Part shown: positions 1-57,273 of the stretch, one piece after another
Layout of the letters: each line of letters opens with the position of its first letter
How positions within the stretch are numbered: position 1 is the first letter of the stretch
Assembly: GCA_013138805.1 (NCBI GenBank)
Contig: WTCA01000015.1
Coordinates: 1 to 57,273, forward strand
DNA length: 57,273 nt
Source of the DNA: an archaeon
GTDB lineage: Archaea > EX4484-52 > GLR71
Direction: 5' to 3'
Position numbers and translations under genes: made by a program
Notes under the pieces: generated by a model
Databases searched by the model: none
Told to the model about the DNA's origin: nothing
Seen by the model: the letters and a program-made list of their open reading frames with translations, nothing else

Positions 1-42
1 ATGGATCGCTGGGACAGGGAGATGGGGTGGGTCTCATGTTGA

Positions 43-51
43 CTTATAAAG
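43..51 (+). promoter_or_regulatory. TATA-box-like element (CTTATAAAG) upstream of 73..768
   Basis: TTATAAA core about 22 nt upstream of the ATG at 73. Same core as the recurrent promoter motif in this window. Confidence 0.4.
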
Positions 52-72
52 AGGGGAATGTCATAGTCATGT

Positions 73-768
73 ATGAAGTTCTTTACCAGAGGGAAAGGGA
101 ACAGCAGGAAAATCATTCCTGTGGGTGATATTATAGAAAAGTATGGTGTGAAAAAGCTATCTGTTGGAACTCCTATGGTGCTTACGAAGATGGATAAGAT
201 GTATTTTCACGGTATATTTGATGTGTATGGCTTAATTTTAGCAGATAAGAGGAGATATGATTTCATAGTCAAGAAAGTAGGTAAGGGTGGCTATGATGAC
301 ATGGCTCGGATTCTTAAAGACATCATGGCAGATAGATATGATAAGGCTCTTGTGATCAAGGAAGGTAAATATAAGTTCGGGCTTAAAGATAGACTATCTT
401 TGGATGATGATTATAAGGCTTTTGGGCATCTGGCACATGCTGAAGGCTATGATAAAGATGTTATATATAAGTTCATACATCTTAATATTATGTTTGGCGC
501 AAGAGCACCTGAGGAGTTGAAGCATTTTACTAAAGATATAGAATATGCTGTACCTTTAGATAAAGCTTGGAACTTTGGGCATTATCTTCTCTATGAGAAT
601 CCTAATTATTATGATACTGTCGATGATATCACATCTGGTGAGATTGATGAGTTCAATAGAGACCTGCCAGATGATAGGAGAAAGAACATTGTCGCCAAGA
701 TAGTGAATATGTATAAGGATAAAGCTCCTGAGGATATGCGTATTTTGATTGCGCCTAAGGTCATCTGA
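73..768 (+). CDS. Leader-A family protein (outlying copy), variable body
   Basis: 231 aa ORF. N-terminus MKFFTRGKGNSRKIIPVGD matches the TRFxTKGxGxxRKVIP leader of the 8.4-26.8 kb array. Confidence 0.7.
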   Translation: MKFFTRGKGNSRKIIPVGDIIEKYGVKKLSVGTPMVLTKMDKMYFHGIFDVYGLILADKRRYDFIVKKVGKGGYDDMARILKDIMADRYDKALVIKEGKYKFGLKDRLSLDDDYKAFGHLAHAEGYDKDVIYKFIHLNIMFGARAPEELKHFTKDIEYAVPLDKAWNFGHYLLYENPNYYDTVDDITSGEIDEFNRDLPDDRRKNIVAKIVNMYKDKAPEDMRILIAPKVI

Positions 769-862
769 GATATACTATACTTTCTTCTCTTCTTTCTATT
801 TTGACTGATTTTTAACTGAATCTGCTGTCGGATTTATATAGTTTTCTGTCCCTTCTATTCTT

Positions 863-1432
863 ATGGCAGACCTGCTGATCAGAAAAGCCAATTATTTCGA
901 TATCGATTCGATAGTCAAGATATACAGGGCGCAGATAAATGAGATACGGGCATTCAAGAGATCGTTCATAGATATGTACAGGAAGCACAGGTTCAAGATA
1001 TATGTACTGATACAGGACAAGGACATAATAGGGTTCTATACTGTGGAAGTCATCAACGGTCTGATGCCCCGCAAGTTCGTCAAGGGAGTCAAGACCATAT
1101 GGGTGCATTTCATAGCTGTGTCTGACCATGGCAAGGGCTATGGACGGATATTGATGGACAACATTGAGGTGATGGCGTACCATGACCACTACATAACTGG
1201 GATAGGTCTGCACTCTAACCTGAGATCTTACCCGTTCTACGAGAAGATGGGGCTGGTCATCAAGGGGAAGGTCAAGCACGGGCACCTGAACAAGCTGTAC
1301 ATGTACAAGGATCTTGACAGCGCATCAAAGTATAGGCTGAGGATTGAAGATATGCAGGCTAAGAACTTCACTGCAGAAGATGTGGCTGAAGGGATTGTCA
1401 GGTTAAATAAGCTGAAAGAGATGAGTAAATGA
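863..1432 (+). CDS. GNAT-family N-acetyltransferase
   Basis: 189 aa. The acetyl-CoA motif region IAVSDHGKGYGRILMD and the C-terminal FYEKMGL are typical of the GNAT fold. Confidence 0.7.
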   Translation: MADLLIRKANYFDIDSIVKIYRAQINEIRAFKRSFIDMYRKHRFKIYVLIQDKDIIGFYTVEVINGLMPRKFVKGVKTIWVHFIAVSDHGKGYGRILMDNIEVMAYHDHYITGIGLHSNLRSYPFYEKMGLVIKGKVKHGHLNKLYMYKDLDSASKYRLRIEDMQAKNFTAEDVAEGIVRLNKLKEMSK

Positions 1433-1611
1433 TGAATTACTTTAATGATGATGAAGCTAAGAACCTTCCAAGGAGAGAGCTGTTGCTTCAGGCTGTATTA
1501 GGGATACAGTCCTGCAAGACAAAAGAGGATGGCATAAAGATACTCGATGACATATGGAGCATCGCACAGGATAAGAAAAGGCGTCAGATTATGGGGCATT
1601 GTAAAGATTAG
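1429..1611 (+). CDS. hypothetical protein
   Basis: 60 aa ORF with an ATGA overlap to the upstream gene. Same-strand operon context. Confidence 0.5.
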   Translation: MMNYFNDDEAKNLPRRELLLQAVLGIQSCKTKEDGIKILDDIWSIAQDKKRRQIMGHCKD

Positions 1612-1615
1612 GTGA

Positions 1616-1843
1616 ATGATCATGGGTAATGGCTATGCTAAGATTGAATATATATGCAAAAACTGTCATCTTAAGATGAGTATCAGTGTCACCATGAGTG
1701 AGAAGTTGAGGATCATAGGAAGAATGTTCAGTGGCATCGATCCCTGCGACCCTGATAAGTTCAGAGGAGATACCTTGTATGTACTCAATAACCTGTCAAG
1801 ATGTTGCAGTCATCCTGACTGGCATCGTAAGGATGTGAAGTGA
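1616..1843 (+). CDS. small Cys-rich (zinc-ribbon-like) protein
   Basis: 75 aa. Contains CKNC and a later CC-x-H cluster. GGTGA lies just upstream. Confidence 0.55.
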   Translation: MIMGNGYAKIEYICKNCHLKMSISVTMSEKLRIIGRMFSGIDPCDPDKFRGDTLYVLNNLSRCCSHPDWHRKDVK

Positions 1844-1844
1844 T

Positions 1845-2225
1845 ATGGTCAGGTGTTCGACATGCAATAGAGACGTTGATGATATCAGACCGCAGATCGA
1901 GGGAGTAGGTACATGTTTTGCTTGCAGTGGCAAGCCTATGACAAGGGAAGCGTTGGACAGGTGGATCAAGATAGAGGCTGACAAGAAGAGAGACATAAAG
2001 AAGACGGCAAAGAAGGTATGGGTGACTGGACTGGGTATCTATGATGGTGACCGGAAAGAGACGATGTTCACTGTAACTTTATATGATATACCTCTGACTC
2101 TTGTCACATTTCCTGACCTGAGACAGAGCCAGATGACTATCGCAAGGGATGAGATCTTGCTGTTGAGAGATGCCATAGACAAGATGCTGACAGTAGAGTC
2201 AGGATCAGGTACAGCTAAAGATTAG
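1845..2225 (+). CDS. zinc-ribbon protein
   Basis: 126 aa. CSTC...CFAC (two CxxC pairs) at the N-terminus. Starts 2 nt after the upstream stop. Confidence 0.6.
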   Translation: MVRCSTCNRDVDDIRPQIEGVGTCFACSGKPMTREALDRWIKIEADKKRDIKKTAKKVWVTGLGIYDGDRKETMFTVTLYDIPLTLVTFPDLRQSQMTIARDEILLLRDAIDKMLTVESGSGTAKD

Positions 2226-2241
2226 GGATGTCTGATGTTAT

Positions 2242-2391
2242 ATGGATAAGCAACAATATAGAGAAGACCTGAATACATTGTATACAGATTGCGGGATACT
2301 GAAAAACTGTGATGTCAATGATGACGTAAAGGCTAAGTTGGAGCATATGCAACTTATATTGACGAAGCTGATACTTCAGTTTGATAAATAG
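2242..2391 (+). CDS. hypothetical small protein (49 aa, hand-translated)
   Basis: ATG 2242 to TAG 2389-2391 gives MDKQQYREDLNTLYTDCGILKNCDVNDDVKAKLEHMQLILTKLILQFDK. It fills an otherwise empty same-strand gap. Confidence 0.35.
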   Translation: MDKQQYREDLNTLYTDCGILKNCDVNDDVKAKLEHMQLILTKLILQFDK

Positions 2392-2431
2392 ATATCTAAA
2401 AATATAGATAATAAAAAATAAGTGATGATAC

Positions 2432-3979
2432 ATGGACGACGCTGAGGACAGGAAGGCAGAGCTGGAACGCATCAAGGATCGCATACTCAGCGTCAAGCCT
2501 TCGGATGAGTACAACATTGAGAGAATAAGACCTGAACAGAAAGCTAAGGCTAAGCCTGAACCAAGACCTGAGACAAAGCCTAAGTCTAAGCCTAAGCCTG
2601 AGACAAAGCCTGAACCTAAGCCTAAGCCTGATACAAAGCATGAACCTAAGCCAAAGCCTAAGCCTAAGCCTGTCAAGTCTAGCATACCTAAAAAGCTGGA
2701 ATCCCTGCATAAGCTGTTGGCAAGCGATGTCAATAAGAAAGTCAAGGCTGAACCCAGACAGGAACCCAGACAGGAACCCATACATGAACCTATACAGGAA
2801 CCTAGACAGGAACCTGAACCTGCACCTGAACATGAACTTGATATTGCCAAGACTATGACTGAGATCGATGCCATTGAGAAAGAGATAGCTGAGCTGACAG
2901 AGAAGATAGATGAGATGATGGCTGGTGCCAAGAGACTTGAATCTGAATTAGAGCCTGAACCCAAACCTGAGCCAGAGCCTGAGCCTGTCAAGTCAGGGGC
3001 ACCTGAAGATCAGGATGACCTGCATAAGCTGGTAGATGGCAAAGATGTTGTCGAGTCAGTCCAGTCTGCCAAAGATATGTTCAATGCAGGTACACTCTAT
3101 GAGCCTGTGCCGGTTGCACAGAGACCTAAGACCGTACCCAATCCTGAATTTATAGATATCATAGATGAGATGAAAGCCCGTGCCAAAGAAGGGGTATCCG
3201 AACCTGAAAATGAGCCTGAACAGGAACATGAGAAGGAACAAGAACCTGAACCTGAACCTGATATCACCAAGGTAGAGGCTGACATTGACACCCTAGAGAA
3301 AGAGATGACCAGCCTGCTAGCTAAGATAGACAGGATGATAGCAGGTGTCAAGAATCCTGAACCTGAACCTGATATCACCAAGGCAGAGGCTGACATCGCT
3401 GAATCCATGTCACAGGCACGCCTGAGACATGAGGTGCCTATATTCATTGCACCTGTGGACATCCCAGTCCTGCCTGAACACCAGAGCGATGCATCCAAGT
3501 TTGTGACAGCCCCTAAAGCTGAGCCTGATAAAAGTATACATAAGGATAGGAGACCTAGGCTTGATGTCAAGGTCAAGATAGTCAACATGATCAGGTATCT
3601 TGGGCGTATCAAGAAGAGAATTATGCCTGATGTCAGGGATCCGTCTGACATGGAAGGGTATGTGGCACCTAACATGTTCAGCGACAATGACCGGTTCGTC
3701 GGTGACGATGCCATGACGGTCAAGACATCGGGTGCTGATGCAGGCAAGGACATCGACAGGAAACTTAGCCCTCAGCCTGAGCAGGTCATACAGCCTAGCC
3801 GTGACATGATGTCGGGCAGGAGAAACTGGCAGGCTTCACAGTCTGGACTGGCAGGTGGTATGATGTCTCATGAAGATTATAAGAAAGTTGTTGATGGTAT
3901 TGATGACGATGATGGTAAGGATGAGGATGGGGAAGAAAATGAAAGCGATAAAAAATATGAGAAAGGATTGAAGGAGTAA
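2432..3979 (+). CDS. large intrinsically disordered KP/EP-repeat protein with three coiled-coil-like segments
   Basis: 515 aa. Contains KPEPKPKP and EPRQ tandem repeats. A segment like IDAIEKEIAELTEKIDEMMAGAK / IDTLEKEMTSLLAKIDRMIAGVK is repeated. The tail is acidic. Confidence 0.75.
   Translation: MDDAEDRKAELERIKDRILSVKPSDEYNIERIRPEQKAKAKPEPRPETKPKSKPKPETKPEPKPKPDTKHEPKPKPKPKPVKSSIPKKLESLHKLLASDVNKKVKAEPRQEPRQEPIHEPIQEPRQEPEPAPEHELDIAKTMTEIDAIEKEIAELTEKIDEMMAGAKRLESELEPEPKPEPEPEPVKSGAPEDQDDLHKLVDGKDVVESVQSAKDMFNAGTLYEPVPVAQRPKTVPNPEFIDIIDEMKARAKEGVSEPENEPEQEHEKEQEPEPEPDITKVEADIDTLEKEMTSLLAKIDRMIAGVKNPEPEPDITKAEADIAESMSQARLRHEVPIFIAPVDIPVLPEHQSDASKFVTAPKAEPDKSIHKDRRPRLDVKVKIVNMIRYLGRIKKRIMPDVRDPSDMEGYVAPNMFSDNDRFVGDDAMTVKTSGADAGKDIDRKLSPQPEQVIQPSRDMMSGRRNWQASQSGLAGGMMSHEDYKKVVDGIDDDDGKDEDGEENESDKKYEKGLKE
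2750..2833 (+). repeat. in-frame 12-nt tandem repeat x7 (GAACCCAGACAG, encoding EPRQ/EPIH/EPIQ)
   Basis: Units counted directly: 2750, 2762, 2774, 2786, 2798, 2810, 2822. Confidence 0.85.
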
Positions 3980-3986
3980 GAGCTAA

Positions 3987-4238
3987 ATGTTGAATACTGA
4001 TGGTCTGTTATTGACGGTGATAGGTATTCTTGTACTAAGTATCATCATCGGATACCTGTTGATGTATTGGCATTATAATAAGCTAGAATCTACGCCTGAC
4101 TGTGATTACTGTGTCCATTGCAGAAAGGATATGATGTGCTCTAAGAAGAATGTCGGGGTGGATCATGTCATTATAAAAGATGTCATTGACAATGGCTGTA
4201 AGGATTATGAGTATAGGAAAGGAGACATGTCAGCATGA
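3987..4238 (+). CDS. small membrane protein with Cys-rich tail
   Basis: 83 aa. N-terminal TM segment LLLTVIGILVLSIIIGYLLMYW, then CDYCVHC. Confidence 0.6.
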   Translation: MLNTDGLLLTVIGILVLSIIIGYLLMYWHYNKLESTPDCDYCVHCRKDMMCSKKNVGVDHVIIKDVIDNGCKDYEYRKGDMSA

Positions 4239-4702
4239 TATCTGATGAAGTCAAGGGAGAGGTCAACGAGCTTCATCGCAGGTTCTGTTTCCATTGCAGG
4301 AAAGATCTGGTGTTTCAGGGATATCAGGTAGGCAGGTTCATAGGCATAGACAAGATAACTGTCATATGTCCTGAGTGTGGCGGGGAGACAGGCTGTTTCA
4401 GGTCTCAGGAAGATATCAATTCCAAGAGAGCGTCTATGCTGGTGTTGGACAGTGACATGGCAAAGGTCAAGAGATTTCCTAGCCTGTATAGAGGTAAGAG
4501 GCAGGATGACTGGAAACGCAGGGTATACGGAATCCCTGACATCAAGAGGGAGACCAAGGATGGGTCTATAATGGATTACAGGCATAAGGGTATGTCTGCT
4601 TTCAAGTGTGGTGGCGGTGATGATGAAGATAGTGGTGCAGGTCTGGACAAAGATCTTGATGACTATGATGATGACGATGACGATGAGAGGGGTGTATGTT
4701 GA
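4235..4702 (+). CDS. zinc-ribbon protein with acidic tail
   Basis: 155 aa. CFHC...CPECGGETGC. C-terminal DDYDDDDDDE. ATGA overlap with the upstream gene. Confidence 0.6.
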   Translation: MISDEVKGEVNELHRRFCFHCRKDLVFQGYQVGRFIGIDKITVICPECGGETGCFRSQEDINSKRASMLVLDSDMAKVKRFPSLYRGKRQDDWKRRVYGIPDIKRETKDGSIMDYRHKGMSAFKCGGGDDEDSGAGLDKDLDDYDDDDDDERGVC

Positions 4703-4872
4703 TGATGAGATATCTTATGGTTGCTGTACTGGTATGTGTGCTGGCAGTATCTGGCTGTACTTCGTATGACTCATGCATGGAAGACTGCATGGGTTCTCAT
4801 GATGCTGTCTATGATGCTTCATATATGGAATGTTATGATAGCATAGATTTCAGTGAATGTTTGATAGAATAG
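4702..4872 (+). CDS. small Cys-rich lipobox protein, truncated paralog of 4973..5215
   Basis: Hand-translated 56 aa: MMRYLMVAVLVCVLAVSGCTSYDSCMEDCMGSHDAVYDASYMECYDSIDFSECLIE. Signal peptide plus SGC lipobox. TGATG overlap with the upstream stop. Confidence 0.45.
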   Translation: MMRYLMVAVLVCVLAVSGCTSYDSCMEDCMGSHDAVYDASYMECYDSIDFSECLIE

Positions 4873-4883
4873 ATACTAAACAG

Positions 4884-4973
4884 ATGATCACATGGGAACT
4901 GAATGTATGTAATGTCATGGCGACAGAATCTGTCAATACAGTATGCTATGATGAATGTAGGTGTATGGACTGA
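4884..4973 (+). pseudogene. detached C-terminal fragment of the lipobox-protein paralog
   Basis: The 29-aa frame ends ...SVNTVCYDECRCMD. This aligns with the ...YVNRICYDECRGVD end of 4973..5215. It is in a different frame from 4702..4872. Confidence 0.35.
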
Positions 4974-5215
4974 TGAGATTATATATAATTGCTGTATTGA
5001 TATGCATTCTGGTAATATCTGGCTGTACGTCATATGACTCATGCAGGGGGGACTGCGTAAGGTATCACAATGAAGATTATGACGCTGTGTACTATGAATG
5101 CTATGATAACATCATTCCTGCAGACAGGACTATGTTTGATAAAGGCAACTGCAGAGTTGAAGCGACCAGATATGTCAACAGGATATGCTATGACGAATGC
5201 AGGGGTGTGGACTGA
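4973..5215 (+). CDS. small Cys-rich lipobox (putative lipo)protein
   Basis: Track ORF 4961..5215. The ATG at 4973 gives MRLYIIAVLICILVISGCTSYDSC..., parallel to the paralogs at 4702 and 7953. Confidence 0.6.
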   Translation: MRLYIIAVLICILVISGCTSYDSCRGDCVRYHNEDYDAVYYECYDNIIPADRTMFDKGNCRVEATRYVNRICYDECRGVD

Positions 5216-5547
5216 TGAATGAAGACATGGATTCAAGGAGGAAACCAGTGCATAGACATCACGGGTTCTGGGAATCTTTCAGGGACAGTCTAGGTAAGGT
5301 CAAGGACAGGATCGCTATATATGATGATGTATCTGAGGACACCAAGATATATCTTGTCATGTCATTTAAGCAGTCCTGTGTCTTGATAATAGAATCTGTC
5401 ACATTACTCTTTGTGCTGGTTCGTGCAGTGTGCATGATGTTCTTTTTTGTGGCAGTCCTGATGACAGTCATACTGTTGCGGATAGTCATGGATATCATAG
5501 ACATGGCTATCATGCTCAGCAAAGATAAGCATAATAAACGGAAATGA
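5215..5547 (+). CDS. membrane protein
   Basis: Track ORF 5197..5547. The ATG at 5215 overlaps the upstream stop (TGATG). Two hydrophobic helices in the C-terminal half. Confidence 0.55.
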   Translation: MNEDMDSRRKPVHRHHGFWESFRDSLGKVKDRIAIYDDVSEDTKIYLVMSFKQSCVLIIESVTLLFVLVRAVCMMFFFVAVLMTVILLRIVMDIIDMAIMLSKDKHNKRK

Positions 5548-5957
5548 TATGTATGGATGGCGAAGACCAGAAAGAGTTTGATACTGCATTGAAAGGGGAT
5601 ATAGACAGTATAGACAAGGACGTTATCAGGAAATCATATTATGAGGATTATCCTGCCGGTACATTGAGGGTCAACCTGTTGCCTGTCGAGGTGCAGATAC
5701 TGGTGGTCAGCCTGTATAGTCTCAGGACAGATTCGGATGCAGAGAAAGATATATTCGGGCGGGTGCTCACTGCATATAGAGAATACCGAGATTCTGATAT
5801 CGGTGATGACATCACCATCGAGCTGGTAATATCATTCCTTGATCTGGAGATCATGATGCTCAGCCTGTATGGGTTCGGGTGCAGGGCTGGTGTTGGGCTG
5901 GGCTTGCTGGAATCACTTGATAAGTTGCATAAGAAAGTCAAGGTACAAAGGGGTTAA
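5544..5957 (+). CDS. hypothetical protein
   Basis: 137 aa ORF with an ATGA overlap to the upstream gene. Confidence 0.55.
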   Translation: MICMDGEDQKEFDTALKGDIDSIDKDVIRKSYYEDYPAGTLRVNLLPVEVQILVVSLYSLRTDSDAEKDIFGRVLTAYREYRDSDIGDDITIELVISFLDLEIMMLSLYGFGCRAGVGLGLLESLDKLHKKVKVQRG

Positions 5958-5966
5958 GATATTTAT

Positions 5967-6089
5967 ATGATAACTGCCGAACTGTTCGTGCTGTGCAAGC
6001 TCTTTATCCCGTCAGATGTTGACTGGGTATGGGTGTTGCTGTTCCTGCTGTCTGATTCGATGATGTGGGCTAGCATCAATAAAAAATAA
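5967..6089 (+). CDS. hypothetical mini membrane protein (40 aa, hand-translated)
   Basis: MITAELFVLCKLFIPSDVDWVWVLLFLLSDSMMWASINKK. Fills the gap before 6107. Confidence 0.3.
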   Translation: MITAELFVLCKLFIPSDVDWVWVLLFLLSDSMMWASINKK

Positions 6090-6106
6090 GAGGACGTGAA
6101 TTTTAT

Positions 6107-6388
6107 ATGGACTGGAAAAGGATAAGCAATCGGATGGATATCATAGGCTGTGCAGTCGCATCAGCTCTAGTAGTATTTTATGTGTTTGCAGTGCCTATGT
6201 TATACCTGCTCATGTCAGGCATAGGCATCCTGTATACAGTCATGGTCTTTCTCATGGTCACAGGCATGGTCAGTCTATACATAGGCACTTTCATGTTTCT
6301 CAGGAACCAGACCGCTAAGTTTGACAGGGTGATGGAACGCAGGCAGAGACATAAGAAGGTAATGAAAGGACAGAGGACGTTGGGATGA
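6107..6388 (+). CDS. membrane protein (paralog of 6385..6678)
   Basis: 93 aa with 2 TM helices. Shares the IGCAVASA motif with the next ORF. Confidence 0.6.
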   Translation: MDWKRISNRMDIIGCAVASALVVFYVFAVPMLYLLMSGIGILYTVMVFLMVTGMVSLYIGTFMFLRNQTAKFDRVMERRQRHKKVMKGQRTLG

Positions 6389-6678
6389 TCAGCATGTCAG
6401 TCAAGATCATAGATATATTGGGTCGGCTAGGATGCGCCGTTGCATCTGCCATAGTCACCCTAGACATGTTCATGGTGCTCATCACTGTCCATATGACATC
6501 TGGGTACAGTCTCTGGAACTTGTTGATGGTGATCCTGTTACATATAGGGATGATCACCATGTATCTGTGCCTGTACATATTCTTCATTGATATGCAAAGG
6601 CGTATTCCAGATTATTTCTGGTTCAAGGTAATAGCAGATGTCAATACACAAAAAGAACAAGAAACGGTAGGTGGTTAA
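6385..6678 (+). CDS. membrane protein (paralog of 6107..6388)
   Basis: 97 aa with an LGCAVASA motif and 2-3 TM helices. ATGA overlap. Confidence 0.6.
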   Translation: MISMSVKIIDILGRLGCAVASAIVTLDMFMVLITVHMTSGYSLWNLLMVILLHIGMITMYLCLYIFFIDMQRRIPDYFWFKVIADVNTQKEQETVGG

Positions 6679-6681
6679 ATT

Positions 6682-7947
6682 ATGGCAAGAGACAAGACGA
6701 CATATACAGGGTTCATCAACACGCCCATGAGCGACTACGTCGATGCGCTGAAAGATACCATGACCATGTTTGACGTGCCGGAACAGTTCGCCAAGAAGCA
6801 GGATCCTCACGTGGCATACCAGATATTTGAGAAAGATATACAGTACAGGGTCACGCCGTTGAAGTCTGGTGAGCTGAGGGCTAACCTGAACATCATACTG
6901 AACATATACGGTTCTCAGGGGTCAGGCAAGTCAGTCATAGGTCTGTCCTTATATCACTTGATATGTCAGTATGCAGGCAGGAAGCCAGACATAAGGGAGA
7001 TCTTCTTTTCTATCAATGATATTCATGTATATACCAAGGAGATGGCTGACAAGGGCGACCTGAAATCACGGTGCATACTGCTTGATGAGCAGATGTCGAC
7101 CGAGAGGTACGGCATGGGGTCTGCAGAGAGGGTGGATAAATTGTTTGACATAATCAGGATCATCCGTGACTCACAGGTATCGTTCATAATGATATCGCCC
7201 GATAACGTGTTCAACTTTCCTGCACACTACTGCATCGAGGCATGGCGTAAGAATTTCAGGGAACGTAGCAACCTGTCTTTCCTGATCGAGATGCGGAATA
7301 AGAGACCGATAACTATCATGGCTACACCGTTAATGTTCTCTCTGGAAGGTGACTTCAATCAGGCGTACCTGAAAAAGAAACGTGCATTCATACAGAAGTT
7401 TGCGTCGCAGAAAGAGGATGACATATCCACTGAGATACGGGACAAGGCAGAGAAGATGTGCGCTGAGGACAGGTTCATTAACTGCTACAACAAGATGCTC
7501 CAGCTTGATCTGTACATGCAGATGTTTGGCAAGGCATCCAACGATTTCATGCAGACTGTCTGTGCCAAGGCAGAACAGATGTTGCTCAGCAAGGGTGGGT
7601 TCTTCGAGAAGCCCAAAAGGTTCAGGTCTAAGGGTGCTGGTGGTGGTAAGGCAGATGATCAGGATGACGTGCATGATGCTGGTGCAGACCAGCCTGACCG
7701 GTTCACCGGCGAGACTGATGAAGATAAGCCTAAATCTAAGACTAAGCCTGAGCCTAAGCCTAAGCCTAAGCCCAAAGATATATCTAGGGCAGATGCTGAT
7801 GATGACAGTGACATAGACCTAGACCTGAAAGCCAGCGAAGGTGTCCTGAGCGGGTTTGCAGGTGCCAAGCAGTTAGAGGATCAGATAAAAGGTAAGCCTA
7901 AAGGTAAAGGTAAGAGCAAGGGCAAGAGCAGAAAAGATAAGGAGTGA
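6682..7947 (+). CDS. P-loop NTPase with disordered KP-rich C-terminal tail (possible DNA-translocating/packaging ATPase)
   Basis: Walker A is GSQGSGKS. Walker B is CILLDEQ. The last ~110 aa are low complexity (KPKSKTKPEPKPKPKPK, GKPKGKGKSKGKS). Confidence 0.7.
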   Translation: MARDKTTYTGFINTPMSDYVDALKDTMTMFDVPEQFAKKQDPHVAYQIFEKDIQYRVTPLKSGELRANLNIILNIYGSQGSGKSVIGLSLYHLICQYAGRKPDIREIFFSINDIHVYTKEMADKGDLKSRCILLDEQMSTERYGMGSAERVDKLFDIIRIIRDSQVSFIMISPDNVFNFPAHYCIEAWRKNFRERSNLSFLIEMRNKRPITIMATPLMFSLEGDFNQAYLKKKRAFIQKFASQKEDDISTEIRDKAEKMCAEDRFINCYNKMLQLDLYMQMFGKASNDFMQTVCAKAEQMLLSKGGFFEKPKRFRSKGAGGGKADDQDDVHDAGADQPDRFTGETDEDKPKSKTKPEPKPKPKPKDISRADADDDSDIDLDLKASEGVLSGFAGAKQLEDQIKGKPKGKGKSKGKSRKDKE

Positions 7948-7952
7948 TCAAT

Positions 7953-8207
7953 ATGGATAAGAAGTATATTGTGGTACTGTTGCTGGCTGTATTGTTCATG
8001 TCAGGGTGCGTGTCGGGGAGAACTTCATGCGTGACTGATTGCAGGTATGAACATGCAGATGATTATTTCACTGTAAGGGATGGATGCATTGATGACACTG
8101 AATATGTATATAATGATACCATCGGTGTATATGCCTATTGCGTCTATATAGCCGATGCTGGTCTGGACGAGGACTGTGCCCGCTCTTGCGTAGATATCAA
8201 GAGATAA
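7953..8207 (+). CDS. small Cys-rich lipobox protein (third paralog)
   Basis: Track ORF 7944..8207. The ATG at 7953 gives MDKKYIVVLLLAVLFMSGCVSG.... Cys spacing resembles 4973..5215. Confidence 0.6.
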   Translation: MDKKYIVVLLLAVLFMSGCVSGRTSCVTDCRYEHADDYFTVRDGCIDDTEYVYNDTIGVYAYCVYIADAGLDEDCARSCVDIKR

Positions 8208-8382
8208 GTGTCAATAGGTTTATAAACATGGAATCCTCAGTATTATGTGTGCATGATGCTTTCAGGGTATCACTACACGCAGACGGCATCTGCTGACCGT
8301 TGAATAAATACCAGCACAGGGTCAATAAGAGGTCTCCCTGCCTGATGGCACAGACCCATCAAAGCCTTGTCCTGATTCTTCT

Positions 8383-8400
8383 CATGCTATCTTATAAACA
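8383..8400 (+). promoter_or_regulatory. recurrent promoter motif CATGCTATCTTATAAACA (BRE/TATA-like)
   Basis: Exact motif 34 nt upstream of the ATG at 8434. The same 18-mer occurs at 9997 and 12842. Confidence 0.65.
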
Positions 8401-8433
8401 GACAGATTCAAATAATAGGTAAGGTAATGTTCT

Positions 8434-8673
8434 ATGGTACATAGATTCAGGTCTGATGCACAGCGAAAGGCTGTGATGGGTAATTTTAGATCAAGATTAC
8501 CTAGGGTGGTTGTAGGAAAACATAAAGGGATTAAAGTTAGGCTTAGGTATCCTTCTGAGATGGCAGGCTATATAACCTATACTTTTGCATCCATATCGGA
8601 AGCCAATAGATATTTAGATAGTGGTTGGGTAAGTGACTGGGCTAAAAGGCGGGCAAAGATTACTAGATTATGA
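8434..8673 (+). CDS. Leader-B family protein
   Basis: N-terminus MVHRFRSDAQRKAVMGNF. 79 aa. Confidence 0.8.
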   Translation: MVHRFRSDAQRKAVMGNFRSRLPRVVVGKHKGIKVRLRYPSEMAGYITYTFASISEANRYLDSGWVSDWAKRRAKITRL

Positions 8674-8685
8674 TAAGGGGATTAT

Positions 8686-9189
8686 ATGGCGACAAGATTC
8701 ATGACTAAAGGCAAGGGCAATGGACGTAAAGTCATCCCTCTGAAGGACAGGGCATCTGTCGGGGTTAACCGACATGCTGTTAAGATACATCCTAATAATA
8801 TATCTAAGAATATATTTATATTCGGGGGTAAAGATAAAGATGGTAAAGAGATCATATATCATCTAAAAGATATGTTCTCTCCTGATGCTGTAGATATCGC
8901 AGACAGTTATCATAAGGATATTACTGGTATGGATAGGAATTTTGGTTGGGATTCTTCTGCGAGTGCGACAAAAGAATCTATATCTAGCTATTTTCCAGAT
9001 GGTGTCAGGTTTGTATCTATACCCAAAGATTATAAAGCTAAACCACATAAAAGGGATATCCTTGATGATATCATAGTATATGAATCTGGTGAGATGACTC
9101 CTGCTGAAGAATTAGCATTCTTTAAGAAGAATAAAGATATACTATCTAAGTTACAAGGACATTACGGTAGGCGTATAAGTCGTATGTGA
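8686..9189 (+). CDS. Leader-A family protein
   Basis: N-terminus MATRFMTKGKGNGRKVIPLKD. 167 aa. Confidence 0.8.
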   Translation: MATRFMTKGKGNGRKVIPLKDRASVGVNRHAVKIHPNNISKNIFIFGGKDKDGKEIIYHLKDMFSPDAVDIADSYHKDITGMDRNFGWDSSASATKESISSYFPDGVRFVSIPKDYKAKPHKRDILDDIIVYESGEMTPAEELAFFKKNKDILSKLQGHYGRRISRM

Positions 9190-9194
9190 TACTC

Positions 9195-9545
9195 ATGACA
9201 ACAAGATTCATAACAAAAGGCAAAGGTGCAGGCAGGAGAGTTATCCCTATATCTGCTTCTGTCTCTAATACTGCGCTGGCACGGGTATATAAAGAGATGG
9301 ACAAGACCTTTAAGGTAGGTAAGGAAGATGCATCACTGTATGTACATCTGAACCTTCGTAATGGAGAAGATATTGTATTGGATATCCCTAAAGAAAAGGT
9401 TGCGAAGCTATTGGCGGATATGGATACAGGTAAGTCTAAGAATGTTCTGATATTTGATGATGACTGTGCAGTCAGGATTGCAGATATAGTATCTATACAA
9501 GTAGATGATGCTGAAATGAGTGCTATAAGCCGACCTGAAGATTGA
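9195..9545 (+). CDS. Leader-A family protein
   Basis: Track ORF 9186..9545. The ATG at 9195 gives MTTRFITKGKGAGRRVIPIS. GTGATACTC precedes the ATG, as at 9569. Confidence 0.8.
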   Translation: MTTRFITKGKGAGRRVIPISASVSNTALARVYKEMDKTFKVGKEDASLYVHLNLRNGEDIVLDIPKEKVAKLLADMDTGKSKNVLIFDDDCAVRIADIVSIQVDDAEMSAISRPED

Positions 9546-9568
9546 TTGCATACTGTAAGGTGATACTC

Positions 9569-9970
9569 ATGACGACTAGATTTATGACCCAAGGCAGAGG
9601 TGCTGGCAGGAAAGTCATACCTATGAAAGGAATAGGCAATGGTTCAGTACTGCTTAAAGACATAAAGATTGATATGAGATCAGTCAAGCCTATGTCTGAG
9701 GCAGAGCAACTGTCCCGTATACGTGAACTGGTGAAGGTTCCCAAAGATAAGGATAAGCTTTGGGTCATATATGGTCAGAAAGATATGAAAAGACAGATCA
9801 ATCAGTCAGATGTATTCTTTATAGATTTCTATTTAGGAAAAGATGGTGCAAATAGATTATATACCACATATAAAGATAAGTTGCTTAAGAAATATGGTTA
9901 TGAGAGTGTAGGGGTGGCTAGAATGTTTAATTTCTATAACCCTAGATCACGTAAGTCAAAATATTTTTAG
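9569..9970 (+). CDS. Leader-A family protein
   Basis: Track ORF 9542..9970. The ATG at 9569 gives MTTRFMTQGRGAGRKVIPMKG. SD is AAGGTGA. Confidence 0.8.
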   Translation: MTTRFMTQGRGAGRKVIPMKGIGNGSVLLKDIKIDMRSVKPMSEAEQLSRIRELVKVPKDKDKLWVIYGQKDMKRQINQSDVFFIDFYLGKDGANRLYTTYKDKLLKKYGYESVGVARMFNFYNPRSRKSKYF

Positions 9971-9996
9971 TAAGCAGATGATATAGATATATTTTT

Positions 9997-10014
9997 CATG
10001 CTATCTTATAAACA
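9997..10014 (+). promoter_or_regulatory. recurrent promoter motif CATGCTATCTTATAAACA
   Basis: Exact 18-mer 34 nt upstream of the ATG at 10048. The promoter, 5' UTR and leader (about 115 bp) are duplicated at 12842-12957. Confidence 0.65.
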
Positions 10015-10047
10015 GCCTGATGCATATATCTGGTAGGGATAATCATC

Positions 10048-10617
10048 ATGACGACAGGATTCATGACAAAAGGCAGGGGTGCAGGCAGGAAAGTCATACC
10101 TATGAAAGACAGACCTGAGACTGTCGGGAAAGTCAGGGTCAAGCCTGCAACTGCCAGCCAGAGATTGATGGAAAGCATACATAAGACATGTAACGTCAGG
10201 TCTGCAGATGACCTGTATCCACATAGTGACATTTCACCTAACATGCGTATGGATAAAGATAGCGTAACTGCATATGTCAAGGATGTCAGGAAACCTATTG
10301 ATCCTCCTCATGTCCTAAAGAGGTTTCTGGATAGCATGTTCAAGAGATCTACATCCATCACAGACTTTGAGCCTGTGCCCAGATCAGTCCATCCTGAGGC
10401 TGATGCATTGATGCTGATCAATTCTGATGGCGACAGGACATTCATAGATAAGAGATACCTGAGACATGTCAAGGCTGTATTGGGTGATGATGTATATGTC
10501 CAGTTTGCAGAGAGCGATGCGCCCGTCTTCTTCGTGGACAGGAAGGACAGGGATGCTATCTTGATAGCTCCTATATTTTCTGAGGCACTGAGAAGCTATA
10601 TGTTCTCAAAGATGTAA
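10048..10617 (+). CDS. Leader-A family protein
   Basis: MTTGFMTKGRGAGRKVIPMKD. 189 aa. Confidence 0.8.
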   Translation: MTTGFMTKGRGAGRKVIPMKDRPETVGKVRVKPATASQRLMESIHKTCNVRSADDLYPHSDISPNMRMDKDSVTAYVKDVRKPIDPPHVLKRFLDSMFKRSTSITDFEPVPRSVHPEADALMLINSDGDRTFIDKRYLRHVKAVLGDDVYVQFAESDAPVFFVDRKDRDAILIAPIFSEALRSYMFSKM

Positions 10618-10625
10618 TGATCGAT

Positions 10626-10976
10626 ATGGTACGAAGATTCAAGTCTGAGGCACAGCGCAAGGCTGTCATGAGCAAGATATCCGAAAAAGAGAGTCCGTCA
10701 TATATACCTATATTTAAGAAGGCTCTTGCTGAACATATCAGACAGAAAAAGAAGATTATAGCTGTAGTACGTAGCTCTGATGTACGGGATATGCTGGTTG
10801 AAAATATATTGCATACACCTGAGATGCAAGCTCTCATAAATGAAGATTTTGTACGGATTGAATATCAGGAATCAGATGGTCGGGTGTTCCGTGAATCTAT
10901 ACCACGGAGGCTTTTGTCTAGGACGACTGATGAGTTGATTGATTCAGGCGCAAAGTATGTCGATGTAATTAGGTGA
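10626..10976 (+). CDS. Leader-B family protein
   Basis: Track ORF 10617..10976. The ATG at 10626 gives MVRRFKSEAQRKAVMSKI. Confidence 0.8.
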   Translation: MVRRFKSEAQRKAVMSKISEKESPSYIPIFKKALAEHIRQKKKIIAVVRSSDVRDMLVENILHTPEMQALINEDFVRIEYQESDGRVFRESIPRRLLSRTTDELIDSGAKYVDVIR

Positions 10977-10981
10977 TCATC

Positions 10982-11323
10982 ATGGTATTCAAGTCTCCAG
11001 CACAACGGAAAGCTGTCATGGTCAAGCTTAAAGGCACCCGCAAGCAGAGATTGGTTGAGAGACATCTGGACAACGGTGACATAGGCTCTGCATTCGCAGA
11101 GATCATGACGCAGGCTGGGCTCAGGGACAAGAAGGCAAGAGGCATAGTGTCATCCACAGTGTTCGGCAGGGTACCTCTGGAATATCTGGACGACACCACC
11201 AGAGACTCTGCGATCAAGGGTGTCTGGAACGGTACCAACAAGCAGATGATGGCAAAGAACACAGCTAACATAGTCATCAATGAGGCTATAGCCAAGCCCA
11301 AGCCGAAAGTAAAGAAAAAATAA
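10982..11323 (+). CDS. Leader-B family protein
   Basis: Track ORF 10973..11323. The ATG at 10982 gives MVFKSPAQRKAVMVKL. SD is AGGTGA. Confidence 0.8.
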   Translation: MVFKSPAQRKAVMVKLKGTRKQRLVERHLDNGDIGSAFAEIMTQAGLRDKKARGIVSSTVFGRVPLEYLDDTTRDSAIKGVWNGTNKQMMAKNTANIVINEAIAKPKPKVKKK

Positions 11324-11334
11324 AGGTGATGATA

Positions 11335-11988
11335 ATGGTACTGAGATCTCATGTCAATATGATGCTTGCACTGGTGGTCATGCTGGTGTCCATGTCAGGC
11401 ACCAGCCTTGCATATGTTGAGCTTCTGGATTACAGCTCGTCACCGCTCATGACAGGGCACACCCTCATCCTTGTCGTGCATCAGTTCACTTTAGGATACC
11501 AGCTGTATACCAATGAGACTATAGACAACTGCACCGTCGACTACGCATATATGATATATGAGCCGTATAAGCTGACGCCGTTGACGTTCATAAGATATGA
11601 CACTGTCGTCACTGTCCTGAACAAGACTGACGTCATAGCAGACAATGTCACGTGGAACTACATAACTGTCACCCTGCCCGTCAAGGACGAGGCAGAGTCA
11701 CGGTACATAGCTGATCTTGTATGCACGGACAGCTCAGGGGACTATGTCGAGCTGGGCTGTGTATCTGGATGCCTGTTGCCTGAGACTGACGGCGTGCACA
11801 TATATGACTATACAGAACGTGAGACCACTTTCAAGAACGTGATTGCAGGGTCTGGTCTGGGCGAGATCCCTGCTGGGTTCGTGCTGGGTCTGTCTGAGAA
11901 CGTGTCGATAACCGAGGCAGTCATGCTTCTCATCATACTGGCTGTCCTGTCCACCACTGTCGTGGTAGTCAATAAGATATTTAAATAG
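11335..11988 (+). CDS. secreted protein with GLTEN-type C-terminal anchor module
   Basis: Track ORF 11326..11988. Signal peptide ends ...SGTSLAYV. C-terminus is GLGEIPAGFVLGLSENVSITEAVMLLIILAVLSTTVVVVNKIFK. Confidence 0.75.
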   Translation: MVLRSHVNMMLALVVMLVSMSGTSLAYVELLDYSSSPLMTGHTLILVVHQFTLGYQLYTNETIDNCTVDYAYMIYEPYKLTPLTFIRYDTVVTVLNKTDVIADNVTWNYITVTLPVKDEAESRYIADLVCTDSSGDYVELGCVSGCLLPETDGVHIYDYTERETTFKNVIAGSGLGEIPAGFVLGLSENVSITEAVMLLIILAVLSTTVVVVNKIFK

Positions 11989-11994
11989 CATCTG

Positions 11995-12027
11995 ATCAGT
12001 GACATATCAGTGACTGATCAGCGACTG
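11995..12027 (+). repeat. 3 x 11-bp tandem repeat ATCAG(T/C)GAC(AT/TG)
   Basis: Units at 11995, 12006 and 12017, directly after the stop of 11335..11988. Confidence 0.7.
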
Positions 12028-12046
12028 TTTCTTCTGACCTCATAAA

Positions 12047-12057
12047 GACTTATAAAG
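12047..12057 (+). promoter_or_regulatory. TATA-like box GACTTATAAAG
   Basis: Same core as at 43-51. Upstream of 12137..12553. Confidence 0.35.
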
Positions 12058-12136
12058 TTATCATTGCTAAGATTTAATACAAAGTATCATTTAGTGTTCA
12101 CTGAACATATAATGATACTTGATTGAGATTGATAAT

Positions 12137-12553
12137 ATGAGAAAGAAAGTAACCACAGACATGCTTGTAGATAAGTTGCAGGCACAGTACGATGGCATGG
12201 GTCTGACCTTGCGTGAGCTGGGATCACTGCAACCATCCAAGAACCTGTCGCTGGACAGCATACCTGAATGGGGTAGGCGAAGGTTTGAGGTATGGTGCAG
12301 GATATACAATGAAGGCGGTTCTGTCTCGTTTGACAGGTTCAAGGAGATATGCATCAAGGCAGGATACAGCACTGCTGACGGTGACGGCGGACTCAAGACC
12401 AAAGGTATAGGCGGTCTGTTCTCAGGCGGAAAGAATGCTAGGATACAGTGGGGTGCCAACGGGTCTGATGTGTTCCTGACAGGCTCTGTCAAGGGCTATG
12501 TCGAGGCTTGGACTGGCTTCACCATGGATGAGGTTGCAGGGCTGTTCAAGTAG
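12137..12553 (+). CDS. hypothetical protein (no leader) inside the leader-gene array
   Basis: Track ORF 12119..12553 (TTG). The first ATG at 12137 gives MRKKVTTDML.... 138 aa. Confidence 0.6.
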   Translation: MRKKVTTDMLVDKLQAQYDGMGLTLRELGSLQPSKNLSLDSIPEWGRRRFEVWCRIYNEGGSVSFDRFKEICIKAGYSTADGDGGLKTKGIGGLFSGGKNARIQWGANGSDVFLTGSVKGYVEAWTGFTMDEVAGLFK

Positions 12554-12604
12554 TCCAGCCTAGCTTCATCTTCATCTTCATATTCATCTTTATCTTTTCT
12601 TTTA

Positions 12605-12631
12605 GGGGATTTTTTGTTTATCCCTCCCTTT
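12605..12631 (+). terminator. weak hairpin plus T-tracts (archaeal oligo-T terminator-like)
   Basis: GGGAT-TTTTTGTTT-ATCCC followed by TCCCTTTTTTT, downstream of 12553. Confidence 0.35.
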
Positions 12632-12841
12632 TTTTATAATCCATATTAGAGATATTGAAGCGTTTAGGTGTAGCTGATGAAAAAGATGATGACTAAATGA
12701 AAGGAAGATCCCTATGGTTCTAGAGATGACCCGAACAGGCACCGTAATAGGTTGGAGACTGCAAGGGCAGAGATAAAGAGAAAGTACAGGGATACAGGGC
12801 ATTGGGACTGCTGATGATATGGAAGATGCTGAGATCCATCT

Positions 12842-12859
12842 CATGCTATCTTATAAACA
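12842..12859 (+). promoter_or_regulatory. recurrent promoter motif CATGCTATCTTATAAACA
   Basis: Exact 18-mer 34 nt upstream of the ATG at 12893. Confidence 0.65.
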
Positions 12860-12892
12860 GACCTATGCATATATCTGGTATAGATGATTATC

Positions 12893-13357
12893 ATGGCGAC
12901 TAGATTCATGACCAAAGGCAAGGGTGCAGGCAGGAAAGTCATACCTATGAAAGACAGCGATGCTACCTTGAAACTTAAAATGCCTAAAAAGGTTACACCA
13001 GCAGATATTAAGTCAAGTAAAGATATCTATGTTTTGCAGGATAAGATCAACAGCCTGATATTCGATAGGCAGAAAGGTGCAGTCGACCCAGAGATGCTAC
13101 GGATAGTCATCCTGAATGAGAAAGCATATCATTTCAGGTTCCTGAAAGGGTATACTAAATGGAAAGCCATAGGTACATGGGAGACATATCCTGATGAGAC
13201 CAATACGGTGATAGAGATCATGTACAGAGATACAGAAGATGAAAGAGTAGGCATAGAATTAGTCAAGTTATTAGAGCAGTACAATGAACTTACATCTAAG
13301 GAAGATAAATTATTTGTTGCTACATATCCTATTGAAGAGACTAGCCTGTATACATAG
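12893..13357 (+). CDS. Leader-A family protein
   Basis: Track ORF 12884..13357. The ATG at 12893 gives MATRFMTKGKGAGRKVIPMKD. Confidence 0.8.
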   Translation: MATRFMTKGKGAGRKVIPMKDSDATLKLKMPKKVTPADIKSSKDIYVLQDKINSLIFDRQKGAVDPEMLRIVILNEKAYHFRFLKGYTKWKAIGTWETYPDETNTVIEIMYRDTEDERVGIELVKLLEQYNELTSKEDKLFVATYPIEETSLYT

Positions 13358-13418
13358 ATGCATCAAGATTATTGATATATGATCAAAAGATCAGATATAA
13401 AAAAGATAAGTGATTATC

Positions 13419-14192
13419 ATGGCGACTAGATTCATGACCAAAGGCAAGGGTGATGGCAGGAAGGTCATACCTCTCAAAGGCAGGGCATCTGTCAAGGCTC
13501 CTAAGAACATGGTGCCTAAGTACAGCAAGTTACAGAAGGCTATACTGTCCCTGATGGTCGAGGATACCGGTGCTAACCTATTGGATTCAGGCGGTGCATA
13601 CGGCAGGCACTATGAACGTAACCAGCAGGTCAAGGACTGGACAGCTGTTAAGGATCTCAGCTTTGATGAATTTGGATATACACGTAACCTGTTTCCGTTC
13701 TTGGTACAACAGCTGGATATCAATCCTGAAAGCCAGAAGTTGCAGGGACAGTTTGACAGGATGTCTGCCAAGTCTGACGAGCCGTACCTGAGCGACATGG
13801 AACAGTTCTTGGAGAAGCTGGCTAAGGATGGTAGGCTGGAATCAGATGATTACTTGGTCACTGAAAAACCTACTGTGATCAATACTTACAATGCAGAGTC
13901 TGCACTGTCACAGATACTGCAATATGCCCTGTTCATGGTTGACGGTGAATATTATGTCATATTGCAGGTGCACAACGGCTGTGATGCAAGGGGTGGGTAT
14001 ACCAAGCCTAAGATATTTGCAGTGCCTGACCCTGAATCTTTTATAATCCGTCAGAACGATGCCGATGTCACCACAAAGAAAGGTACATATACGACTGATG
14101 ATACATATAATTTCTATCCTGAGTCAGGTATCTCTGGTGAGCCTAAGCAGTGGGAAGACCTGTGGAAAGAGGGTATAGTGAGGATTAATTGA
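13419..14192 (+). CDS. Leader-A family protein
   Basis: Track ORF 13410..14192. The ATG at 13419 gives MATRFMTKGKGDGRKVIPLKG. The body contains LLDSGGAYGRHYERNQ and HNGCDARGGYTKP motifs. Confidence 0.8.
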   Translation: MATRFMTKGKGDGRKVIPLKGRASVKAPKNMVPKYSKLQKAILSLMVEDTGANLLDSGGAYGRHYERNQQVKDWTAVKDLSFDEFGYTRNLFPFLVQQLDINPESQKLQGQFDRMSAKSDEPYLSDMEQFLEKLAKDGRLESDDYLVTEKPTVINTYNAESALSQILQYALFMVDGEYYVILQVHNGCDARGGYTKPKIFAVPDPESFIIRQNDADVTTKKGTYTTDDTYNFYPESGISGEPKQWEDLWKEGIVRIN

Positions 14193-14193
14193 T

Positions 14194-14967
14194 ATGACAG
14201 CAAGCTTTATCACGAGAGGCAGGGGTGCAGGCAGGAAAGTCATACCTATAGGTATAGGTATACGCAAGCCTGTGGTTGTCAGGTATGAAGGGCTGGGAAG
14301 GGTGGCTCCGTCTAAGGCATATCTTACAGATATCGTAAAAGATGATACGGAACTGGAATACCTGAGCGATATCCATGATGATATGCAGTTCATCAATAAG
14401 ATGCGAAACCTTAAGTCAAGAGTGGTCAAGGCTATAGGACAGTCTGAGTATGATAGATGGATCAAGCTGTACAATGACATTGACTCTGGAGCTTTTGACT
14501 TTGATGAGTATGTCAGGCGTAATAAGGTGCACATATCTCTCTGGAGACATATACGTCACATGAGCGATATCGAGAAGTTTGAGGCAGTGCTAAAGCATAA
14601 GAGATATAGTCCTGATATAATAAGTGATTTTACTGCTATGTATCATTACGATTTCGGGTATCATGACTTGGACGGTGTCTCACGGCTTAAGTTTTTTCAT
14701 GTCGCAAAGCTTGTATATCCGGCAGTCAGGAAATATCTTGATACTGATCTGATAGATGAGGAACCTCAATATTATTATATATCAGGCAAGCGTAGAGAAA
14801 TGTTGCATGAAAAGTTCCTAAGAGAATACAATAATAAATATGGAAACAGGGACGGGTACCAGAGAGTTGAACTGGATGCCAGTGTAGGTACCAAAGAAGG
14901 AGAACCTCCAGAAGATGAGTTTGATGCATCTTTATATGCAGGCGCTATAGCTGGAGGAGCTATCTGA
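14194..14967 (+). CDS. Leader-A family protein (body paralogous to 21275..22015 and 24001..24702)
   Basis: MTASFITRGRGAGRKVIPIG. The body aligns with the two other copies (for example DRWIKLYNDIDSGAFDFDEY vs SGWVKLMCDIDDGSFDADSF). Confidence 0.8.
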   Translation: MTASFITRGRGAGRKVIPIGIGIRKPVVVRYEGLGRVAPSKAYLTDIVKDDTELEYLSDIHDDMQFINKMRNLKSRVVKAIGQSEYDRWIKLYNDIDSGAFDFDEYVRRNKVHISLWRHIRHMSDIEKFEAVLKHKRYSPDIISDFTAMYHYDFGYHDLDGVSRLKFFHVAKLVYPAVRKYLDTDLIDEEPQYYYISGKRREMLHEKFLREYNNKYGNRDGYQRVELDASVGTKEGEPPEDEFDASLYAGAIAGGAI

Positions 14968-14986
14968 ATAATATATGTGAGTACCA

Positions 14987-15775
14987 ATGATTAAAAGATT
15001 CATTACAAAAGGAAAAGGCAAGAGCAGGAAAGTCATACCGCTCAACGATGGAGGGGCTGGTGCCAAGGTGCCTGCAAAACGGTCTGTGAAAGCGGAAGAC
15101 TATACGGATTACAAGACGTCTAAAAGATACCTTGAGAACAAGCTGTCTGATGAGGGCGGTGACCTGTTAGGGAACCATTGGTCTATAGGTCGTACCTTTA
15201 CAGGCATCAAGTTAACCTTAGGCAATATGACCACTGCAGGCTGGTATTGGGTGGGTGAGGCTAAAGACATGGCAGGGTTTCTTGTCCGTATCATAGGTTC
15301 TAGGGTGCGCAAAGAGTTCATAGAGACCATGCGCAGGAACAATGTGGATTTCAGGAAAGTCAAGGGTGTTATGCTAAAGTCAATCTCTGAAGGTGACGGT
15401 CTGTACGAGATGACAGGCGATACTTTAAGATGGAAGTTCGGTACCACTATGCCAGAGGTTGATGAAGATACAGACTTTGATGATTTTGCGCAGGACAGAG
15501 ATGTCACGTTGACTGACGAGTTCAAGGATGAGGTCAGGGACAGGTATTATCCAGACATGCCTGACTATGATCATGTCAAGAAAAGATACATGGCAAGGTA
15601 CAAGGAAGAGATGAGAGAGGCAGTCATGGACTCTGGGTCATTTGAGGAGTTTACGGGCAAGGTGGCTGACATCCAGAAATCATTTGACTATGATATCATT
15701 GAAGATCTCAGCGAGACCATGGGTGCAGGGTTCAGGTCTGTGATGTTTGCTGTGGCAAAAGAGAGGAATATGTGA
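14987..15775 (+). CDS. Leader-A family protein
   Basis: MIKRFITKGKGKSRKVIPLND. 262 aa. Confidence 0.8.
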   Translation: MIKRFITKGKGKSRKVIPLNDGGAGAKVPAKRSVKAEDYTDYKTSKRYLENKLSDEGGDLLGNHWSIGRTFTGIKLTLGNMTTAGWYWVGEAKDMAGFLVRIIGSRVRKEFIETMRRNNVDFRKVKGVMLKSISEGDGLYEMTGDTLRWKFGTTMPEVDEDTDFDDFAQDRDVTLTDEFKDEVRDRYYPDMPDYDHVKKRYMARYKEEMREAVMDSGSFEEFTGKVADIQKSFDYDIIEDLSETMGAGFRSVMFAVAKERNM

Positions 15776-15785
15776 TGTGGTATAT

Positions 15786-16301
15786 ATGGTGAAGACAAGA
15801 TTCATTACGAAAGGCAAGGGTGCTGGTAAGAAAGTAATTCCGCTTAGGAGCATGGCTATATCTCAGGGTAAGAAAAATATATTCAGTAAAGATACTACTG
15901 CCAAAGAACTTCGTATATTTGTCAAGAGTAAGGTAGTGACCCAAGGTCGTAAGGCTGGAATGTCATATTCCTCATTTGATAAAGATGAACAGGTAACTCT
16001 TATGTCAATGGGCGTGACACCATTCTCTTATGTTTCAGTGGTCACGGATGACATGTTTCAGGCTAAGTTGCATAGGCTTGTTGACATGTTCTGGTCTGAT
16101 TCACACAGTGCATTCAAGGATGCATATGATATGTATATAGAGAGGCTACCTATATCAGATAACGCTAAGGAATGGTTCAAGGAAGACACTGTCCTGCAGG
16201 GGAATTTTGAAGAAGGTGCAAGAGATACATATGATATTGAGCAGGATATCATAGACCATTTTCCTGAGATGAAGAAAGTGTCTATGCAACTAAAAAAGTG
16301 A
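15786..16301 (+). CDS. Leader-A family protein
   Basis: Track ORF 15747..16301. The ATG at 15786 gives MVKTRFITKGKGAGKKVIPLRS. Confidence 0.8.
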   Translation: MVKTRFITKGKGAGKKVIPLRSMAISQGKKNIFSKDTTAKELRIFVKSKVVTQGRKAGMSYSSFDKDEQVTLMSMGVTPFSYVSVVTDDMFQAKLHRLVDMFWSDSHSAFKDAYDMYIERLPISDNAKEWFKEDTVLQGNFEEGARDTYDIEQDIIDHFPEMKKVSMQLKK

Positions 16302-16313
16302 TATGTGATATAT

Positions 16314-16829
16314 ATGGTGAAGACAAGATTCATGACAAAAGGCAGGGGTGCAGGACGTAAAGTTATACCTATGAAAGACCGACCTATGGCTGGCAAGGTC
16401 AATGTCAAGGTCAAGATAGACCCTAAGATGCAACTGCTAAAAAATATCAGGAAACGTAACGTCATAACTGAGCAGGAGCTTGGTCTGGTGATGGGACGGT
16501 TGAATAGCAAGGCATACGCTGTCGGTCAGGTCACAGAGATGATAGGGGATGAAGGTCTGGAGCTGACACCTGAACAGTCTCGGAAAGGTTACGGTTACCT
16601 GATGAACCAATGGAAAAGCCCTAAGACTGGTATGGAACGCAAGAACAATCCGTTTGGGTACATTGAACAGGAGATACTCAAGGATTTTGATAGGTTCTGC
16701 CTGAAAGATACATTTGATGCAGGCACAATTAATTTCAGTCATCATATCCCTATATATAAAGTATACTCAAAAATCTATGGATCATTTGAGTATCATATGG
16801 CTGGTGGCAAGGTCAATATCATAGGGTGA
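16314..16829 (+). CDS. Leader-A family protein
   Basis: Track ORF 16305..16829. The ATG at 16314 gives MVKTRFMTKGRGAGRKVIPMKD. Confidence 0.8.
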   Translation: MVKTRFMTKGRGAGRKVIPMKDRPMAGKVNVKVKIDPKMQLLKNIRKRNVITEQELGLVMGRLNSKAYAVGQVTEMIGDEGLELTPEQSRKGYGYLMNQWKSPKTGMERKNNPFGYIEQEILKDFDRFCLKDTFDAGTINFSHHIPIYKVYSKIYGSFEYHMAGGKVNIIG

Positions 16830-16834
16830 ATATC

Positions 16835-17242
16835 ATGACTAGATTCATAACGAAAGGCAGGGGTACTGGCAGGAAAGTCATACCTATCAAAGACAGGAAC
16901 AAGGCTGTCAAGTTCAGTATGGATGATGATGAGCTTGAGAGACCGTCTTTCAAGGACAGGTACCTGCGCAGTCTCAGGGACGATGCCAAGACCATGACAA
17001 CATCTGACCTGCAAGGCGTGGTGGGTGCAAAAGTGCACAGTCTGGCTGATGAGCAAGGCATTGTCCTCAAGGTGCCATTGCAGGCAGAGCTGGAAGACAT
17101 AATGCTCCAGTACGCATATGGTGAGATGGACATCAACTCAGCCCAGAGATTCATGACTGATATAATCATGAAAGCGGACAAGATACCTATCCAGTCAGGA
17201 GATGACAGGGCTAATTATGTATCTGAAGATGGATTATTTTAG
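16835..17242 (+). CDS. Leader-A family protein
   Basis: Track ORF 16826..17242. The ATG at 16835 gives MTRFITKGRGTGRKVIPIKD. Confidence 0.8.
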   Translation: MTRFITKGRGTGRKVIPIKDRNKAVKFSMDDDELERPSFKDRYLRSLRDDAKTMTTSDLQGVVGAKVHSLADEQGIVLKVPLQAELEDIMLQYAYGEMDINSAQRFMTDIIMKADKIPIQSGDDRANYVSEDGLF

Positions 17243-17257
17243 GGAGATGACTGTAAT

Positions 17258-17530
17258 ATGATAACTAAATTCATTACGAAAGGAAAAGGTAAGAGCATGA
17301 AATTTATATCTATAAGAGCTATATTGCTTCTGTTTATTATATGTGGGTCTGTTTTATGTACCATAACTCCTTCAGCTTATGCCTCTGTCGATGATACTAA
17401 GGTCATAGGCGAAATTCCTGCAGGGTTTATTTTGGGTCTGACTGAGAATATCACAATACCTATAGTTATACAACTATTTATTGTAGCTTTTGTGGGGTCT
17501 GTATTATTGATACTTATAATGAAGTTATGA
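17258..17530 (+). CDS. hybrid mini-protein: degenerate leader A + signal peptide + GLTEN anchor module
   Basis: MITKFITKGKGKSMKFISIRAILLLFIICGSVLCTITPSAYA / SVDDTKVIGEIPAGFILGLTENITIPIVIQLFIVAFVGSVLLILIMKL. Confidence 0.75.
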   Translation: MITKFITKGKGKSMKFISIRAILLLFIICGSVLCTITPSAYASVDDTKVIGEIPAGFILGLTENITIPIVIQLFIVAFVGSVLLILIMKL

Positions 17531-17547
17531 ATGGATATGAGGATATT

Positions 17548-18297
17548 ATGACGACAAGGTTCATTACTAAGGGCAAAGGGCAGAGCAGGAAATTCATACC
17601 GCTCAATGACAAGGTGGCAAAGCCTAAGCTAAGTGCCAAGACCAGAAGTCTGATGAAGAGTCCGTTGGCTGACACATTCGACATTGACGTGGTCAAGGCA
17701 GTCACTGATGAGGTAGGTGCAGTCAAGTCTGTTGATGATGAGGGCAAGTTCTGGACGGTCACGACTGAGGACGGCAAGGAATACATGCTGTTTGAGGATA
17801 AAGACTTAGCCAAAGACTTTGCGGTGGAGAGAGTGGCAGATGACCTGAGCGACCAGCCTGAGCTGTTCACCCGTGACTGGCTGATGTCTCATGTTAATGA
17901 GGACGGGTTGCGAGACAGTCTAAGGGCTGATGAAGAGAACATGAATAGGGATTATGTCAATGAGATTGAGGATGAGGAAGATGCTGAGCATGGGACTAGA
18001 CTGAAAGCTGAGCTTATAGAGAGAGGTATCATAAGTGAGGATGCTGATGTCACAGACGAAGTCAAGGAAGATATGGTCGGTCAGATGACGGATGAACGTC
18101 TTGAAGACCCGATGGCTTATCTTGATGAGCTAGGGTATGAGGGTGAGAGACTCATGGATATCCTGACACCTCACATAGACCTTGATGAGGCTTCTGAGGA
18201 TGCAGTAGATACTGATGGTATGGCTCATTTCCTTGCCACCTATGACGGCGAGCAGGTGGACACTGCGACTGAGCATGTACTGTTCAGACAGAATTAG
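17548..18297 (+). CDS. Leader-A family protein (acidic body paralogous to leaderless 22536..23072)
   Basis: Track ORF 17527..18297. The ATG at 17548 gives MTTRFITKGKGQSRKFIPLND. Confidence 0.8.
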   Translation: MTTRFITKGKGQSRKFIPLNDKVAKPKLSAKTRSLMKSPLADTFDIDVVKAVTDEVGAVKSVDDEGKFWTVTTEDGKEYMLFEDKDLAKDFAVERVADDLSDQPELFTRDWLMSHVNEDGLRDSLRADEENMNRDYVNEIEDEEDAEHGTRLKAELIERGIISEDADVTDEVKEDMVGQMTDERLEDPMAYLDELGYEGERLMDILTPHIDLDEASEDAVDTDGMAHFLATYDGEQVDTATEHVLFRQN

Positions 18298-18310
18298 GAT
18301 TTGATTATGT

Positions 18311-18727
18311 ATGACGACGACAAGATTCATGACTAAGGGACGAGGAGCATCACGCAAGGTGATACCTCTTAAGTACGGTACTGCCGTCCAGAGATATAAG
18401 AGACAGAAAGCTGTGGTCTCAGGAGACATAGAACATCTCAAGACCAATAAGGCTAAGCTCATCTCTGAGCTGGGCACTGCAAAGACACATATGATGGATG
18501 TCATGAAAGATACAGGGCATACCCTCAGACTGCTTAGGCTGGATGCTGTGCAGTTGCGGGATACCAATAAGATGGTAGTCATAGCAAAAGTTCAGAAAGG
18601 CAATGATGTGTACCATCACGTCATCGATGACGTTGTCCTGAAAGAGAAGATGCTTGCAGACGATTTTCATAGGCTCATAGAATCCATAAAGTCTAAGTAC
18701 CATAAGACCATAGAGATCTGGAGATGA
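18311..18727 (+). CDS. Leader-A family protein
   Basis: MTTTRFMTKGRGASRKVIPLKY. 138 aa. Confidence 0.8.
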   Translation: MTTTRFMTKGRGASRKVIPLKYGTAVQRYKRQKAVVSGDIEHLKTNKAKLISELGTAKTHMMDVMKDTGHTLRLLRLDAVQLRDTNKMVVIAKVQKGNDVYHHVIDDVVLKEKMLADDFHRLIESIKSKYHKTIEIWR

Positions 18728-18732
18728 TTTGA

Positions 18733-19479
18733 ATGACGAGATTCATAACAGTCACGGGTAAGGCTGGCAGACGGGCAGTGCCGATAGACGGCAAGAAGAG
18801 TTCGGTATGTCCAATCAATATAGTGCCTTCAGGGATGCGTAATCTCAAGAGTGCGGTGACCAAATATCATGAGGGCAGGCTCAATGAAGCACTCAAGAAG
18901 ATAGAGACTGCCGACGGTCTCAAGAATGAGATGGGGTATGAGGGCAAGAAATATGCCGGTGACGATGATGCTGTAAGGGTTAAATTTACCAGATACCTGC
19001 AGACTGCACATGATAAGAAGATAGCTGAAGACATGGATAGGATCAAAGCTGTTGAGGGTGCAGAGGATTTCAAGGATGAGCTTGTCGTGACTGTCGAATG
19101 GAAGAAGAGCAGGATGTGGGGCAATAACCCGACAGCGCATACCAGTGACGGTGACCGGTCTGAAAGCATAGGCGGTTGCGGGTATGATAAGGAGAGCACG
19201 GCGATAGCGCAGGTGCTGAACCAAAACATGCCACTGCTGAAATTGATGTATAGCAGGAAAGACAAGGATCACAGCAGATGGAAAGATTTTGATGATCATA
19301 GTGATTATAACCGCAAGGTGCTGGGCTATGGGTCAGGGTACGGTATACTGCCACAGTTCGAGGGCGGTGTAGGTGTGTCATCGCATCAGAACATAATGAA
19401 GAACATAGGTCTGGAGATGCAACATCTGGTGACTACTGACCGGTCAGATACATATGTGATCAAGAAAGCTGGGAAGTGA
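18733..19479 (+). CDS. Leader-A family protein (degenerate leader)
   Basis: MTRFITVTGKAGRRAVPIDG. The body contains GGCGYDKESTAIAQVLNQ and GYGSGYGILPQFEGGVG motifs. Confidence 0.75.
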   Translation: MTRFITVTGKAGRRAVPIDGKKSSVCPINIVPSGMRNLKSAVTKYHEGRLNEALKKIETADGLKNEMGYEGKKYAGDDDAVRVKFTRYLQTAHDKKIAEDMDRIKAVEGAEDFKDELVVTVEWKKSRMWGNNPTAHTSDGDRSESIGGCGYDKESTAIAQVLNQNMPLLKLMYSRKDKDHSRWKDFDDHSDYNRKVLGYGSGYGILPQFEGGVGVSSHQNIMKNIGLEMQHLVTTDRSDTYVIKKAGK

Positions 19480-19484
19480 TATCT

Positions 19485-19700
19485 ATGGTACGAAAATTCA
19501 GGTCGGATGCACAGCGTAAGGCTGTCATGAGCAAGGTGAAAGATAATATGAATACTGGCTCTAAGAATATAAGTGCTATAACTATAGTGCATGATAAGGT
19601 GATAATGCCTATTAGTGCTGTTGAAGAGCGTGAACGCCTCATAGCTGATGGTTATAAGGTCTTAGAGACTAAGGGCAATGTGGTATATTTATATAAGTGA
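19485..19700 (+). CDS. Leader-B family protein
   Basis: Track ORF 19476..19700. The ATG at 19485 gives MVRKFRSDAQRKAVMSKV. GTGATATCT precedes the ATG, as at 19706. Confidence 0.8.
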   Translation: MVRKFRSDAQRKAVMSKVKDNMNTGSKNISAITIVHDKVIMPISAVEERERLIADGYKVLETKGNVVYLYK

Positions 19701-19705
19701 TATCT

Positions 19706-20125
19706 ATGGTAAGAAAATTCAGGTCGGATGCACAGCGCAAGGCTGTGATGAGCAAGGTCAAGGGCAGGACGGTGACGTTCAGGGTACCTGCCAAGAAGAT
19801 CCCTGAGCATTCTGAACCTATAGATGTTGGCAGGCTGACTTTCGATAAGATGAAGACCATGTCCAGAAAGGCTGGTCTGCACTGGTTCGATAAGGATTCC
19901 ATGAGCTTCTTCAATTCCAAGTTGCATGGGACTGTATTCGTATCTCCCGCCAAGAATGTGTATTTCATATCTTCTGAGACCTTTGAGGAGGACAATCCTG
20001 ACTATCCACGAAAGTATACCATCAGGCAGTTCAATCCCAGAGACGGTTCAGTCAGTGAAGTGGGCGGGTTTCAGGCATATGATACTTTCGGTGATGCAAC
20101 TAAAGATATGGTAAGGTTAGATTGA
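19706..20125 (+). CDS. Leader-B family protein
   Basis: Track ORF 19697..20125. The ATG at 19706 gives MVRKFRSDAQRKAVMSKV. Confidence 0.8.
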   Translation: MVRKFRSDAQRKAVMSKVKGRTVTFRVPAKKIPEHSEPIDVGRLTFDKMKTMSRKAGLHWFDKDSMSFFNSKLHGTVFVSPAKNVYFISSETFEEDNPDYPRKYTIRQFNPRDGSVSEVGGFQAYDTFGDATKDMVRLD

Positions 20126-20126
20126 T

Positions 20127-20579
20127 ATGGTACGAAGATTCATAACTAAAGGCAAGGGCAAGGGCAGGAAAGTCATACCTATATCTGGCAGAGCAACAGA
20201 GGTACCTGTAAAGGTCAAGCCAGACATATTGTCTAAGCCGTTCACTGAAGATATAACTTTATCAGGCAATGACTTCTTTATCGAGTATGATCCTAAGCAT
20301 AAAGGACTGTACCTGACTGAGAGGACAGACTACGTGTCTGGAGAAGATGATGAAGAAGAGATGGATGATTCATCTTATCCATATGAGACTTTTGACTTTG
20401 AACTGGTCAAGGACTCTAAGGTACTGGATAGGTTGATCAGGTCAGAGCTGGAATCGATAGTATCATCCACTGTTGTCGTGGACGGTCAGATACTGCGTGT
20501 GGACTGGTATCCTGAAGGTGAGGTGCTGGTCTTGGTATCTCTGCCTGACAACACAAAATATATATTCAAGGAAGTATAA
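20127..20579 (+). CDS. Leader-A family protein
   Basis: MVRRFITKGKGKGRKVIPISG. Note the MVRRF start, which is shared with leader B. Confidence 0.8.
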   Translation: MVRRFITKGKGKGRKVIPISGRATEVPVKVKPDILSKPFTEDITLSGNDFFIEYDPKHKGLYLTERTDYVSGEDDEEEMDDSSYPYETFDFELVKDSKVLDRLIRSELESIVSSTVVVDGQILRVDWYPEGEVLVLVSLPDNTKYIFKEV

Positions 20580-20598
20580 TAAAAGATAGGTGACCTCT

Positions 20599-21258
20599 AT
20601 GGTACGAAGATTCAAGTCGGATGCACAGCGCAAGGCTGTCATGAGCAAGATAAATGATAGAGGTAGCCCTACCATCAAGTACAGGACACCTAAGAGACAT
20701 CTGGATCTGGATGTCCGTGCGTATGAACTGGGCAACCTGAGAGTGTCCAAGGGCGGTAACTTTGAGAGGTTTCTGGATAATCTGATACGGTATTATAGGT
20801 CTGACAGCAAAGGTTCTGCTGTGCTGAGACTGAACCCATCCCAACGTGAATACATAGATATGAACCTTGATTCCTATGAGCTGGGCAATCTTGAGATATC
20901 TGAGGGCGGTAACTTCAAGAACTGGTTACAGAACCTGATACAGTTTTATATGCGTGACACAGGTCAGGATAAGGAGTACATGAAAGATGTCAAGGAACAG
21001 AGGGTCAGGGTAGAACGTCGCAGGAAGGTTGAGAGAGACATAAGACCTATGCTGGACAGGTTCAAGGAGATGACCGCATCTGCACTAGACCCTGAGCATG
21101 TCAGCGGTGGCGGTCTGACAGTGACTAAGGATGGAGAACTCATAAGCATGTTGCATTACAAAGGAACCCTTATGGAGAAAGAAGCACTGGCGGTGCTGAG
21201 ACCTGCACTGGAGAAGAAGGGGCTGAAGGTCTATGAGGAAGACCTGTGGTATCCATGA
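20599..21258 (+). CDS. Leader-B family protein with internal ~45-aa duplication
   Basis: Track ORF 20590..21258. The ATG at 20599 gives MVRRFKSDAQRKAVMSKI. YELGNLRVSKGGNFERFLDNLIRYY and YELGNLEISEGGNFKNWLQNLIQFY are duplicated. Confidence 0.8.
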   Translation: MVRRFKSDAQRKAVMSKINDRGSPTIKYRTPKRHLDLDVRAYELGNLRVSKGGNFERFLDNLIRYYRSDSKGSAVLRLNPSQREYIDMNLDSYELGNLEISEGGNFKNWLQNLIQFYMRDTGQDKEYMKDVKEQRVRVERRRKVERDIRPMLDRFKEMTASALDPEHVSGGGLTVTKDGELISMLHYKGTLMEKEALAVLRPALEKKGLKVYEEDLWYP

Positions 21259-21274
21259 TATATGATGTTAATAT

Positions 21275-22015
21275 ATGATGAAGGATATGGTTAAGATGAC
21301 AGGTACAAGATTTATCACGAAAGGCAGAGGGACGGGTAGGAAAGTCATACCTATGACCAGCAAGTCCAGATCTAAGGTTCCTGCACTGGACATGTCAGAT
21401 AGGTTCTATTCAATGCCTCAGTATATATTGCACATGACCCTTGATGAAGATGAACGTATATATCTACAGAAACTGCATGAGAATTATCAGCTCCTCAATC
21501 ATCTCAGGTTGGCTAAGAGAGATCTGATAGGTCATATAGGAGATGATACATATTCTGGCTGGGTCAAGCTGATGTGTGACATAGATGACGGCTCCTTTGA
21601 TGCAGATAGTTTCCTTAAGTCCAAAGGTGCATATAGATATCATCTCTTCACAGTATCTGTCGATCATAAGTTCAGGGCTGTGCTCAGGGCACAGGGTGTA
21701 GGGGACAGGTTCATAGATGATTTCCTGTATATCTATGGACGGCATTATAAGTTTGTGGGCATAGATGGACTCAGCTATGATATCAAGTTTCCTCTAGCGC
21801 ATTACGGTGACATGATAATGACATCTATGAAACCTGCATTCAATAAGTATATTGGGATGAGTTCTATATTTTATTTTAGGGATGATGATGATTTTAAAAG
21901 ATATACTGTATTCATTGACTTATCTTTTAAGGACAGATGGAAATCTTTATCTTCAATGATGGATAAAAAGTATCATGAAGCATATAAGGATAAGAAAGGA
22001 TATCTTAAGGTATGA
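21275..22015 (+). CDS. Leader-A family protein (body paralog of 14194 and 24001 genes)
   Basis: MMKDMVKMTGTRFITKGRGTGRKVIPMTS. The start could also be 21287 or 21296. Ends KYHEAYKDKKGYLKV. Confidence 0.8.
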   Translation: MMKDMVKMTGTRFITKGRGTGRKVIPMTSKSRSKVPALDMSDRFYSMPQYILHMTLDEDERIYLQKLHENYQLLNHLRLAKRDLIGHIGDDTYSGWVKLMCDIDDGSFDADSFLKSKGAYRYHLFTVSVDHKFRAVLRAQGVGDRFIDDFLYIYGRHYKFVGIDGLSYDIKFPLAHYGDMIMTSMKPAFNKYIGMSSIFYFRDDDDFKRYTVFIDLSFKDRWKSLSSMMDKKYHEAYKDKKGYLKV

Positions 22016-22038
22016 GCATCAAAGATAGGTGATTTGAT

Positions 22039-22503
22039 ATGAAATTCGTAAACGACAGACAGCGAAAGGCTGTCATGAGCCGGCTGAGGACGTACAGGGT
22101 TCAGGTACCTGTGTATAACGAGATCGAGGTCTTGGTGAAGGCGCCGGAGGGCGATCTTGGCAAGATAATGGATAAGGCGGTCAAGCAGGCTGAGATAGAT
22201 GAGCCTAAGACACCTTGGATGTATGACGAGGACAGTGCGGACGCATCTGAATGGGATATTGTAAAGATGGAAGATAGAGATGACAATGACAGACCTGTCA
22301 GTAAAGCATATTCTGTCAAAGGACTCAAGAAAGAGTATGCTGAAGATATTGCGAAGGTAGAAGCCCGCAAGGATGTCAGCACCTCTGAGAAAGAAGATAT
22401 AAAGAAGCGACTGAAACTTCTGCTGGATACGAATATCAAGATTGTCTCAAGAGATACAGGAGATACGAAGACCAGATTGGTCTCAACAGAGGTACCGAGA
22501 TAG
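22039..22503 (+). CDS. Leader-B family protein (short leader variant)
   Basis: MKFVNDRQRKAVMSRL. SD is TAGGTGA. Confidence 0.8.
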   Translation: MKFVNDRQRKAVMSRLRTYRVQVPVYNEIEVLVKAPEGDLGKIMDKAVKQAEIDEPKTPWMYDEDSADASEWDIVKMEDRDDNDRPVSKAYSVKGLKKEYAEDIAKVEARKDVSTSEKEDIKKRLKLLLDTNIKIVSRDTGDTKTRLVSTEVPR

Positions 22504-22535
22504 AGACAGGATCGAATAATCAAAGATGATGTTAC

Positions 22536-23072
22536 ATGACAGGTCAGATAGGTGACTGGTTCAGTCTAGATGTAGTCAGGGCAGTCACCGAGGTGACAGG
22601 CAAGATAAGGTCTGTTGACCGTGAAGACTATGAGGAAGATAGAGAGGGGCAAGAAAGAGAAAATAAGAGGGTATGCTGGCGGATCATCACTGATGACGGC
22701 TGTGAATACATGATGTTTGAAGACATCAGGTCTGCAGAGAGGTTCACAGTATGTCATGTCAGGGAAGAGATCAGGACTGAGCCTGAGATGTTCGACCATG
22801 ACTGGCTCATCACTTTCATTGACCTGCAAGGTATCTGTGATGATCACAGGGCTGATATGGCAGACGCTGACATAGGCGGTGACCCTGTCCAGCAACTTAA
22901 TGATGCAGGGTACTACGGCGAGAACCTGACCGATATGCTAGGATCTCGGCTTGATCTTGACAGGGCATCACAGGACATGGTTGATAAGGTAGGCTACAGG
23001 CATTTCCTGACAGGCGATGTGGACAGCATCGAGGTCACTGTCAGGACAGGGCATGTAATATTGAAGGTGTAG
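22536..23072 (+). CDS. leaderless paralog of the 17548..18297 body
   Basis: SLDVVRAVTEVTGKIRSVD...CEYMMFEDIRSAERF...PEMFDHDWL aligns with DIDVVKAVTDEVGAVKSVD...KEYMLFEDKDLAKDF...PELFTRDWL. Confidence 0.75.
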   Translation: MTGQIGDWFSLDVVRAVTEVTGKIRSVDREDYEEDREGQERENKRVCWRIITDDGCEYMMFEDIRSAERFTVCHVREEIRTEPEMFDHDWLITFIDLQGICDDHRADMADADIGGDPVQQLNDAGYYGENLTDMLGSRLDLDRASQDMVDKVGYRHFLTGDVDSIEVTVRTGHVILKV

Positions 23073-23077
23073 ATGAT

Positions 23078-23611
23078 ATGGTATTTAAGAACGATAGGCA
23101 GAGAAAGGCTGTCATGTGCAAGATAGGTCTTAAGCATGGCGGTAAGCTGGACAGCATGTTTGACCGGATACAGCTGGACAAGGGTACCAAGATAGAGATG
23201 GAACACACGGATGACAGGGCTGTGGCTGGGGCGATAGCCAAGGCGCACCTGATCGAGAACCCTAAATATTACCTGTACCTTGAGATGATGGAAGCGCAGA
23301 TGAAAGGCGATGCTAGGCTTGATGCCAAGATAGGCAAGGGCGACACGGTAAGGTTCCTTGACCTGTACGGACAGCTGAAGGAAGGCAAGGTCACAGGGTT
23401 CAGGACAGCCGATGACACTGACAGGACATCTGTGGTAGACATAAGGTCTGACGGCATACTGTACGGTGCGCCGAGAGAGAAGGTCATGAAGACAGGCAAT
23501 CCTCTAGGAAGCTATAAGGACTTTTCATCCTGTGTCAGTGCCAATCTGGACAAGAGAGACCCGAAAGCGTACTGCGGTGCGATCAGGCATAAGGTAGAAG
23601 GAAGGCGTTGA
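23078..23611 (+). CDS. Leader-B family protein (short leader variant)
   Basis: MVFKNDRQRKAVMCKI. The body has an EMEHTDDRAVAGAIAKAHLIENPKYYLYLEMME motif of the kind seen in some phage hypothetical proteins (recollection only). Confidence 0.8.
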   Translation: MVFKNDRQRKAVMCKIGLKHGGKLDSMFDRIQLDKGTKIEMEHTDDRAVAGAIAKAHLIENPKYYLYLEMMEAQMKGDARLDAKIGKGDTVRFLDLYGQLKEGKVTGFRTADDTDRTSVVDIRSDGILYGAPREKVMKTGNPLGSYKDFSSCVSANLDKRDPKAYCGAIRHKVEGRR

Positions 23612-23613
23612 CC

Positions 23614-23994
23614 ATGGCATTCAAGAATGACAGGCAGAGGAAGAAGGTCATGATGACATTGAAGTCAGGCATCAAGCCTGTGAATAGTTTTAAGGCATAT
23701 TCACCTGAACAGCTCAGGTCTAAGGCTGTCAGTGTATACATGACAGACAAGGTAGGCAGTAGTGTCATAGATGCATATCTTCAAGATAATCTTGACTTGG
23801 TCAACCATAAGGACTATGAGCTTATAACCAACCAGACCCTGTCAGGAAAACCTGTCAATGTTCTGGTCGTACTGACACAGAAAGCAGGGTATCGCATAGC
23901 TGACAGCAGGATATCTTCACAGTCTAAGATATGGGATATGAATATTACGACCATCAAAGACCTGACAGATTCAGGTTATGGATTATGGAAATGA
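23614..23994 (+). CDS. Leader-B family protein (short leader variant)
   Basis: Track ORF 23608..23994. The ATG at 23614 gives MAFKNDRQRKKVMMTL. Confidence 0.75.
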   Translation: MAFKNDRQRKKVMMTLKSGIKPVNSFKAYSPEQLRSKAVSVYMTDKVGSSVIDAYLQDNLDLVNHKDYELITNQTLSGKPVNVLVVLTQKAGYRIADSRISSQSKIWDMNITTIKDLTDSGYGLWK

Positions 23995-24000
23995 TACAGC

Positions 24001-24702
24001 ATGACGACAAGGTTCATGACCAAGGGCAAAGGACAGAGCAGGAAAATCATACCTATGAAAGGTAGGCAGGAGCCAAAGCCTAAAGGTATACGTCGTGATG
24101 TATCTGAACAGTTTTATGATATCCCTAAATATATACGGGATATTACTCTTTATGAGAATGAACGAGGTTATCTTATGGCTCTGCATAAGGATAGGCAACT
24201 GCTCAATCATCTCAGGAACATACAGGCTGGGTTGATATCCAATATAGGTGCAGTTGAGTATCATAGGCTTGTCGGTCTGTATGTTGACGTGCAACTGTCT
24301 GTCTTTGACATAGGTAAATATATGCGATCAAAAGGTATACCTGCCCTTATGTATTGGTTGCTTTCAACCTCAGATAAGTTTAAGATGATGCTCAGGACAA
24401 AAGGATTGTCTGATAAAGATATATCTGATTTTATGTATCTTCATGGCAATGATTATAAGTTTACAGGTATTGACGGCAATCAATATAAGCTCAGATCTTC
24501 AATCTTCTCTAGAGATACCATTACAGAAGACATGCAACCGTCTTTTGATAGATATCTTAATATGAGAACAACATTTCCTATAGGTGTCACAAAGAGAGGT
24601 AGATATGTGAAAGATGATAAGAGGATAGACCAGCTTAAGACCCTCTCTGATAAGATCTATCATAAGGCTTATAAGGACAAGAGAGGATACCTTAAGGATT
24701 GA
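24001..24702 (+). CDS. Leader-A family protein (body paralog of 14194 and 21275 genes)
   Basis: MTTRFMTKGKGQSRKIIPMKG. Ends KIYHKAYKDKRGYLKD. Confidence 0.8.
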   Translation: MTTRFMTKGKGQSRKIIPMKGRQEPKPKGIRRDVSEQFYDIPKYIRDITLYENERGYLMALHKDRQLLNHLRNIQAGLISNIGAVEYHRLVGLYVDVQLSVFDIGKYMRSKGIPALMYWLLSTSDKFKMMLRTKGLSDKDISDFMYLHGNDYKFTGIDGNQYKLRSSIFSRDTITEDMQPSFDRYLNMRTTFPIGVTKRGRYVKDDKRIDQLKTLSDKIYHKAYKDKRGYLKD

Positions 24703-24709
24703 TGATATT

Positions 24710-24985
24710 ATGACGACAAGGTTCATGACAAAGAACAAGAGACGGATACCCATCACCGACAGGTCTGCATCGCTCAAGCTCAGGGTACCCGCCCTGCCGT
24801 CATCAGGCACTGTCAAGAAGACCGTCAAGGTCAGCAAGGCTTTCGCCGGCGACAATGATTTCTGGCTGGTTCAGGAAGTGCATACTGCGGGCAAGGATGT
24901 CATAGCAGTCCCTGAATCCCAGATAGTCAAGGGGAAAGATAAGGCGGAAGCTTTGAAGAGACTGTATGAGAAACATCTGGGCTGA
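24710..24985 (+). CDS. Leader-A family protein (leader with internal deletion)
   Basis: MTTRFMTKNKRRIPITD. 91 aa. Confidence 0.7.
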   Translation: MTTRFMTKNKRRIPITDRSASLKLRVPALPSSGTVKKTVKVSKAFAGDNDFWLVQEVHTAGKDVIAVPESQIVKGKDKAEALKRLYEKHLG

Positions 24986-24996
24986 GAAGAAGTGTT

Positions 24997-25014
24997 CATG
25001 CTATCTTATATAGA
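24997..25014 (+). promoter_or_regulatory. recurrent promoter motif variant CATGCTATCTTATATAGA
   Basis: Ends 20 nt upstream of the ATG at 25035. Confidence 0.6.
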
Positions 25015-25034
25015 GAGAAAAGAAATGATTGTGT

Positions 25035-25325
25035 ATGGTACAGAAGTTCAGGTCGGATGCACAGCGCAAGACTGTGATGGCTAAGTTGGTCAGGAAAGAT
25101 AAGGTCATAAGACCTAAATCACCCGTATACAGACCATCATCTGCAGTGGCGTATATGGATACTAAGGATGGTAAGATAAAAGGTGTTGTAAAATACAATG
25201 ATTTCTATGAAAGATATAATTTGTTCATTGATGGGTCTCATTATGGTCAGTTCAAGAATTTTAATGATGGTGTTGATGAACTGAAAAGGTCGGGGTTCAA
25301 GAAGATAACGATAAGGGTACCGTGA
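25035..25325 (+). CDS. Leader-B family protein
   Basis: Track ORF 25029..25325 (TTG). The ATG at 25035 gives MVQKFRSDAQRKTVMAKL. Confidence 0.8.
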   Translation: MVQKFRSDAQRKTVMAKLVRKDKVIRPKSPVYRPSSAVAYMDTKDGKIKGVVKYNDFYERYNLFIDGSHYGQFKNFNDGVDELKRSGFKKITIRVP

Positions 25326-25330
25326 TTATC

Positions 25331-25657
25331 ATGACGACAGGATTCATAACGAAAGGAAAAGGTGCAGGCAGGAAAGTCATACCTATGTTTGACTTTCGCA
25401 AGGGCAAGGTCAAGCAGACAGTGGCAAGATCCAAGAAAGTCAAGATCAAGCCAGAGCCATGGGCTGTCATAATCGGTGAAGAGGTGAATGTCTTTGGCAG
25501 TCGCAAGGAAGCCATGGATTCTCTGGCTGACTATTCAGACACAGGTTATGTGTCTCTGGGCAAGAGACAGAAAGACGGGTCTTATGCTGTAAAGGTGCCA
25601 AGTCAGTACGGTGACGATGGGACTGCTACATTGATACTGACACCTTATGAGGAATGA
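25331..25657 (+). CDS. Leader-A family protein
   Basis: Track ORF 25322..25657. The ATG at 25331 gives MTTGFITKGKGAGRKVIPMFD. Confidence 0.8.
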   Translation: MTTGFITKGKGAGRKVIPMFDFRKGKVKQTVARSKKVKIKPEPWAVIIGEEVNVFGSRKEAMDSLADYSDTGYVSLGKRQKDGSYAVKVPSQYGDDGTATLILTPYEE

Positions 25658-25676
25658 TCTAAGAGCTGTGATTGTG

Positions 25677-25946
25677 ATGACAAGATTCAAGAGTGACAGG
25701 CAACGGAAGGCTGTGATGAGCAGGCTGTCAAGGGCTGGCATTGCAACAGGAATACATGATGATAAACCTGTTGAGTTCTCTATCGATCTGGTGCAGGCTG
25801 AGTTCATGAATGACGATACTGACATCAGCAACGTATGGGACTGGAAGAGCGGACAGAACCTGACAAGGATCATGGACGGTAGCCAGTGGGTCATAGCCAA
25901 TGTGGACAGGTACCCTGAAAGCAGTATACAGCTGATAAAGAAATGA
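25677..25946 (+). CDS. Leader-B family protein (A/B chimeric start MTRFKSD)
   Basis: Track ORF 25647..25946. The ATG at 25677 gives MTRFKSDRQRKAVMSRL. Confidence 0.75.
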   Translation: MTRFKSDRQRKAVMSRLSRAGIATGIHDDKPVEFSIDLVQAEFMNDDTDISNVWDWKSGQNLTRIMDGSQWVIANVDRYPESSIQLIKK

Positions 25947-25960
25947 TGATAGTGATATGC

Positions 25961-26449
25961 ATGACGACAGGATTCATAACGAAAGGCAGGGGTGCAGGCA
26001 GGAAGGTCATACCTATCAAGGACAGGCATACTGTCGCAGAGCCGAAAGTGACCAAGGACAAGAGCTACAATAAGGTGCTGTGGCAGGATATAGTCACCAA
26101 GGGCAGGAAGAGAGAGCCAACCGCACTGACTGGCGGTATGAACCATCTGGACGATTCTGAGATCACTACGATAGTCGCCACCATGGAGTTCTTCGATGCC
26201 ACCGACATCTGGATGAAGCAGACCGTGTTTGATCTGGGAGGCTTGCCTAGGTTCAGGGTGTTTGACTGGCTAGCCATGAATGTCATGGGCAGGAACGATG
26301 ATGACAGGCGACAGAATGAGCAGGCTCTGAAAGTGCTGGTTCATGCATGGACAAAGGCTGATGGAGATGTCAAGGGCTTCATCAGGAACCTGCGTGAAGA
26401 CGACTATGATGTTGACCGTAGCTGGGAAAAGATACAGATCGATATATGA
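25961..26449 (+). CDS. Leader-A family protein
   Basis: Track ORF 25943..26449. The ATG at 25961 gives MTTGFITKGRGAGRKVIPIKD. Confidence 0.8.
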   Translation: MTTGFITKGRGAGRKVIPIKDRHTVAEPKVTKDKSYNKVLWQDIVTKGRKREPTALTGGMNHLDDSEITTIVATMEFFDATDIWMKQTVFDLGGLPRFRVFDWLAMNVMGRNDDDRRQNEQALKVLVHAWTKADGDVKGFIRNLREDDYDVDRSWEKIQIDI

Positions 26450-26463
26450 TTCAAGTGATATGA

Positions 26464-26754
26464 ATGACAAGGTTCAAGAGTGATAGGCAGAGAAAGGCTG
26501 TCATGTCCAAGGTCAAGAACGGGCAGGGTCTGGTGTCAGCCGTCAGGAAGGCTGTCGGTCTGGAGATGTCTGCTGATGAGCGCAAGAGACTGATCAAGGC
26601 GTATGAGCGTGAGATAGAGGCTGACAAGAGGTTGATCAAGGCAGGCAAGGACTTGCCATCCACATTATTGGGCGAGGCGCTGACAGTCACTGGAAAGATC
26701 AGGCTCAGGAATGACCAGAAATTCTTGGACAGGTTGAGGAAGAAAAGAAAGTGA
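26464..26754 (+). CDS. Leader-B family protein (A/B chimeric start MTRFKSD)
   Basis: MTRFKSDRQRKAVMSKV. 96 aa with a basic tail. Confidence 0.8.
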   Translation: MTRFKSDRQRKAVMSKVKNGQGLVSAVRKAVGLEMSADERKRLIKAYEREIEADKRLIKAGKDLPSTLLGEALTVTGKIRLRNDQKFLDRLRKKRK

Positions 26755-26766
26755 ACTGAGCCATAA

Positions 26767-26780
26767 GCTATCTTATAAAC
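26767..26780 (+). promoter_or_regulatory. recurrent promoter motif variant GCTATCTTATAAAC
   Basis: About 22 nt upstream of the ATG at 26802. This implies a leaderless or near-leaderless mRNA. Confidence 0.55.
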
Positions 26781-26801
26781 TATCAGGTCTCATTATCATA
26801 C

Positions 26802-27044
26802 ATGGGTTTCTTGACTTCTTACCTCCAGTTCTGGGACACCCTATGGTACATCATGTTCAGTGGCATGGTCAAGATAGCAAACATCATAACATTCAGCCCT
26901 GAACTTGCACCGCTCAATGTCATAGGTCAACCCACTCCTATCCTTGCGCCGTCCGGCGAGTTTCAGATATCGGTATATTTCTTCATGACATTCATACTGC
27001 ACTTCATAGTGCTGGTCGCACTGATGGACAAGGGCAAGCGTTGA
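26802..27044 (+). CDS. small membrane protein
   Basis: 80 aa with two hydrophobic segments and a KGKR tail. Has its own promoter motif and a T-rich tract after the stop. Confidence 0.6.
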   Translation: MGFLTSYLQFWDTLWYIMFSGMVKIANIITFSPELAPLNVIGQPTPILAPSGEFQISVYFFMTFILHFIVLVALMDKGKR

Positions 27045-27060
27045 AATCTTTTGTTTTTCT
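27041..27060 (+). terminator. oligo-T terminator-like tract
   Basis: TTGAAATCTTTTGTTTTTCT, overlapping and following the stop of 26802..27044. Confidence 0.35.
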
Positions 27061-27072
27061 ACATGCAATAAA

Positions 27073-27233
27073 GGTAAATCTCCATAAGAAATCAAGGTCA
27101 ATCTCCATAGGAAATCAAGGTAAATATCCATAAGAAATCAGGGTAAATCTCCATAGGAAATCAGGGTAAATCTCCATAGGAAATCAAGGTAAATCTCCAT
27201 AGGAAATAAGGGTATGTCTGCATGAGGTAGGGG
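27073..27233. repeat. 23-bp tandem repeat x6 plus one degenerate unit (GGTAAATCTCCATAGGAAATCAR), iteron-like
   Basis: Units counted at 27073, 27096, 27119, 27142, 27165 and 27188, plus a degenerate unit at 27211. Head-to-tail, with no spacers. Lies in a convergent intergenic region. Confidence 0.9.
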
Positions 27234-27396
27234 TGGAGCCGGAAGCCCTGACTTGCCGTGCATCAGGCGCTCCTGACATCCAAGGGTACTCTGCCGACAT
27301 ATATGAACAGGTATGATCGTGTGCTATGTGGACAGGACATATAATTATATCTCTGATGCTTATATACCTGCAGAGATGGATGTATATAAAGTTAAT

Positions 27397-27717
27397 TTAG
27401 ATGATCTGTAGGACACAGCAATGGCAGTCACACCTGTGCTCTCTCCTGTCACCCTTGAAGCGTCCGACAGGATGCACGGCACCGTGACTGCATGTCCAGC
27501 CTATGCCACCGTCAGGATCATGGGACAGGTCAGATTCCCTGAGTCCGTACATGTGTGCTGTCCTTCTCAGCATGTCTCCTCTGGTCTCTTTGAGTATCCC
27601 CAGATCGACAAGGTCGATGTGCTGTCCTGCCGTATGTCCTGACCTCTTGCAGATGGAGCACCAGTTAGAATTGTCTCTGTCTGATGCCGTGTCTGTCTGG
27701 GCGTACATGATGATCAT
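27397..27717 (-). CDS. Cys/His-rich protein with zinc-knuckle-like motif
   Basis: 106 aa. CSICKRSGHTAGQH (CX2CX4HX4H) and HRCDCHCC. ATGA overlap with the upstream minus-strand gene. Confidence 0.55.
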   Translation of the reverse strand: MIIMYAQTDTASDRDNSNWCSICKRSGHTAGQHIDLVDLGILKETRGDMLRRTAHMYGLRESDLSHDPDGGIGWTCSHGAVHPVGRFKGDRREHRCDCHCCVLQII

Positions 27718-27947
27718 CTCTCAGCTATTCTTGATCTTAATGCTTCTTTGATCGCTGATTTCAGACCTTTTATCCTGAGACTATCTTCATGTAGCACTCT
27801 GTCATTTGTCTTCATGTAACCGTTTAATGATACACAGCTGTCAACAGAGATCAGGTGCAGTAGATCTTCCGCTTCTTCAATTGTTTCCAGCTTGATTATG
27901 ATCGGTACGAACGGTTCAGTCTCTCTTTCAATTCTCATCATTTTCAC
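27714..27947 (-). CDS. hypothetical protein
   Basis: 77 aa ORF in the minus-strand operon. Confidence 0.5.
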   Translation of the reverse strand: MKMMRIERETEPFVPIIIKLETIEEAEDLLHLISVDSCVSLNGYMKTNDRVLHEDSLRIKGLKSAIKEALRSRIAER

Positions 27948-28323
27948 CTGTATTCAATAATTCTGGATTCTTGAACCTGTTTCCTATGATGACATACGCA
28001 TTTTTTGAGACGTAGTGCCATAGGCTGTCATTCCCTAGACAGAACATGCCATACTCTAAAGTGACGACCTTCTTACTTGCATCTTTATGTCCTTCAAATT
28101 GCAGTATGTCACCTACATAGATATCTTTGCCGTCCTTGTCTTGGAGTCCTGTGAACTGTACAAGGTCAACACGTTCTGCAGTGACAAATTCATTACAGTA
28201 TCTATTTTGGATCTCTATGATGAAAGTTGATTTACCATACTCTGTGATATATCTTATGCTGTTTACTCTCTTGAACAGTTTTTCTTTTTTGTCCCATGCC
28301 TTAAATTGTGGGTGTGCTTCCAT
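27928..28323 (-). CDS. YopX-family protein
   Basis: 131 aa. DKDGKDIYVGDIL ... IIGNRFKNPELL is the characteristic YopX pattern. Confidence 0.75.
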   Translation of the reverse strand: MEAHPQFKAWDKKEKLFKRVNSIRYITEYGKSTFIIEIQNRYCNEFVTAERVDLVQFTGLQDKDGKDIYVGDILQFEGHKDASKKVVTLEYGMFCLGNDSLWHYVSKNAYVIIGNRFKNPELLNTGENDEN

Positions 28324-28362
28324 GATATATCATCTATTATCTGATAAAAATTGGAGAGTTGT

Positions 28363-28393
28363 CAGGAACCCCTGAGAAGACTGAGGGTTCCTG
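28363..28393 (-). terminator. 9-bp stem hairpin (CAGGAACCC/GGGTTCCTG) followed by a T-tract on the minus strand
   Basis: Perfect inverted repeat with a 13-nt loop, between the stop of 28471..28950 and the start of the YopX gene. Confidence 0.45.
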
Positions 28394-28470
28394 ATAACTT
28401 GGATCTGTCCACGACATCCCCTTCACAGGATATCAGGTGAACTATGATATGTGATATGTGTGCGACTTCC

Positions 28471-28950
28471 TTATATGTCCTGAAGCCTTCTCATGTACAG
28501 TCCCATCATGCACACTAAGATAGGTATCATGGCGCTGGAGAACTCAGGTATCGCCACATCCTCTTCAGGCTCGCCGTTCGATGACGATGATGACAGGCTG
28601 TATGAACTACCGCCACCGGAGAACGATCCGCATGAGTTGGTCTTGTTGTGCAGGTACAGTATGCATACCTCTCCGTCTGACAGGTCTGGGTCTATGGGAT
28701 TGCTGAGCACGATATATTCATCTGTGTCTGGCTCAGGCTCTGGCTCTGGCTCTGGCTCTGGCATGTCCATCATGCCTTCTATGGCATCTGCAAGGTCAGG
28801 GGTAAGGTCTGAGGCAAGGGCTACTGTGTCATTGTCAGGATCCTGATGCCGGCTCACCATGTTGTTGTCATTGATTATATAGAACAGGGAAAGGGTTATG
28901 CATAGCACTGATACGATCGCTATTGTGATCAGCTTTCCTTTAATCTCCAT
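28471..28950 (-). CDS. membrane/secreted protein with PEF-CTERM-like sorting tail
   Basis: N-terminal TM segment, a (PE)6 repeat and a Ser-rich linker. C-terminus IPEFSSAMIPILVCMMGLYMRRLQDI is a PEF motif, then a TM helix, then RR. Confidence 0.65.
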   Translation of the reverse strand: MEIKGKLITIAIVSVLCITLSLFYIINDNNMVSRHQDPDNDTVALASDLTPDLADAIEGMMDMPEPEPEPEPEPDTDEYIVLSNPIDPDLSDGEVCILYLHNKTNSCGSFSGGGSSYSLSSSSSNGEPEEDVAIPEFSSAMIPILVCMMGLYMRRLQDI

Positions 28951-28965
28951 GTCATCTCATCCTCA

Positions 28966-29544
28966 TCATTGATTTATAGAGATATCTTTAAATCCTTTGT
29001 GTAGCATCTTCAGGTGTGACATGTCTACCACGGCGCCATGCCTGATGAAGACGTCATGAAATCTCTCATAATGATCGCCCCAGTAGATCATGGCACATGC
29101 CATAGGGGCACCCTTCCCTATGTCCTCTCCATCCTCTAAAAATCTTAGGCGGGTGTCAGACAAGAAGCAGACAGCGTTCGCTCTCCCATAGATGCTCCTT
29201 TTCCAATGTCCTGTGTTCGTGGCTACGGGGACAAGCGCCATGACCTCTGAACCGTATTCTTCATGTGCCTGCGCACATCTCTCTAACCATTGCCCTATCG
29301 TCGTCTTTCTCTCTCTGTCTCTTCCGTACGGTGGGTTGACATAGATGTTCAGATAGTTCCAAGACTCTTTCAGCCCATCTTTTTCAGGCAGGGTATATTC
29401 TATGTCGGCGTCGGTGATCGAGTGCTTATTTGAGCAGGGATCTAAGGCTATGTCTGCCCTGAACACTTCTCTGACAGCATCAACATACTTTTTAGGTGTG
29501 CCCCATTCTTTATTCTTTGAGATGACTTCTCTTCCTGCGGTCAT
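28966..29544 (-). CDS. DNA N6-adenine methyltransferase (phage Dam-type)
   Basis: EWGTPKKYVDAVREVF..IALDPCS and the catalytic NPPYG motif. 192 aa. Confidence 0.8.
   Translation of the reverse strand: MTAGREVISKNKEWGTPKKYVDAVREVFRADIALDPCSNKHSITDADIEYTLPEKDGLKESWNYLNIYVNPPYGRDRERKTTIGQWLERCAQAHEEYGSEVMALVPVATNTGHWKRSIYGRANAVCFLSDTRLRFLEDGEDIGKGAPMACAMIYWGDHYERFHDVFIRHGAVVDMSHLKMLHKGFKDISINQ
28977..29015. repeat. 39-bp perfect direct repeat, copy 1
   Basis: TAGAGATATCTTTAAATCCTTTGTGTAGCATCTTCAGGT. Identical to 29567-29605. Encodes LKMLHKGFKDIS at the 3' end of the methyltransferase gene. Confidence 0.95.
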
Positions 29545-29555
29545 CTTTTACCCCA

Positions 29556-29852
29556 TCATAAAATTTTAGAGATATCTTTAAATCCTTTGTGTAGCATCTT
29601 CAGGTATATTCTTAGCATCCTGACAGGCATGTAACGTAGGTCTTTGCACCTTGTCCTGTATCCTGCGATCAGCTCCATGCTATCGCAGGTGACAGGGTTC
29701 CTGAGACGGGCATACAGATTGTCAGTCCACTTTGAGCTGTTGGCACACCTGTTCTGGTATATGCATAGCGGGCACCATCTAGGTCTTTTCAGACCATAGG
29801 TACTGAAATCTGTACTGCTCTTCGTACTGCTCCTGTGCTTGTCTATAGCCAT
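29556..29852 (-). CDS. Cys-rich hypothetical protein
   Basis: 98 aa. The C-terminal 12 codons are identical to those of the Dam gene (39-bp repeat). Confidence 0.55.
   Translation of the reverse strand: MAIDKHRSSTKSSTDFSTYGLKRPRWCPLCIYQNRCANSSKWTDNLYARLRNPVTCDSMELIAGYRTRCKDLRYMPVRMLRIYLKMLHKGFKDISKIL
29567..29605. repeat. 39-bp perfect direct repeat, copy 2
   Basis: Identical to 28977-29015. Confidence 0.95.
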
Positions 29853-29889
29853 GGTCTCATATCATATTTGGTGTCTGTCCTTATTAAAT

Positions 29890-29911
29890 CTTGTACATTC
29901 AGATGTACAAG
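29890..29911. promoter_or_regulatory. operator-like palindrome CTTGTACAT-TCAG-ATGTACAAG
   Basis: Perfect 9-bp arms. Lies in the divergent intergenic region. Confidence 0.6.
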
Positions 29912-29923
29912 ACTATATAAATG

Positions 29924-29945
29924 CTTATACATTATAATGTATAAG
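29924..29945. promoter_or_regulatory. operator-like perfect 22-bp palindrome CTTATACATTATAATGTATAAG
   Basis: Self-complementary over all 22 nt. Related half-site to the palindrome at 29890. TATATAAA lies between the two. Confidence 0.6.
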
Positions 29946-30022
29946 TTTTGACCAAAATATTTATGACTTTACAGTGATAGATACATTTATAAAGGTATAT
30001 GTCCTATATATAATTAATAGGA

Positions 30023-30036
30023 CTTATAAATCCTAT
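30023..30036 (+). promoter_or_regulatory. TATA-like promoter CTTATAAATCCTAT
   Basis: Followed by AAAGGAG (SD) and the ATG at 30049. The TATAAATCCTAT string recurs at 32805-32819. Confidence 0.5.
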
Positions 30037-30048
30037 AAAGGAGATTCG

Positions 30049-30381
30049 ATGATCATGCAAGATACAAGAGATGTGCCTGCCAAAGAGAAGATGGTAGACC
30101 TGACTGACGCTCTGGAAAGATATACCGTAGAGGCGACCAGAGAGTTTCTGGAGAACCTGAAGAAGAGCGATATCATGGAGATGAGCTTTAATCACGGCGA
30201 GATAATCATAGTACGAGTTCTAGAGGAAGATCTGGGATCCACGCCTGATGACATGAAATATGTCGTGGAGGTCTTATATGTAATCAGGTCAGAAGGGGTG
30301 ACCAATGAATCCCATAAGGTCGGGGACAGGAGATGGGTCAGGGTCTACAACCTGAAAAGGTGCGGGTCAATCAAGACCTGA
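30049..30381 (+). CDS. hypothetical protein
   Basis: Track ORF 29974..30381. The ATG at 30049 follows the GGAG SD and gives MIMQDTRDVPAKEK.... Confidence 0.6.
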   Translation: MIMQDTRDVPAKEKMVDLTDALERYTVEATREFLENLKKSDIMEMSFNHGEIIIVRVLEEDLGSTPDDMKYVVEVLYVIRSEGVTNESHKVGDRRWVRVYNLKRCGSIKT

Positions 30382-30415
30382 TAACCTTGACCTTATATAT
30401 GAGGGGCTGATTATT

Positions 30416-30523
30416 ATGGAAGAGAAGAAAAATATGATCAAGGTGTATATCTTGAAGCATATGGCTGAGGAGCTGAGAGCCTGCGACCATGATGTCATGG
30501 AAGGTCATGCCGATCTGGGCTGA
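30416..30523 (+). CDS. hypothetical small protein (35 aa, hand-translated)
   Basis: MEEKKNMIKVYILKHMAEELRACDHDVMEGHADLG. GAGGGG lies upstream. Confidence 0.35.
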   Translation: MEEKKNMIKVYILKHMAEELRACDHDVMEGHADLG

Positions 30524-30533
30524 TGGAGGATTG

Positions 30534-30848
30534 ATGGATATGAAATTGATTGAACTGCTGAAAGGCATGGAAGAGTTTGACGGTAGGCTGATAGTCAAGG
30601 ATGCGTTTGAGAGCCGGTTCGGCTTCTGCTGGGGCAATGACACGACCGTCACAGCCGAGGGCTTGGACAGGTTCAGGAAGATGCTCAATTCAGAGATAAA
30701 GATAGACGGCAACGTGATAATATTGCTGGATGAGACCATAGAGGAAGACGAGTATGACTTCTTCATGTCAACCTTTGCAGGGTTCGGGTCTGCGAAGGAC
30801 TATGACAGATGGTTCAAGGAAGAAGGCATAGATTATACCAGAGACTGA
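30534..30848 (+). CDS. hypothetical protein
   Basis: Track ORF 30489..30848. The ATG at 30534 is preceded by GGAGGA. Confidence 0.55.
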   Translation: MDMKLIELLKGMEEFDGRLIVKDAFESRFGFCWGNDTTVTAEGLDRFRKMLNSEIKIDGNVIILLDETIEEDEYDFFMSTFAGFGSAKDYDRWFKEEGIDYTRD

Positions 30849-30858
30849 GGCAATTTAT

Positions 30859-31335
30859 ATGGCAGAAGACGACAAGGCAGAGGAAGGCGAGATGACAGCA
30901 TTGAGATATGCAGGTCAGGACAGGGAGAGACAGCTATGGCTGACTGCGGAACAGACAGAGAACCTAAAGTCATTCATGGCACAGGATCATGTATACTCGG
31001 CTGACGGGACGTGCCATGTACGGTACGTGGCAGACTTTGGGACATTGTACATATCACCTGTCAATAGATGTGGCTCATTCATGTTCTTAGGGACTAAGAG
31101 ACATAGGGACGATCTATGTCAAAGAGAGATTGTGCAGAGAGATACAGAACTGCGAGATGCCATCATCAAGGCTGAATCAATACTTAAAGCCAATATCATA
31201 GATGCAGACAAGGCATTCAAGGCAGGGCTGATAACAGATGATCAGAAATATATGCTCATCCGCATCTGCCAGAAAGAGGTCGATATCCTGAAGAAGAGGG
31301 CTATGGTGCTTAACATAGATATAGGAGGTAAGTGA
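30859..31335 (+). CDS. hypothetical protein
   Basis: 158 aa ORF in a same-strand operon. Confidence 0.6.
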   Translation: MAEDDKAEEGEMTALRYAGQDRERQLWLTAEQTENLKSFMAQDHVYSADGTCHVRYVADFGTLYISPVNRCGSFMFLGTKRHRDDLCQREIVQRDTELRDAIIKAESILKANIIDADKAFKAGLITDDQKYMLIRICQKEVDILKKRAMVLNIDIGGK

Positions 31336-31336
31336 C

Positions 31337-32209
31337 ATGGTGAATAGCAAGTGCAGGACAGAAGACATGTACGGCATGGTCACCGACAGGCTGATAGCTG
31401 AGATCGAGAAAGGAGGTCTCAGGTGGGTCAAGGGCTGGACTCAGACAGGTCTGCCTATGAACGGTGCCACCAAGACCAGTTACAGAGGCATCAACATGCT
31501 ATGGCTCATGATGGAGATACGGGACAAGGGCTATAAGTCTAACAGGTTCTACACCTACAGGCAGGTCAAGGGACTCAAAGGGCATGTGATCGCAGGGTCT
31601 AAGGGACTGCCTATATTCTTCTACAAGCCGATCGAGATATCTGTTGAGAACAAGGAGACGGGCAAGCAGGAGATCAAGAGGATACCTATGTTGCGCAGTT
31701 TCATCGTGTTCAACCAAGACCAGACATCGCTGAAAGGCATGGATGCTGATGCGGTGAGAGAGCCGGTGGAGATCATCAAGATCTGCGAGGACATAGCAGG
31801 ATGGTCTGACAGTCCCAGAATGATGACTGACAGCTCGGCATATTACATGTCTAGGTGGGATATCATAGGGATTCCAGACATGCAGTCGTTCCGCACTGCT
31901 GAGATGTATTACGCCACGCTGTTCCATGAGATGATCCATAGCACTGGGTCTAAGGGCAGGCTGAACCGTGACGGTATCGTCAAGACCAATGCGTTCGGCT
32001 CAGACATGTATTCAAGAGAGGAGATCATAGCCGAGCTGGGTGCCAGTATACTGTGTGCCAAGGCAGGAATATTTGAGGACAATGTCAGCAACAGCAGTGC
32101 ATATATAGACAGCTGGCTCAGGAGCCTCAAGAAAGATAAGAGATTCATATTCAAGGTGATGAGTCAGGTGCAGGCATCTGTCGACCTCATCACAGGTACA
32201 GGATCGTAG
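31337..32209 (+). CDS. ardC: ArdC-like antirestriction protein (ssDNA-binding N-domain + zincin metallopeptidase domain)
   Basis: N-terminal GGLRWVKGW...PMNGATKTSYRGINMLWL and C-terminal LFHEMIHSTGSKGRLNRD (HExxH) match the ArdC architecture. Confidence 0.8.
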   Translation: MVNSKCRTEDMYGMVTDRLIAEIEKGGLRWVKGWTQTGLPMNGATKTSYRGINMLWLMMEIRDKGYKSNRFYTYRQVKGLKGHVIAGSKGLPIFFYKPIEISVENKETGKQEIKRIPMLRSFIVFNQDQTSLKGMDADAVREPVEIIKICEDIAGWSDSPRMMTDSSAYYMSRWDIIGIPDMQSFRTAEMYYATLFHEMIHSTGSKGRLNRDGIVKTNAFGSDMYSREEIIAELGASILCAKAGIFEDNVSNSSAYIDSWLRSLKKDKRFIFKVMSQVQASVDLITGTGS

Positions 32210-32226
32210 AGGGATAGGTGTAAATT

Positions 32227-32541
32227 ATGAAGACTGTAGATAAAGAGAACAGCAGGATCACTATTGAGCTGGCGGATGATACGGACGGACAATCTGCGCT
32301 GGTGCATATATCATTGAAGTCACATAAGGATGCCAGACAGATCATCAAGGTACTGGACAATGTCAAGAGACGCATGATAGAAATATCTGAGAAAGGCATA
32401 GGCTTGGACAGGGTCAGGGAATGTCTAAAAGACGATGTTGATGCAGGTAGCTCTCAGTCCTATGAGGAAGACCTGTCCAAGCTGGTCGGGGATGATAAGG
32501 ACATGGATGATGGCAAGGGCAAGAGAAAGGAACGGAGCTGA
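32227..32541 (+). CDS. hypothetical protein
   Basis: 104 aa ORF. Confidence 0.55.
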   Translation: MKTVDKENSRITIELADDTDGQSALVHISLKSHKDARQIIKVLDNVKRRMIEISEKGIGLDRVRECLKDDVDAGSSQSYEEDLSKLVGDDKDMDDGKGKRKERS

Positions 32542-32542
32542 T

Positions 32543-32755
32543 ATGACGATGATACTGATAGACAATGACCAGAAAGCCTTGATAGGCGTGACCCAGACAT
32601 CGTACTTGCTTGATCTGGACGGCGGTCTGTCCGACAGGCTGAGAGCATTGCTCAGACATGAGTTGCTGGCTATACTGAAGTCTAAAGGGATAACTGATGT
32701 CAACAAGCTAGATGTATCGATCAGCGCACACATAATGGCGGTCACGAAAGAGTAA
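32543..32755 (+). CDS. hypothetical protein
   Basis: Track ORF 32435..32755. The ATG at 32543 starts 2 nt after the upstream stop and gives MTMILIDNDQK.... Confidence 0.5.
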   Translation: MTMILIDNDQKALIGVTQTSYLLDLDGGLSDRLRALLRHELLAILKSKGITDVNKLDVSISAHIMAVTKE

Positions 32756-32804
32756 TCACCAGACAGGAACACTTATAAAGATATTCAGTGAACCTATATT
32801 AAGA

Positions 32805-32819
32805 ATATATAAATCCTAT
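32805..32819 (+). promoter_or_regulatory. TATA-like promoter ATATATAAATCCTAT
   Basis: Same TATAAATCCTAT string as at 30025. Followed by GGAGAG and the ATG at 32838. Confidence 0.5.
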
Positions 32820-32837
32820 TGGAGAGTTGAGATACAT

Positions 32838-33017
32838 ATGACTATGACAAACTTTAAGCTTGCACAGAAGCAAGAGGACATATTGGTGGATGCACTGTCT
32901 AACGTACCGCTGAACCAGATAAAGCTAAGCTATACAGACATGACATCACTGATTCATATAGTTCGGGACTATGGTATGATTAGCCGTAGATCTGAAGGTG
33001 GAAAGGAGACTGAGTAA
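32838..33017 (+). CDS. hypothetical small protein (59 aa, hand-translated)
   Basis: MTMTNFKLAQKQEDILVDALSNVPLNQIKLSYTDMTSLIHIVRDYGMISRRSEGGKETE. Promoter and SD lie upstream. Confidence 0.5.
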   Translation: MTMTNFKLAQKQEDILVDALSNVPLNQIKLSYTDMTSLIHIVRDYGMISRRSEGGKETE

Positions 33018-33018
33018 G

Positions 33019-33570
33019 ATGGGATACGAGACAGAGTTGATATTCATACAGGTGAACCATAGATTGAAAGGGTTTCAGAGAGTGATAGCTACCCTTCAGA
33101 TGGGTAAGATATGCTATGGTAAAATATACCAGCTGGTGCAAGAGTCAAAGGTGCATGACAAAGACCAGAAGCTTGGGGCTGAGATAGATGCATATGAGAG
33201 ACAGGCAGGAAGATGTTACATAGCTGACGGTGATTATACAGAGACCCTGAAGAAGATGCCTGAACAGGAGCGCAAGGCTGAGATAGACAAGCTGTTGAAG
33301 ATGTCAGCCACGCTGGACAGGAAACTGTGCTACATATATCGTGACTCAGACAGGCAGTGCTATACAGATAAATGCGGAGACATATTGATGGTGGTCAGTC
33401 TGAGCAACCTATACGCTACACTGATTGAGGAACAGGCTAGACTGATTTCAGAAGGTGAATTTGAAGTGGGATACAGACGGTTTGAGATGGCTATCAGGAT
33501 GATAGACAAATTCATGGACAAGAAGATCTGGGGGAACGAAGAACTCAAGGTCATAATGTGGGGTCATTGA
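33019..33570 (+). CDS. hypothetical protein
   Basis: Track ORF 32998..33570 (GTG). The ATG at 33019 follows AAGGAG. Confidence 0.6.
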   Translation: MGYETELIFIQVNHRLKGFQRVIATLQMGKICYGKIYQLVQESKVHDKDQKLGAEIDAYERQAGRCYIADGDYTETLKKMPEQERKAEIDKLLKMSATLDRKLCYIYRDSDRQCYTDKCGDILMVVSLSNLYATLIEEQARLISEGEFEVGYRRFEMAIRMIDKFMDKKIWGNEELKVIMWGH

Positions 33571-33571
33571 T

Positions 33572-34288
33572 ATGGATAATGATAAACTGAAAAAGATGAA
33601 ATTTTTATTTCACCTGAAAGAAGAACTGGATGCCGTGAGCATGACAGCTGATGAGCTGGTAGCCATATTGTCTGAGACCGATGGGCATGATAAGATAGAT
33701 GTTGCAGGCAGAGAATCTGTTGACAGGATCCCAGAGACATTGAAAGATAAGGATTGTGGGATCTCATCAACTGCGGTACAGCCCGATATAGATACTGGTG
33801 GCAATGCATCAGCCAAAGATTTAGGTGGCAATGCATCAGCAGACGCCAGAGCAGTTATATCTACGTTCCTGAGACGGACAGTATTGGCAGATGACCTGAC
33901 CGACGTCGCCAAGGACTTGATACATATGACATTTTTTGAAGGGCTTGATGATGATGACAATATCATCACTCCTGCTGTATCTATGCATAGGGCTATGATG
34001 CACAGGACAGGCAAGGACTTTGATATAGGGCTGGTATACAGCCTGCGGACTTGCTACAGTAAGTATCTGAAACAGACAGGACGTAAGGCAGTCAGTCTCA
34101 GGCGTGCTCATGACTTACGTACTATAGATAAAGATAACAGTATCCGTAACCTGCTCTATGACCTGCTGAACGACAGTGTGAGGAATAAAGATGTGATCAA
34201 AGTAATCAAGAAAAAGTTTGGTGTTGACATCACCAAGGAACAGGTCAAGTATTTCAAGAAGGTCAAGGAGAGCTACATAAAGAAATAG
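33572..34288 (+). CDS. hypothetical protein, paralog of the next gene
   Basis: MDNDKLKKMKFLFHLKEELDAVSMTADELVAILS resembles the next gene's N-terminus. C-terminal KKKFGVDITKEQVKYF motif. Confidence 0.65.
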   Translation: MDNDKLKKMKFLFHLKEELDAVSMTADELVAILSETDGHDKIDVAGRESVDRIPETLKDKDCGISSTAVQPDIDTGGNASAKDLGGNASADARAVISTFLRRTVLADDLTDVAKDLIHMTFFEGLDDDDNIITPAVSMHRAMMHRTGKDFDIGLVYSLRTCYSKYLKQTGRKAVSLRRAHDLRTIDKDNSIRNLLYDLLNDSVRNKDVIKVIKKKFGVDITKEQVKYFKKVKESYIKK

Positions 34289-34291
34289 GTG

Positions 34292-35551
34292 ATGCGTATG
34301 ACTATGAATGATACTGAAATTGAGAAGATGCGGTTTATCTTCAATCTGGGAAATAGGATAGAACATGTAGGATTGACTGCAGATGACCTGATCAAGATCT
34401 TGTCAGGTATCCATGAAGAACCTGTCAGTGAACCTGCCAGTGAACCTGTCAGTGAACCTGTCAGTGAACCTGTCAGTGAACCTGTCAGTGAACCTGTCGG
34501 TGAACCTGTCGCTGTAGATGTCAAGGGACTTATGGCTATGGACAGGATATCACCCACCAAGAATAAAGATAAGTTGGTAAGGCAGTATATCCACAGGTTC
34601 TTGATGCGGACTAAGTACACCAAAGATCTTGACTCGACAGACATAGGCAAGATAGAGTCTATGTTCTGTGCCAGTCTCGACAGCCGAGGACATCTGATAC
34701 CTGCATCTGACATGGTAGACATGATCGAGGCAGGTCTGGAAGGTATACATATAGACTGCTTTCTTGTATACGGTCTGCGCAGTGCGTACAGGAACTCTGT
34801 CAGGGATATCAAGCGTATAGCCATACCTAGGGTTGTACCCATAAGACCTTCAAAGTACAGGATGTCAGGCAAGCCTACCATGAAAGTTCTGGACAGGACA
34901 GGCAACATACGTAAGTTCATACTGACAGGTATCAATCTTGAGCTGTCCTGCAAGAAGGTCAAGCAGGCTGTCAAGAAAAAGTTTGGTGTTGACATGACAG
35001 TCAAACAGGTATCTACTGTCAGGTATATGGACAGGCTCAGTAAGGATACCAAGAGAACTATGCCTAAGCTTGAGACAGGCAAGACATACAAGGCAGATAA
35101 GACTGACAAGGCAGACAAGACTGATAAGACTGACAAGATAGATAAGCAACGTAGCATAATAACCATGCCTAAAGAACTGTCTGATGACAGGAGACTTAGG
35201 ATCAGCAGGTTCATCATAGCTCGGCATCATGACAATGTTCATGCCAAGGACATAGTCACCAAGGTCAAGGAAGTGTTCGGGGTAGACATCAACCTGCAGA
35301 GAGTATATGACACGACGTATGAAGACAGGAAGAGACGCAAGGAAAAGACTGCTGATAGGTTCAGCGCAAAGGATCCTGACACTGCCAAGGGCTATAAAGA
35401 TAGGAAGACTTACATAGATAAAGATAAAGACAAGGATAATGATAAGGATAAGGATAAAGATAAGGATAAGGATACAGGCAAGAGCCGTAAGCGTGGCAAG
35501 AAGGTCAGCGTGTTCATGGGGCAGGTCAGCAAAGTCATAAGTAGACAATAG
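34292..35551 (+). CDS. hypothetical protein with SEPV and KD tandem repeats, paralog of 33572..34288
   Basis: Track ORF 34289..35551. The start is ambiguous (34292, 34298 or 34304). KKKFGVDMTVKQV and KEVFGVDINLQRV motifs. Confidence 0.65.
   Translation: MRMTMNDTEIEKMRFIFNLGNRIEHVGLTADDLIKILSGIHEEPVSEPASEPVSEPVSEPVSEPVSEPVGEPVAVDVKGLMAMDRISPTKNKDKLVRQYIHRFLMRTKYTKDLDSTDIGKIESMFCASLDSRGHLIPASDMVDMIEAGLEGIHIDCFLVYGLRSAYRNSVRDIKRIAIPRVVPIRPSKYRMSGKPTMKVLDRTGNIRKFILTGINLELSCKKVKQAVKKKFGVDMTVKQVSTVRYMDRLSKDTKRTMPKLETGKTYKADKTDKADKTDKTDKIDKQRSIITMPKELSDDRRLRISRFIIARHHDNVHAKDIVTKVKEVFGVDINLQRVYDTTYEDRKRRKEKTADRFSAKDPDTAKGYKDRKTYIDKDKDKDNDKDKDKDKDKDTGKSRKRGKKVSVFMGQVSKVISRQ
34418..34513 (+). repeat. 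in-frame 12-nt tandem repeat x8 (GAACCTGTCAGT, encoding EPVS)
   Basis: Units at 34418, 34430, 34442, 34454, 34466, 34478, 34490 and 34502. Units 1 and 3-6 are identical to each other. Confidence 0.9.
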
Positions 35552-35571
35552 ATCATAGGAGATGATTGTGT

Positions 35572-36468
35572 ATGGATGTCAAGATCAAGATGGATGAAGA
35601 CCCTGTACTGGCTAAGTTCATGCACAGGCTTTATCAGTTGCCACCGTATCATTTCACGATAGCGTACTATGAGCATACCCTGACAGATGAGATACTTGAC
35701 ACTGTCGAGGAAAGAGGAGTGCGGGAATCACAGGTCAGGACGTTCAAGAGACTAAGGTCACCACAGCTCAGGCTGGTCGATCTGGATATGAGACTGGTCG
35801 GCATGATCGAGAACACTGATAATTCCATATTTTACAGACCTCTGTTCCATCCTAATATATTCATCAATAACGAGTTCATGTATCTTGAACATATCATCAA
35901 AGGCATCATGATAACTGAGTATGAGACCCATGCAGACACTAAGGACTGGATGGTCAGTTTCGTGGCTGTCGGTCTGAGAGACGGTATCTTGACAGGGCTA
36001 GATTATACAGGTAGCATAAAGCTCATAGAGTCAGACATAGAGCATAAGACCATGAAAGACGGTGCCAAGCAGTCAACGTATAACAAGATATGCAAGAGAG
36101 TACGGGTGCTGGCGGTCAACATAATCGATATGGTAGAGAATGAGAATGATTATCTGGGCATCCAGACTGTCAGCAGGTCACCTGAACAGAACGCCAAACG
36201 TGTCAAGAGAGGACAGATACCGATACCTACGACAGTCAAGATAAGACCTATAGGCGGGTTCATATCACAGGTGGAGAGCTTCAATGCGCATCTTGATGAT
36301 CACAGGAATAACAGGGCATACTCGCATAAGTTCATGGTGCGAGGTCACTGGCGACATTTCAGGTCTGAGAGATACAGCGATAAGAAGAGAGGCACTAAGA
36401 CATGGGTGTTCCCGTTCTATAAAGGGACAGGACTGATGGTCACCAAAGATTACGAGGTCAGGATCTGA
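35572..36468 (+). CDS. hypothetical protein
   Basis: Track ORF 35566..36468 (TTG). ATG at 35572. C-terminal HKFMVRGHWRHFRSERY...TWVFPFYKG motif of unknown meaning. Confidence 0.6.
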   Translation: MDVKIKMDEDPVLAKFMHRLYQLPPYHFTIAYYEHTLTDEILDTVEERGVRESQVRTFKRLRSPQLRLVDLDMRLVGMIENTDNSIFYRPLFHPNIFINNEFMYLEHIIKGIMITEYETHADTKDWMVSFVAVGLRDGILTGLDYTGSIKLIESDIEHKTMKDGAKQSTYNKICKRVRVLAVNIIDMVENENDYLGIQTVSRSPEQNAKRVKRGQIPIPTTVKIRPIGGFISQVESFNAHLDDHRNNRAYSHKFMVRGHWRHFRSERYSDKKRGTKTWVFPFYKGTGLMVTKDYEVRI

Positions 36469-36473
36469 TACAT

Positions 36474-37157
36474 ATGGCACATGATAGATCTGAGCTATAC
36501 ATCCTTATGATAGTCATTGTCATCGTTCCTATAGCTACCTTGTATGTCAACCATGAGACTGCACAGAGATACGCATCATTGACAGCAGACCATGAGGCTA
36601 CACTGGACAGGCTGGCTGTCATAGGTCAGGATCTTGAGCACATGACCGAACTGCATGAGATTGAGCGGGACATCAAGGTCAGGGAGATAGAGACACTGTC
36701 AGGAGACCTGAAAGAGGTCACCCACGAAAATTTTAACCTGAAACGAGAGCTGAGAGACAATGAGATACAGTTTTATGAGACCTATGACCTCAAGACCAGC
36801 CCGACATATGCAGATGTCATAGAGTTCATAGACGCAGATGACACAGATAGGCTTTCATATGTACTCCATGACCATGACTGCACGCAGTTCTCTAATACAG
36901 TTATACGGAACGCATTGACATCGGGACTGTTTGCCTGCGCAGTGGACATCAGCCTTGACTCTGACGCAGATGGTATAGTGGATATGGGTCATGCTATCGT
37001 GGCATTCAATACTGTTGACCGAGGCATAATATATATAGAGCCTCAAGATGACAGGGTACTGGATATGCATATAGGCATGATCATTAACAGGCTTCAAGTA
37101 CTGCAATATGATTCTTGTTTTGAAATGAGACATATGGGACATTTTATGGGACATTGA
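36474..37157 (+). CDS. membrane-anchored protein with transglutaminase-like/papain-fold Cys-His-Asp candidate domain
   Basis: N-terminal TM segment, then a coiled-coil, then DHDCTQFSNTVIRNAL...GHAIVAFNTVDRGIIYIEPQDD. This is the C...H...D order typical of transglutaminase-like peptidases. Confidence 0.4.
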   Translation: MAHDRSELYILMIVIVIVPIATLYVNHETAQRYASLTADHEATLDRLAVIGQDLEHMTELHEIERDIKVREIETLSGDLKEVTHENFNLKRELRDNEIQFYETYDLKTSPTYADVIEFIDADDTDRLSYVLHDHDCTQFSNTVIRNALTSGLFACAVDISLDSDADGIVDMGHAIVAFNTVDRGIIYIEPQDDRVLDMHIGMIINRLQVLQYDSCFEMRHMGHFMGH

Positions 37158-37158
37158 G

Positions 37159-37335
37159 ATGATGGGTATGGTACGGACAAAGGAACAATTAGAAGAGTAT
37201 TTCAGGCAACAAGAAAAGATTGAGACTGAAGAATTGAGACAGGTAATAAATTTCATGATATTCCTTACAGAAAAATATGATCTGAGAGGTATTGACCTGT
37301 TAGAATTAGAAGGGATGTTACCGCCGGAAAACTGA
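37159..37335 (+). CDS. hypothetical small protein (58 aa, hand-translated)
   Basis: MMGMVRTKEQLEEYFRQQEKIETEELRQVINFMIFLTEKYDLRGIDLLELEGMLPPEN. Confidence 0.4.
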   Translation: MMGMVRTKEQLEEYFRQQEKIETEELRQVINFMIFLTEKYDLRGIDLLELEGMLPPEN

Positions 37336-37345
37336 TGTGATAGAT

Positions 37346-38026
37346 ATGGCAGAGACCAAGATACATAAGAGAAAGACTGATCTGGAAAAGGCAGACATCA
37401 AGCTCAAGAGAGATATGTCTGAGTTCATGGGCATCTGGAAATGGGTAGGCATACTGATAATATTGACCTTGATATTCTCAGGTGGCACAGAGATAGTCGA
37501 GATAGAGGTACCCAAGATAGTTCAGACAGTCTCTACGATGACTCTCCTGAGCGATGTGACCGGCAGTGTAGATATCAAGTGCTACAATGACAGTGCAGGA
37601 GATGACAGTGAACCTTACAGGTATTTCTATGACATCCCCATACTGAACGATGACCTAAGCCCTGACCTGTCTAAGGTGCGGACAGAAGCCATAGATACCT
37701 TGCCGAAAGGTTCTCTGACACAGATAGATACATTTATGTATCCTGTCATAGAAGAACCGTACGTGGACACTTATGTGGCTGTATATGACTATGATTCCTG
37801 TGCATTGACCAAGATACATATAAGGTATAATCTGGTCAGGTACATAGACAATATCAAGGTGATCGATATAGACACGTCCAGCTATGGACATATATCACCA
37901 TCCTCAGGTGATTTCTGCAATGATGATGACTCATATGAGATCCATAGATGCCTTAACGACCAGCTGTCTGAGTATGTTGACCTGACATCTGTACAGGGCT
38001 GGAAAGATATAATATATGAAATGTGA
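37346..38026 (+). CDS. membrane protein
   Basis: Track ORF 37337..38026 (GTG). ATG at 37346. TM segment WKWVGILIILTLIFSGG. Confidence 0.6.
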   Translation: MAETKIHKRKTDLEKADIKLKRDMSEFMGIWKWVGILIILTLIFSGGTEIVEIEVPKIVQTVSTMTLLSDVTGSVDIKCYNDSAGDDSEPYRYFYDIPILNDDLSPDLSKVRTEAIDTLPKGSLTQIDTFMYPVIEEPYVDTYVAVYDYDSCALTKIHIRYNLVRYIDNIKVIDIDTSSYGHISPSSGDFCNDDDSYEIHRCLNDQLSEYVDLTSVQGWKDIIYEM

Positions 38027-38035
38027 TAGGTGTAA

Positions 38036-39145
38036 ATGATGGAATTTGACTTGAGCAAGAAAGCGACTGATGAAAGGTTACATGAATTTGCTGAGAAGAT
38101 ACAGGCTCTGTCTAGACAGATAGGGTTTAAGGTCTCTGCTAGAGGTTGGGCGTACCAGCTTGAGACAGAACGACTGGTCAACAAGGATGAGTTCGACAAG
38201 GTAGAATCTTGGATCAATAGGTGTAGACGAAATGGTATATTGCCTATAGATTTCACTGCTGAGGAAGAGGGCAGAAAATTCAGCGGTGTCGAGGTTCCAG
38301 AATCTAGGTCACCAAAAAAGTATCTGAGGTCATGGATAGACCAGACCATGAGAGCTGAAAAATGGTATGTACCAGATTGGTGGACGGGTGAAAAGTATTA
38401 TATACAGATGCTGGTCGAGAAAGTAGACCTGAAGACATTATTTATGCCTATATGTGAAGAGTTCCATATCCCTATCGCAACCAGCAAAGGTTGGAGCAGT
38501 ATGTTGCAGAGATCTGAATATGCACGGAGATTCAAGGAAGCTGAGGATAAGGGTCTTAAATGTGTCCTGCTATACTGTGGCGATTTTGACCCTGACGGAC
38601 TCAGGATATCTGAGCATATCAGAAAAAATCTATCAGACCTGAAGAACGTGAGATGGGATGATAGGGTACAAGGATACAATCCTAAGAACCTGATAATAGA
38701 GCGGTTCGGTCTTGAGCATGACTTCATACAGAAACATGGACTGACATGGATAGATAACCTGATCACGGGAAGCGGTTGTGAACTGGCAAGAGTTGTAGAC
38801 GGAAAGATCGTTGCAGGTCTGAACAAGAAACATCAACCCCACAAGAATTTTGGTATGATATATCTTCAGGAGTACCTGAAAAATTATGGGGTACGGAAAT
38901 GTGAAGCTAACGCATTGATCGTGTTGCCAGACATAGCCAGAGAGCTGGTGAAAGATACCATAATCGAGTATCTCGGTACAGGCGCACTGGAAAGGTTCGA
39001 TAATAAGAAACAGAATATTGTGGACAGGTTCAATGATTTCAGGGCTAGGTCAGGTCTGCAGGAATCATTGCAGAATGCATTGGACTTGATAGATGAAGAT
39101 GAAGATGACGCTGAGGATGAGGATGAAGATACTTATGAAATGTGA
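38036..39145 (+). CDS. Top6A/Spo11-like Toprim-domain protein (orphan)
   Basis: MLVEKVDLKTLF (Toprim Glu) and LLYCGDFDPDGLRI (DxDPxG) match the Topo VI-A/Spo11 Toprim signature. Acidic tail. Confidence 0.5.
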   Translation: MMEFDLSKKATDERLHEFAEKIQALSRQIGFKVSARGWAYQLETERLVNKDEFDKVESWINRCRRNGILPIDFTAEEEGRKFSGVEVPESRSPKKYLRSWIDQTMRAEKWYVPDWWTGEKYYIQMLVEKVDLKTLFMPICEEFHIPIATSKGWSSMLQRSEYARRFKEAEDKGLKCVLLYCGDFDPDGLRISEHIRKNLSDLKNVRWDDRVQGYNPKNLIIERFGLEHDFIQKHGLTWIDNLITGSGCELARVVDGKIVAGLNKKHQPHKNFGMIYLQEYLKNYGVRKCEANALIVLPDIARELVKDTIIEYLGTGALERFDNKKQNIVDRFNDFRARSGLQESLQNALDLIDEDEDDAEDEDEDTYEM

Positions 39146-39278
39146 ATTAACAATAGAGGGTATACTTATTATTGAATCTGAAAGTGATATTGAAGAATAT
39201 GCTCTCAGGAGATGGAAAGAAAAAAATGAATATGACACCTATTTTACTGATGTTATAAAGATTAAAAAAAGGCGATGA
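39135..39278 (+). CDS. hypothetical small protein
   Basis: The ATG at 39135 overlaps the end of the previous gene. 47 aa. Confidence 0.35.
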   Translation: MKCELTIEGILIIESESDIEEYALRRWKEKNEYDTYFTDVIKIKKRR

Positions 39279-39297
39279 ATGTGATAGGTGACAATGA

Positions 39298-39849
39298 ATG
39301 GTACTAAAGACAATCAAGATAGATGGCTATGATATTAATTCTGATGATGTCTGGATGTACATCCAGCATTTTGGAAAAGATAGATCAAATCTGAACGCTT
39401 GGGAAAAGATGCGCAGAGCATTGCATGACTATATATTTGAAAACCTGAACCTTGACAGACATTCAGATGAAGGACTAAAGTTTGGAAAACAGTTTGATGC
39501 TTGGGCAGAGCCACATATATTGAAATATGACCCGATCTCCGCCAAGGCTAAGAGATTAGCGACTGCAGATACAGATACAGAGATAGAAGCATCTCAGATG
39601 ATGTTAAAGATAGAGATAGAAAGACAAAAAATGTTAGATAGATCTGGTGGACGAAATTTCACAGTCAATGATAAGAACTTCTGCAGGATCTGTGACAGAG
39701 AGTTGGTAGACTGTGTGGGTCGCATGAATGATCATCTTATGTGTCCGACAGGTTTTGATCCTATAGATGCCCCGATCTGTCTGGACTGCGCACATAAAAA
39801 TCCAGATGAGTATCATATTGCATTCAAAAAACAATCTATACAACGGTGA
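39298..39849 (+). CDS. Cys-rich (zinc-binding-like) protein
   Basis: 183 aa. CRICDRELVDC...CPTG...CLDCAH cluster. Confidence 0.6.
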   Translation: MVLKTIKIDGYDINSDDVWMYIQHFGKDRSNLNAWEKMRRALHDYIFENLNLDRHSDEGLKFGKQFDAWAEPHILKYDPISAKAKRLATADTDTEIEASQMMLKIEIERQKMLDRSGGRNFTVNDKNFCRICDRELVDCVGRMNDHLMCPTGFDPIDAPICLDCAHKNPDEYHIAFKKQSIQR

Positions 39850-39851
39850 AG

Positions 39852-40232
39852 ATGATGGAGATAATATTTGAGGGACGAAGAGAAGATAAAGATGAATTGG
39901 TCAAGGGCAATCTAGTGGTAGGCTCGCAGGAAGGACATGCATTGCATAGGATCGTGAATCAGGACACTGAACAAGAAGTGACAGGCGAATTTACGAGCTA
40001 TTCAGTCATTCCATCAACAGTCAGACAGATAAAGACATCTAGGATGCTGTTGGATGAAGCGATAGCGCAGTTCATAGGATTTGTATTATGCAACGGCGGT
40101 TTTGATATAGTTGAACTTGTCAGTGGCATGGGCTTGAAACATGATGAATGGATGACCATAAAAGAGGAGACCAGCAATCTAGATGAAGGACAGGTCAAGG
40201 AAATAGATGATTATTTCAAGGAGCGTGATTGA
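39852..40232 (+). CDS. hypothetical protein
   Basis: Track ORF 39846..40232 (GTG). ATG at 39852. Confidence 0.55.
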   Translation: MMEIIFEGRREDKDELVKGNLVVGSQEGHALHRIVNQDTEQEVTGEFTSYSVIPSTVRQIKTSRMLLDEAIAQFIGFVLCNGGFDIVELVSGMGLKHDEWMTIKEETSNLDEGQVKEIDDYFKERD

Positions 40233-40233
40233 C

Positions 40234-40581
40234 ATGTCAATACTGAATGCTTGCTCGACAGATATACCAGAGGTCATATCTATGTTGATAGATAAGATGG
40301 GCAATAAATCGAGCATATATACAGGCTCGCCGGTGAGCCTTGTACTGGATGACCTTGAGGCAGGTATGATGGCTCTTGCCAATGTGCAGATAAATAAGGA
40401 AGGTGGCAAGGACAGGATATCTGACATGCTCATCAGAGAGATCGATGATGCCAAAGGCAAAGAGGCAGAGTTGGATACATTGATAGAGGACATGACAGTC
40501 AAGTTCTTTGTCATCAAGATAATACAGGCGCTGGTCGAGAAAGAAAATCTAAGGAGAGCTAAGGGGTCATATATATGTTGA
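40234..40581 (+). CDS. hypothetical protein
   Basis: Track ORF 40207..40581. The ATG at 40234 starts 2 nt after the upstream stop. Confidence 0.55.
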   Translation: MSILNACSTDIPEVISMLIDKMGNKSSIYTGSPVSLVLDDLEAGMMALANVQINKEGGKDRISDMLIREIDDAKGKEAELDTLIEDMTVKFFVIKIIQALVEKENLRRAKGSYIC

Positions 40582-40799
40582 TAGAGAAATATGATACATG
40601 GGACACGTTTGACTCAGTCATGAACGTGCTGTTGAGGTTAGAGGCTGAGAAATACAGGATATTGTCAGACAGTCCTGAGCAGGTGCCGGCAATACAGTAT
40701 ATACTGATGGAAGTCAGACTGCAAGACATTGAGATGGCACAACAGAAAGGTCTGGATTATGTACACGGATTTCTGGAGAGACATTTTGCAGGGTGCTGA
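40575..40799 (+). CDS. hypothetical protein
   Basis: 74 aa ORF. Confidence 0.5.
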   Translation: MLIEKYDTWDTFDSVMNVLLRLEAEKYRILSDSPEQVPAIQYILMEVRLQDIEMAQQKGLDYVHGFLERHFAGC

Positions 40800-40800
40800 C

Positions 40801-40995
40801 ATGTTAAGATGCTTGTTGCTGGGTCATGACTGGCTGTACTATGACAAGGCGCAGTTTATCAGGACATATCCTGACAGAGACGTTGCGCCTGTCATAAGAT
40901 ATAAACACTGCAAGAGACGGTGTATCAGGTGCAGACGGAAAGAGGAGACTGTCAGTGGTGGGATATACGGGATGAAATGGAAGAGGATAGGATAA
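40801..40995 (+). CDS. small Cys-rich prophage-type protein (DUF1660-like, from memory)
   Basis: MLRCLLLGHDWLYYD...HCKRRCIRCRRKE. The C-x-x-x-G-H-x-W start plus a late CxxC resembles that small prophage family. Confidence 0.45.
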   Translation: MLRCLLLGHDWLYYDKAQFIRTYPDRDVAPVIRYKHCKRRCIRCRRKEETVSGGIYGMKWKRIG

Positions 40996-40997
40996 AT

Positions 40998-41264
40998 ATG
41001 ATAGAGAATGAATTGTTGCTGAACCTCATGACACCTTATGTGTACATGTTCATAGGGATCGTATGTGGATACATGATAGGTATCAGGACAGGAATAATCA
41101 GGTGCTGGTCTGACCTGTGGTACGCATTCTTTCCGTTACAGACAGTGCCCATGACAGACTGGGAGATTGAGTCTGAGAGACAGAGGGTCAATAATATAGG
41201 CTACGGTATCTTATGCTTCATCTTGGCTGTGACCTGTTTTGTGCTTGCAGTATTTATGAGGTAA
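40998..41264 (+). CDS. membrane protein
   Basis: Track ORF 40920..41264. ATG at 40998. Two TM helices. Confidence 0.5.
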   Translation: MIENELLLNLMTPYVYMFIGIVCGYMIGIRTGIIRCWSDLWYAFFPLQTVPMTDWEIESERQRVNNIGYGILCFILAVTCFVLAVFMR

Positions 41265-41269
41265 ATTAT

Positions 41270-41524
41270 ATGAGAGACAAGATACGGATCACAGGACAGC
41301 CACATAAGATGTGGGCTGTGTTCAGGAGATGCACCACATACACCGAATGGTCTCTCCAAGAGATCTGTGAGGAAAGCACAGCCAGAGCAATGCTCAGGTT
41401 CGAGGATTTTGTGGGTGGCAAGATGTCCAACACAGTCAGGCTGATAGGTCTTGAAAGACAGATATTGCCAGTCACTGTGACACTGAAGAGACGGAGACAC
41501 AGCAAGGCTGGGGACAGTGCATGA
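41270..41524 (+). CDS. hypothetical protein
   Basis: Track ORF 41213..41524. ATG at 41270. Confidence 0.5.
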   Translation: MRDKIRITGQPHKMWAVFRRCTTYTEWSLQEICEESTARAMLRFEDFVGGKMSNTVRLIGLERQILPVTVTLKRRRHSKAGDSA

Positions 41525-41526
41525 AA

Positions 41527-41688
41527 TGGATTATAAGAGAGCATGGGATACCTTGAAAGCCGAGTCTGGGTACAGGGATACCAAGAGCGGATCTCATATC
41601 AGCGATGTATCTCTCCTAGAGCTGATGGAAGCCATGGAACTGAGGATCAGGCACGAAGATAAACTGAAAAGGACGGATAAGATATGAG
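41527..41688 (+). CDS. hypothetical small protein (53 aa, hand-translated)
   Basis: MDYKRAWDTLKAESGYRDTK.... ATGA overlap with the next gene. Confidence 0.4.
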
Positions 41689-42424
41689 TCTAAGCGACAG
41701 GTACAGAAAGATGCTGGACATGACCATAGATTTCTGTGACATGTATCCGTTGACGGTACTGAGATACGGGATAGTCTCACATCCCCTGTTCACCAGTTTG
41801 ACCTGTAGAGATATAGAGACAGGCAAGATAGTCATCTTATGCCCTGATAACATCAAAGAGCAGAAGACCAAGATATATGACAGGATGTCTGAAAGGCTGA
41901 CACGGTCGCCTGATATAGGGAGTATCATGACATTCATACAGAAACCGTATAAGATACCGTTACTGCTACTGCTGGAACGGTACATGACCTGTAAGCAGTT
42001 CAGTGTCTATGCCATAGCACTCTGGACTCAGACTGAGTTTCCGCATCAGAACGGTCAGAAGACCATGATGTCTATGTTCGATAAGACTGAGCGCAGGCAT
42101 ATCATGACCGAATCTGACAGGGAAGCATATGACATGTTGCCTGATCAGGTCAAGGTATACAGGGGTCTCCAGAAAGATGCTATGAAGAGAGGTCTGTCAT
42201 GGACGGTCAGCCTCAGTGTGGCAGAATGGTTCGCTGACAGGTTCAGTCGCAAGGGACAGGTACTTGTCGCCATGATACCTAAGGACAGGATATACGCATT
42301 CATAAAGAGCAGGCATGAAGATGAGATAATACTCAACCCATTGCATCTCAGGTCTGTCAGGATCCTTGACAGGTCAGAAGATCCTGAGGAACCTGAACCT
42401 GAGCCTGAGATTGAGGTGACATGA
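41684..42424 (+). CDS. putative ADP-ribosyltransferase-like protein (R-S-ExE motif order)
   Basis: VYRG ... GLSWTVSLSVAEWFA ... RHEDEIILNP resembles the R / STS / ExE(V/I)(L/I)LN triad of C3-like ARTs. The Arg-to-Ser spacing is unusually short. Confidence 0.4.
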   Translation: MSLSDRYRKMLDMTIDFCDMYPLTVLRYGIVSHPLFTSLTCRDIETGKIVILCPDNIKEQKTKIYDRMSERLTRSPDIGSIMTFIQKPYKIPLLLLLERYMTCKQFSVYAIALWTQTEFPHQNGQKTMMSMFDKTERRHIMTESDREAYDMLPDQVKVYRGLQKDAMKRGLSWTVSLSVAEWFADRFSRKGQVLVAMIPKDRIYAFIKSRHEDEIILNPLHLRSVRILDRSEDPEEPEPEPEIEVT

Positions 42425-42425
42425 C

Positions 42426-42607
42426 ATGTCATATGCAGTAGCGTATAGACTGGCAAGCGATAAGCATGAAGGACAGCTTAGATGGGATGGCACCACCACA
42501 ATGTCTCATGCCATCGCAGTCGCATCTCAGTTCGTCGATGTGAAAGTCTGGAAGTATGCGTGACAAGTATCTGATGGCACTGCATATGCTGGGAGAAGAT
42601 ATCTGAT
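42426..42607 (+). pseudogene. possible frameshifted remnant of an HD-domain (SpoT-like hydrolase) gene
   Basis: Frame 1 reads AYRLASDKHEGQLRWDGTTTMSHAIAVA, like the H..GQ.R..G.PY..H...VA start of HD hydrolases. The next frame reads YLMALHMLGEDI, like LLHD..ED but with HD changed to HM. Confidence 0.25.
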
Positions 42608-42755
42608 GGGTCTTGAATGTCCAGCCTATGCATCCAACAGTACATATGACCATTGCATAGGCGGTATCATGTTGACAGACCCAGTCATAGCCTATGTATT
42701 ATGTCTATGCCTTGTCGCCATCATGTTATACATGCTATCAAATCTGGATAATTGA
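42606..42755 (+). CDS. hypothetical small membrane protein (49 aa, hand-translated)
   Basis: MGLECPAYASNSTYDHCIGGIMLTDPVIAYVLCLCLVAIMLYMLSNLDN. Confidence 0.3.
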   Translation: MGLECPAYASNSTYDHCIGGIMLTDPVIAYVLCLCLVAIMLYMLSNLDN

Positions 42756-42760
42756 TAAAG

Positions 42761-42771
42761 ATATATAAATA
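42761..42771 (+). promoter_or_regulatory. TATA-like box ATATATAAATA
   Basis: About 24 nt upstream of the ATG at 42795. Confidence 0.4.
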
Positions 42772-42794
42772 CAAGAACACCATTAAGGATTTAT

Positions 42795-43124
42795 ATGGTT
42801 TCTATTGCCCGCACAGTTCCCAGACCTAGACATCACCCTAAGACAGCTCTTGACATACCATGCTATGTCATGTTGCTGGCACTCATGGCAGATAGACCTG
42901 ACCTGTGCACCAAGCTGACCGACATGTCCAAGGTGATGGATGTCACCTACTCTCATGTGCAGAGTATCAGGGACAGGCTGATACGTCTGGGCTACGTCAA
43001 CAAGCATAGAGATGGACGGAATGTAGGCATGACACTGACCGTCAGAGGCAAGGCACTGGCTGTCATCTGCAACAGGCTGGTCACTGAACTGACGATTAAA
43101 AAATATAAAGAAAAGCAAAAGTAA
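42795..43124 (+). CDS. winged helix-turn-helix (MarR-like) transcriptional regulator
   Basis: LCTKLTDMSKVMDVTYSHVQSIRDRLIRLGYVNKHRDGRNVGMTLTVRGKAL is the typical wHTH recognition helix plus wing. Confidence 0.7.
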   Translation: MVSIARTVPRPRHHPKTALDIPCYVMLLALMADRPDLCTKLTDMSKVMDVTYSHVQSIRDRLIRLGYVNKHRDGRNVGMTLTVRGKALAVICNRLVTELTIKKYKEKQK

Positions 43125-43136
43125 AGATCAAGACAG

Positions 43137-43307
43137 TCATTTCATTCTTTTCTTGCCCTTGTTCAGGTAGTACATGCCTATGCCTAGTATAGGAAGCACT
43201 ATGAGAACAAAGATACCGTCAGCGACTGTCAGGTTCTCGGTAACGCCAAGGATGATACCGGACGGTATCTCACCTATGGCTTTTGTATCTTCTACGACAG
43301 ATGACAT
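43137..43307 (-). CDS. GLTEN-module mini-protein (56 aa, hand-translated)
   Basis: MSSVVEDTKAIGEIPSGIILGVTENLTVADGIFVLIVLPILGIGMYYLNKGKKRMK. Confidence 0.7.
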   Translation of the reverse strand: MSSVVEDTKAIGEIPSGIILGVTENLTVADGIFVLIVLPILGIGMYYLNKGKKRMK

Positions 43308-43338
43308 GATAGATCACATATAAAGATTAAGATTCTAT

Positions 43339-43375
43339 AAAAAAAAAACAAAAAAGGTCGGGTCTCTGAGACCCG
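43339..43375 (-). terminator. hairpin (CGGGTCTC/GAGACCCG) followed by a long T-tract on the minus strand
   Basis: Directly downstream of the stop of 43386..43562. The minus-strand RNA reads ...CGGGUCUCAGAGACCCGACCUUUUUUGUUUUUUUUUU. Confidence 0.7.
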
Positions 43376-43385
43376 AAAGGTTCAC

Positions 43386-43562
43386 TTATTTTACAAGCTT
43401 ACCTTTCTTTGCATTTCCGTAGAAATACATACCGCCACCGATGACAGCAAGCAGGATACCGAATGTTATTGCTGTACCGATGCTGACATTCTCAGTCATA
43501 CCAAGAATTGCACCTGCTGGGATCTCTCCCAGTGCTTTAGTTCCGTTCAGAGTTTCAGACAT
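43386..43562 (-). CDS. GLTEN-module mini-protein (58 aa, hand-translated), candidate abundant membrane/structural protein
   Basis: MSETLNGTKALGEIPAGAILGMTENVSIGTAITFGILLAVIGGGMYFYGNAKKGKLVK. Has its own TATA region and a strong terminator. Confidence 0.75.
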   Translation of the reverse strand: MSETLNGTKALGEIPAGAILGMTENVSIGTAITFGILLAVIGGGMYFYGNAKKGKLVK

Positions 43563-43622
43563 AGTAGTTCACCAAATATTGCGACTGATCATGAGTCACT
43601 GTATATCAGTTGGGCACCAGAG

Positions 43623-43659
43623 TTTATAAAACAGTATCAGCACTATACTGTTTTATAAA
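43623..43659. promoter_or_regulatory. perfect 15-bp inverted repeat built from two TATA boxes (TTTATAAAACAGTAT-N7-ATACTGTTTTATAAA)
   Basis: Arms at 43623-43637 and 43645-43659. Lies between the mini-protein genes. CAGTAT recurs at 43661-43666. Confidence 0.6.
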
Positions 43660-43670
43660 GCAGTATAGTT

Positions 43671-43832
43671 CTAGCGGTTTCCAGCCCTGTCTTTCCTGCC
43701 CATCAGCAGTATCAGACCACCCACAGCCAATAGTATGATAAAGGTAGCTGTGAACAGGTCGACAGACTCTGTGACACCAGTCATGAACCCACCCACTGTG
43801 TTGCTGAAATCTAGCATGAACGTATTTTCCAT
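43671..43832 (-). CDS. GLTEN-module mini-protein, divergent variant (53 aa)
   Basis: Track ORF 43671..43865. An internal ATG gives MENTFMLDFSNTVGGFMTGVTESVDLFTATFIILLAVGGLILLMGRKDRAGNR. Confidence 0.55.
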   Translation of the reverse strand: MENTFMLDFSNTVGGFMTGVTESVDLFTATFIILLAVGGLILLMGRKDRAGNR

Positions 43833-43895
43833 CTGATACACCTCAAAGAGTAATACCCTTTTCAAAGGATGGTCATTGACCAGCCTTGACCTTTA

Positions 43896-45446
43896 TTATG
43901 ACTTTCTATTAGATGCTTCTGAAAACACGAATATACTGAAACCGATTATGATAGCTAATATACCCATATAGATAGCATCTGATATAGCTAAGTTCTCAGT
44001 CAGACCCAGTATGGCTCCTGCCGGCACCTCACCTATCGCCTTGGTCGCCGTGATGGTGGCTATGGATTCAAGGTATGCCTGATAAGACTGATATTCACTG
44101 GTTACAGCCCTCGTATCTGTGCAGTTGATGTTGCCTGCAGTGTCATTGACGCAGGCATAATATGTATATGACCCATCTGCACCGAATGTCTTGACCGTCT
44201 CAAAGCCAGTCACGGTCTCGTTGGTGCCATTCCAGTTCAGCGTGACTGTATCTATGTCAGCATCTATGACTGACAGGTTGACTGTCATCGAAGCTGTCTG
44301 GACAGTCGAGCTGTCGTCAGGCGTAGGGGCTATGAAATCTATGGTGGGCACTATCGTATCGACAGTGAAATATATGGTCTCATCCTCAACCAGACCCGCA
44401 TAGGTCACTGAATACATATATATCTTATTTATACCTTCAACAGCTGTCAATGTAGAGTTATAGATATCCCACCTGAACCCTGTATCCATATTATAATATT
44501 TATTTCCGCTGAGGAGATAATGATACCCATCAATGTCATACACTGTAGTGTCCAGATACATGCGTGATACTACACCTTCATCTATGTGCCCTGCATCACT
44601 CTGCCATGAGCCTGTTGTACTATTATACATGTATCCTACCGCTACATACGGTGCGAAACTACTGGCTGAAATGAGAAGATATTGGACATCATTGAACTTG
44701 AATGCTTCAGGCTGTGCATAATTGACCCCTGCAGGTGCCTCGGGGCTAGGTCTTATAGAATCATCAGACTGCCAAGCAGTCCCAGTCCAGTTGAAACCAA
44801 ATACATTACTGTCAGACCTATATATGAGCATGTAACTGACATCATCTATATCAAACACTACTGGATCTGCATGCCTTGTGTATGTCCCATAAGCACCATC
44901 TAACCCAGACACTATCGCACTGTCTTCCTGCCAAGAGCTACCAGTCCAGTTATATCCTATAAGATCATTGGTCTCATTGCCTTTTATGAAGTACCATATA
45001 TCTGATATATTGAATACAGTCTGACCTGATGGAACTGTGTTAGATTCATAAGTATAATATGTACCTAGACCAGTCACTATAGCAGTATCAGACAGCCAAG
45101 CTGTCCCAGTCCAGTTATATCCATGAAAACTGCCACCATATCCTTGAATAAGATACTGTGTACTGTCTTTATACAGACCTGTATAACTAGATATATACTG
45201 ACCTGTCACACCTGCCCTCTTAGACTCATCAGCCAGCCACTTGATAGCATAAGTATATTCATTATCGTTAAGCCTATATTTGACATCATCATAGCCTATT
45301 GATGAACTTAGAGATAGAGGTATTGATACAGTACTATAAGATATGTTCTGAGGGCTGTCTATCGTCAATGCAGGCACTGCATACGCAGGCATGGACAGCA
45401 ATAAGATTGCTGTCATAAGAGCAGATAGGACAATGCTATATCTCAT
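43896..45446 (-). CDS. secreted repeat protein (GYNWTG-x-WQSD repeats) with GLTEN anchor, adhesin/receptor-binding-like
   Basis: Signal peptide ends ...SMPAYAVP. About 6 repeats of the F/GYNWTGTAWQSD..I..GL type. C-terminus KAIGEVPAGAILGLTENLAISDA-TM-NRKS. Confidence 0.8.
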   Translation of the reverse strand: MRYSIVLSALMTAILLLSMPAYAVPALTIDSPQNISYSTVSIPLSLSSSIGYDDVKYRLNDNEYTYAIKWLADESKRAGVTGQYISSYTGLYKDSTQYLIQGYGGSFHGYNWTGTAWLSDTAIVTGLGTYYTYESNTVPSGQTVFNISDIWYFIKGNETNDLIGYNWTGSSWQEDSAIVSGLDGAYGTYTRHADPVVFDIDDVSYMLIYRSDSNVFGFNWTGTAWQSDDSIRPSPEAPAGVNYAQPEAFKFNDVQYLLISASSFAPYVAVGYMYNSTTGSWQSDAGHIDEGVVSRMYLDTTVYDIDGYHYLLSGNKYYNMDTGFRWDIYNSTLTAVEGINKIYMYSVTYAGLVEDETIYFTVDTIVPTIDFIAPTPDDSSTVQTASMTVNLSVIDADIDTVTLNWNGTNETVTGFETVKTFGADGSYTYYACVNDTAGNINCTDTRAVTSEYQSYQAYLESIATITATKAIGEVPAGAILGLTENLAISDAIYMGILAIIIGFSIFVFSEASNRKS

Positions 45447-45477
45447 GGTATCTCACTGACTGTATATTTGACACGGC

Positions 45478-45495
45478 TGTTTATAAGGTAGCATC
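45478..45495 (-). promoter_or_regulatory. recurrent promoter motif (minus strand GATGCTACCTTATAAACA)
   Basis: 32 nt upstream of the ATG at 45446. Overlaps the stop codon of 45494..46987. Confidence 0.6.
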
Positions 45496-46987
45496 AGCGT
45501 CTCTTAGACCATGCGGTGTACCCGAATATCCCGAACCCTATGATGGTCAGGATTATGACCGCATTGATGCCGTCTGCCACAGACACGTTCTCAGTCAGAC
45601 CAAGGATCGCTCCGGCAGGCAGTTCACCCAATGCTTTGGTAGAGTCTATGGTGCTCTGCACCTCAGCTTCAGGTATGGTGTCCACAGTGAATGAGACAGA
45701 TGAGTAGCCCATGTCATCTGATGTGTTGGTAGCATAGACGACAATGTCATTGGCACCTTCCTGTGCAGTGATGGTCTTGTTGAGGAATGCCTTGTCCGCT
45801 TCAAGCCATGCCATGCGCAGGTATGTATCAGTATCATCCCAATAGCTGAAATAGATATTGTCATCTGAATCAGTCACAGATGCCAGACCCAAGCCAGTAG
45901 CAGAATCACTGTCCACTGTATTGATAGTCCATGATGCACCATCCCATACAGCCACACTCAGGTTACCTGTCGTCTCAGCCGTAAATCCTATGTATATATT
46001 GTTGTCAGAATCCATGGTCATAGATGAATGATCACCAGATATAGGAGTCACAGTCTCTATGTTCCATGTACCGTTCCACTTAGCGAACTTAAGGTCTGCA
46101 TTGGTGACATCATGGTAACTTATGTAGATATCGCCTTCAGGATGAACTGCAGTAGATGTGATCTCACCTACACTGCCTGTGCTGTCGACAGTCTCAGTGT
46201 TCCATGTACCGTTCCACTTAGCGAACTTGAGGTCAAGGTTGGTAACATCATAGTAGCTTATGTATACCTCGCTGTTATCAGGGCTGGTTGCGATTGACGT
46301 ATATATCCCTACACTGCCTGCGCTGTCCACAGTCTCTATGTTCCAGCTACCGTTCCACTTGGCATATTTAAGGGCAGTATTAGGGGTGTCTCTGTAACTT
46401 ATATGTATGGTGTCATCAGAGTCTATCTCCATAGCAGGATAGTCACCTACATTGCTTGTGCTGTCCACAGTCTCTATGTTCCAGCTACCGTTCCATTTAG
46501 CCAGATTAAGAGTTCCTGCAGTCCCGTCAGTGTAAGCGATATATATGTAATCGTTAGAATCAGTTGCTACTGCACTGAACAGACCGACGTCACCGTCACT
46601 GTCAACAGTCTCCAATGTCCAACTGCCGTTCCATCTAGCTATCTTGAGGTCTCCACCTACACTGTCATAATAGCCTATAAAGACATTACCTTCAGAATCT
46701 GTCGCAATCCCTGTAAATTCCTGCACTTCAGATACATTGTCACCAGTCATGGTAACCCATGTATCTCCTGCTCCTGAATATGTGAACAGGCTGATGTTAT
46801 CTGCATCATTCAATGAATAGTATGCATCACTCAGTGTCTCGTCAGCTGACCAGTTAAGGTCGATTGTCGCATTGTCATAGGTGGTCGCAGTCGGGCTGTC
46901 TATGGTGACAGTCGGGACTGCATATGCAGACATGGACAGTAACATGAATGTTACGAGGATGACAGGCAATATATTACTGTATTTCAT
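45494..46987 (-). CDS. secreted beta-propeller-like repeat protein with GLTEN anchor
   Basis: About 7-8 repeats of ~44 aa (L-K-F/Y-A-K-W-N-G-S/T-W-N-I/T-E-T-V-D-S...Y-I-S-Y). The N- and C-terminal ~60-90 aa are near-identical to 47035..48324. Confidence 0.8.
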   Translation of the reverse strand: MKYSNILPVILVTFMLLSMSAYAVPTVTIDSPTATTYDNATIDLNWSADETLSDAYYSLNDADNISLFTYSGAGDTWVTMTGDNVSEVQEFTGIATDSEGNVFIGYYDSVGGDLKIARWNGSWTLETVDSDGDVGLFSAVATDSNDYIYIAYTDGTAGTLNLAKWNGSWNIETVDSTSNVGDYPAMEIDSDDTIHISYRDTPNTALKYAKWNGSWNIETVDSAGSVGIYTSIATSPDNSEVYISYYDVTNLDLKFAKWNGTWNTETVDSTGSVGEITSTAVHPEGDIYISYHDVTNADLKFAKWNGTWNIETVTPISGDHSSMTMDSDNNIYIGFTAETTGNLSVAVWDGASWTINTVDSDSATGLGLASVTDSDDNIYFSYWDDTDTYLRMAWLEADKAFLNKTITAQEGANDIVVYATNTSDDMGYSSVSFTVDTIPEAEVQSTIDSTKALGELPAGAILGLTENVSVADGINAVIILTIIGFGIFGYTAWSKRR

Positions 46988-47018
46988 AAGGACTCACTGT
47001 ATATATATTTGACATGAG

Positions 47019-47036
47019 TATTTATAAGATAGCATC
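47019..47036 (-). promoter_or_regulatory. recurrent promoter motif (minus strand GATGCTATCTTATAAATA)
   Basis: 32 nt upstream of the ATG at 46987. Overlaps the stop of 47035..48324. Confidence 0.6.
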
Positions 47037-48324
47037 AGCCTCTCTTAGACCATACCGTGAACATGAACATCCCGAAACCTAAGATAACAGCCAGTATGCC
47101 TATACGGATCCCGTCTGCCACAGACACGTTCTCAGTCAGACCAAGGATCGCTCCGGCAGGCAGTTCACCCAATGCCTTGGCAGAGTCTATGTTGCTCTGC
47201 ACCCCAGTATCAAGGATGGCGTCCACAGTGAATGAGACAGATGAGTAGCCCATGTCATCTGATGTGTTGGTAGCATAGATGACCACTGTATTCTGTCCTT
47301 CAATACCAGTTATTGTTGTATTGATAAAATTATAATCAAGAGATTGTGTAATATTATATCCTTTAAATGTTCCTGTATAATCCAATGATAAAAAATACAT
47401 CGTATCATTCAGTTCATAGATAACTGGTGATGTGTATATATTTGCTGTTGCAAGACCTCCAATAATAGCCGTATCGCTCTGCCAAGATGTACCTGTCCAA
47501 TTATATCCATAAAAATTGCCACTAGATTCACCTGATATAAGATACCAGTACCCATTCATCTCAAATACATTGGGTGTTGAAATTTGACCAATATCACTAA
47601 GTCCATTTACGATAGCAGTATCGCTTTGCCATGTATTGCCTGTCCAATTATAACCATTGAAAGTACCAGCTTGGTTACCTTGAATTGCATACCATACATT
47701 ATCTTTCTCAAATACAGTTATTGCACTGTTAGTTGAACTGGATATCCCACTTATCACAGAAGAATTGGTCTGCCATATAGTCCCATTCCATGTAAAGCCA
47801 TATCTTGTTGCACCGTCACCAGTACCCATTATCATGTGCAACTGACTGTCCCAATAAAAAGTTTCTGGAACAGCCGAACTTCTACCACCGATTAAACTAT
47901 AAAGACCGTTATCTATGCTACCATTAAGTTGCCATACAGCCCCATCCCATGTAAGTGCATCTTTAGTGGAATCCAGACCACCGTATAAAAAACCCCCAAG
48001 AATAAGATGCCATTGACTGCCATAATAAAATACCGTTCCAGATTGTTGTGCATTTGCGACCATGCTACTGAGGATATAATCATCGCTTGTCCAATTACCT
48101 GTATATATTAAATTTCCTTCAGCTAAACTGACATTGCTGGCATCATTCAATGAATAGTATGCATCACCTAAGGTCTCGTCAGCTGACCAGTTAAGGTCGA
48201 TTGTCGCATTGTCATATGTGGTCGCAGTCGGGCTGTCTATGGTGACAGTCGGGACTGCATATGCAGACATGGACATTAACATGAATGTTGCGAAGATGAC
48301 AGGCAATATATTACTGTATTTCAT
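47035..48324 (-). CDS. secreted repeat protein (YNWTG-x-WQSD repeats) with GLTEN anchor
   Basis: Same ends as 45494..46987, but the core is of the 43896..45446 repeat type. Confidence 0.8.
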   Translation of the reverse strand: MKYSNILPVIFATFMLMSMSAYAVPTVTIDSPTATTYDNATIDLNWSADETLGDAYYSLNDASNVSLAEGNLIYTGNWTSDDYILSSMVANAQQSGTVFYYGSQWHLILGGFLYGGLDSTKDALTWDGAVWQLNGSIDNGLYSLIGGRSSAVPETFYWDSQLHMIMGTGDGATRYGFTWNGTIWQTNSSVISGISSSTNSAITVFEKDNVWYAIQGNQAGTFNGYNWTGNTWQSDTAIVNGLSDIGQISTPNVFEMNGYWYLISGESSGNFYGYNWTGTSWQSDTAIIGGLATANIYTSPVIYELNDTMYFLSLDYTGTFKGYNITQSLDYNFINTTITGIEGQNTVVIYATNTSDDMGYSSVSFTVDAILDTGVQSNIDSAKALGELPAGAILGLTENVSVADGIRIGILAVILGFGMFMFTVWSKRG

Positions 48325-48356
48325 AAAAATCCCTGTACGATATATTTATTGTCTAT

Positions 48357-48374
48357 CATTTATAAGGTAGCATC
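48357..48374 (-). promoter_or_regulatory. recurrent promoter motif (minus strand GATGCTACCTTATAAATG)
   Basis: About 33 nt upstream of the ATG at 48324. Immediately downstream of the stop of the 48377 gene. Confidence 0.6.
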
Positions 48375-48376
48375 AA

Positions 48377-50863
48377 TCACTTAAACACCAGCAGGAATCC
48401 ACCTATGACCAGTCCCATGACCACTATGGCGACCGCAAGGTTAGTGTTCTCGACAATGCCTGTCACCAGACCGCCTGCTTTGGCAGTGGCATCATATCCC
48501 TTGCTGTGCGTCAGTATGGTCTCAGGGATGAATATGGTCAGGTTACGTGCATTGCTGACTGTACCTGTACCGAACTCGTCCCTGCACTGTCCCACAGCGC
48601 TCCAGACATCACCGTACCCAGTGCTACCCGATGGTATGGTGACCAGATTAACTGACGTGTCAGGCAACATGAATCCTGACCCAGACAGGGATCCCACCAC
48701 TGCACCGTTCCTTGTCACGTTCCATACAGCAGTCAGCAATGCACCCGCATCTGCGTCAGTGCAGTGCATGTGCAGGTATATGTTATTGTATGTGTATGCC
48801 GTATCATTGTCGAACGGGTCGAACGCTATGTCTGTCATCGCAAACGCAATGATCTCGGCAGGACTGTTGATTATATATGTATAGTCAGATATGTCGACAG
48901 GACTGATGTCTGTACCGTCACCGCAGGTCGTATACGCCCTGACAAACTGACTGCCACTGAATGTATGTTCAGGCACTGTCTTGACCAGTGTGGACTCGCT
49001 GTCATTGACTGTCATGCTACCCGACAGGTCAGGCAATAACGATATGCCTGCATAGATGTCCCAGTAAGCTGTCAATGTCTCCCCAGAATCTGAGTCTGAG
49101 CATGTCACGGTCAGGTTCAGAGTCTCATTGTTATACATGCTGTCAGGGTACAGGTCATTCTCAGATACCACAGGCACTGCATTGACGACAGTGAAATCAT
49201 ATAGTGCACTGGATGACTGGTGCCCTGCAGTATCATTGACGTAGTACCTGTAATAGACGATGTCGCCCTTGGCATATCCCGTATGGCTCATGACATGCCA
49301 GTATTCGTCCACTGAATATGTCAAGATCGTGTAATTGGTCGTCTGGTTGTACTCGAACAGGACAGTGTCTATGTCAGTCTCTATGACGGTCACGTTGAAC
49401 ATAGTATCTTGGTCAGTGGTGGGTGTGGCATTGATGGTCACTGCAGACAAGACTGGATATGTATTGTCTATCCTCATGGTACTGCTTAATATATCTGATG
49501 ATACTGCGATGCCGTCGGTCACGTTGGCAAGGACATAATAGTCAGCGTCTGGCACAGTATTCGTATCCCATTCATAGTAGCAGGTACCGTAGCTGGCGTT
49601 CAGCTCAAACACGGACAGGATCGTCCTGTTCGGGCTGAGGTCATCGTTCAGAAGATAGTAACTGCAATTTACCCAGTCCTGATTAGGGTCTGACACAGTC
49701 GTGTTGATCCATATGATGCCTGTCTCGGATATGCCCGTACCTGAGTATATGGTAGGAAACCCACCCCTGACACTGTCGGTATGCAACGTGAGTGCAGGTG
49801 GCAGGTTATCCAGCTGTCCTATCAGGTCATATATGACTTCGCCGGCATTATTATATACAGTGTCATTGACCTTGACCCTGAACTCACCCTGAAACCCGTT
49901 AAAGAATGTCAGGTGATGATTGCCACAGGATCCGGTCACGTCATTCCAAGTGACACCGTAATCTGCAGATAACTGATACTTGTCAGGGCATGAGATACCA
50001 TCGGTAGCCCAGACATCCCAGCTCTGTTCAAGGTTATTGGCATTGAAGCTGGTACCGATAGCATACATGGTATCTGTCACCTCGATGCCGTTGAAGGTGC
50101 CATTCTCGTCAGTGACGAAATTGAGGTTGTAATATGTCCCTTCATCATACAGGTCACCCACGCTGACTGCATCAGCAGGTGTGCAGACATCACTCAGCCT
50201 TACGTCTCCTGTGACATATGACTTATTGCATCCGTACACCACAAAGTCTATGGCTGTGGACACTGAGTTCTCGTCCGCCTGAAACCTGAACACGTAACTT
50301 GTATTGGCTGACACGGTCACGTTATTGATCTGCACCTTGACTATGTTACCCTGATACGCATTGATGGATGTGTCCTTGGATACGTTATCGGGATGAAAAT
50401 TGAATGTGGTCGGCATCCATTCATGAGCACCGGTCAGGTTAAGGCTGACCCGCACTGTCGTATTGTCAGGATTGCCCGCCACGAAACCGCAGTCCTTGTT
50501 GAGCCACCCGTCACTGTCCAGTGCAGGGTTCAGTGACCCGTTGATGAAAGACCAGTTGGCTTGGTATGAGTCTATGATGTCATATGCACGGTATGATACA
50601 CTGCATGACGACAGGTCTAGGTTAGGATCTGACAGGTTCCATCTAGCGTACAGCCCGCCCGTGACCGTCTCGTTCAGGTCGATGGGTGAATAGTAATGAT
50701 CTGTAAGGGCATAGTCAGATATGACAGGTGCAGTATTGTCCACCTCTATGCTGTAATATTCAGTCTGAGTATTGAGACCTCCTATGACTATGGCAGAGGC
50801 TGATGAAGACAATGACAGTAATACTATCAGGCTGACTGCTAAATATATAGTCATCTTATCCAT
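48377..50863 (-). CDS. large secreted surface protein with divergent GLTEN-like anchor
   Basis: Track ORF 48377..50872 (GTG). ATG at 50863. Signal peptide ends ...SSSASA. C-terminus KAGGLVTGIVENTNLAVAIVVMGLVIGGFLLVFK. Confidence 0.75.
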   Translation of the reverse strand: MDKMTIYLAVSLIVLLSLSSSASAIVIGGLNTQTEYYSIEVDNTAPVISDYALTDHYYSPIDLNETVTGGLYARWNLSDPNLDLSSCSVSYRAYDIIDSYQANWSFINGSLNPALDSDGWLNKDCGFVAGNPDNTTVRVSLNLTGAHEWMPTTFNFHPDNVSKDTSINAYQGNIVKVQINNVTVSANTSYVFRFQADENSVSTAIDFVVYGCNKSYVTGDVRLSDVCTPADAVSVGDLYDEGTYYNLNFVTDENGTFNGIEVTDTMYAIGTSFNANNLEQSWDVWATDGISCPDKYQLSADYGVTWNDVTGSCGNHHLTFFNGFQGEFRVKVNDTVYNNAGEVIYDLIGQLDNLPPALTLHTDSVRGGFPTIYSGTGISETGIIWINTTVSDPNQDWVNCSYYLLNDDLSPNRTILSVFELNASYGTCYYEWDTNTVPDADYYVLANVTDGIAVSSDILSSTMRIDNTYPVLSAVTINATPTTDQDTMFNVTVIETDIDTVLFEYNQTTNYTILTYSVDEYWHVMSHTGYAKGDIVYYRYYVNDTAGHQSSSALYDFTVVNAVPVVSENDLYPDSMYNNETLNLTVTCSDSDSGETLTAYWDIYAGISLLPDLSGSMTVNDSESTLVKTVPEHTFSGSQFVRAYTTCGDGTDISPVDISDYTYIINSPAEIIAFAMTDIAFDPFDNDTAYTYNNIYLHMHCTDADAGALLTAVWNVTRNGAVVGSLSGSGFMLPDTSVNLVTIPSGSTGYGDVWSAVGQCRDEFGTGTVSNARNLTIFIPETILTHSKGYDATAKAGGLVTGIVENTNLAVAIVVMGLVIGGFLLVFK

Positions 50864-50868
50864 GTATA

Positions 50869-52989
50869 TCACTCAAGCTTGCATCTTTCTCCTACAGCCA
50901 CGTCACAGTATGCTGTGCTGGTATATATGACATGATACTGTACAGTCTCAATATATGTTATCGGGAACCCTGTACCCAATAGGTCTTCAAAGTCTATGTA
51001 CCAGTCACGCCATATGAAATGACCAGTACCAGTATCTCTCACAGTCATCAATGATTTCGGTATAGCAAAACCGAACAGGACATCTGTGGCAGGTCTGTCA
51101 AATTCCATATTGAAAACATACTCACCGTTACCTGTATCATATATGCCTGCAGTCACATTGAAATTGGTCACCTGTGCAGGTGTCAGGACATGATATTCAC
51201 CGCCTGAATAATACCCAAAATAGATCTTCTTGCACACTGCACCCTTGCAGAAATTGATGCCGTCTATCTGGATATCATAGGTCAGACCACACAGGTCACC
51301 GTAAGTATGATCATCCGTCGCAGACAGCTCAACCGTGTAATCACCGTCATCCCAACCACTCGTATCTATGACATGCCCGAAACTGAATATGGTGGTGTTC
51401 CAGTCATCGGTGTAATTGCTGTGCTTGACCGCATCGTACTGGTCAGTCACGTTGAGGAGTATACGGTACAGGTTAGCGTCATTGACTGATGCGTCCCATG
51501 TCACGCTGTCCGCCACGACTGTGCTGTTGTCATAGGCTGGATATGAACCCAGTGTCCAGTCTGGATATACGGTATCGATGGTGACATTGTAATATGCAGA
51601 CCATGAACCGTAACCGTTACCTAGAGTATCATTGGCTCTGACATGCCAGTGATACAGACCGTCACCCAGCTCGTCCACGGCTGTCAGTGCATTGTACAGG
51701 TCATAGATGCTATCTATGTCAGTGGTTATGTTGCCCGCCTCAAAACCGGTGCTGTTGGATACCTGCAACTGATATGCGTCCACACTGGTCTGGTCATATG
51801 GCTGTGTCCAAGTAAAGTTAGTCTGGTTGACATTGGTATGGTCAGTGTCATAGGGCAACAGGTTGACCGGCATTGCCGGTGGCAATGTATCCACGCTGAA
51901 ATGTACAGTGGCAGATATGTTCTGGTTGTCAGCCGTGTCATTGCACATGAAATATACCTGATGACTGCCCTGTGTCATGGTAGAGTTCTCACCGTAATAA
52001 TCGTCACCGTACCCAGCGTAAGGCAGGTGTATGTAGCCAACACTGTCAAGGTCATACCAGCAGGTGTCCAAGTTGATGTCTATGGCGGTCACGTTAAAGG
52101 CGATTGTGGTTGACGGGTATGTCGTGTTGAACGGTGAATTGACGGTCAGTACAGGATATATTGTATCTACTGTCAGCGTATATGCACCTGACCAGCTACC
52201 AAAACCGTTACCCTCAGTATCATTGGCACGGACTCGCCAATGATAGATGCTGTCGTCTAACGATTCAGGAGCAGTCACTGTATAATCACTGTCTGATATG
52301 TCATCCCTGTCAAGGGTCAGGTTACCAGCCTCAAACCCTGTGCTGTTAGATACCTGCAACTGATACACGTCAATGCCTGTCCTGTCATACGGTTCAGTCC
52401 AGTCAAGATATGGCGTGTCAGTATTGATGAGAGACCCGTTATCTGGCGATACCAATACGGGCGCTTCAGGAGGTGCAATGTCTGGAGGGCGTGTGACATC
52501 AAGATATATATGGTCATAACTCACACTGACACCTATCATGTATGCCTGAACTTCCAAGCCGTTCAGCTCTGAGCCAGTATCGACACTGCAGTTGCCTGTC
52601 AGGTTGCAGGAGTACAGTCCAGTAAAGCCCACTGCAGTCATACAAGACCCGCACTGGCTATGTGACCCAGTCACATTCGTATATATATATGTGTAAGCAT
52701 TCGGGTGCGTAAAATCAATCTCGACGTATATCATGACTGATGGCAATACCTCTCCTGCTTCGACGGTACCGTTCCAACCATGGACTGTTATGTTCTCACT
52801 GTCAGCAAGAGAGTACAGGACACCATCTGACTGGTTGACTCTAGATGTCACATCAGTTGCACCACCGTCATAGGCTGTCGCATCGGTAGGTATCCATGTC
52901 TCAGATACTGCCATGACAGGGTAGGATAGTGACAGGATAGCTAAGGCTACTATGACATAGACCCATCGTGATCTTGATACCCTGTACAT
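50869..52989 (-). CDS. large secreted protein with duplicated ~100-aa Ig/FN3-like modules
   Basis: Track ORF to 52992 (TTG). The ATG at 52989 is preceded by GAGGTGA. The YQLQVSNSTGFEAGN...YHWRVRANDTEGNGFGSWS module occurs twice. No TM anchor. Confidence 0.75.
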   Translation of the reverse strand: MYRVSRSRWVYVIVALAILSLSYPVMAVSETWIPTDATAYDGGATDVTSRVNQSDGVLYSLADSENITVHGWNGTVEAGEVLPSVMIYVEIDFTHPNAYTYIYTNVTGSHSQCGSCMTAVGFTGLYSCNLTGNCSVDTGSELNGLEVQAYMIGVSVSYDHIYLDVTRPPDIAPPEAPVLVSPDNGSLINTDTPYLDWTEPYDRTGIDVYQLQVSNSTGFEAGNLTLDRDDISDSDYTVTAPESLDDSIYHWRVRANDTEGNGFGSWSGAYTLTVDTIYPVLTVNSPFNTTYPSTTIAFNVTAIDINLDTCWYDLDSVGYIHLPYAGYGDDYYGENSTMTQGSHQVYFMCNDTADNQNISATVHFSVDTLPPAMPVNLLPYDTDHTNVNQTNFTWTQPYDQTSVDAYQLQVSNSTGFEAGNITTDIDSIYDLYNALTAVDELGDGLYHWHVRANDTLGNGYGSWSAYYNVTIDTVYPDWTLGSYPAYDNSTVVADSVTWDASVNDANLYRILLNVTDQYDAVKHSNYTDDWNTTIFSFGHVIDTSGWDDGDYTVELSATDDHTYGDLCGLTYDIQIDGINFCKGAVCKKIYFGYYSGGEYHVLTPAQVTNFNVTAGIYDTGNGEYVFNMEFDRPATDVLFGFAIPKSLMTVRDTGTGHFIWRDWYIDFEDLLGTGFPITYIETVQYHVIYTSTAYCDVAVGERCKLE

Positions 52990-53019
52990 CAACTTTCACC
53001 TCTTTCGTCCTTTCAATCG

Positions 53020-53424
53020 TCAGCCTTCATCTCTCCGAAGATACCTGTCTGGCGGTCTGTCCTGTTGCCTGTCTTCATACACAGGTTCCGGTTCCGGTTC
53101 AGCCACTTCATCATCACCGTCAGACATCCGTTTAAGTCTCTCTATCAGGTTTTGGTCTATCCAGTCCACACCTTGCATTACTATAGGATATATGTTCAAT
53201 ATAGCTTTAATGCCCCTGTAATATACCCAGAAGAATAGGTATATCATCCCCAGTGCGACTGCTATGACAGTTATCAATATGATCCAGTACGCCAGTGACG
53301 TGACAAAGAAAGACACTGCCTGCGTAGATGTCTGGATGAATGTTGACAGTGAATCAAAAGATGTACTGACCGCCTTGAAGCTCAGGTCACTCACTGTCAC
53401 ATTGTCAATAGCCATATTTGACAC
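53020..53424 (-). CDS. membrane protein
   Basis: 134 aa with 2 TM helices and a PEPEP tail. Confidence 0.6.
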   Translation of the reverse strand: MSNMAIDNVTVSDLSFKAVSTSFDSLSTFIQTSTQAVSFFVTSLAYWIILITVIAVALGMIYLFFWVYYRGIKAILNIYPIVMQGVDWIDQNLIERLKRMSDGDDEVAEPEPEPVYEDRQQDRPPDRYLRRDEG

Positions 53425-53430
53425 CCCTCG

Positions 53431-54249
53431 TCATCTCTGTGTCATCCTCTTGGACAGGAACCTGACGCCTATCAGGATAGATAACAGCAGTGCAGGGAAC
53501 AGGATGTACTTGACCAGTATGAGCAGTATGGTTATGGTCACATAATATACCAGTGCCACTATGTTGATCAGGTACTGGCTTATCTTCTGGATGATGACCA
53601 GCCAGCTGTTGACCGTCTTCTTCTGGCAGACTAGGACGCTCTCTGACGCATCAAACACTGAGTAGTCATATATAGAATCCTTGACTGTGTATATGACTTC
53701 AAGGGTGACATCATAGTGGGGGACGAACAGGCAGAAATCTGAGCTGATACCATTTGCGTCAGGCAACGGTAACTGATAAGCCATGTAATAACTGCCCGTG
53801 CTGGCATATGTAGATCCCTGAGATATGTCTATCACATATTTCGCAGACATACCGCACCTGATATATACAGGATTGTACACAGACGTGTTATAGGTACCTG
53901 TACTGTCCGTGAACTTGAACAGCACCAGCCTGTTCTTGCCGGTCACGTCCATGACTATGAACTGATATGGCGGTGCGGATATCAGTGTATCATTGGCGAT
54001 CTCATTGGCACCAAAGTCATATACTGTGTCACCCGTACCACTGAATACCATGGCAAGGTCAAACAGCCAGTCATACTCGTCATATGTCCGTGCTATGCTG
54101 TCCAGCGAGTCGTCGTCTATGTACTCAGCAGACTCATTGAACGGCGTGGCATAGACTGATGTGGCTGAGGCTGACAATGACAGCAGTATGATGAACAGCA
54201 ATGCTGTGACAGTATATGATCTTTTTGTTACATCTTTAAATGTTATCAT
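53431..54249 (-). CDS. membrane protein (signal anchor + C-terminal TM pair)
   Basis: 272 aa. ATGA overlap with the upstream gene. Confidence 0.65.
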   Translation of the reverse strand: MITFKDVTKRSYTVTALLFIILLSLSASATSVYATPFNESAEYIDDDSLDSIARTYDEYDWLFDLAMVFSGTGDTVYDFGANEIANDTLISAPPYQFIVMDVTGKNRLVLFKFTDSTGTYNTSVYNPVYIRCGMSAKYVIDISQGSTYASTGSYYMAYQLPLPDANGISSDFCLFVPHYDVTLEVIYTVKDSIYDYSVFDASESVLVCQKKTVNSWLVIIQKISQYLINIVALVYYVTITILLILVKYILFPALLLSILIGVRFLSKRMTQR

Positions 54250-54959
54250 ACCAATACCCCCTGCAACGTAGTCCAGCCCTCGATTAGCACCTTGATGACG
54301 ACAGCCAGTATGATCGCCTTGCCTAGACCCTGACCAGTACCTACCATGACACCTATCACGGCAAGGAGCAGGAATATCTGAAGCGCTGACTTATACTCGT
54401 TGTAATAATACCTGAACGGATTGACCGTCGCCTCATCAATGCTGAAGTCATATGAATATATGCCCTTGTCAAGCACGTCCAGCTCACCCACGACAATCTG
54501 CTGTGTCAATGAGCTGATGTCAGGTGTCTGGTTATATGCCACCCACCTATAACTGCCTTTGATCAGGTATGTGTCATAGGTACCGAAAGATGATATGTTG
54601 ACGCAGGACTGACCATCCCTGTATATGTTGTGGTACGCTTCCTGCGGTGTGTATTCCTTGGTGAAGTTAAGTGACAGTAGCTTACCTATGCTCTTGCCCC
54701 AGTCATACCCGTCATCATATGCATCCACGTCAGGAGCTACTCTCTTGATGAACACGATGTCCATGAAATCGTTGTAATAAGGTCTGTCTCTCAGCTCGGA
54801 CATGTTGACAGATGACGCATTGACGACGTAGCCGTATACGCAGATCTCAGTGTAGTTGGCGTCTGTGACACCTGTCGACACTGCTGACACTGTGCATGGC
54901 ATCATAATGGTCAGTGCCAGTATCATAAGACCTATGACTATCAGATTATACCTTGACAT
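54246..54959 (-). CDS. secreted/membrane protein
   Basis: 237 aa. Signal peptide ends ...CTVSAVS. C-terminal TM helices. Confidence 0.65.
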   Translation of the reverse strand: MSRYNLIVIGLMILALTIMMPCTVSAVSTGVTDANYTEICVYGYVVNASSVNMSELRDRPYYNDFMDIVFIKRVAPDVDAYDDGYDWGKSIGKLLSLNFTKEYTPQEAYHNIYRDGQSCVNISSFGTYDTYLIKGSYRWVAYNQTPDISSLTQQIVVGELDVLDKGIYSYDFSIDEATVNPFRYYYNEYKSALQIFLLLAVIGVMVGTGQGLGKAIILAVVIKVLIEGWTTLQGVLV

Positions 54960-54960
54960 A

Positions 54961-57117
54961 TCAGATCCGACCTCCCTTTTTCCTGAACAGGTTGAACAGG
55001 TCGATAAAGATGTAGAATATTGTCACCAGCAACGCAATCGAAAATATTATCATCATTATGTTGGCAAAGGGTGACCACAGCACCGAGTCGACGTACAGTA
55101 TGGTGGCATGTATCTCCTCAGCCCAGTATACGTTATCGCTCTCCACACAGGTCGATCTTCGGTATACCTTGGGCACTGCCTCATGGCAAGTGTTGATATC
55201 CACGCAGGTCTGGGTCTTCTGACTATTGACGCAGTCTGACCATTGCGTACATTCATACTGTGGCTGGCATGTGGTGTACAATATATAGGTCTGCAGGTCA
55301 CCTGACCCTACCAGAGACGTATTGATGCCAGTCACAGGGTCATATCCTTCAACATCACAGGTCTGCGTGGTGTCTGGCTTATATATCTCAGTACCGCAAG
55401 CGTTCAGGTCAGTGACTGTCCGTGTCTGGATACCCAGCGAGCACAGGCTCCATGCACCAGTGTACCAGTTTTCAGTGCAGGTCAATGGCGACACAGTATC
55501 TACCTTAGATGTCGAGTATACCGTGAACCCTGTAGACCCTGCAAATAGCATGTCCTGATTTTCAGTCAAAGGTTCCACTATGTTATATTCACCGTCCAGA
55601 TTGGTATTGAGTCCTACATTGGGCAGAGACAGGTACCCTGCTACATGCTCAGGGAAATCCTCGTAACCGACAGTGTACCTGTATATGATTATACCCTCAT
55701 CATTCTGGAATATGACCTCTGGTATGTTACCGAACATGGTCGACTTGCCCATTGTAGAGATGTCTGTGAGCGTTATCGTCATGCTACCTGAATATACACC
55801 GCCGTAAATCATGTTATAATTATTGTCATCAGTGATAAATGATATCTCGGCACCGTCTGAACGCACGTCAAAGTTATCGACATCTATATTGTTATATGTC
55901 ACCTGCGGTTCATATATGTCTGCACCTATTATTGTCTCTGAAAGGTTATTGTATACGTCATCCACCTTGACAGATATCAGTCCTGACTTGGCAAGGCTAT
56001 CTATATAGAACAGAAAATTGACCTCTGAATAACCATCAAAATTAGTGTCGCCTACACCCACACCGTAGATGCCTTCCAGATAATCTGCACTGACATTGCC
56101 TGACTCAGTGAACTCAAATATCTGGCTGATCGTACTTGAGCTTATCCTGTATCCGTACACACCGCACAGTGCCCCCAGACTGTAATTCTCGCACATGGAA
56201 TATATCACGTCAACATAGTCATAATCGACGAACTTACCTATGTCTGCACCTGTTATGACACCGCCCTGAGCTATATACGGCAGGACTGGTATAGTATCAT
56301 TGGACTGCTCGACAAGGCTGGTATCCAACAGTGCCACGTTACCGCTCGTCACACCTACCTGTGCATCTCCAGTATGAACTATTATCACGTTGTCATCATA
56401 GTTATCATATATGAGATTGATGATGCCTGTGTAATCTGAATTGACCTTATTGACCAGCCCTGTAGCCTTGTCTACCCTTGCCACTGTAGTAGATGTCGCA
56501 TAGTATAGGTACCCTGAATCCTGTGACCCGTCAATGCTGACCAGACCAGTCACAGGCACTGAGTACAGTTCTTCCAGCTGATATGACGAGAACCGTGAAG
56601 GCTCATCTTCGTCTGTCTGGATATATGCCAGTATATTGATGTGACCATCACCAGTCTGAGGTTCTGCAGATGATATAGATACATGAGCATAACTGCCATC
56701 TGTCGTAATCATGTCAAATACATTATATTGCGTGTTGCAGTTGCTCAGGGTTATATCCCAATCTACCTGAGTCAGCAGGCTATCGTTTATATTTGAGCCT
56801 ATGACCTTATCTGTAATAGGTAAGCTACCGAAAGATATATGGTTCATCAGAGATACATTAAGCATGTCCAGATGCCGATTAGCAGAGCATCCGCCTGTCC
56901 TAAGTATCTGAAACGAGAAGTCATCAATGCTATCAGAATCTATATCAAAATAATATACAGATGTAGTGGTCGCCAGATTGATATCTGAATGTATATCTAT
57001 GTCTCCGTACAGATAGCCTACATCAATGGATGCAGACCCGACAGGACATATCATGAGAAGTATCAATAATGCCACAAAAAATGATTTACATACATTGGAT
57101 GTCATGACGATAACCAT
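54961..57117 (-). CDS. large surface protein: FG-GAP/VCBS-like Ca-binding loops, two Cys-rich TSP1-like repeats, C-terminal TM anchor
   Basis: Signal peptide ends ...CPVGSA. DIDSDSIDD and DTNFDGYSE loops. CTENWYTGAWSLCSLGIQTRTVTDLNACG and CTQWSDCVNSQKTQTCVDINTCH repeats. A TM helix and RKKGGRI tail. Confidence 0.7.
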   Translation of the reverse strand: MVIVMTSNVCKSFFVALLILLMICPVGSASIDVGYLYGDIDIHSDINLATTTSVYYFDIDSDSIDDFSFQILRTGGCSANRHLDMLNVSLMNHISFGSLPITDKVIGSNINDSLLTQVDWDITLSNCNTQYNVFDMITTDGSYAHVSISSAEPQTGDGHINILAYIQTDEDEPSRFSSYQLEELYSVPVTGLVSIDGSQDSGYLYYATSTTVARVDKATGLVNKVNSDYTGIINLIYDNYDDNVIIVHTGDAQVGVTSGNVALLDTSLVEQSNDTIPVLPYIAQGGVITGADIGKFVDYDYVDVIYSMCENYSLGALCGVYGYRISSSTISQIFEFTESGNVSADYLEGIYGVGVGDTNFDGYSEVNFLFYIDSLAKSGLISVKVDDVYNNLSETIIGADIYEPQVTYNNIDVDNFDVRSDGAEISFITDDNNYNMIYGGVYSGSMTITLTDISTMGKSTMFGNIPEVIFQNDEGIIIYRYTVGYEDFPEHVAGYLSLPNVGLNTNLDGEYNIVEPLTENQDMLFAGSTGFTVYSTSKVDTVSPLTCTENWYTGAWSLCSLGIQTRTVTDLNACGTEIYKPDTTQTCDVEGYDPVTGINTSLVGSGDLQTYILYTTCQPQYECTQWSDCVNSQKTQTCVDINTCHEAVPKVYRRSTCVESDNVYWAEEIHATILYVDSVLWSPFANIMMIIFSIALLVTIFYIFIDLFNLFRKKGGRI

Positions 57118-57143
57118 AATACTCTATATTTTAGAATCCTCTC

Positions 57144-57159
57144 TATATAAGATAACATC
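57144..57159 (-). promoter_or_regulatory. recurrent promoter motif variant (minus strand GATGTTATCTTATATA)
   Basis: About 27 nt upstream of the ATG at 57117, so the mRNA is probably near-leaderless. Heads the six-gene minus-strand operon. Confidence 0.55.
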
Positions 57160-57273
57160 AACGTGACCTGACCGACATAGCTTTCATGCATATCATGTGA
57201 TATCATATGATTTACATTGCAATATACACTGTTTCAGCATAGAGGATCAGCTGACATTGAACTTATCTATCTT

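Follow-up and report, generated by a model that had tools for sequence, protein, structure and literature searches.

Three neighbouring genes of a mobile element, gA, gB and gC, begin and end alike and differ in their centres. How did such genes come about, and what do their products do? We studied them in a window of 57,273 nt, the whole stretch of DNA analysed. It belongs to an unclassified mobile element whose probable source is an archaeon of a deep-sea methane seep. The promoter type, the richness in glycosylation sequons and the metagenome bins, in which mis-binning is possible, make an archaeal host probable. The minus strand carries gA, gB and gC, a point that the original prediction had not stated, as well as all features below unless noted. 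The gC ORF (47035..48324, 429 aa) encodes a signal peptide, a split Ig-like domain into which a ~5-bladed propeller of the YNWTG type is inserted, a linker and a class-1 anchor. The gB ORF (45494..46987, 497 aa) has the frame of gC around a 7-bladed KWNGSW propeller, and gA (43896..45446, 516 aa) combines a diverged frame and a YNWTG propeller with an extra Ig-like domain and a class-1 anchor. Two Ig-rich glycoproteins of the same module, gD (831 aa) and gE (707 aa), are encoded upstream at 48377..52992.

Shared ends and a split Ig-like domain

The ends of gB and gC proved to be as similar as had been predicted for the first ~65 and last ~90 residues. In the N-terminal block 61 of the first 67 residues are identical (91% aa, 91.5% nt), and the last 96 residues share 72% aa and 81% nt identity, with YATNTSDDMGYSSVSFTVD and KALGELPAGAILGLTENVSVADGI running through the C-terminal block without a mismatch. 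The ends of gA are more diverged (~66-71% nt; 39% aa in the N-terminal Ig half and 54-56% aa in the anchor) and enclose the second core type, again as proposed. The 5' block conserved between gB and gC comprises a signal peptide and an N-terminal Ig half (gC, aa 1-23 and aa 24-67, 48124..48324; gB, aa 1-67, 46787..46987), and a C-terminal Ig half follows the core (gC, aa 335-369, 47218..47322; gB, aa 403-437, 45677..45781). The predicted signal peptides of all three proteins end in AYA, and their ectodomains are rich in N-glycosylation sequons and lead through a short linker into the C-terminal anchor.

The two blocks flanking the core in gB and gC are the two parts of a single Ig-like domain, one loop of which holds the propeller. 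Joined together, the halves can be aligned over their full length with Ig domains of this element family that have no insertion (BLASTP E 8e-7, with a gap at the junction), and comparison with an uninterrupted domain, the one in gE serving as reference, returned a probability of 98.6% (hhalign, E 1e-15, 82 columns). The AF2 model of gC (mean pLDDT 82.8) has N-side strands at residues 27-59 and C-side strands at 320-367, both at pLDDT ~90, and a helix at 402-426. In the gB model pLDDT falls below 50 in the Ig halves because the alignment is shallow there. The constant ends had been assigned to secretion and anchoring; both signals are present, but AF2, BLASTP and hhalign identify the ends mostly as the halves of an Ig-like domain split by the propeller. 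The additional Ig-like domain of gA (~90 aa), absent from the original prediction, is uninterrupted; in the alignment it occupies, with a linker, aa 365-465 (44052..44354), and aa 381-449 give weak Pfam matches to PKD_4 and Big_13.

Two types of propeller core

The gB core (aa 68-402, 45782..46786) is predicted to fold into seven four-stranded blades. Six W-[ND]-G-x(1,2)-W blade signatures recur in it at ~46 aa, which fits the 138-nt period reported by TRF, and the AF2 propeller comprises 28 strands (residues 77-395, pLDDT ~97). YNWTG-type blades make up the cores of gA (aa 65-329, 44460..45254) and gC (aa 68-334, 47323..48123), the latter with about five blades and four W-x-G-x-x-W signatures at a period of ~50 aa. 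The claim that the central regions of gB and gC are unrelated stood: no nucleotide similarity between the two cores was found by blastn, profile-profile comparison of their repeat types gave a probability of 0.3% (hhalign), and the blade numbers differ (7 versus ~5). Homology between the KWNGSW and YNWTG repeats is thus not detectable. Structure prediction returned confident globular propellers, the fold that had been expected, and not non-globular cores.

By Foldseek the gB core resembles the Photorhabdus PLL/PHL lectins (PDB 5c9l, 5mxf, 6rfz, 8q82; TM 0.72-0.76, rmsd 3.1-3.6 A over about 330-346 residues), which share its seven four-stranded blades and its Trp/Gly-rich blade signatures. Identity to them is only 12-14%, without a sequence-family match, and they are soluble lectins, whereas the gB propeller is a domain of a membrane-anchored protein and its sugar binding is putative. 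The gC core matches the RSL, AAL and PLL lectins and 5-bladed GH43/GH130 enzymes. Fold similarity of the models at 12-16% identity makes the propellers putative sugar-binding domains. The propeller of gA and gC, with about five blades, belongs to a rare, archaea-dominated YNWTG family. Two tailed archaeal viruses or proviruses have members of this family in their tail modules, and the Ig frame also accompanies the YNWTG type in proteins that do not belong to the element family. The gB propeller family has at least 962 members, is widespread in cells and consists mostly of cellular surface proteins with T9SS, PKD or PGF partner domains. Of the 120 proteins most closely related to the gB propeller, gB alone has the Ig frame.

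Promoter motif

The motif GATGCTAYCTTATAAA occurs exactly at 45480-45495, 47021-47036 and 48359-48374. As a BRE/TATA-type promoter it reads GATGCTACCTTATAAA ahead of gC (48359..48374) and of gA (45480..45495, overlapping the gB stop codon) and GATGCTATCTTATAAA ahead of gB (47021..47036, overlapping the gC stop codon). Each copy ends 33-34 nt ahead of its ATG and lies on or directly after the upstream stop codon. Each of the three genes therefore has its exact copy, as first described, but the motif is not private to them: with up to two mismatches it matches nine times in the window, where chance would give 0.09, the six other copies (1-2 mismatches each) standing ahead of other ORFs on both strands. 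It is an element-wide consensus promoter of the archaeal BRE/TATA type.

An anchor specific to the element family

The class-1 anchors of gC (aa 380-429, 47038..47187), gB (aa 448-497, 45497..45646) and gA (aa 466-516, 43899..44051) consist of a conserved GE(L/I/V)PAGAILGLTEN segment (K-x-x-G-E-L-P-A-G-A-I-L-G-L-T-E-N in gC), one transmembrane helix and a basic tail. Among 1.84 billion representative proteins, searched exhaustively with HMMER, only 13 have this anchor; those traced to a contig were all on contigs of this element family and none was found outside it. The anchor did not match PGF-CTERM or another known sorting family.

Downstream of gA lie three small anchor-bearing genes that were absent from the original prediction. 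The small membrane protein p53 (43671..43832) is similar in sequence to the class-2 anchor at the C terminus of gD, while p58 (43386..43562, 58 aa, 91-98% conserved between elements) and p56 (43137..43307, 56 aa) are stand-alone copies of the class-1 anchor, with 40-54% identity to the anchors of gA, gB and gC and the same layout of polar N terminus, hydrophobic helix and basic C-terminal tail. TATA-like boxes precede p58, and directly after it a hairpin with a T-run (43358..43376) is the only terminator-like intergenic site on the minus strand within 43000-48500. On the plus strand, P0156 (17258..17530, 90 aa) has a signal peptide followed by a class-1 anchor without an ectodomain.

The wider minus-strand module contains 25.6 sequons per 1000 aa versus 2.9 per 1000 aa in plus-strand genes, and most of its large proteins begin with a signal-peptide-like stretch and have a transmembrane segment at the C terminus. 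Its 13.5-kb block of secreted and membrane proteins is syntenic throughout the element family.

Spikes, host adhesins or decoys

On balance, we regard gA, gB and gC as probable lectin spikes, displayed on a membrane that the element makes or modifies, with swappable cassettes setting the attachment range. The membrane would most likely be the envelope of a virus-like or vesicle-like particle, in which the anchor may co-assemble with p58 and p56, for example through GxxxG-type motifs. The propellers would bind glycans on the target-cell surface, and three parallel specificities would set or widen the attachment range. The YNWTG propellers in viral tail modules and the paralogy of the anchor to small element-specific membrane proteins are indirect support for virus-like attachment. 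A role as virion receptor-binding proteins is plausible but, with no capsid or packaging gene recognised, unproven. No relatives of the element backbone turned up among GenBank phages and PLSDB plasmids or in IMG/VR and JGI metagenomes, and particle formation is therefore something that we purely infer; nor was sequence similarity to the element found among deposited archaeal viruses and phages.

The proteins may instead be host-cell-surface adhesins, extra lectins with which a plasmid-like extrachromosomal element decorates its archaeal host, and they could then act in cell-cell contact, consortium or biofilm formation, or transfer of DNA or vesicles, with no virion. No capsid, portal, terminase, packaging or other virion hallmark was recognised among the ~30 larger proteins scanned, the element encodes an ArdC-like anti-restriction protein of a family typical of plasmids, and the type-I membrane topology is equally compatible with the cytoplasmic membrane. 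The mostly cellular company of the gB propeller also suits adhesins, whereas the YNWTG propellers of viral tail modules do not. We nevertheless judge this role rather unlikely, as the anchor is confined to the element family, occurs in none of the cellular proteomes searched and is paralogous to three small element proteins, of which p58 is highly conserved and framed by TATA-like boxes and a terminator-like hairpin, and the conserved synteny of the 13.5-kb block is that of a structural module.

Superinfection exclusion, in which lectins on the infected cell mask or bind receptors as decoys and block competing elements, would suit a copy of the consensus promoter for each gene and the differing copy numbers among relatives, a common trait of accessory or conflict genes. 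It is improbable, since no similarity to known exclusion or defence proteins was found in the libraries searched and it leaves unexplained why the anchor matches conserved, structural-looking small proteins.

Exchange of cores between constant ends

Compared in successive 30-nt windows that start shortly before the ATG, gB and gC have nucleotide identities of 100, 90, 100, 97, 100 and 87%, then 43 and 17%; counted from the 3' end, the values are 80, 63, 77, 100, 93, 83, 93, 100, 57 and 53%, then 17%. Both borders are sharp because these identities drop abruptly, falling away within 30 nt at each border, which disposes of gradual divergence along the genes. The homology of the ends includes synonymous sites and extends into the promoter.

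In related elements the same site holds 0, 1 or 3 propeller cassettes, in a different order, so the comparison that had been suggested revealed variation in both number and arrangement. The gC core is nearest to L001-520 (42%) and L002-426 (39%), whereas the gC Ig halves are nearest to gB (93%, 77%) and the gB orthologue L001-496 (86%, 74%); the ends of gC are thus closer to an orthologue of the other core type than to orthologues of its own. By segment identities, anchors group by genome and not by core type. Segment by segment, the identities form a mosaic. Together with the sharp borders and the variable cassettes, this pattern supports the original proposal of modular core exchange between constant ends. 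The repeated junction of C-side block, promoter and N-side block (~0.5 kb) would be a substrate for homologous recombination, which would make the ends alike and lead to gain, loss or rearrangement of cassettes. That the genes are ordinary tandem paralogues, with ends kept by purifying selection and cores merely diverged, draws on their single overall architecture and on the W-x-G-x(1,2)-W signature in both propeller types, yet it is very improbable and already contradicted by the disparity of the cores in blade number and profile, the restriction of the Ig frame to gB among its best propeller relatives, the conservation of synonymous sites and promoter, the affinity of the gC ends and the grouping of the anchors.

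Comparison with known systems

Enveloped archaeal pleomorphic viruses have pairs of a spike and a small membrane protein, VP4 and VP3 in pleolipoviruses. Here, too, a signal-peptide spike with a C-terminal transmembrane anchor adjoins small membrane proteins in a compact block, but the element has 57 kb against roughly 7-17 kb, and its spike anchor and small proteins are paralogues. In filamentous phage, the adsorption protein pIII ends in a membrane-inserted, coat-like module that it has in common with pVIII, the small major coat protein, much as gA, gB and gC carry the p58/p56 module at their C termini. This analogy is functional only, with no homology found and with a 57-kb element that has archaeal-type promoters. 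The plasmid pR1SE of Halorubrum lacusprofundi, which is transmitted in vesicles, is likewise ~50 kb long, has its membrane and secreted proteins in a block and lacks recognisable capsid genes; for the element described here, vesicles are conjectural.

Receptor-binding proteins of tailed phages are mosaic tail fibres or spikes in which a conserved virion-attachment end is combined with exchangeable distal binding domains. Like them, gA, gB and gC join a conserved attachment module to interchangeable binding modules, have recombination borders at domain junctions, encode several specificities side by side and occupy a site whose gene content differs among close relatives. Unlike them, they attach through a transmembrane anchor, are constant at both ends and hold the binding domain within an Ig-like domain and not at a terminus, and their element has no recognised tail or tailed-virus hallmark genes. 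With one scaffold and anchor and two unrelated binding domains, the locus looks like a swappable attachment, or host-range, kit.

Shared ends and exchanged cores of the tandem genes

The three adhesin-like genes lie in tandem on the minus strand and encode proteins of 429 aa (gC, 47035..48324), 497 aa (gB, 45494..46987), and 516 aa (gA, 43896..45446). The original prediction described gB and gC as having near-identical ends around unrelated cores, and the alignments bear this out. At the N terminus, 61 of the first 67 residues are identical (91% at the amino acid level, 91.5% at the nucleotide level), and 7 of the 13 codons that differ in this stretch are synonymous. The C-terminal 96 residues share 72% amino acid and 81% nucleotide identity and include two fully identical runs. 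The blastn similarity is confined to the two ends, covering 237 nt on the 5′ side (90% identity, starting upstream of the ATG) and 292 nt on the 3′ side (83%); the stretch that separates these end blocks gave no match. Identity drops from 87-100% to 17-43% inside one 30-nt window at the 5′ and 3′ borders alike, so both recombination borders mapped by nucleotide alignment are sharp, not graded. As predicted, gA carries the same core type as gC (the YNWTG type, where gB has the KWNG type) and more diverged ends than gB and gC; it also has an additional Ig-like domain that had not been mentioned.

Both cores were modeled with AlphaFold2 from family alignments, and the expected β-propellers were predicted with high confidence as closed, globular assemblies of four-stranded blades. 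In the gB model, 28 β-strands (residues 77-395) form seven four-stranded blades with a pLDDT of ~97, and Foldseek places this core closest to the seven-bladed Photorhabdus PLL/PHL lectins (E ~1e-16, TM 0.72-0.76, rmsd 3.1-3.6 Å). The gC model has an overall pLDDT of 82.8, with ~5 blades predicted at residues 68-314 (pLDDT 86-98). Its similarity to RSL, AAL/AFL, and PLL lectins and to five-bladed GH43/GH130 enzymes is modest (E 1e-8 to 1e-6, TM ≤0.57), and its search against the viral structure library BFVD yielded no more than generic propellers with low TM scores. Sequence homology of the cores to the PLL/PHL or AAL/RSL lectin families was undetected, with 12-16% identity in the structural alignments, and no Pfam lectin family matched either core. 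A blade signature, W-x-G-x(1,2)-W, the one feature observed that bears on possible carbohydrate binding at inter-blade sites, is common to both repeat types and raised the idea that the two propellers are homologous; hhalign returned a probability of 0.3%, and ‘unrelated cores’ is therefore fair wording.

The two core types also differ in distribution. The gB core is a member of a cellular KWNG-type propeller family of at least 962 proteins at E≤1e-3 (best non-self matches 1e-178 to 1e-69), found in bacteria and archaea, usually as part of cell-surface proteins that also carry T9SS, PKD, or PGF domains. Relatives are annotated as PF23911 or PF15892/BNR_4, neither of which matched gB itself in a direct Pfam scan. 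The YNWTG repeat family is small, comprising 26 protein clusters, and its repeats were found in 16 of 185,579 species genomes, most of them seep and vent bins of Methanosarcinales and DPANN, and in 2 IMG/VR contigs. Two YNWTG propellers belong to viral tail modules. One, a stand-alone protein of 264 aa, is encoded in a myovirus-like prophage with the tail tube gene on one side and the tape-measure gene on the other (positions 10001-10795 of L004, a 1.79-Mb contig). The other lies inside a 1915-aa ORF (positions 6291-12038 of L025, a 72-kb IMG/VR contig), and its contig also encodes minor-tail-like and portal-like proteins.

A propeller inserted into a predicted Ig-like domain

The constant ends had been assigned to secretion and anchoring. 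A signal peptide, which ends in AYA immediately before VPT, and an anchor are indeed present; this description is incomplete, however, as the ends also contain the two halves of an Ig-like domain. In the gC model, the block on the N-terminal side of the core (aa 24-67) forms three strands with a pLDDT of ~90, and the block on the C-terminal side (aa 335-369) falls within the last four predicted strands (aa 320-367), again at ~90. When joined in silico, the two halves are colinear by BLASTP with an uninterrupted Ig domain (aa 280-370) of gE, one of two Ig-rich glycoproteins encoded upstream in the same module (E 8e-7), and the gap in this alignment falls exactly at the artificial junction. A profile of eight such joined pairs of halves aligned by hhalign with a profile of six intact Ig domains from the same element family, including those of gE and gA, end to end over 82 columns (probability 98.6%, E 1e-15). 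The propeller insertion points coincide with the gB/gC identity borders. Together, the joined-half alignments and the gC strand model indicate that the ectodomain is a single Ig-like domain with a propeller predicted to be inserted in one loop.

As a caveat to the split-Ig reading, the Ig halves are poorly predicted in the gB model because the alignment is shallow there. In addition, no Pfam family matched the Ig-like domain above its gathering threshold. The best was Glucodextran_B, which scored 14.5-19 bits (cutoff 27) and aligned end to end in three of five constructs; matches to Big_7 and Big_13 were below cutoff too.

A promoter motif at each cassette

An exact GATGCTAYCTTATAAA lies 33-34 nt upstream of the ATG of each of gA, gB, and gC, placed, as originally described, on or adjoining the previous stop codon. 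The further suggestion that each gene has its own promoter copy stands insofar as the motif precedes each gene; the motif is not private to them, as nine copies of the 16-mer with ≤2 mismatches occur in the window against 0.09 expected. The motif precedes ORFs on either strand, and a copy at 57144-57159 stands before the first gene of the minus-strand block. The consensus is (C/G)ATGCTAYCTTATAWA, with copies at 8383, 9997, 12842, 24997, and 26764 (plus strand) and 57159 (minus strand). Some ~10-15 nt downstream of several copies comes another conserved A/T-rich element (CATATAT or CAAATATA), and the start codon follows the TATA box of the element-wide copies by ~16-35 nt, which looks like a BRE/TATA plus initiator arrangement. 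On related contigs, the 15-base motif ATGCTAYCTTATAWA precedes the 520-aa and 496-aa genes of L001 and the 282-aa gene of L002. Each cassette thus carries the element’s standard BRE/TATA-type promoter motif, suggesting that the cassettes may be transcribed independently.

Mosaic evolution among related elements

Comparison with related elements showed that the membrane-protein block is syntenic and that the cassette zone, from the gD-like to the p53-like gene, varies in the number and order of cassettes. In the window the zone holds gC, gB, and gA, in the order YNWTG, KWNG, and YNWTG plus Ig. The 56.8-kb contig L001 encodes, in this order, proteins of 797 aa (YNWTG type), 520 aa (YNWTG type, also with an extra Ig domain), and 496 aa (KWNG type). 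The 97-kb contig L002 has a LamG protein and one YNWTG cassette, and the 71-kb contig L005 has no genes in this zone.

Segment identities are mosaic. The cores pair by type between genomes (gB with L001-496, 43%; gC with L001-520, 42%; gC with L002-426, 39%; gA with L001-797, 39%). The Ig halves do not track the core: those of gC are 93% and 77% identical to those of gB and 86% and 74% identical to those of the KWNG-type L001-496, and only 68-70% and 51-63% identical to those of orthologues of the gC core. The anchors cluster by genome, at 81-93% among the three of L001 and 74% between gB and gC, compared with 49-59% between genomes. The split-Ig frame is present in YNWTG proteins beyond the element family (P0002, P0007, and P0012), and among the best 120 of at least 962 relatives of the gB propeller it occurs only in gB. 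The sharp borders, the mosaic identities, and the variable cassette zone support the proposed modular exchange, in which mosaic evolution would have swapped a binding module between conserved attachment modules.

In the simplest history, the propeller-in-Ig module would be ancestral for the YNWTG type, and a cellular seven-bladed propeller would have been captured into the same Ig loop prior to the divergence of the window and L001 lineages. In each genome, the promoter, the signal peptide, the Ig halves, and the anchor may afterwards have been homogenized by gene conversion or recombination. An obvious substrate for this recombination would be the ~0.5-kb junction that recurs between cassettes and is made up of the C-side block, the promoter, and the N-side block.

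The neighboring glycoprotein genes also differ between relatives. In the window (48377-52992, minus strand), gE (707 aa) and gD (831 aa) are separate genes with a 4-nt overlap, and a signal peptide is encoded in gD as well, whereas their counterparts in L002 (1817-6391) form a single ORF of 1524 aa, which indicates gene fission or fusion between relatives.

An element-restricted anchor and its stand-alone copies

The anchor occupies the last ~50 residues of gA, gB, and gC and consists of K-x-x-G-E-(L/I/V)-P-A-G-A-I-L-G-L-T-E-N, ~10 further residues, a transmembrane helix, and a basic tail. Directly downstream of gA are three small membrane-protein genes on the minus strand that were missed in the earlier reading. 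The first, p53 (43671..43832), resembles the C-terminal anchor of gD. The other two, p58 (43386..43562) and p56 (43137..43307), are stand-alone anchor copies with 40-54% identity to the anchors of gA, gB, and gC. A fourth gene, P0156 (17258..17530, plus strand), lies far from the lectin genes, surrounded by plus-strand genes, and its 90-aa product is only a signal peptide and an anchor (GEIPAGFILGLTEN plus transmembrane helix). Between elements p58 is 91-98% conserved; its gene is preceded by TATA-like boxes and followed by a hairpin and T-run, the only terminator-like site on the minus strand between genes of the region. PHROGs and Pfam scans with p58, p56, p53, and P0156 gave only noise (E≥0.1).

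An exhaustive HMMER search of 1.84 billion representatives with the anchor profile found 13 proteins, and all of those traced to a contig lie on contigs of this element family; no relatives were found in IMG/VR. In the related elements the anchor is also fused to a LamG/DUF2341 ectodomain (1183 aa), to tandem Ig domains (281/282 aa and 321 aa), and to a 217-aa protein without domain assignment. An archaeosortase-type sorting signal (PGF-CTERM or relatives, exosortase-type) was considered for the anchor, and NCBIfam and Pfam scans for such a signal were without match. A sorting signal of the host should turn up on many of its proteins; the restriction of the anchor to this element family and its occurrence as small conserved proteins would instead suggest assembly with an element-encoded partner. 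We regard p53, p58, and p56 as candidate major envelope or coat proteins.

Nature of the element

The window spans the entire 57,273-bp contig, in which no direct or inverted terminal repeats, tRNA genes, or Rfam families were found. Up to ~43 kb most of the larger ORFs are read from the plus strand, and from 57.1 to 43.1 kb most are read from the minus strand; the plus-strand region is interrupted by a short minus-strand block at ~27.4-29.5 kb (27397-29544). Adjoining this short block, the intergenic stretch 27067-27211 holds a tandem array of 6.3 copies of the 23-nt AATCAAGGTAAATCTCCATAGGA (91% matches), possibly an iteron-like origin or an array with a regulatory role.

Within the main minus-strand block, the 718-, 237-, and 272-aa proteins, gD, and gA to gC have a signal-peptide-like N terminus and C-terminal transmembrane segments, gE has a signal peptide only, and a 134-aa protein has one internal transmembrane segment. 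N-glycosylation sequons (N-x-S/T) occur at 25.6 per 1000 aa in this block (43137-57117) compared with 2.9 per 1000 in 23 plus-strand proteins, a ~9-fold difference that would fit an exported, glycosylated protein set. The C-terminal ~150 aa of the 718-aa protein, encoded by the first gene of the block (54961-57117, minus strand), contain two Cys-rich modules (C..W...WS.C, CTENWYTGAWSLCSLG... and CTQWSDCVNSQKTQTC...) just before the C-terminal transmembrane helix that are reminiscent of thrombospondin-type repeats.

The plus strand has few recognizable genes: an ArdC-like protein, a Cellulophaga-phage-like protein, and weak NTPase and HTH matches. The ArdC-like anti-restriction protein (31337-32209) comprises ArdC-N and a zincin metallopeptidase domain (Pfam E ~1e-32), a family typical of conjugative plasmids and some phages. 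The second is a 369-aa protein (38036-39145) that matches phrog_6247 (‘DNA topoisomerase’, E 2e-69) and shares 51% identity with hypothetical proteins of Cellulophaga phages, which makes the gene common to bacterial phages and an apparently archaeal element. Searches of PDB sequences with the 369-aa and 718-aa proteins gave no match. Three features, namely the promoter motif, the abundance of sequons, and the bins to which relatives were assigned, suggest that the host is archaeal, probably a member of the Methanosarcinales. Contigs related to the window originate from Site F, a cold seep in the South China Sea; backbone protein and profile queries found no relatives among GenBank phages, PLSDB plasmids, IMG/VR, or JGI metagenomes, and the lectins had no match in GenBank phages or PLSDB plasmids.

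The original prediction likened the three genes to the host-range cassettes of viral receptor-binding proteins. The mosaic exchange and sharp borders favor this comparison, the minus-strand membrane-protein module has a structural look and is syntenic across the element family, and the YNWTG propeller also occurs in tail modules of other viruses; on the other side, no capsid or packaging gene was recognized among the scanned window proteins. A viral receptor-binding cassette is therefore the best functional hypothesis and only partly supported, as the element may be a virus, a vesicle-forming plasmid, or something else. Borg and mini-Borg elements, defined by inverted terminal repeats, a GC content of 32-36%, pervasive perfect tandem repeats, and two unequal single-strand replichores (10.1101/2023.08.02.551345), resemble the window only in its convergent two-block gene layout and in a cumulative GC skew that turns near 42 kb; the window has neither inverted nor direct terminal repeats, its GC content is ~44%, and its tandem repeats are imperfect. 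Many such in-frame repeats, with units of 6-30 nt and recalling those elements, lie inside plus-strand genes (2544-2814, 3206-3257, 7725-7772, 34418-34510, 35073-35146, 35417-35474, and 39091-39130). A conjugative pilus or T4SS, an idea prompted by the superficially pilin-like p58 and P0156 and by the ArdC-like gene, was set aside as no VirB4-like or coupling ATPase was recognized among the scanned large proteins. A tailed virus was rejected with no terminase, portal, capsid, or tail match in ~30 window proteins.

Implications

Exchangeable adhesin or receptor-binding modules on a mobile element are an already-known kind of system. What is new here is the predicted insertion of a propeller into an Ig-like domain, with two unrelated propellers at one site; an apparently element-restricted anchor that is also encoded as short proteins without an ectodomain, of which two are stand-alone; and the undescribed element family itself. 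The locus is also a natural case of protein design, in which one Ig-like scaffold would accept two unrelated propellers in the same loop and recombination borders coincide with domain junctions.

Beyond the receptor-binding hypothesis, we put forward only tentatively, as a doubtful possibility, that cold-seep Methanosarcinales harbor an undescribed family of membrane-containing viruses or virus-like vesicle elements and that the window is a near-complete genome of this family. In this view, p58 and p56 would be the major coat or envelope proteins and the spikes lectin domains fused to that coat module. Any ectodomain that acquired the module would then be displayed, here a five-bladed propeller, a seven-bladed propeller, LamG, and Ig arrays. 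If so, this would be a plug-in spike system without a described counterpart among archaeal viruses, and a coat-derived anchor would show how a new kind of particle gains and swaps its host-range determinants, with a possible new virion organization. To our knowledge, hardly any viruses or other mobile elements have been described for marine methane-cycling archaea, and we know of nothing on their attachment to cells. The locus supplies concrete candidate attachment proteins in the form of two predicted lectin-like propellers, and p58 is a candidate particle protein that may be used as a marker.
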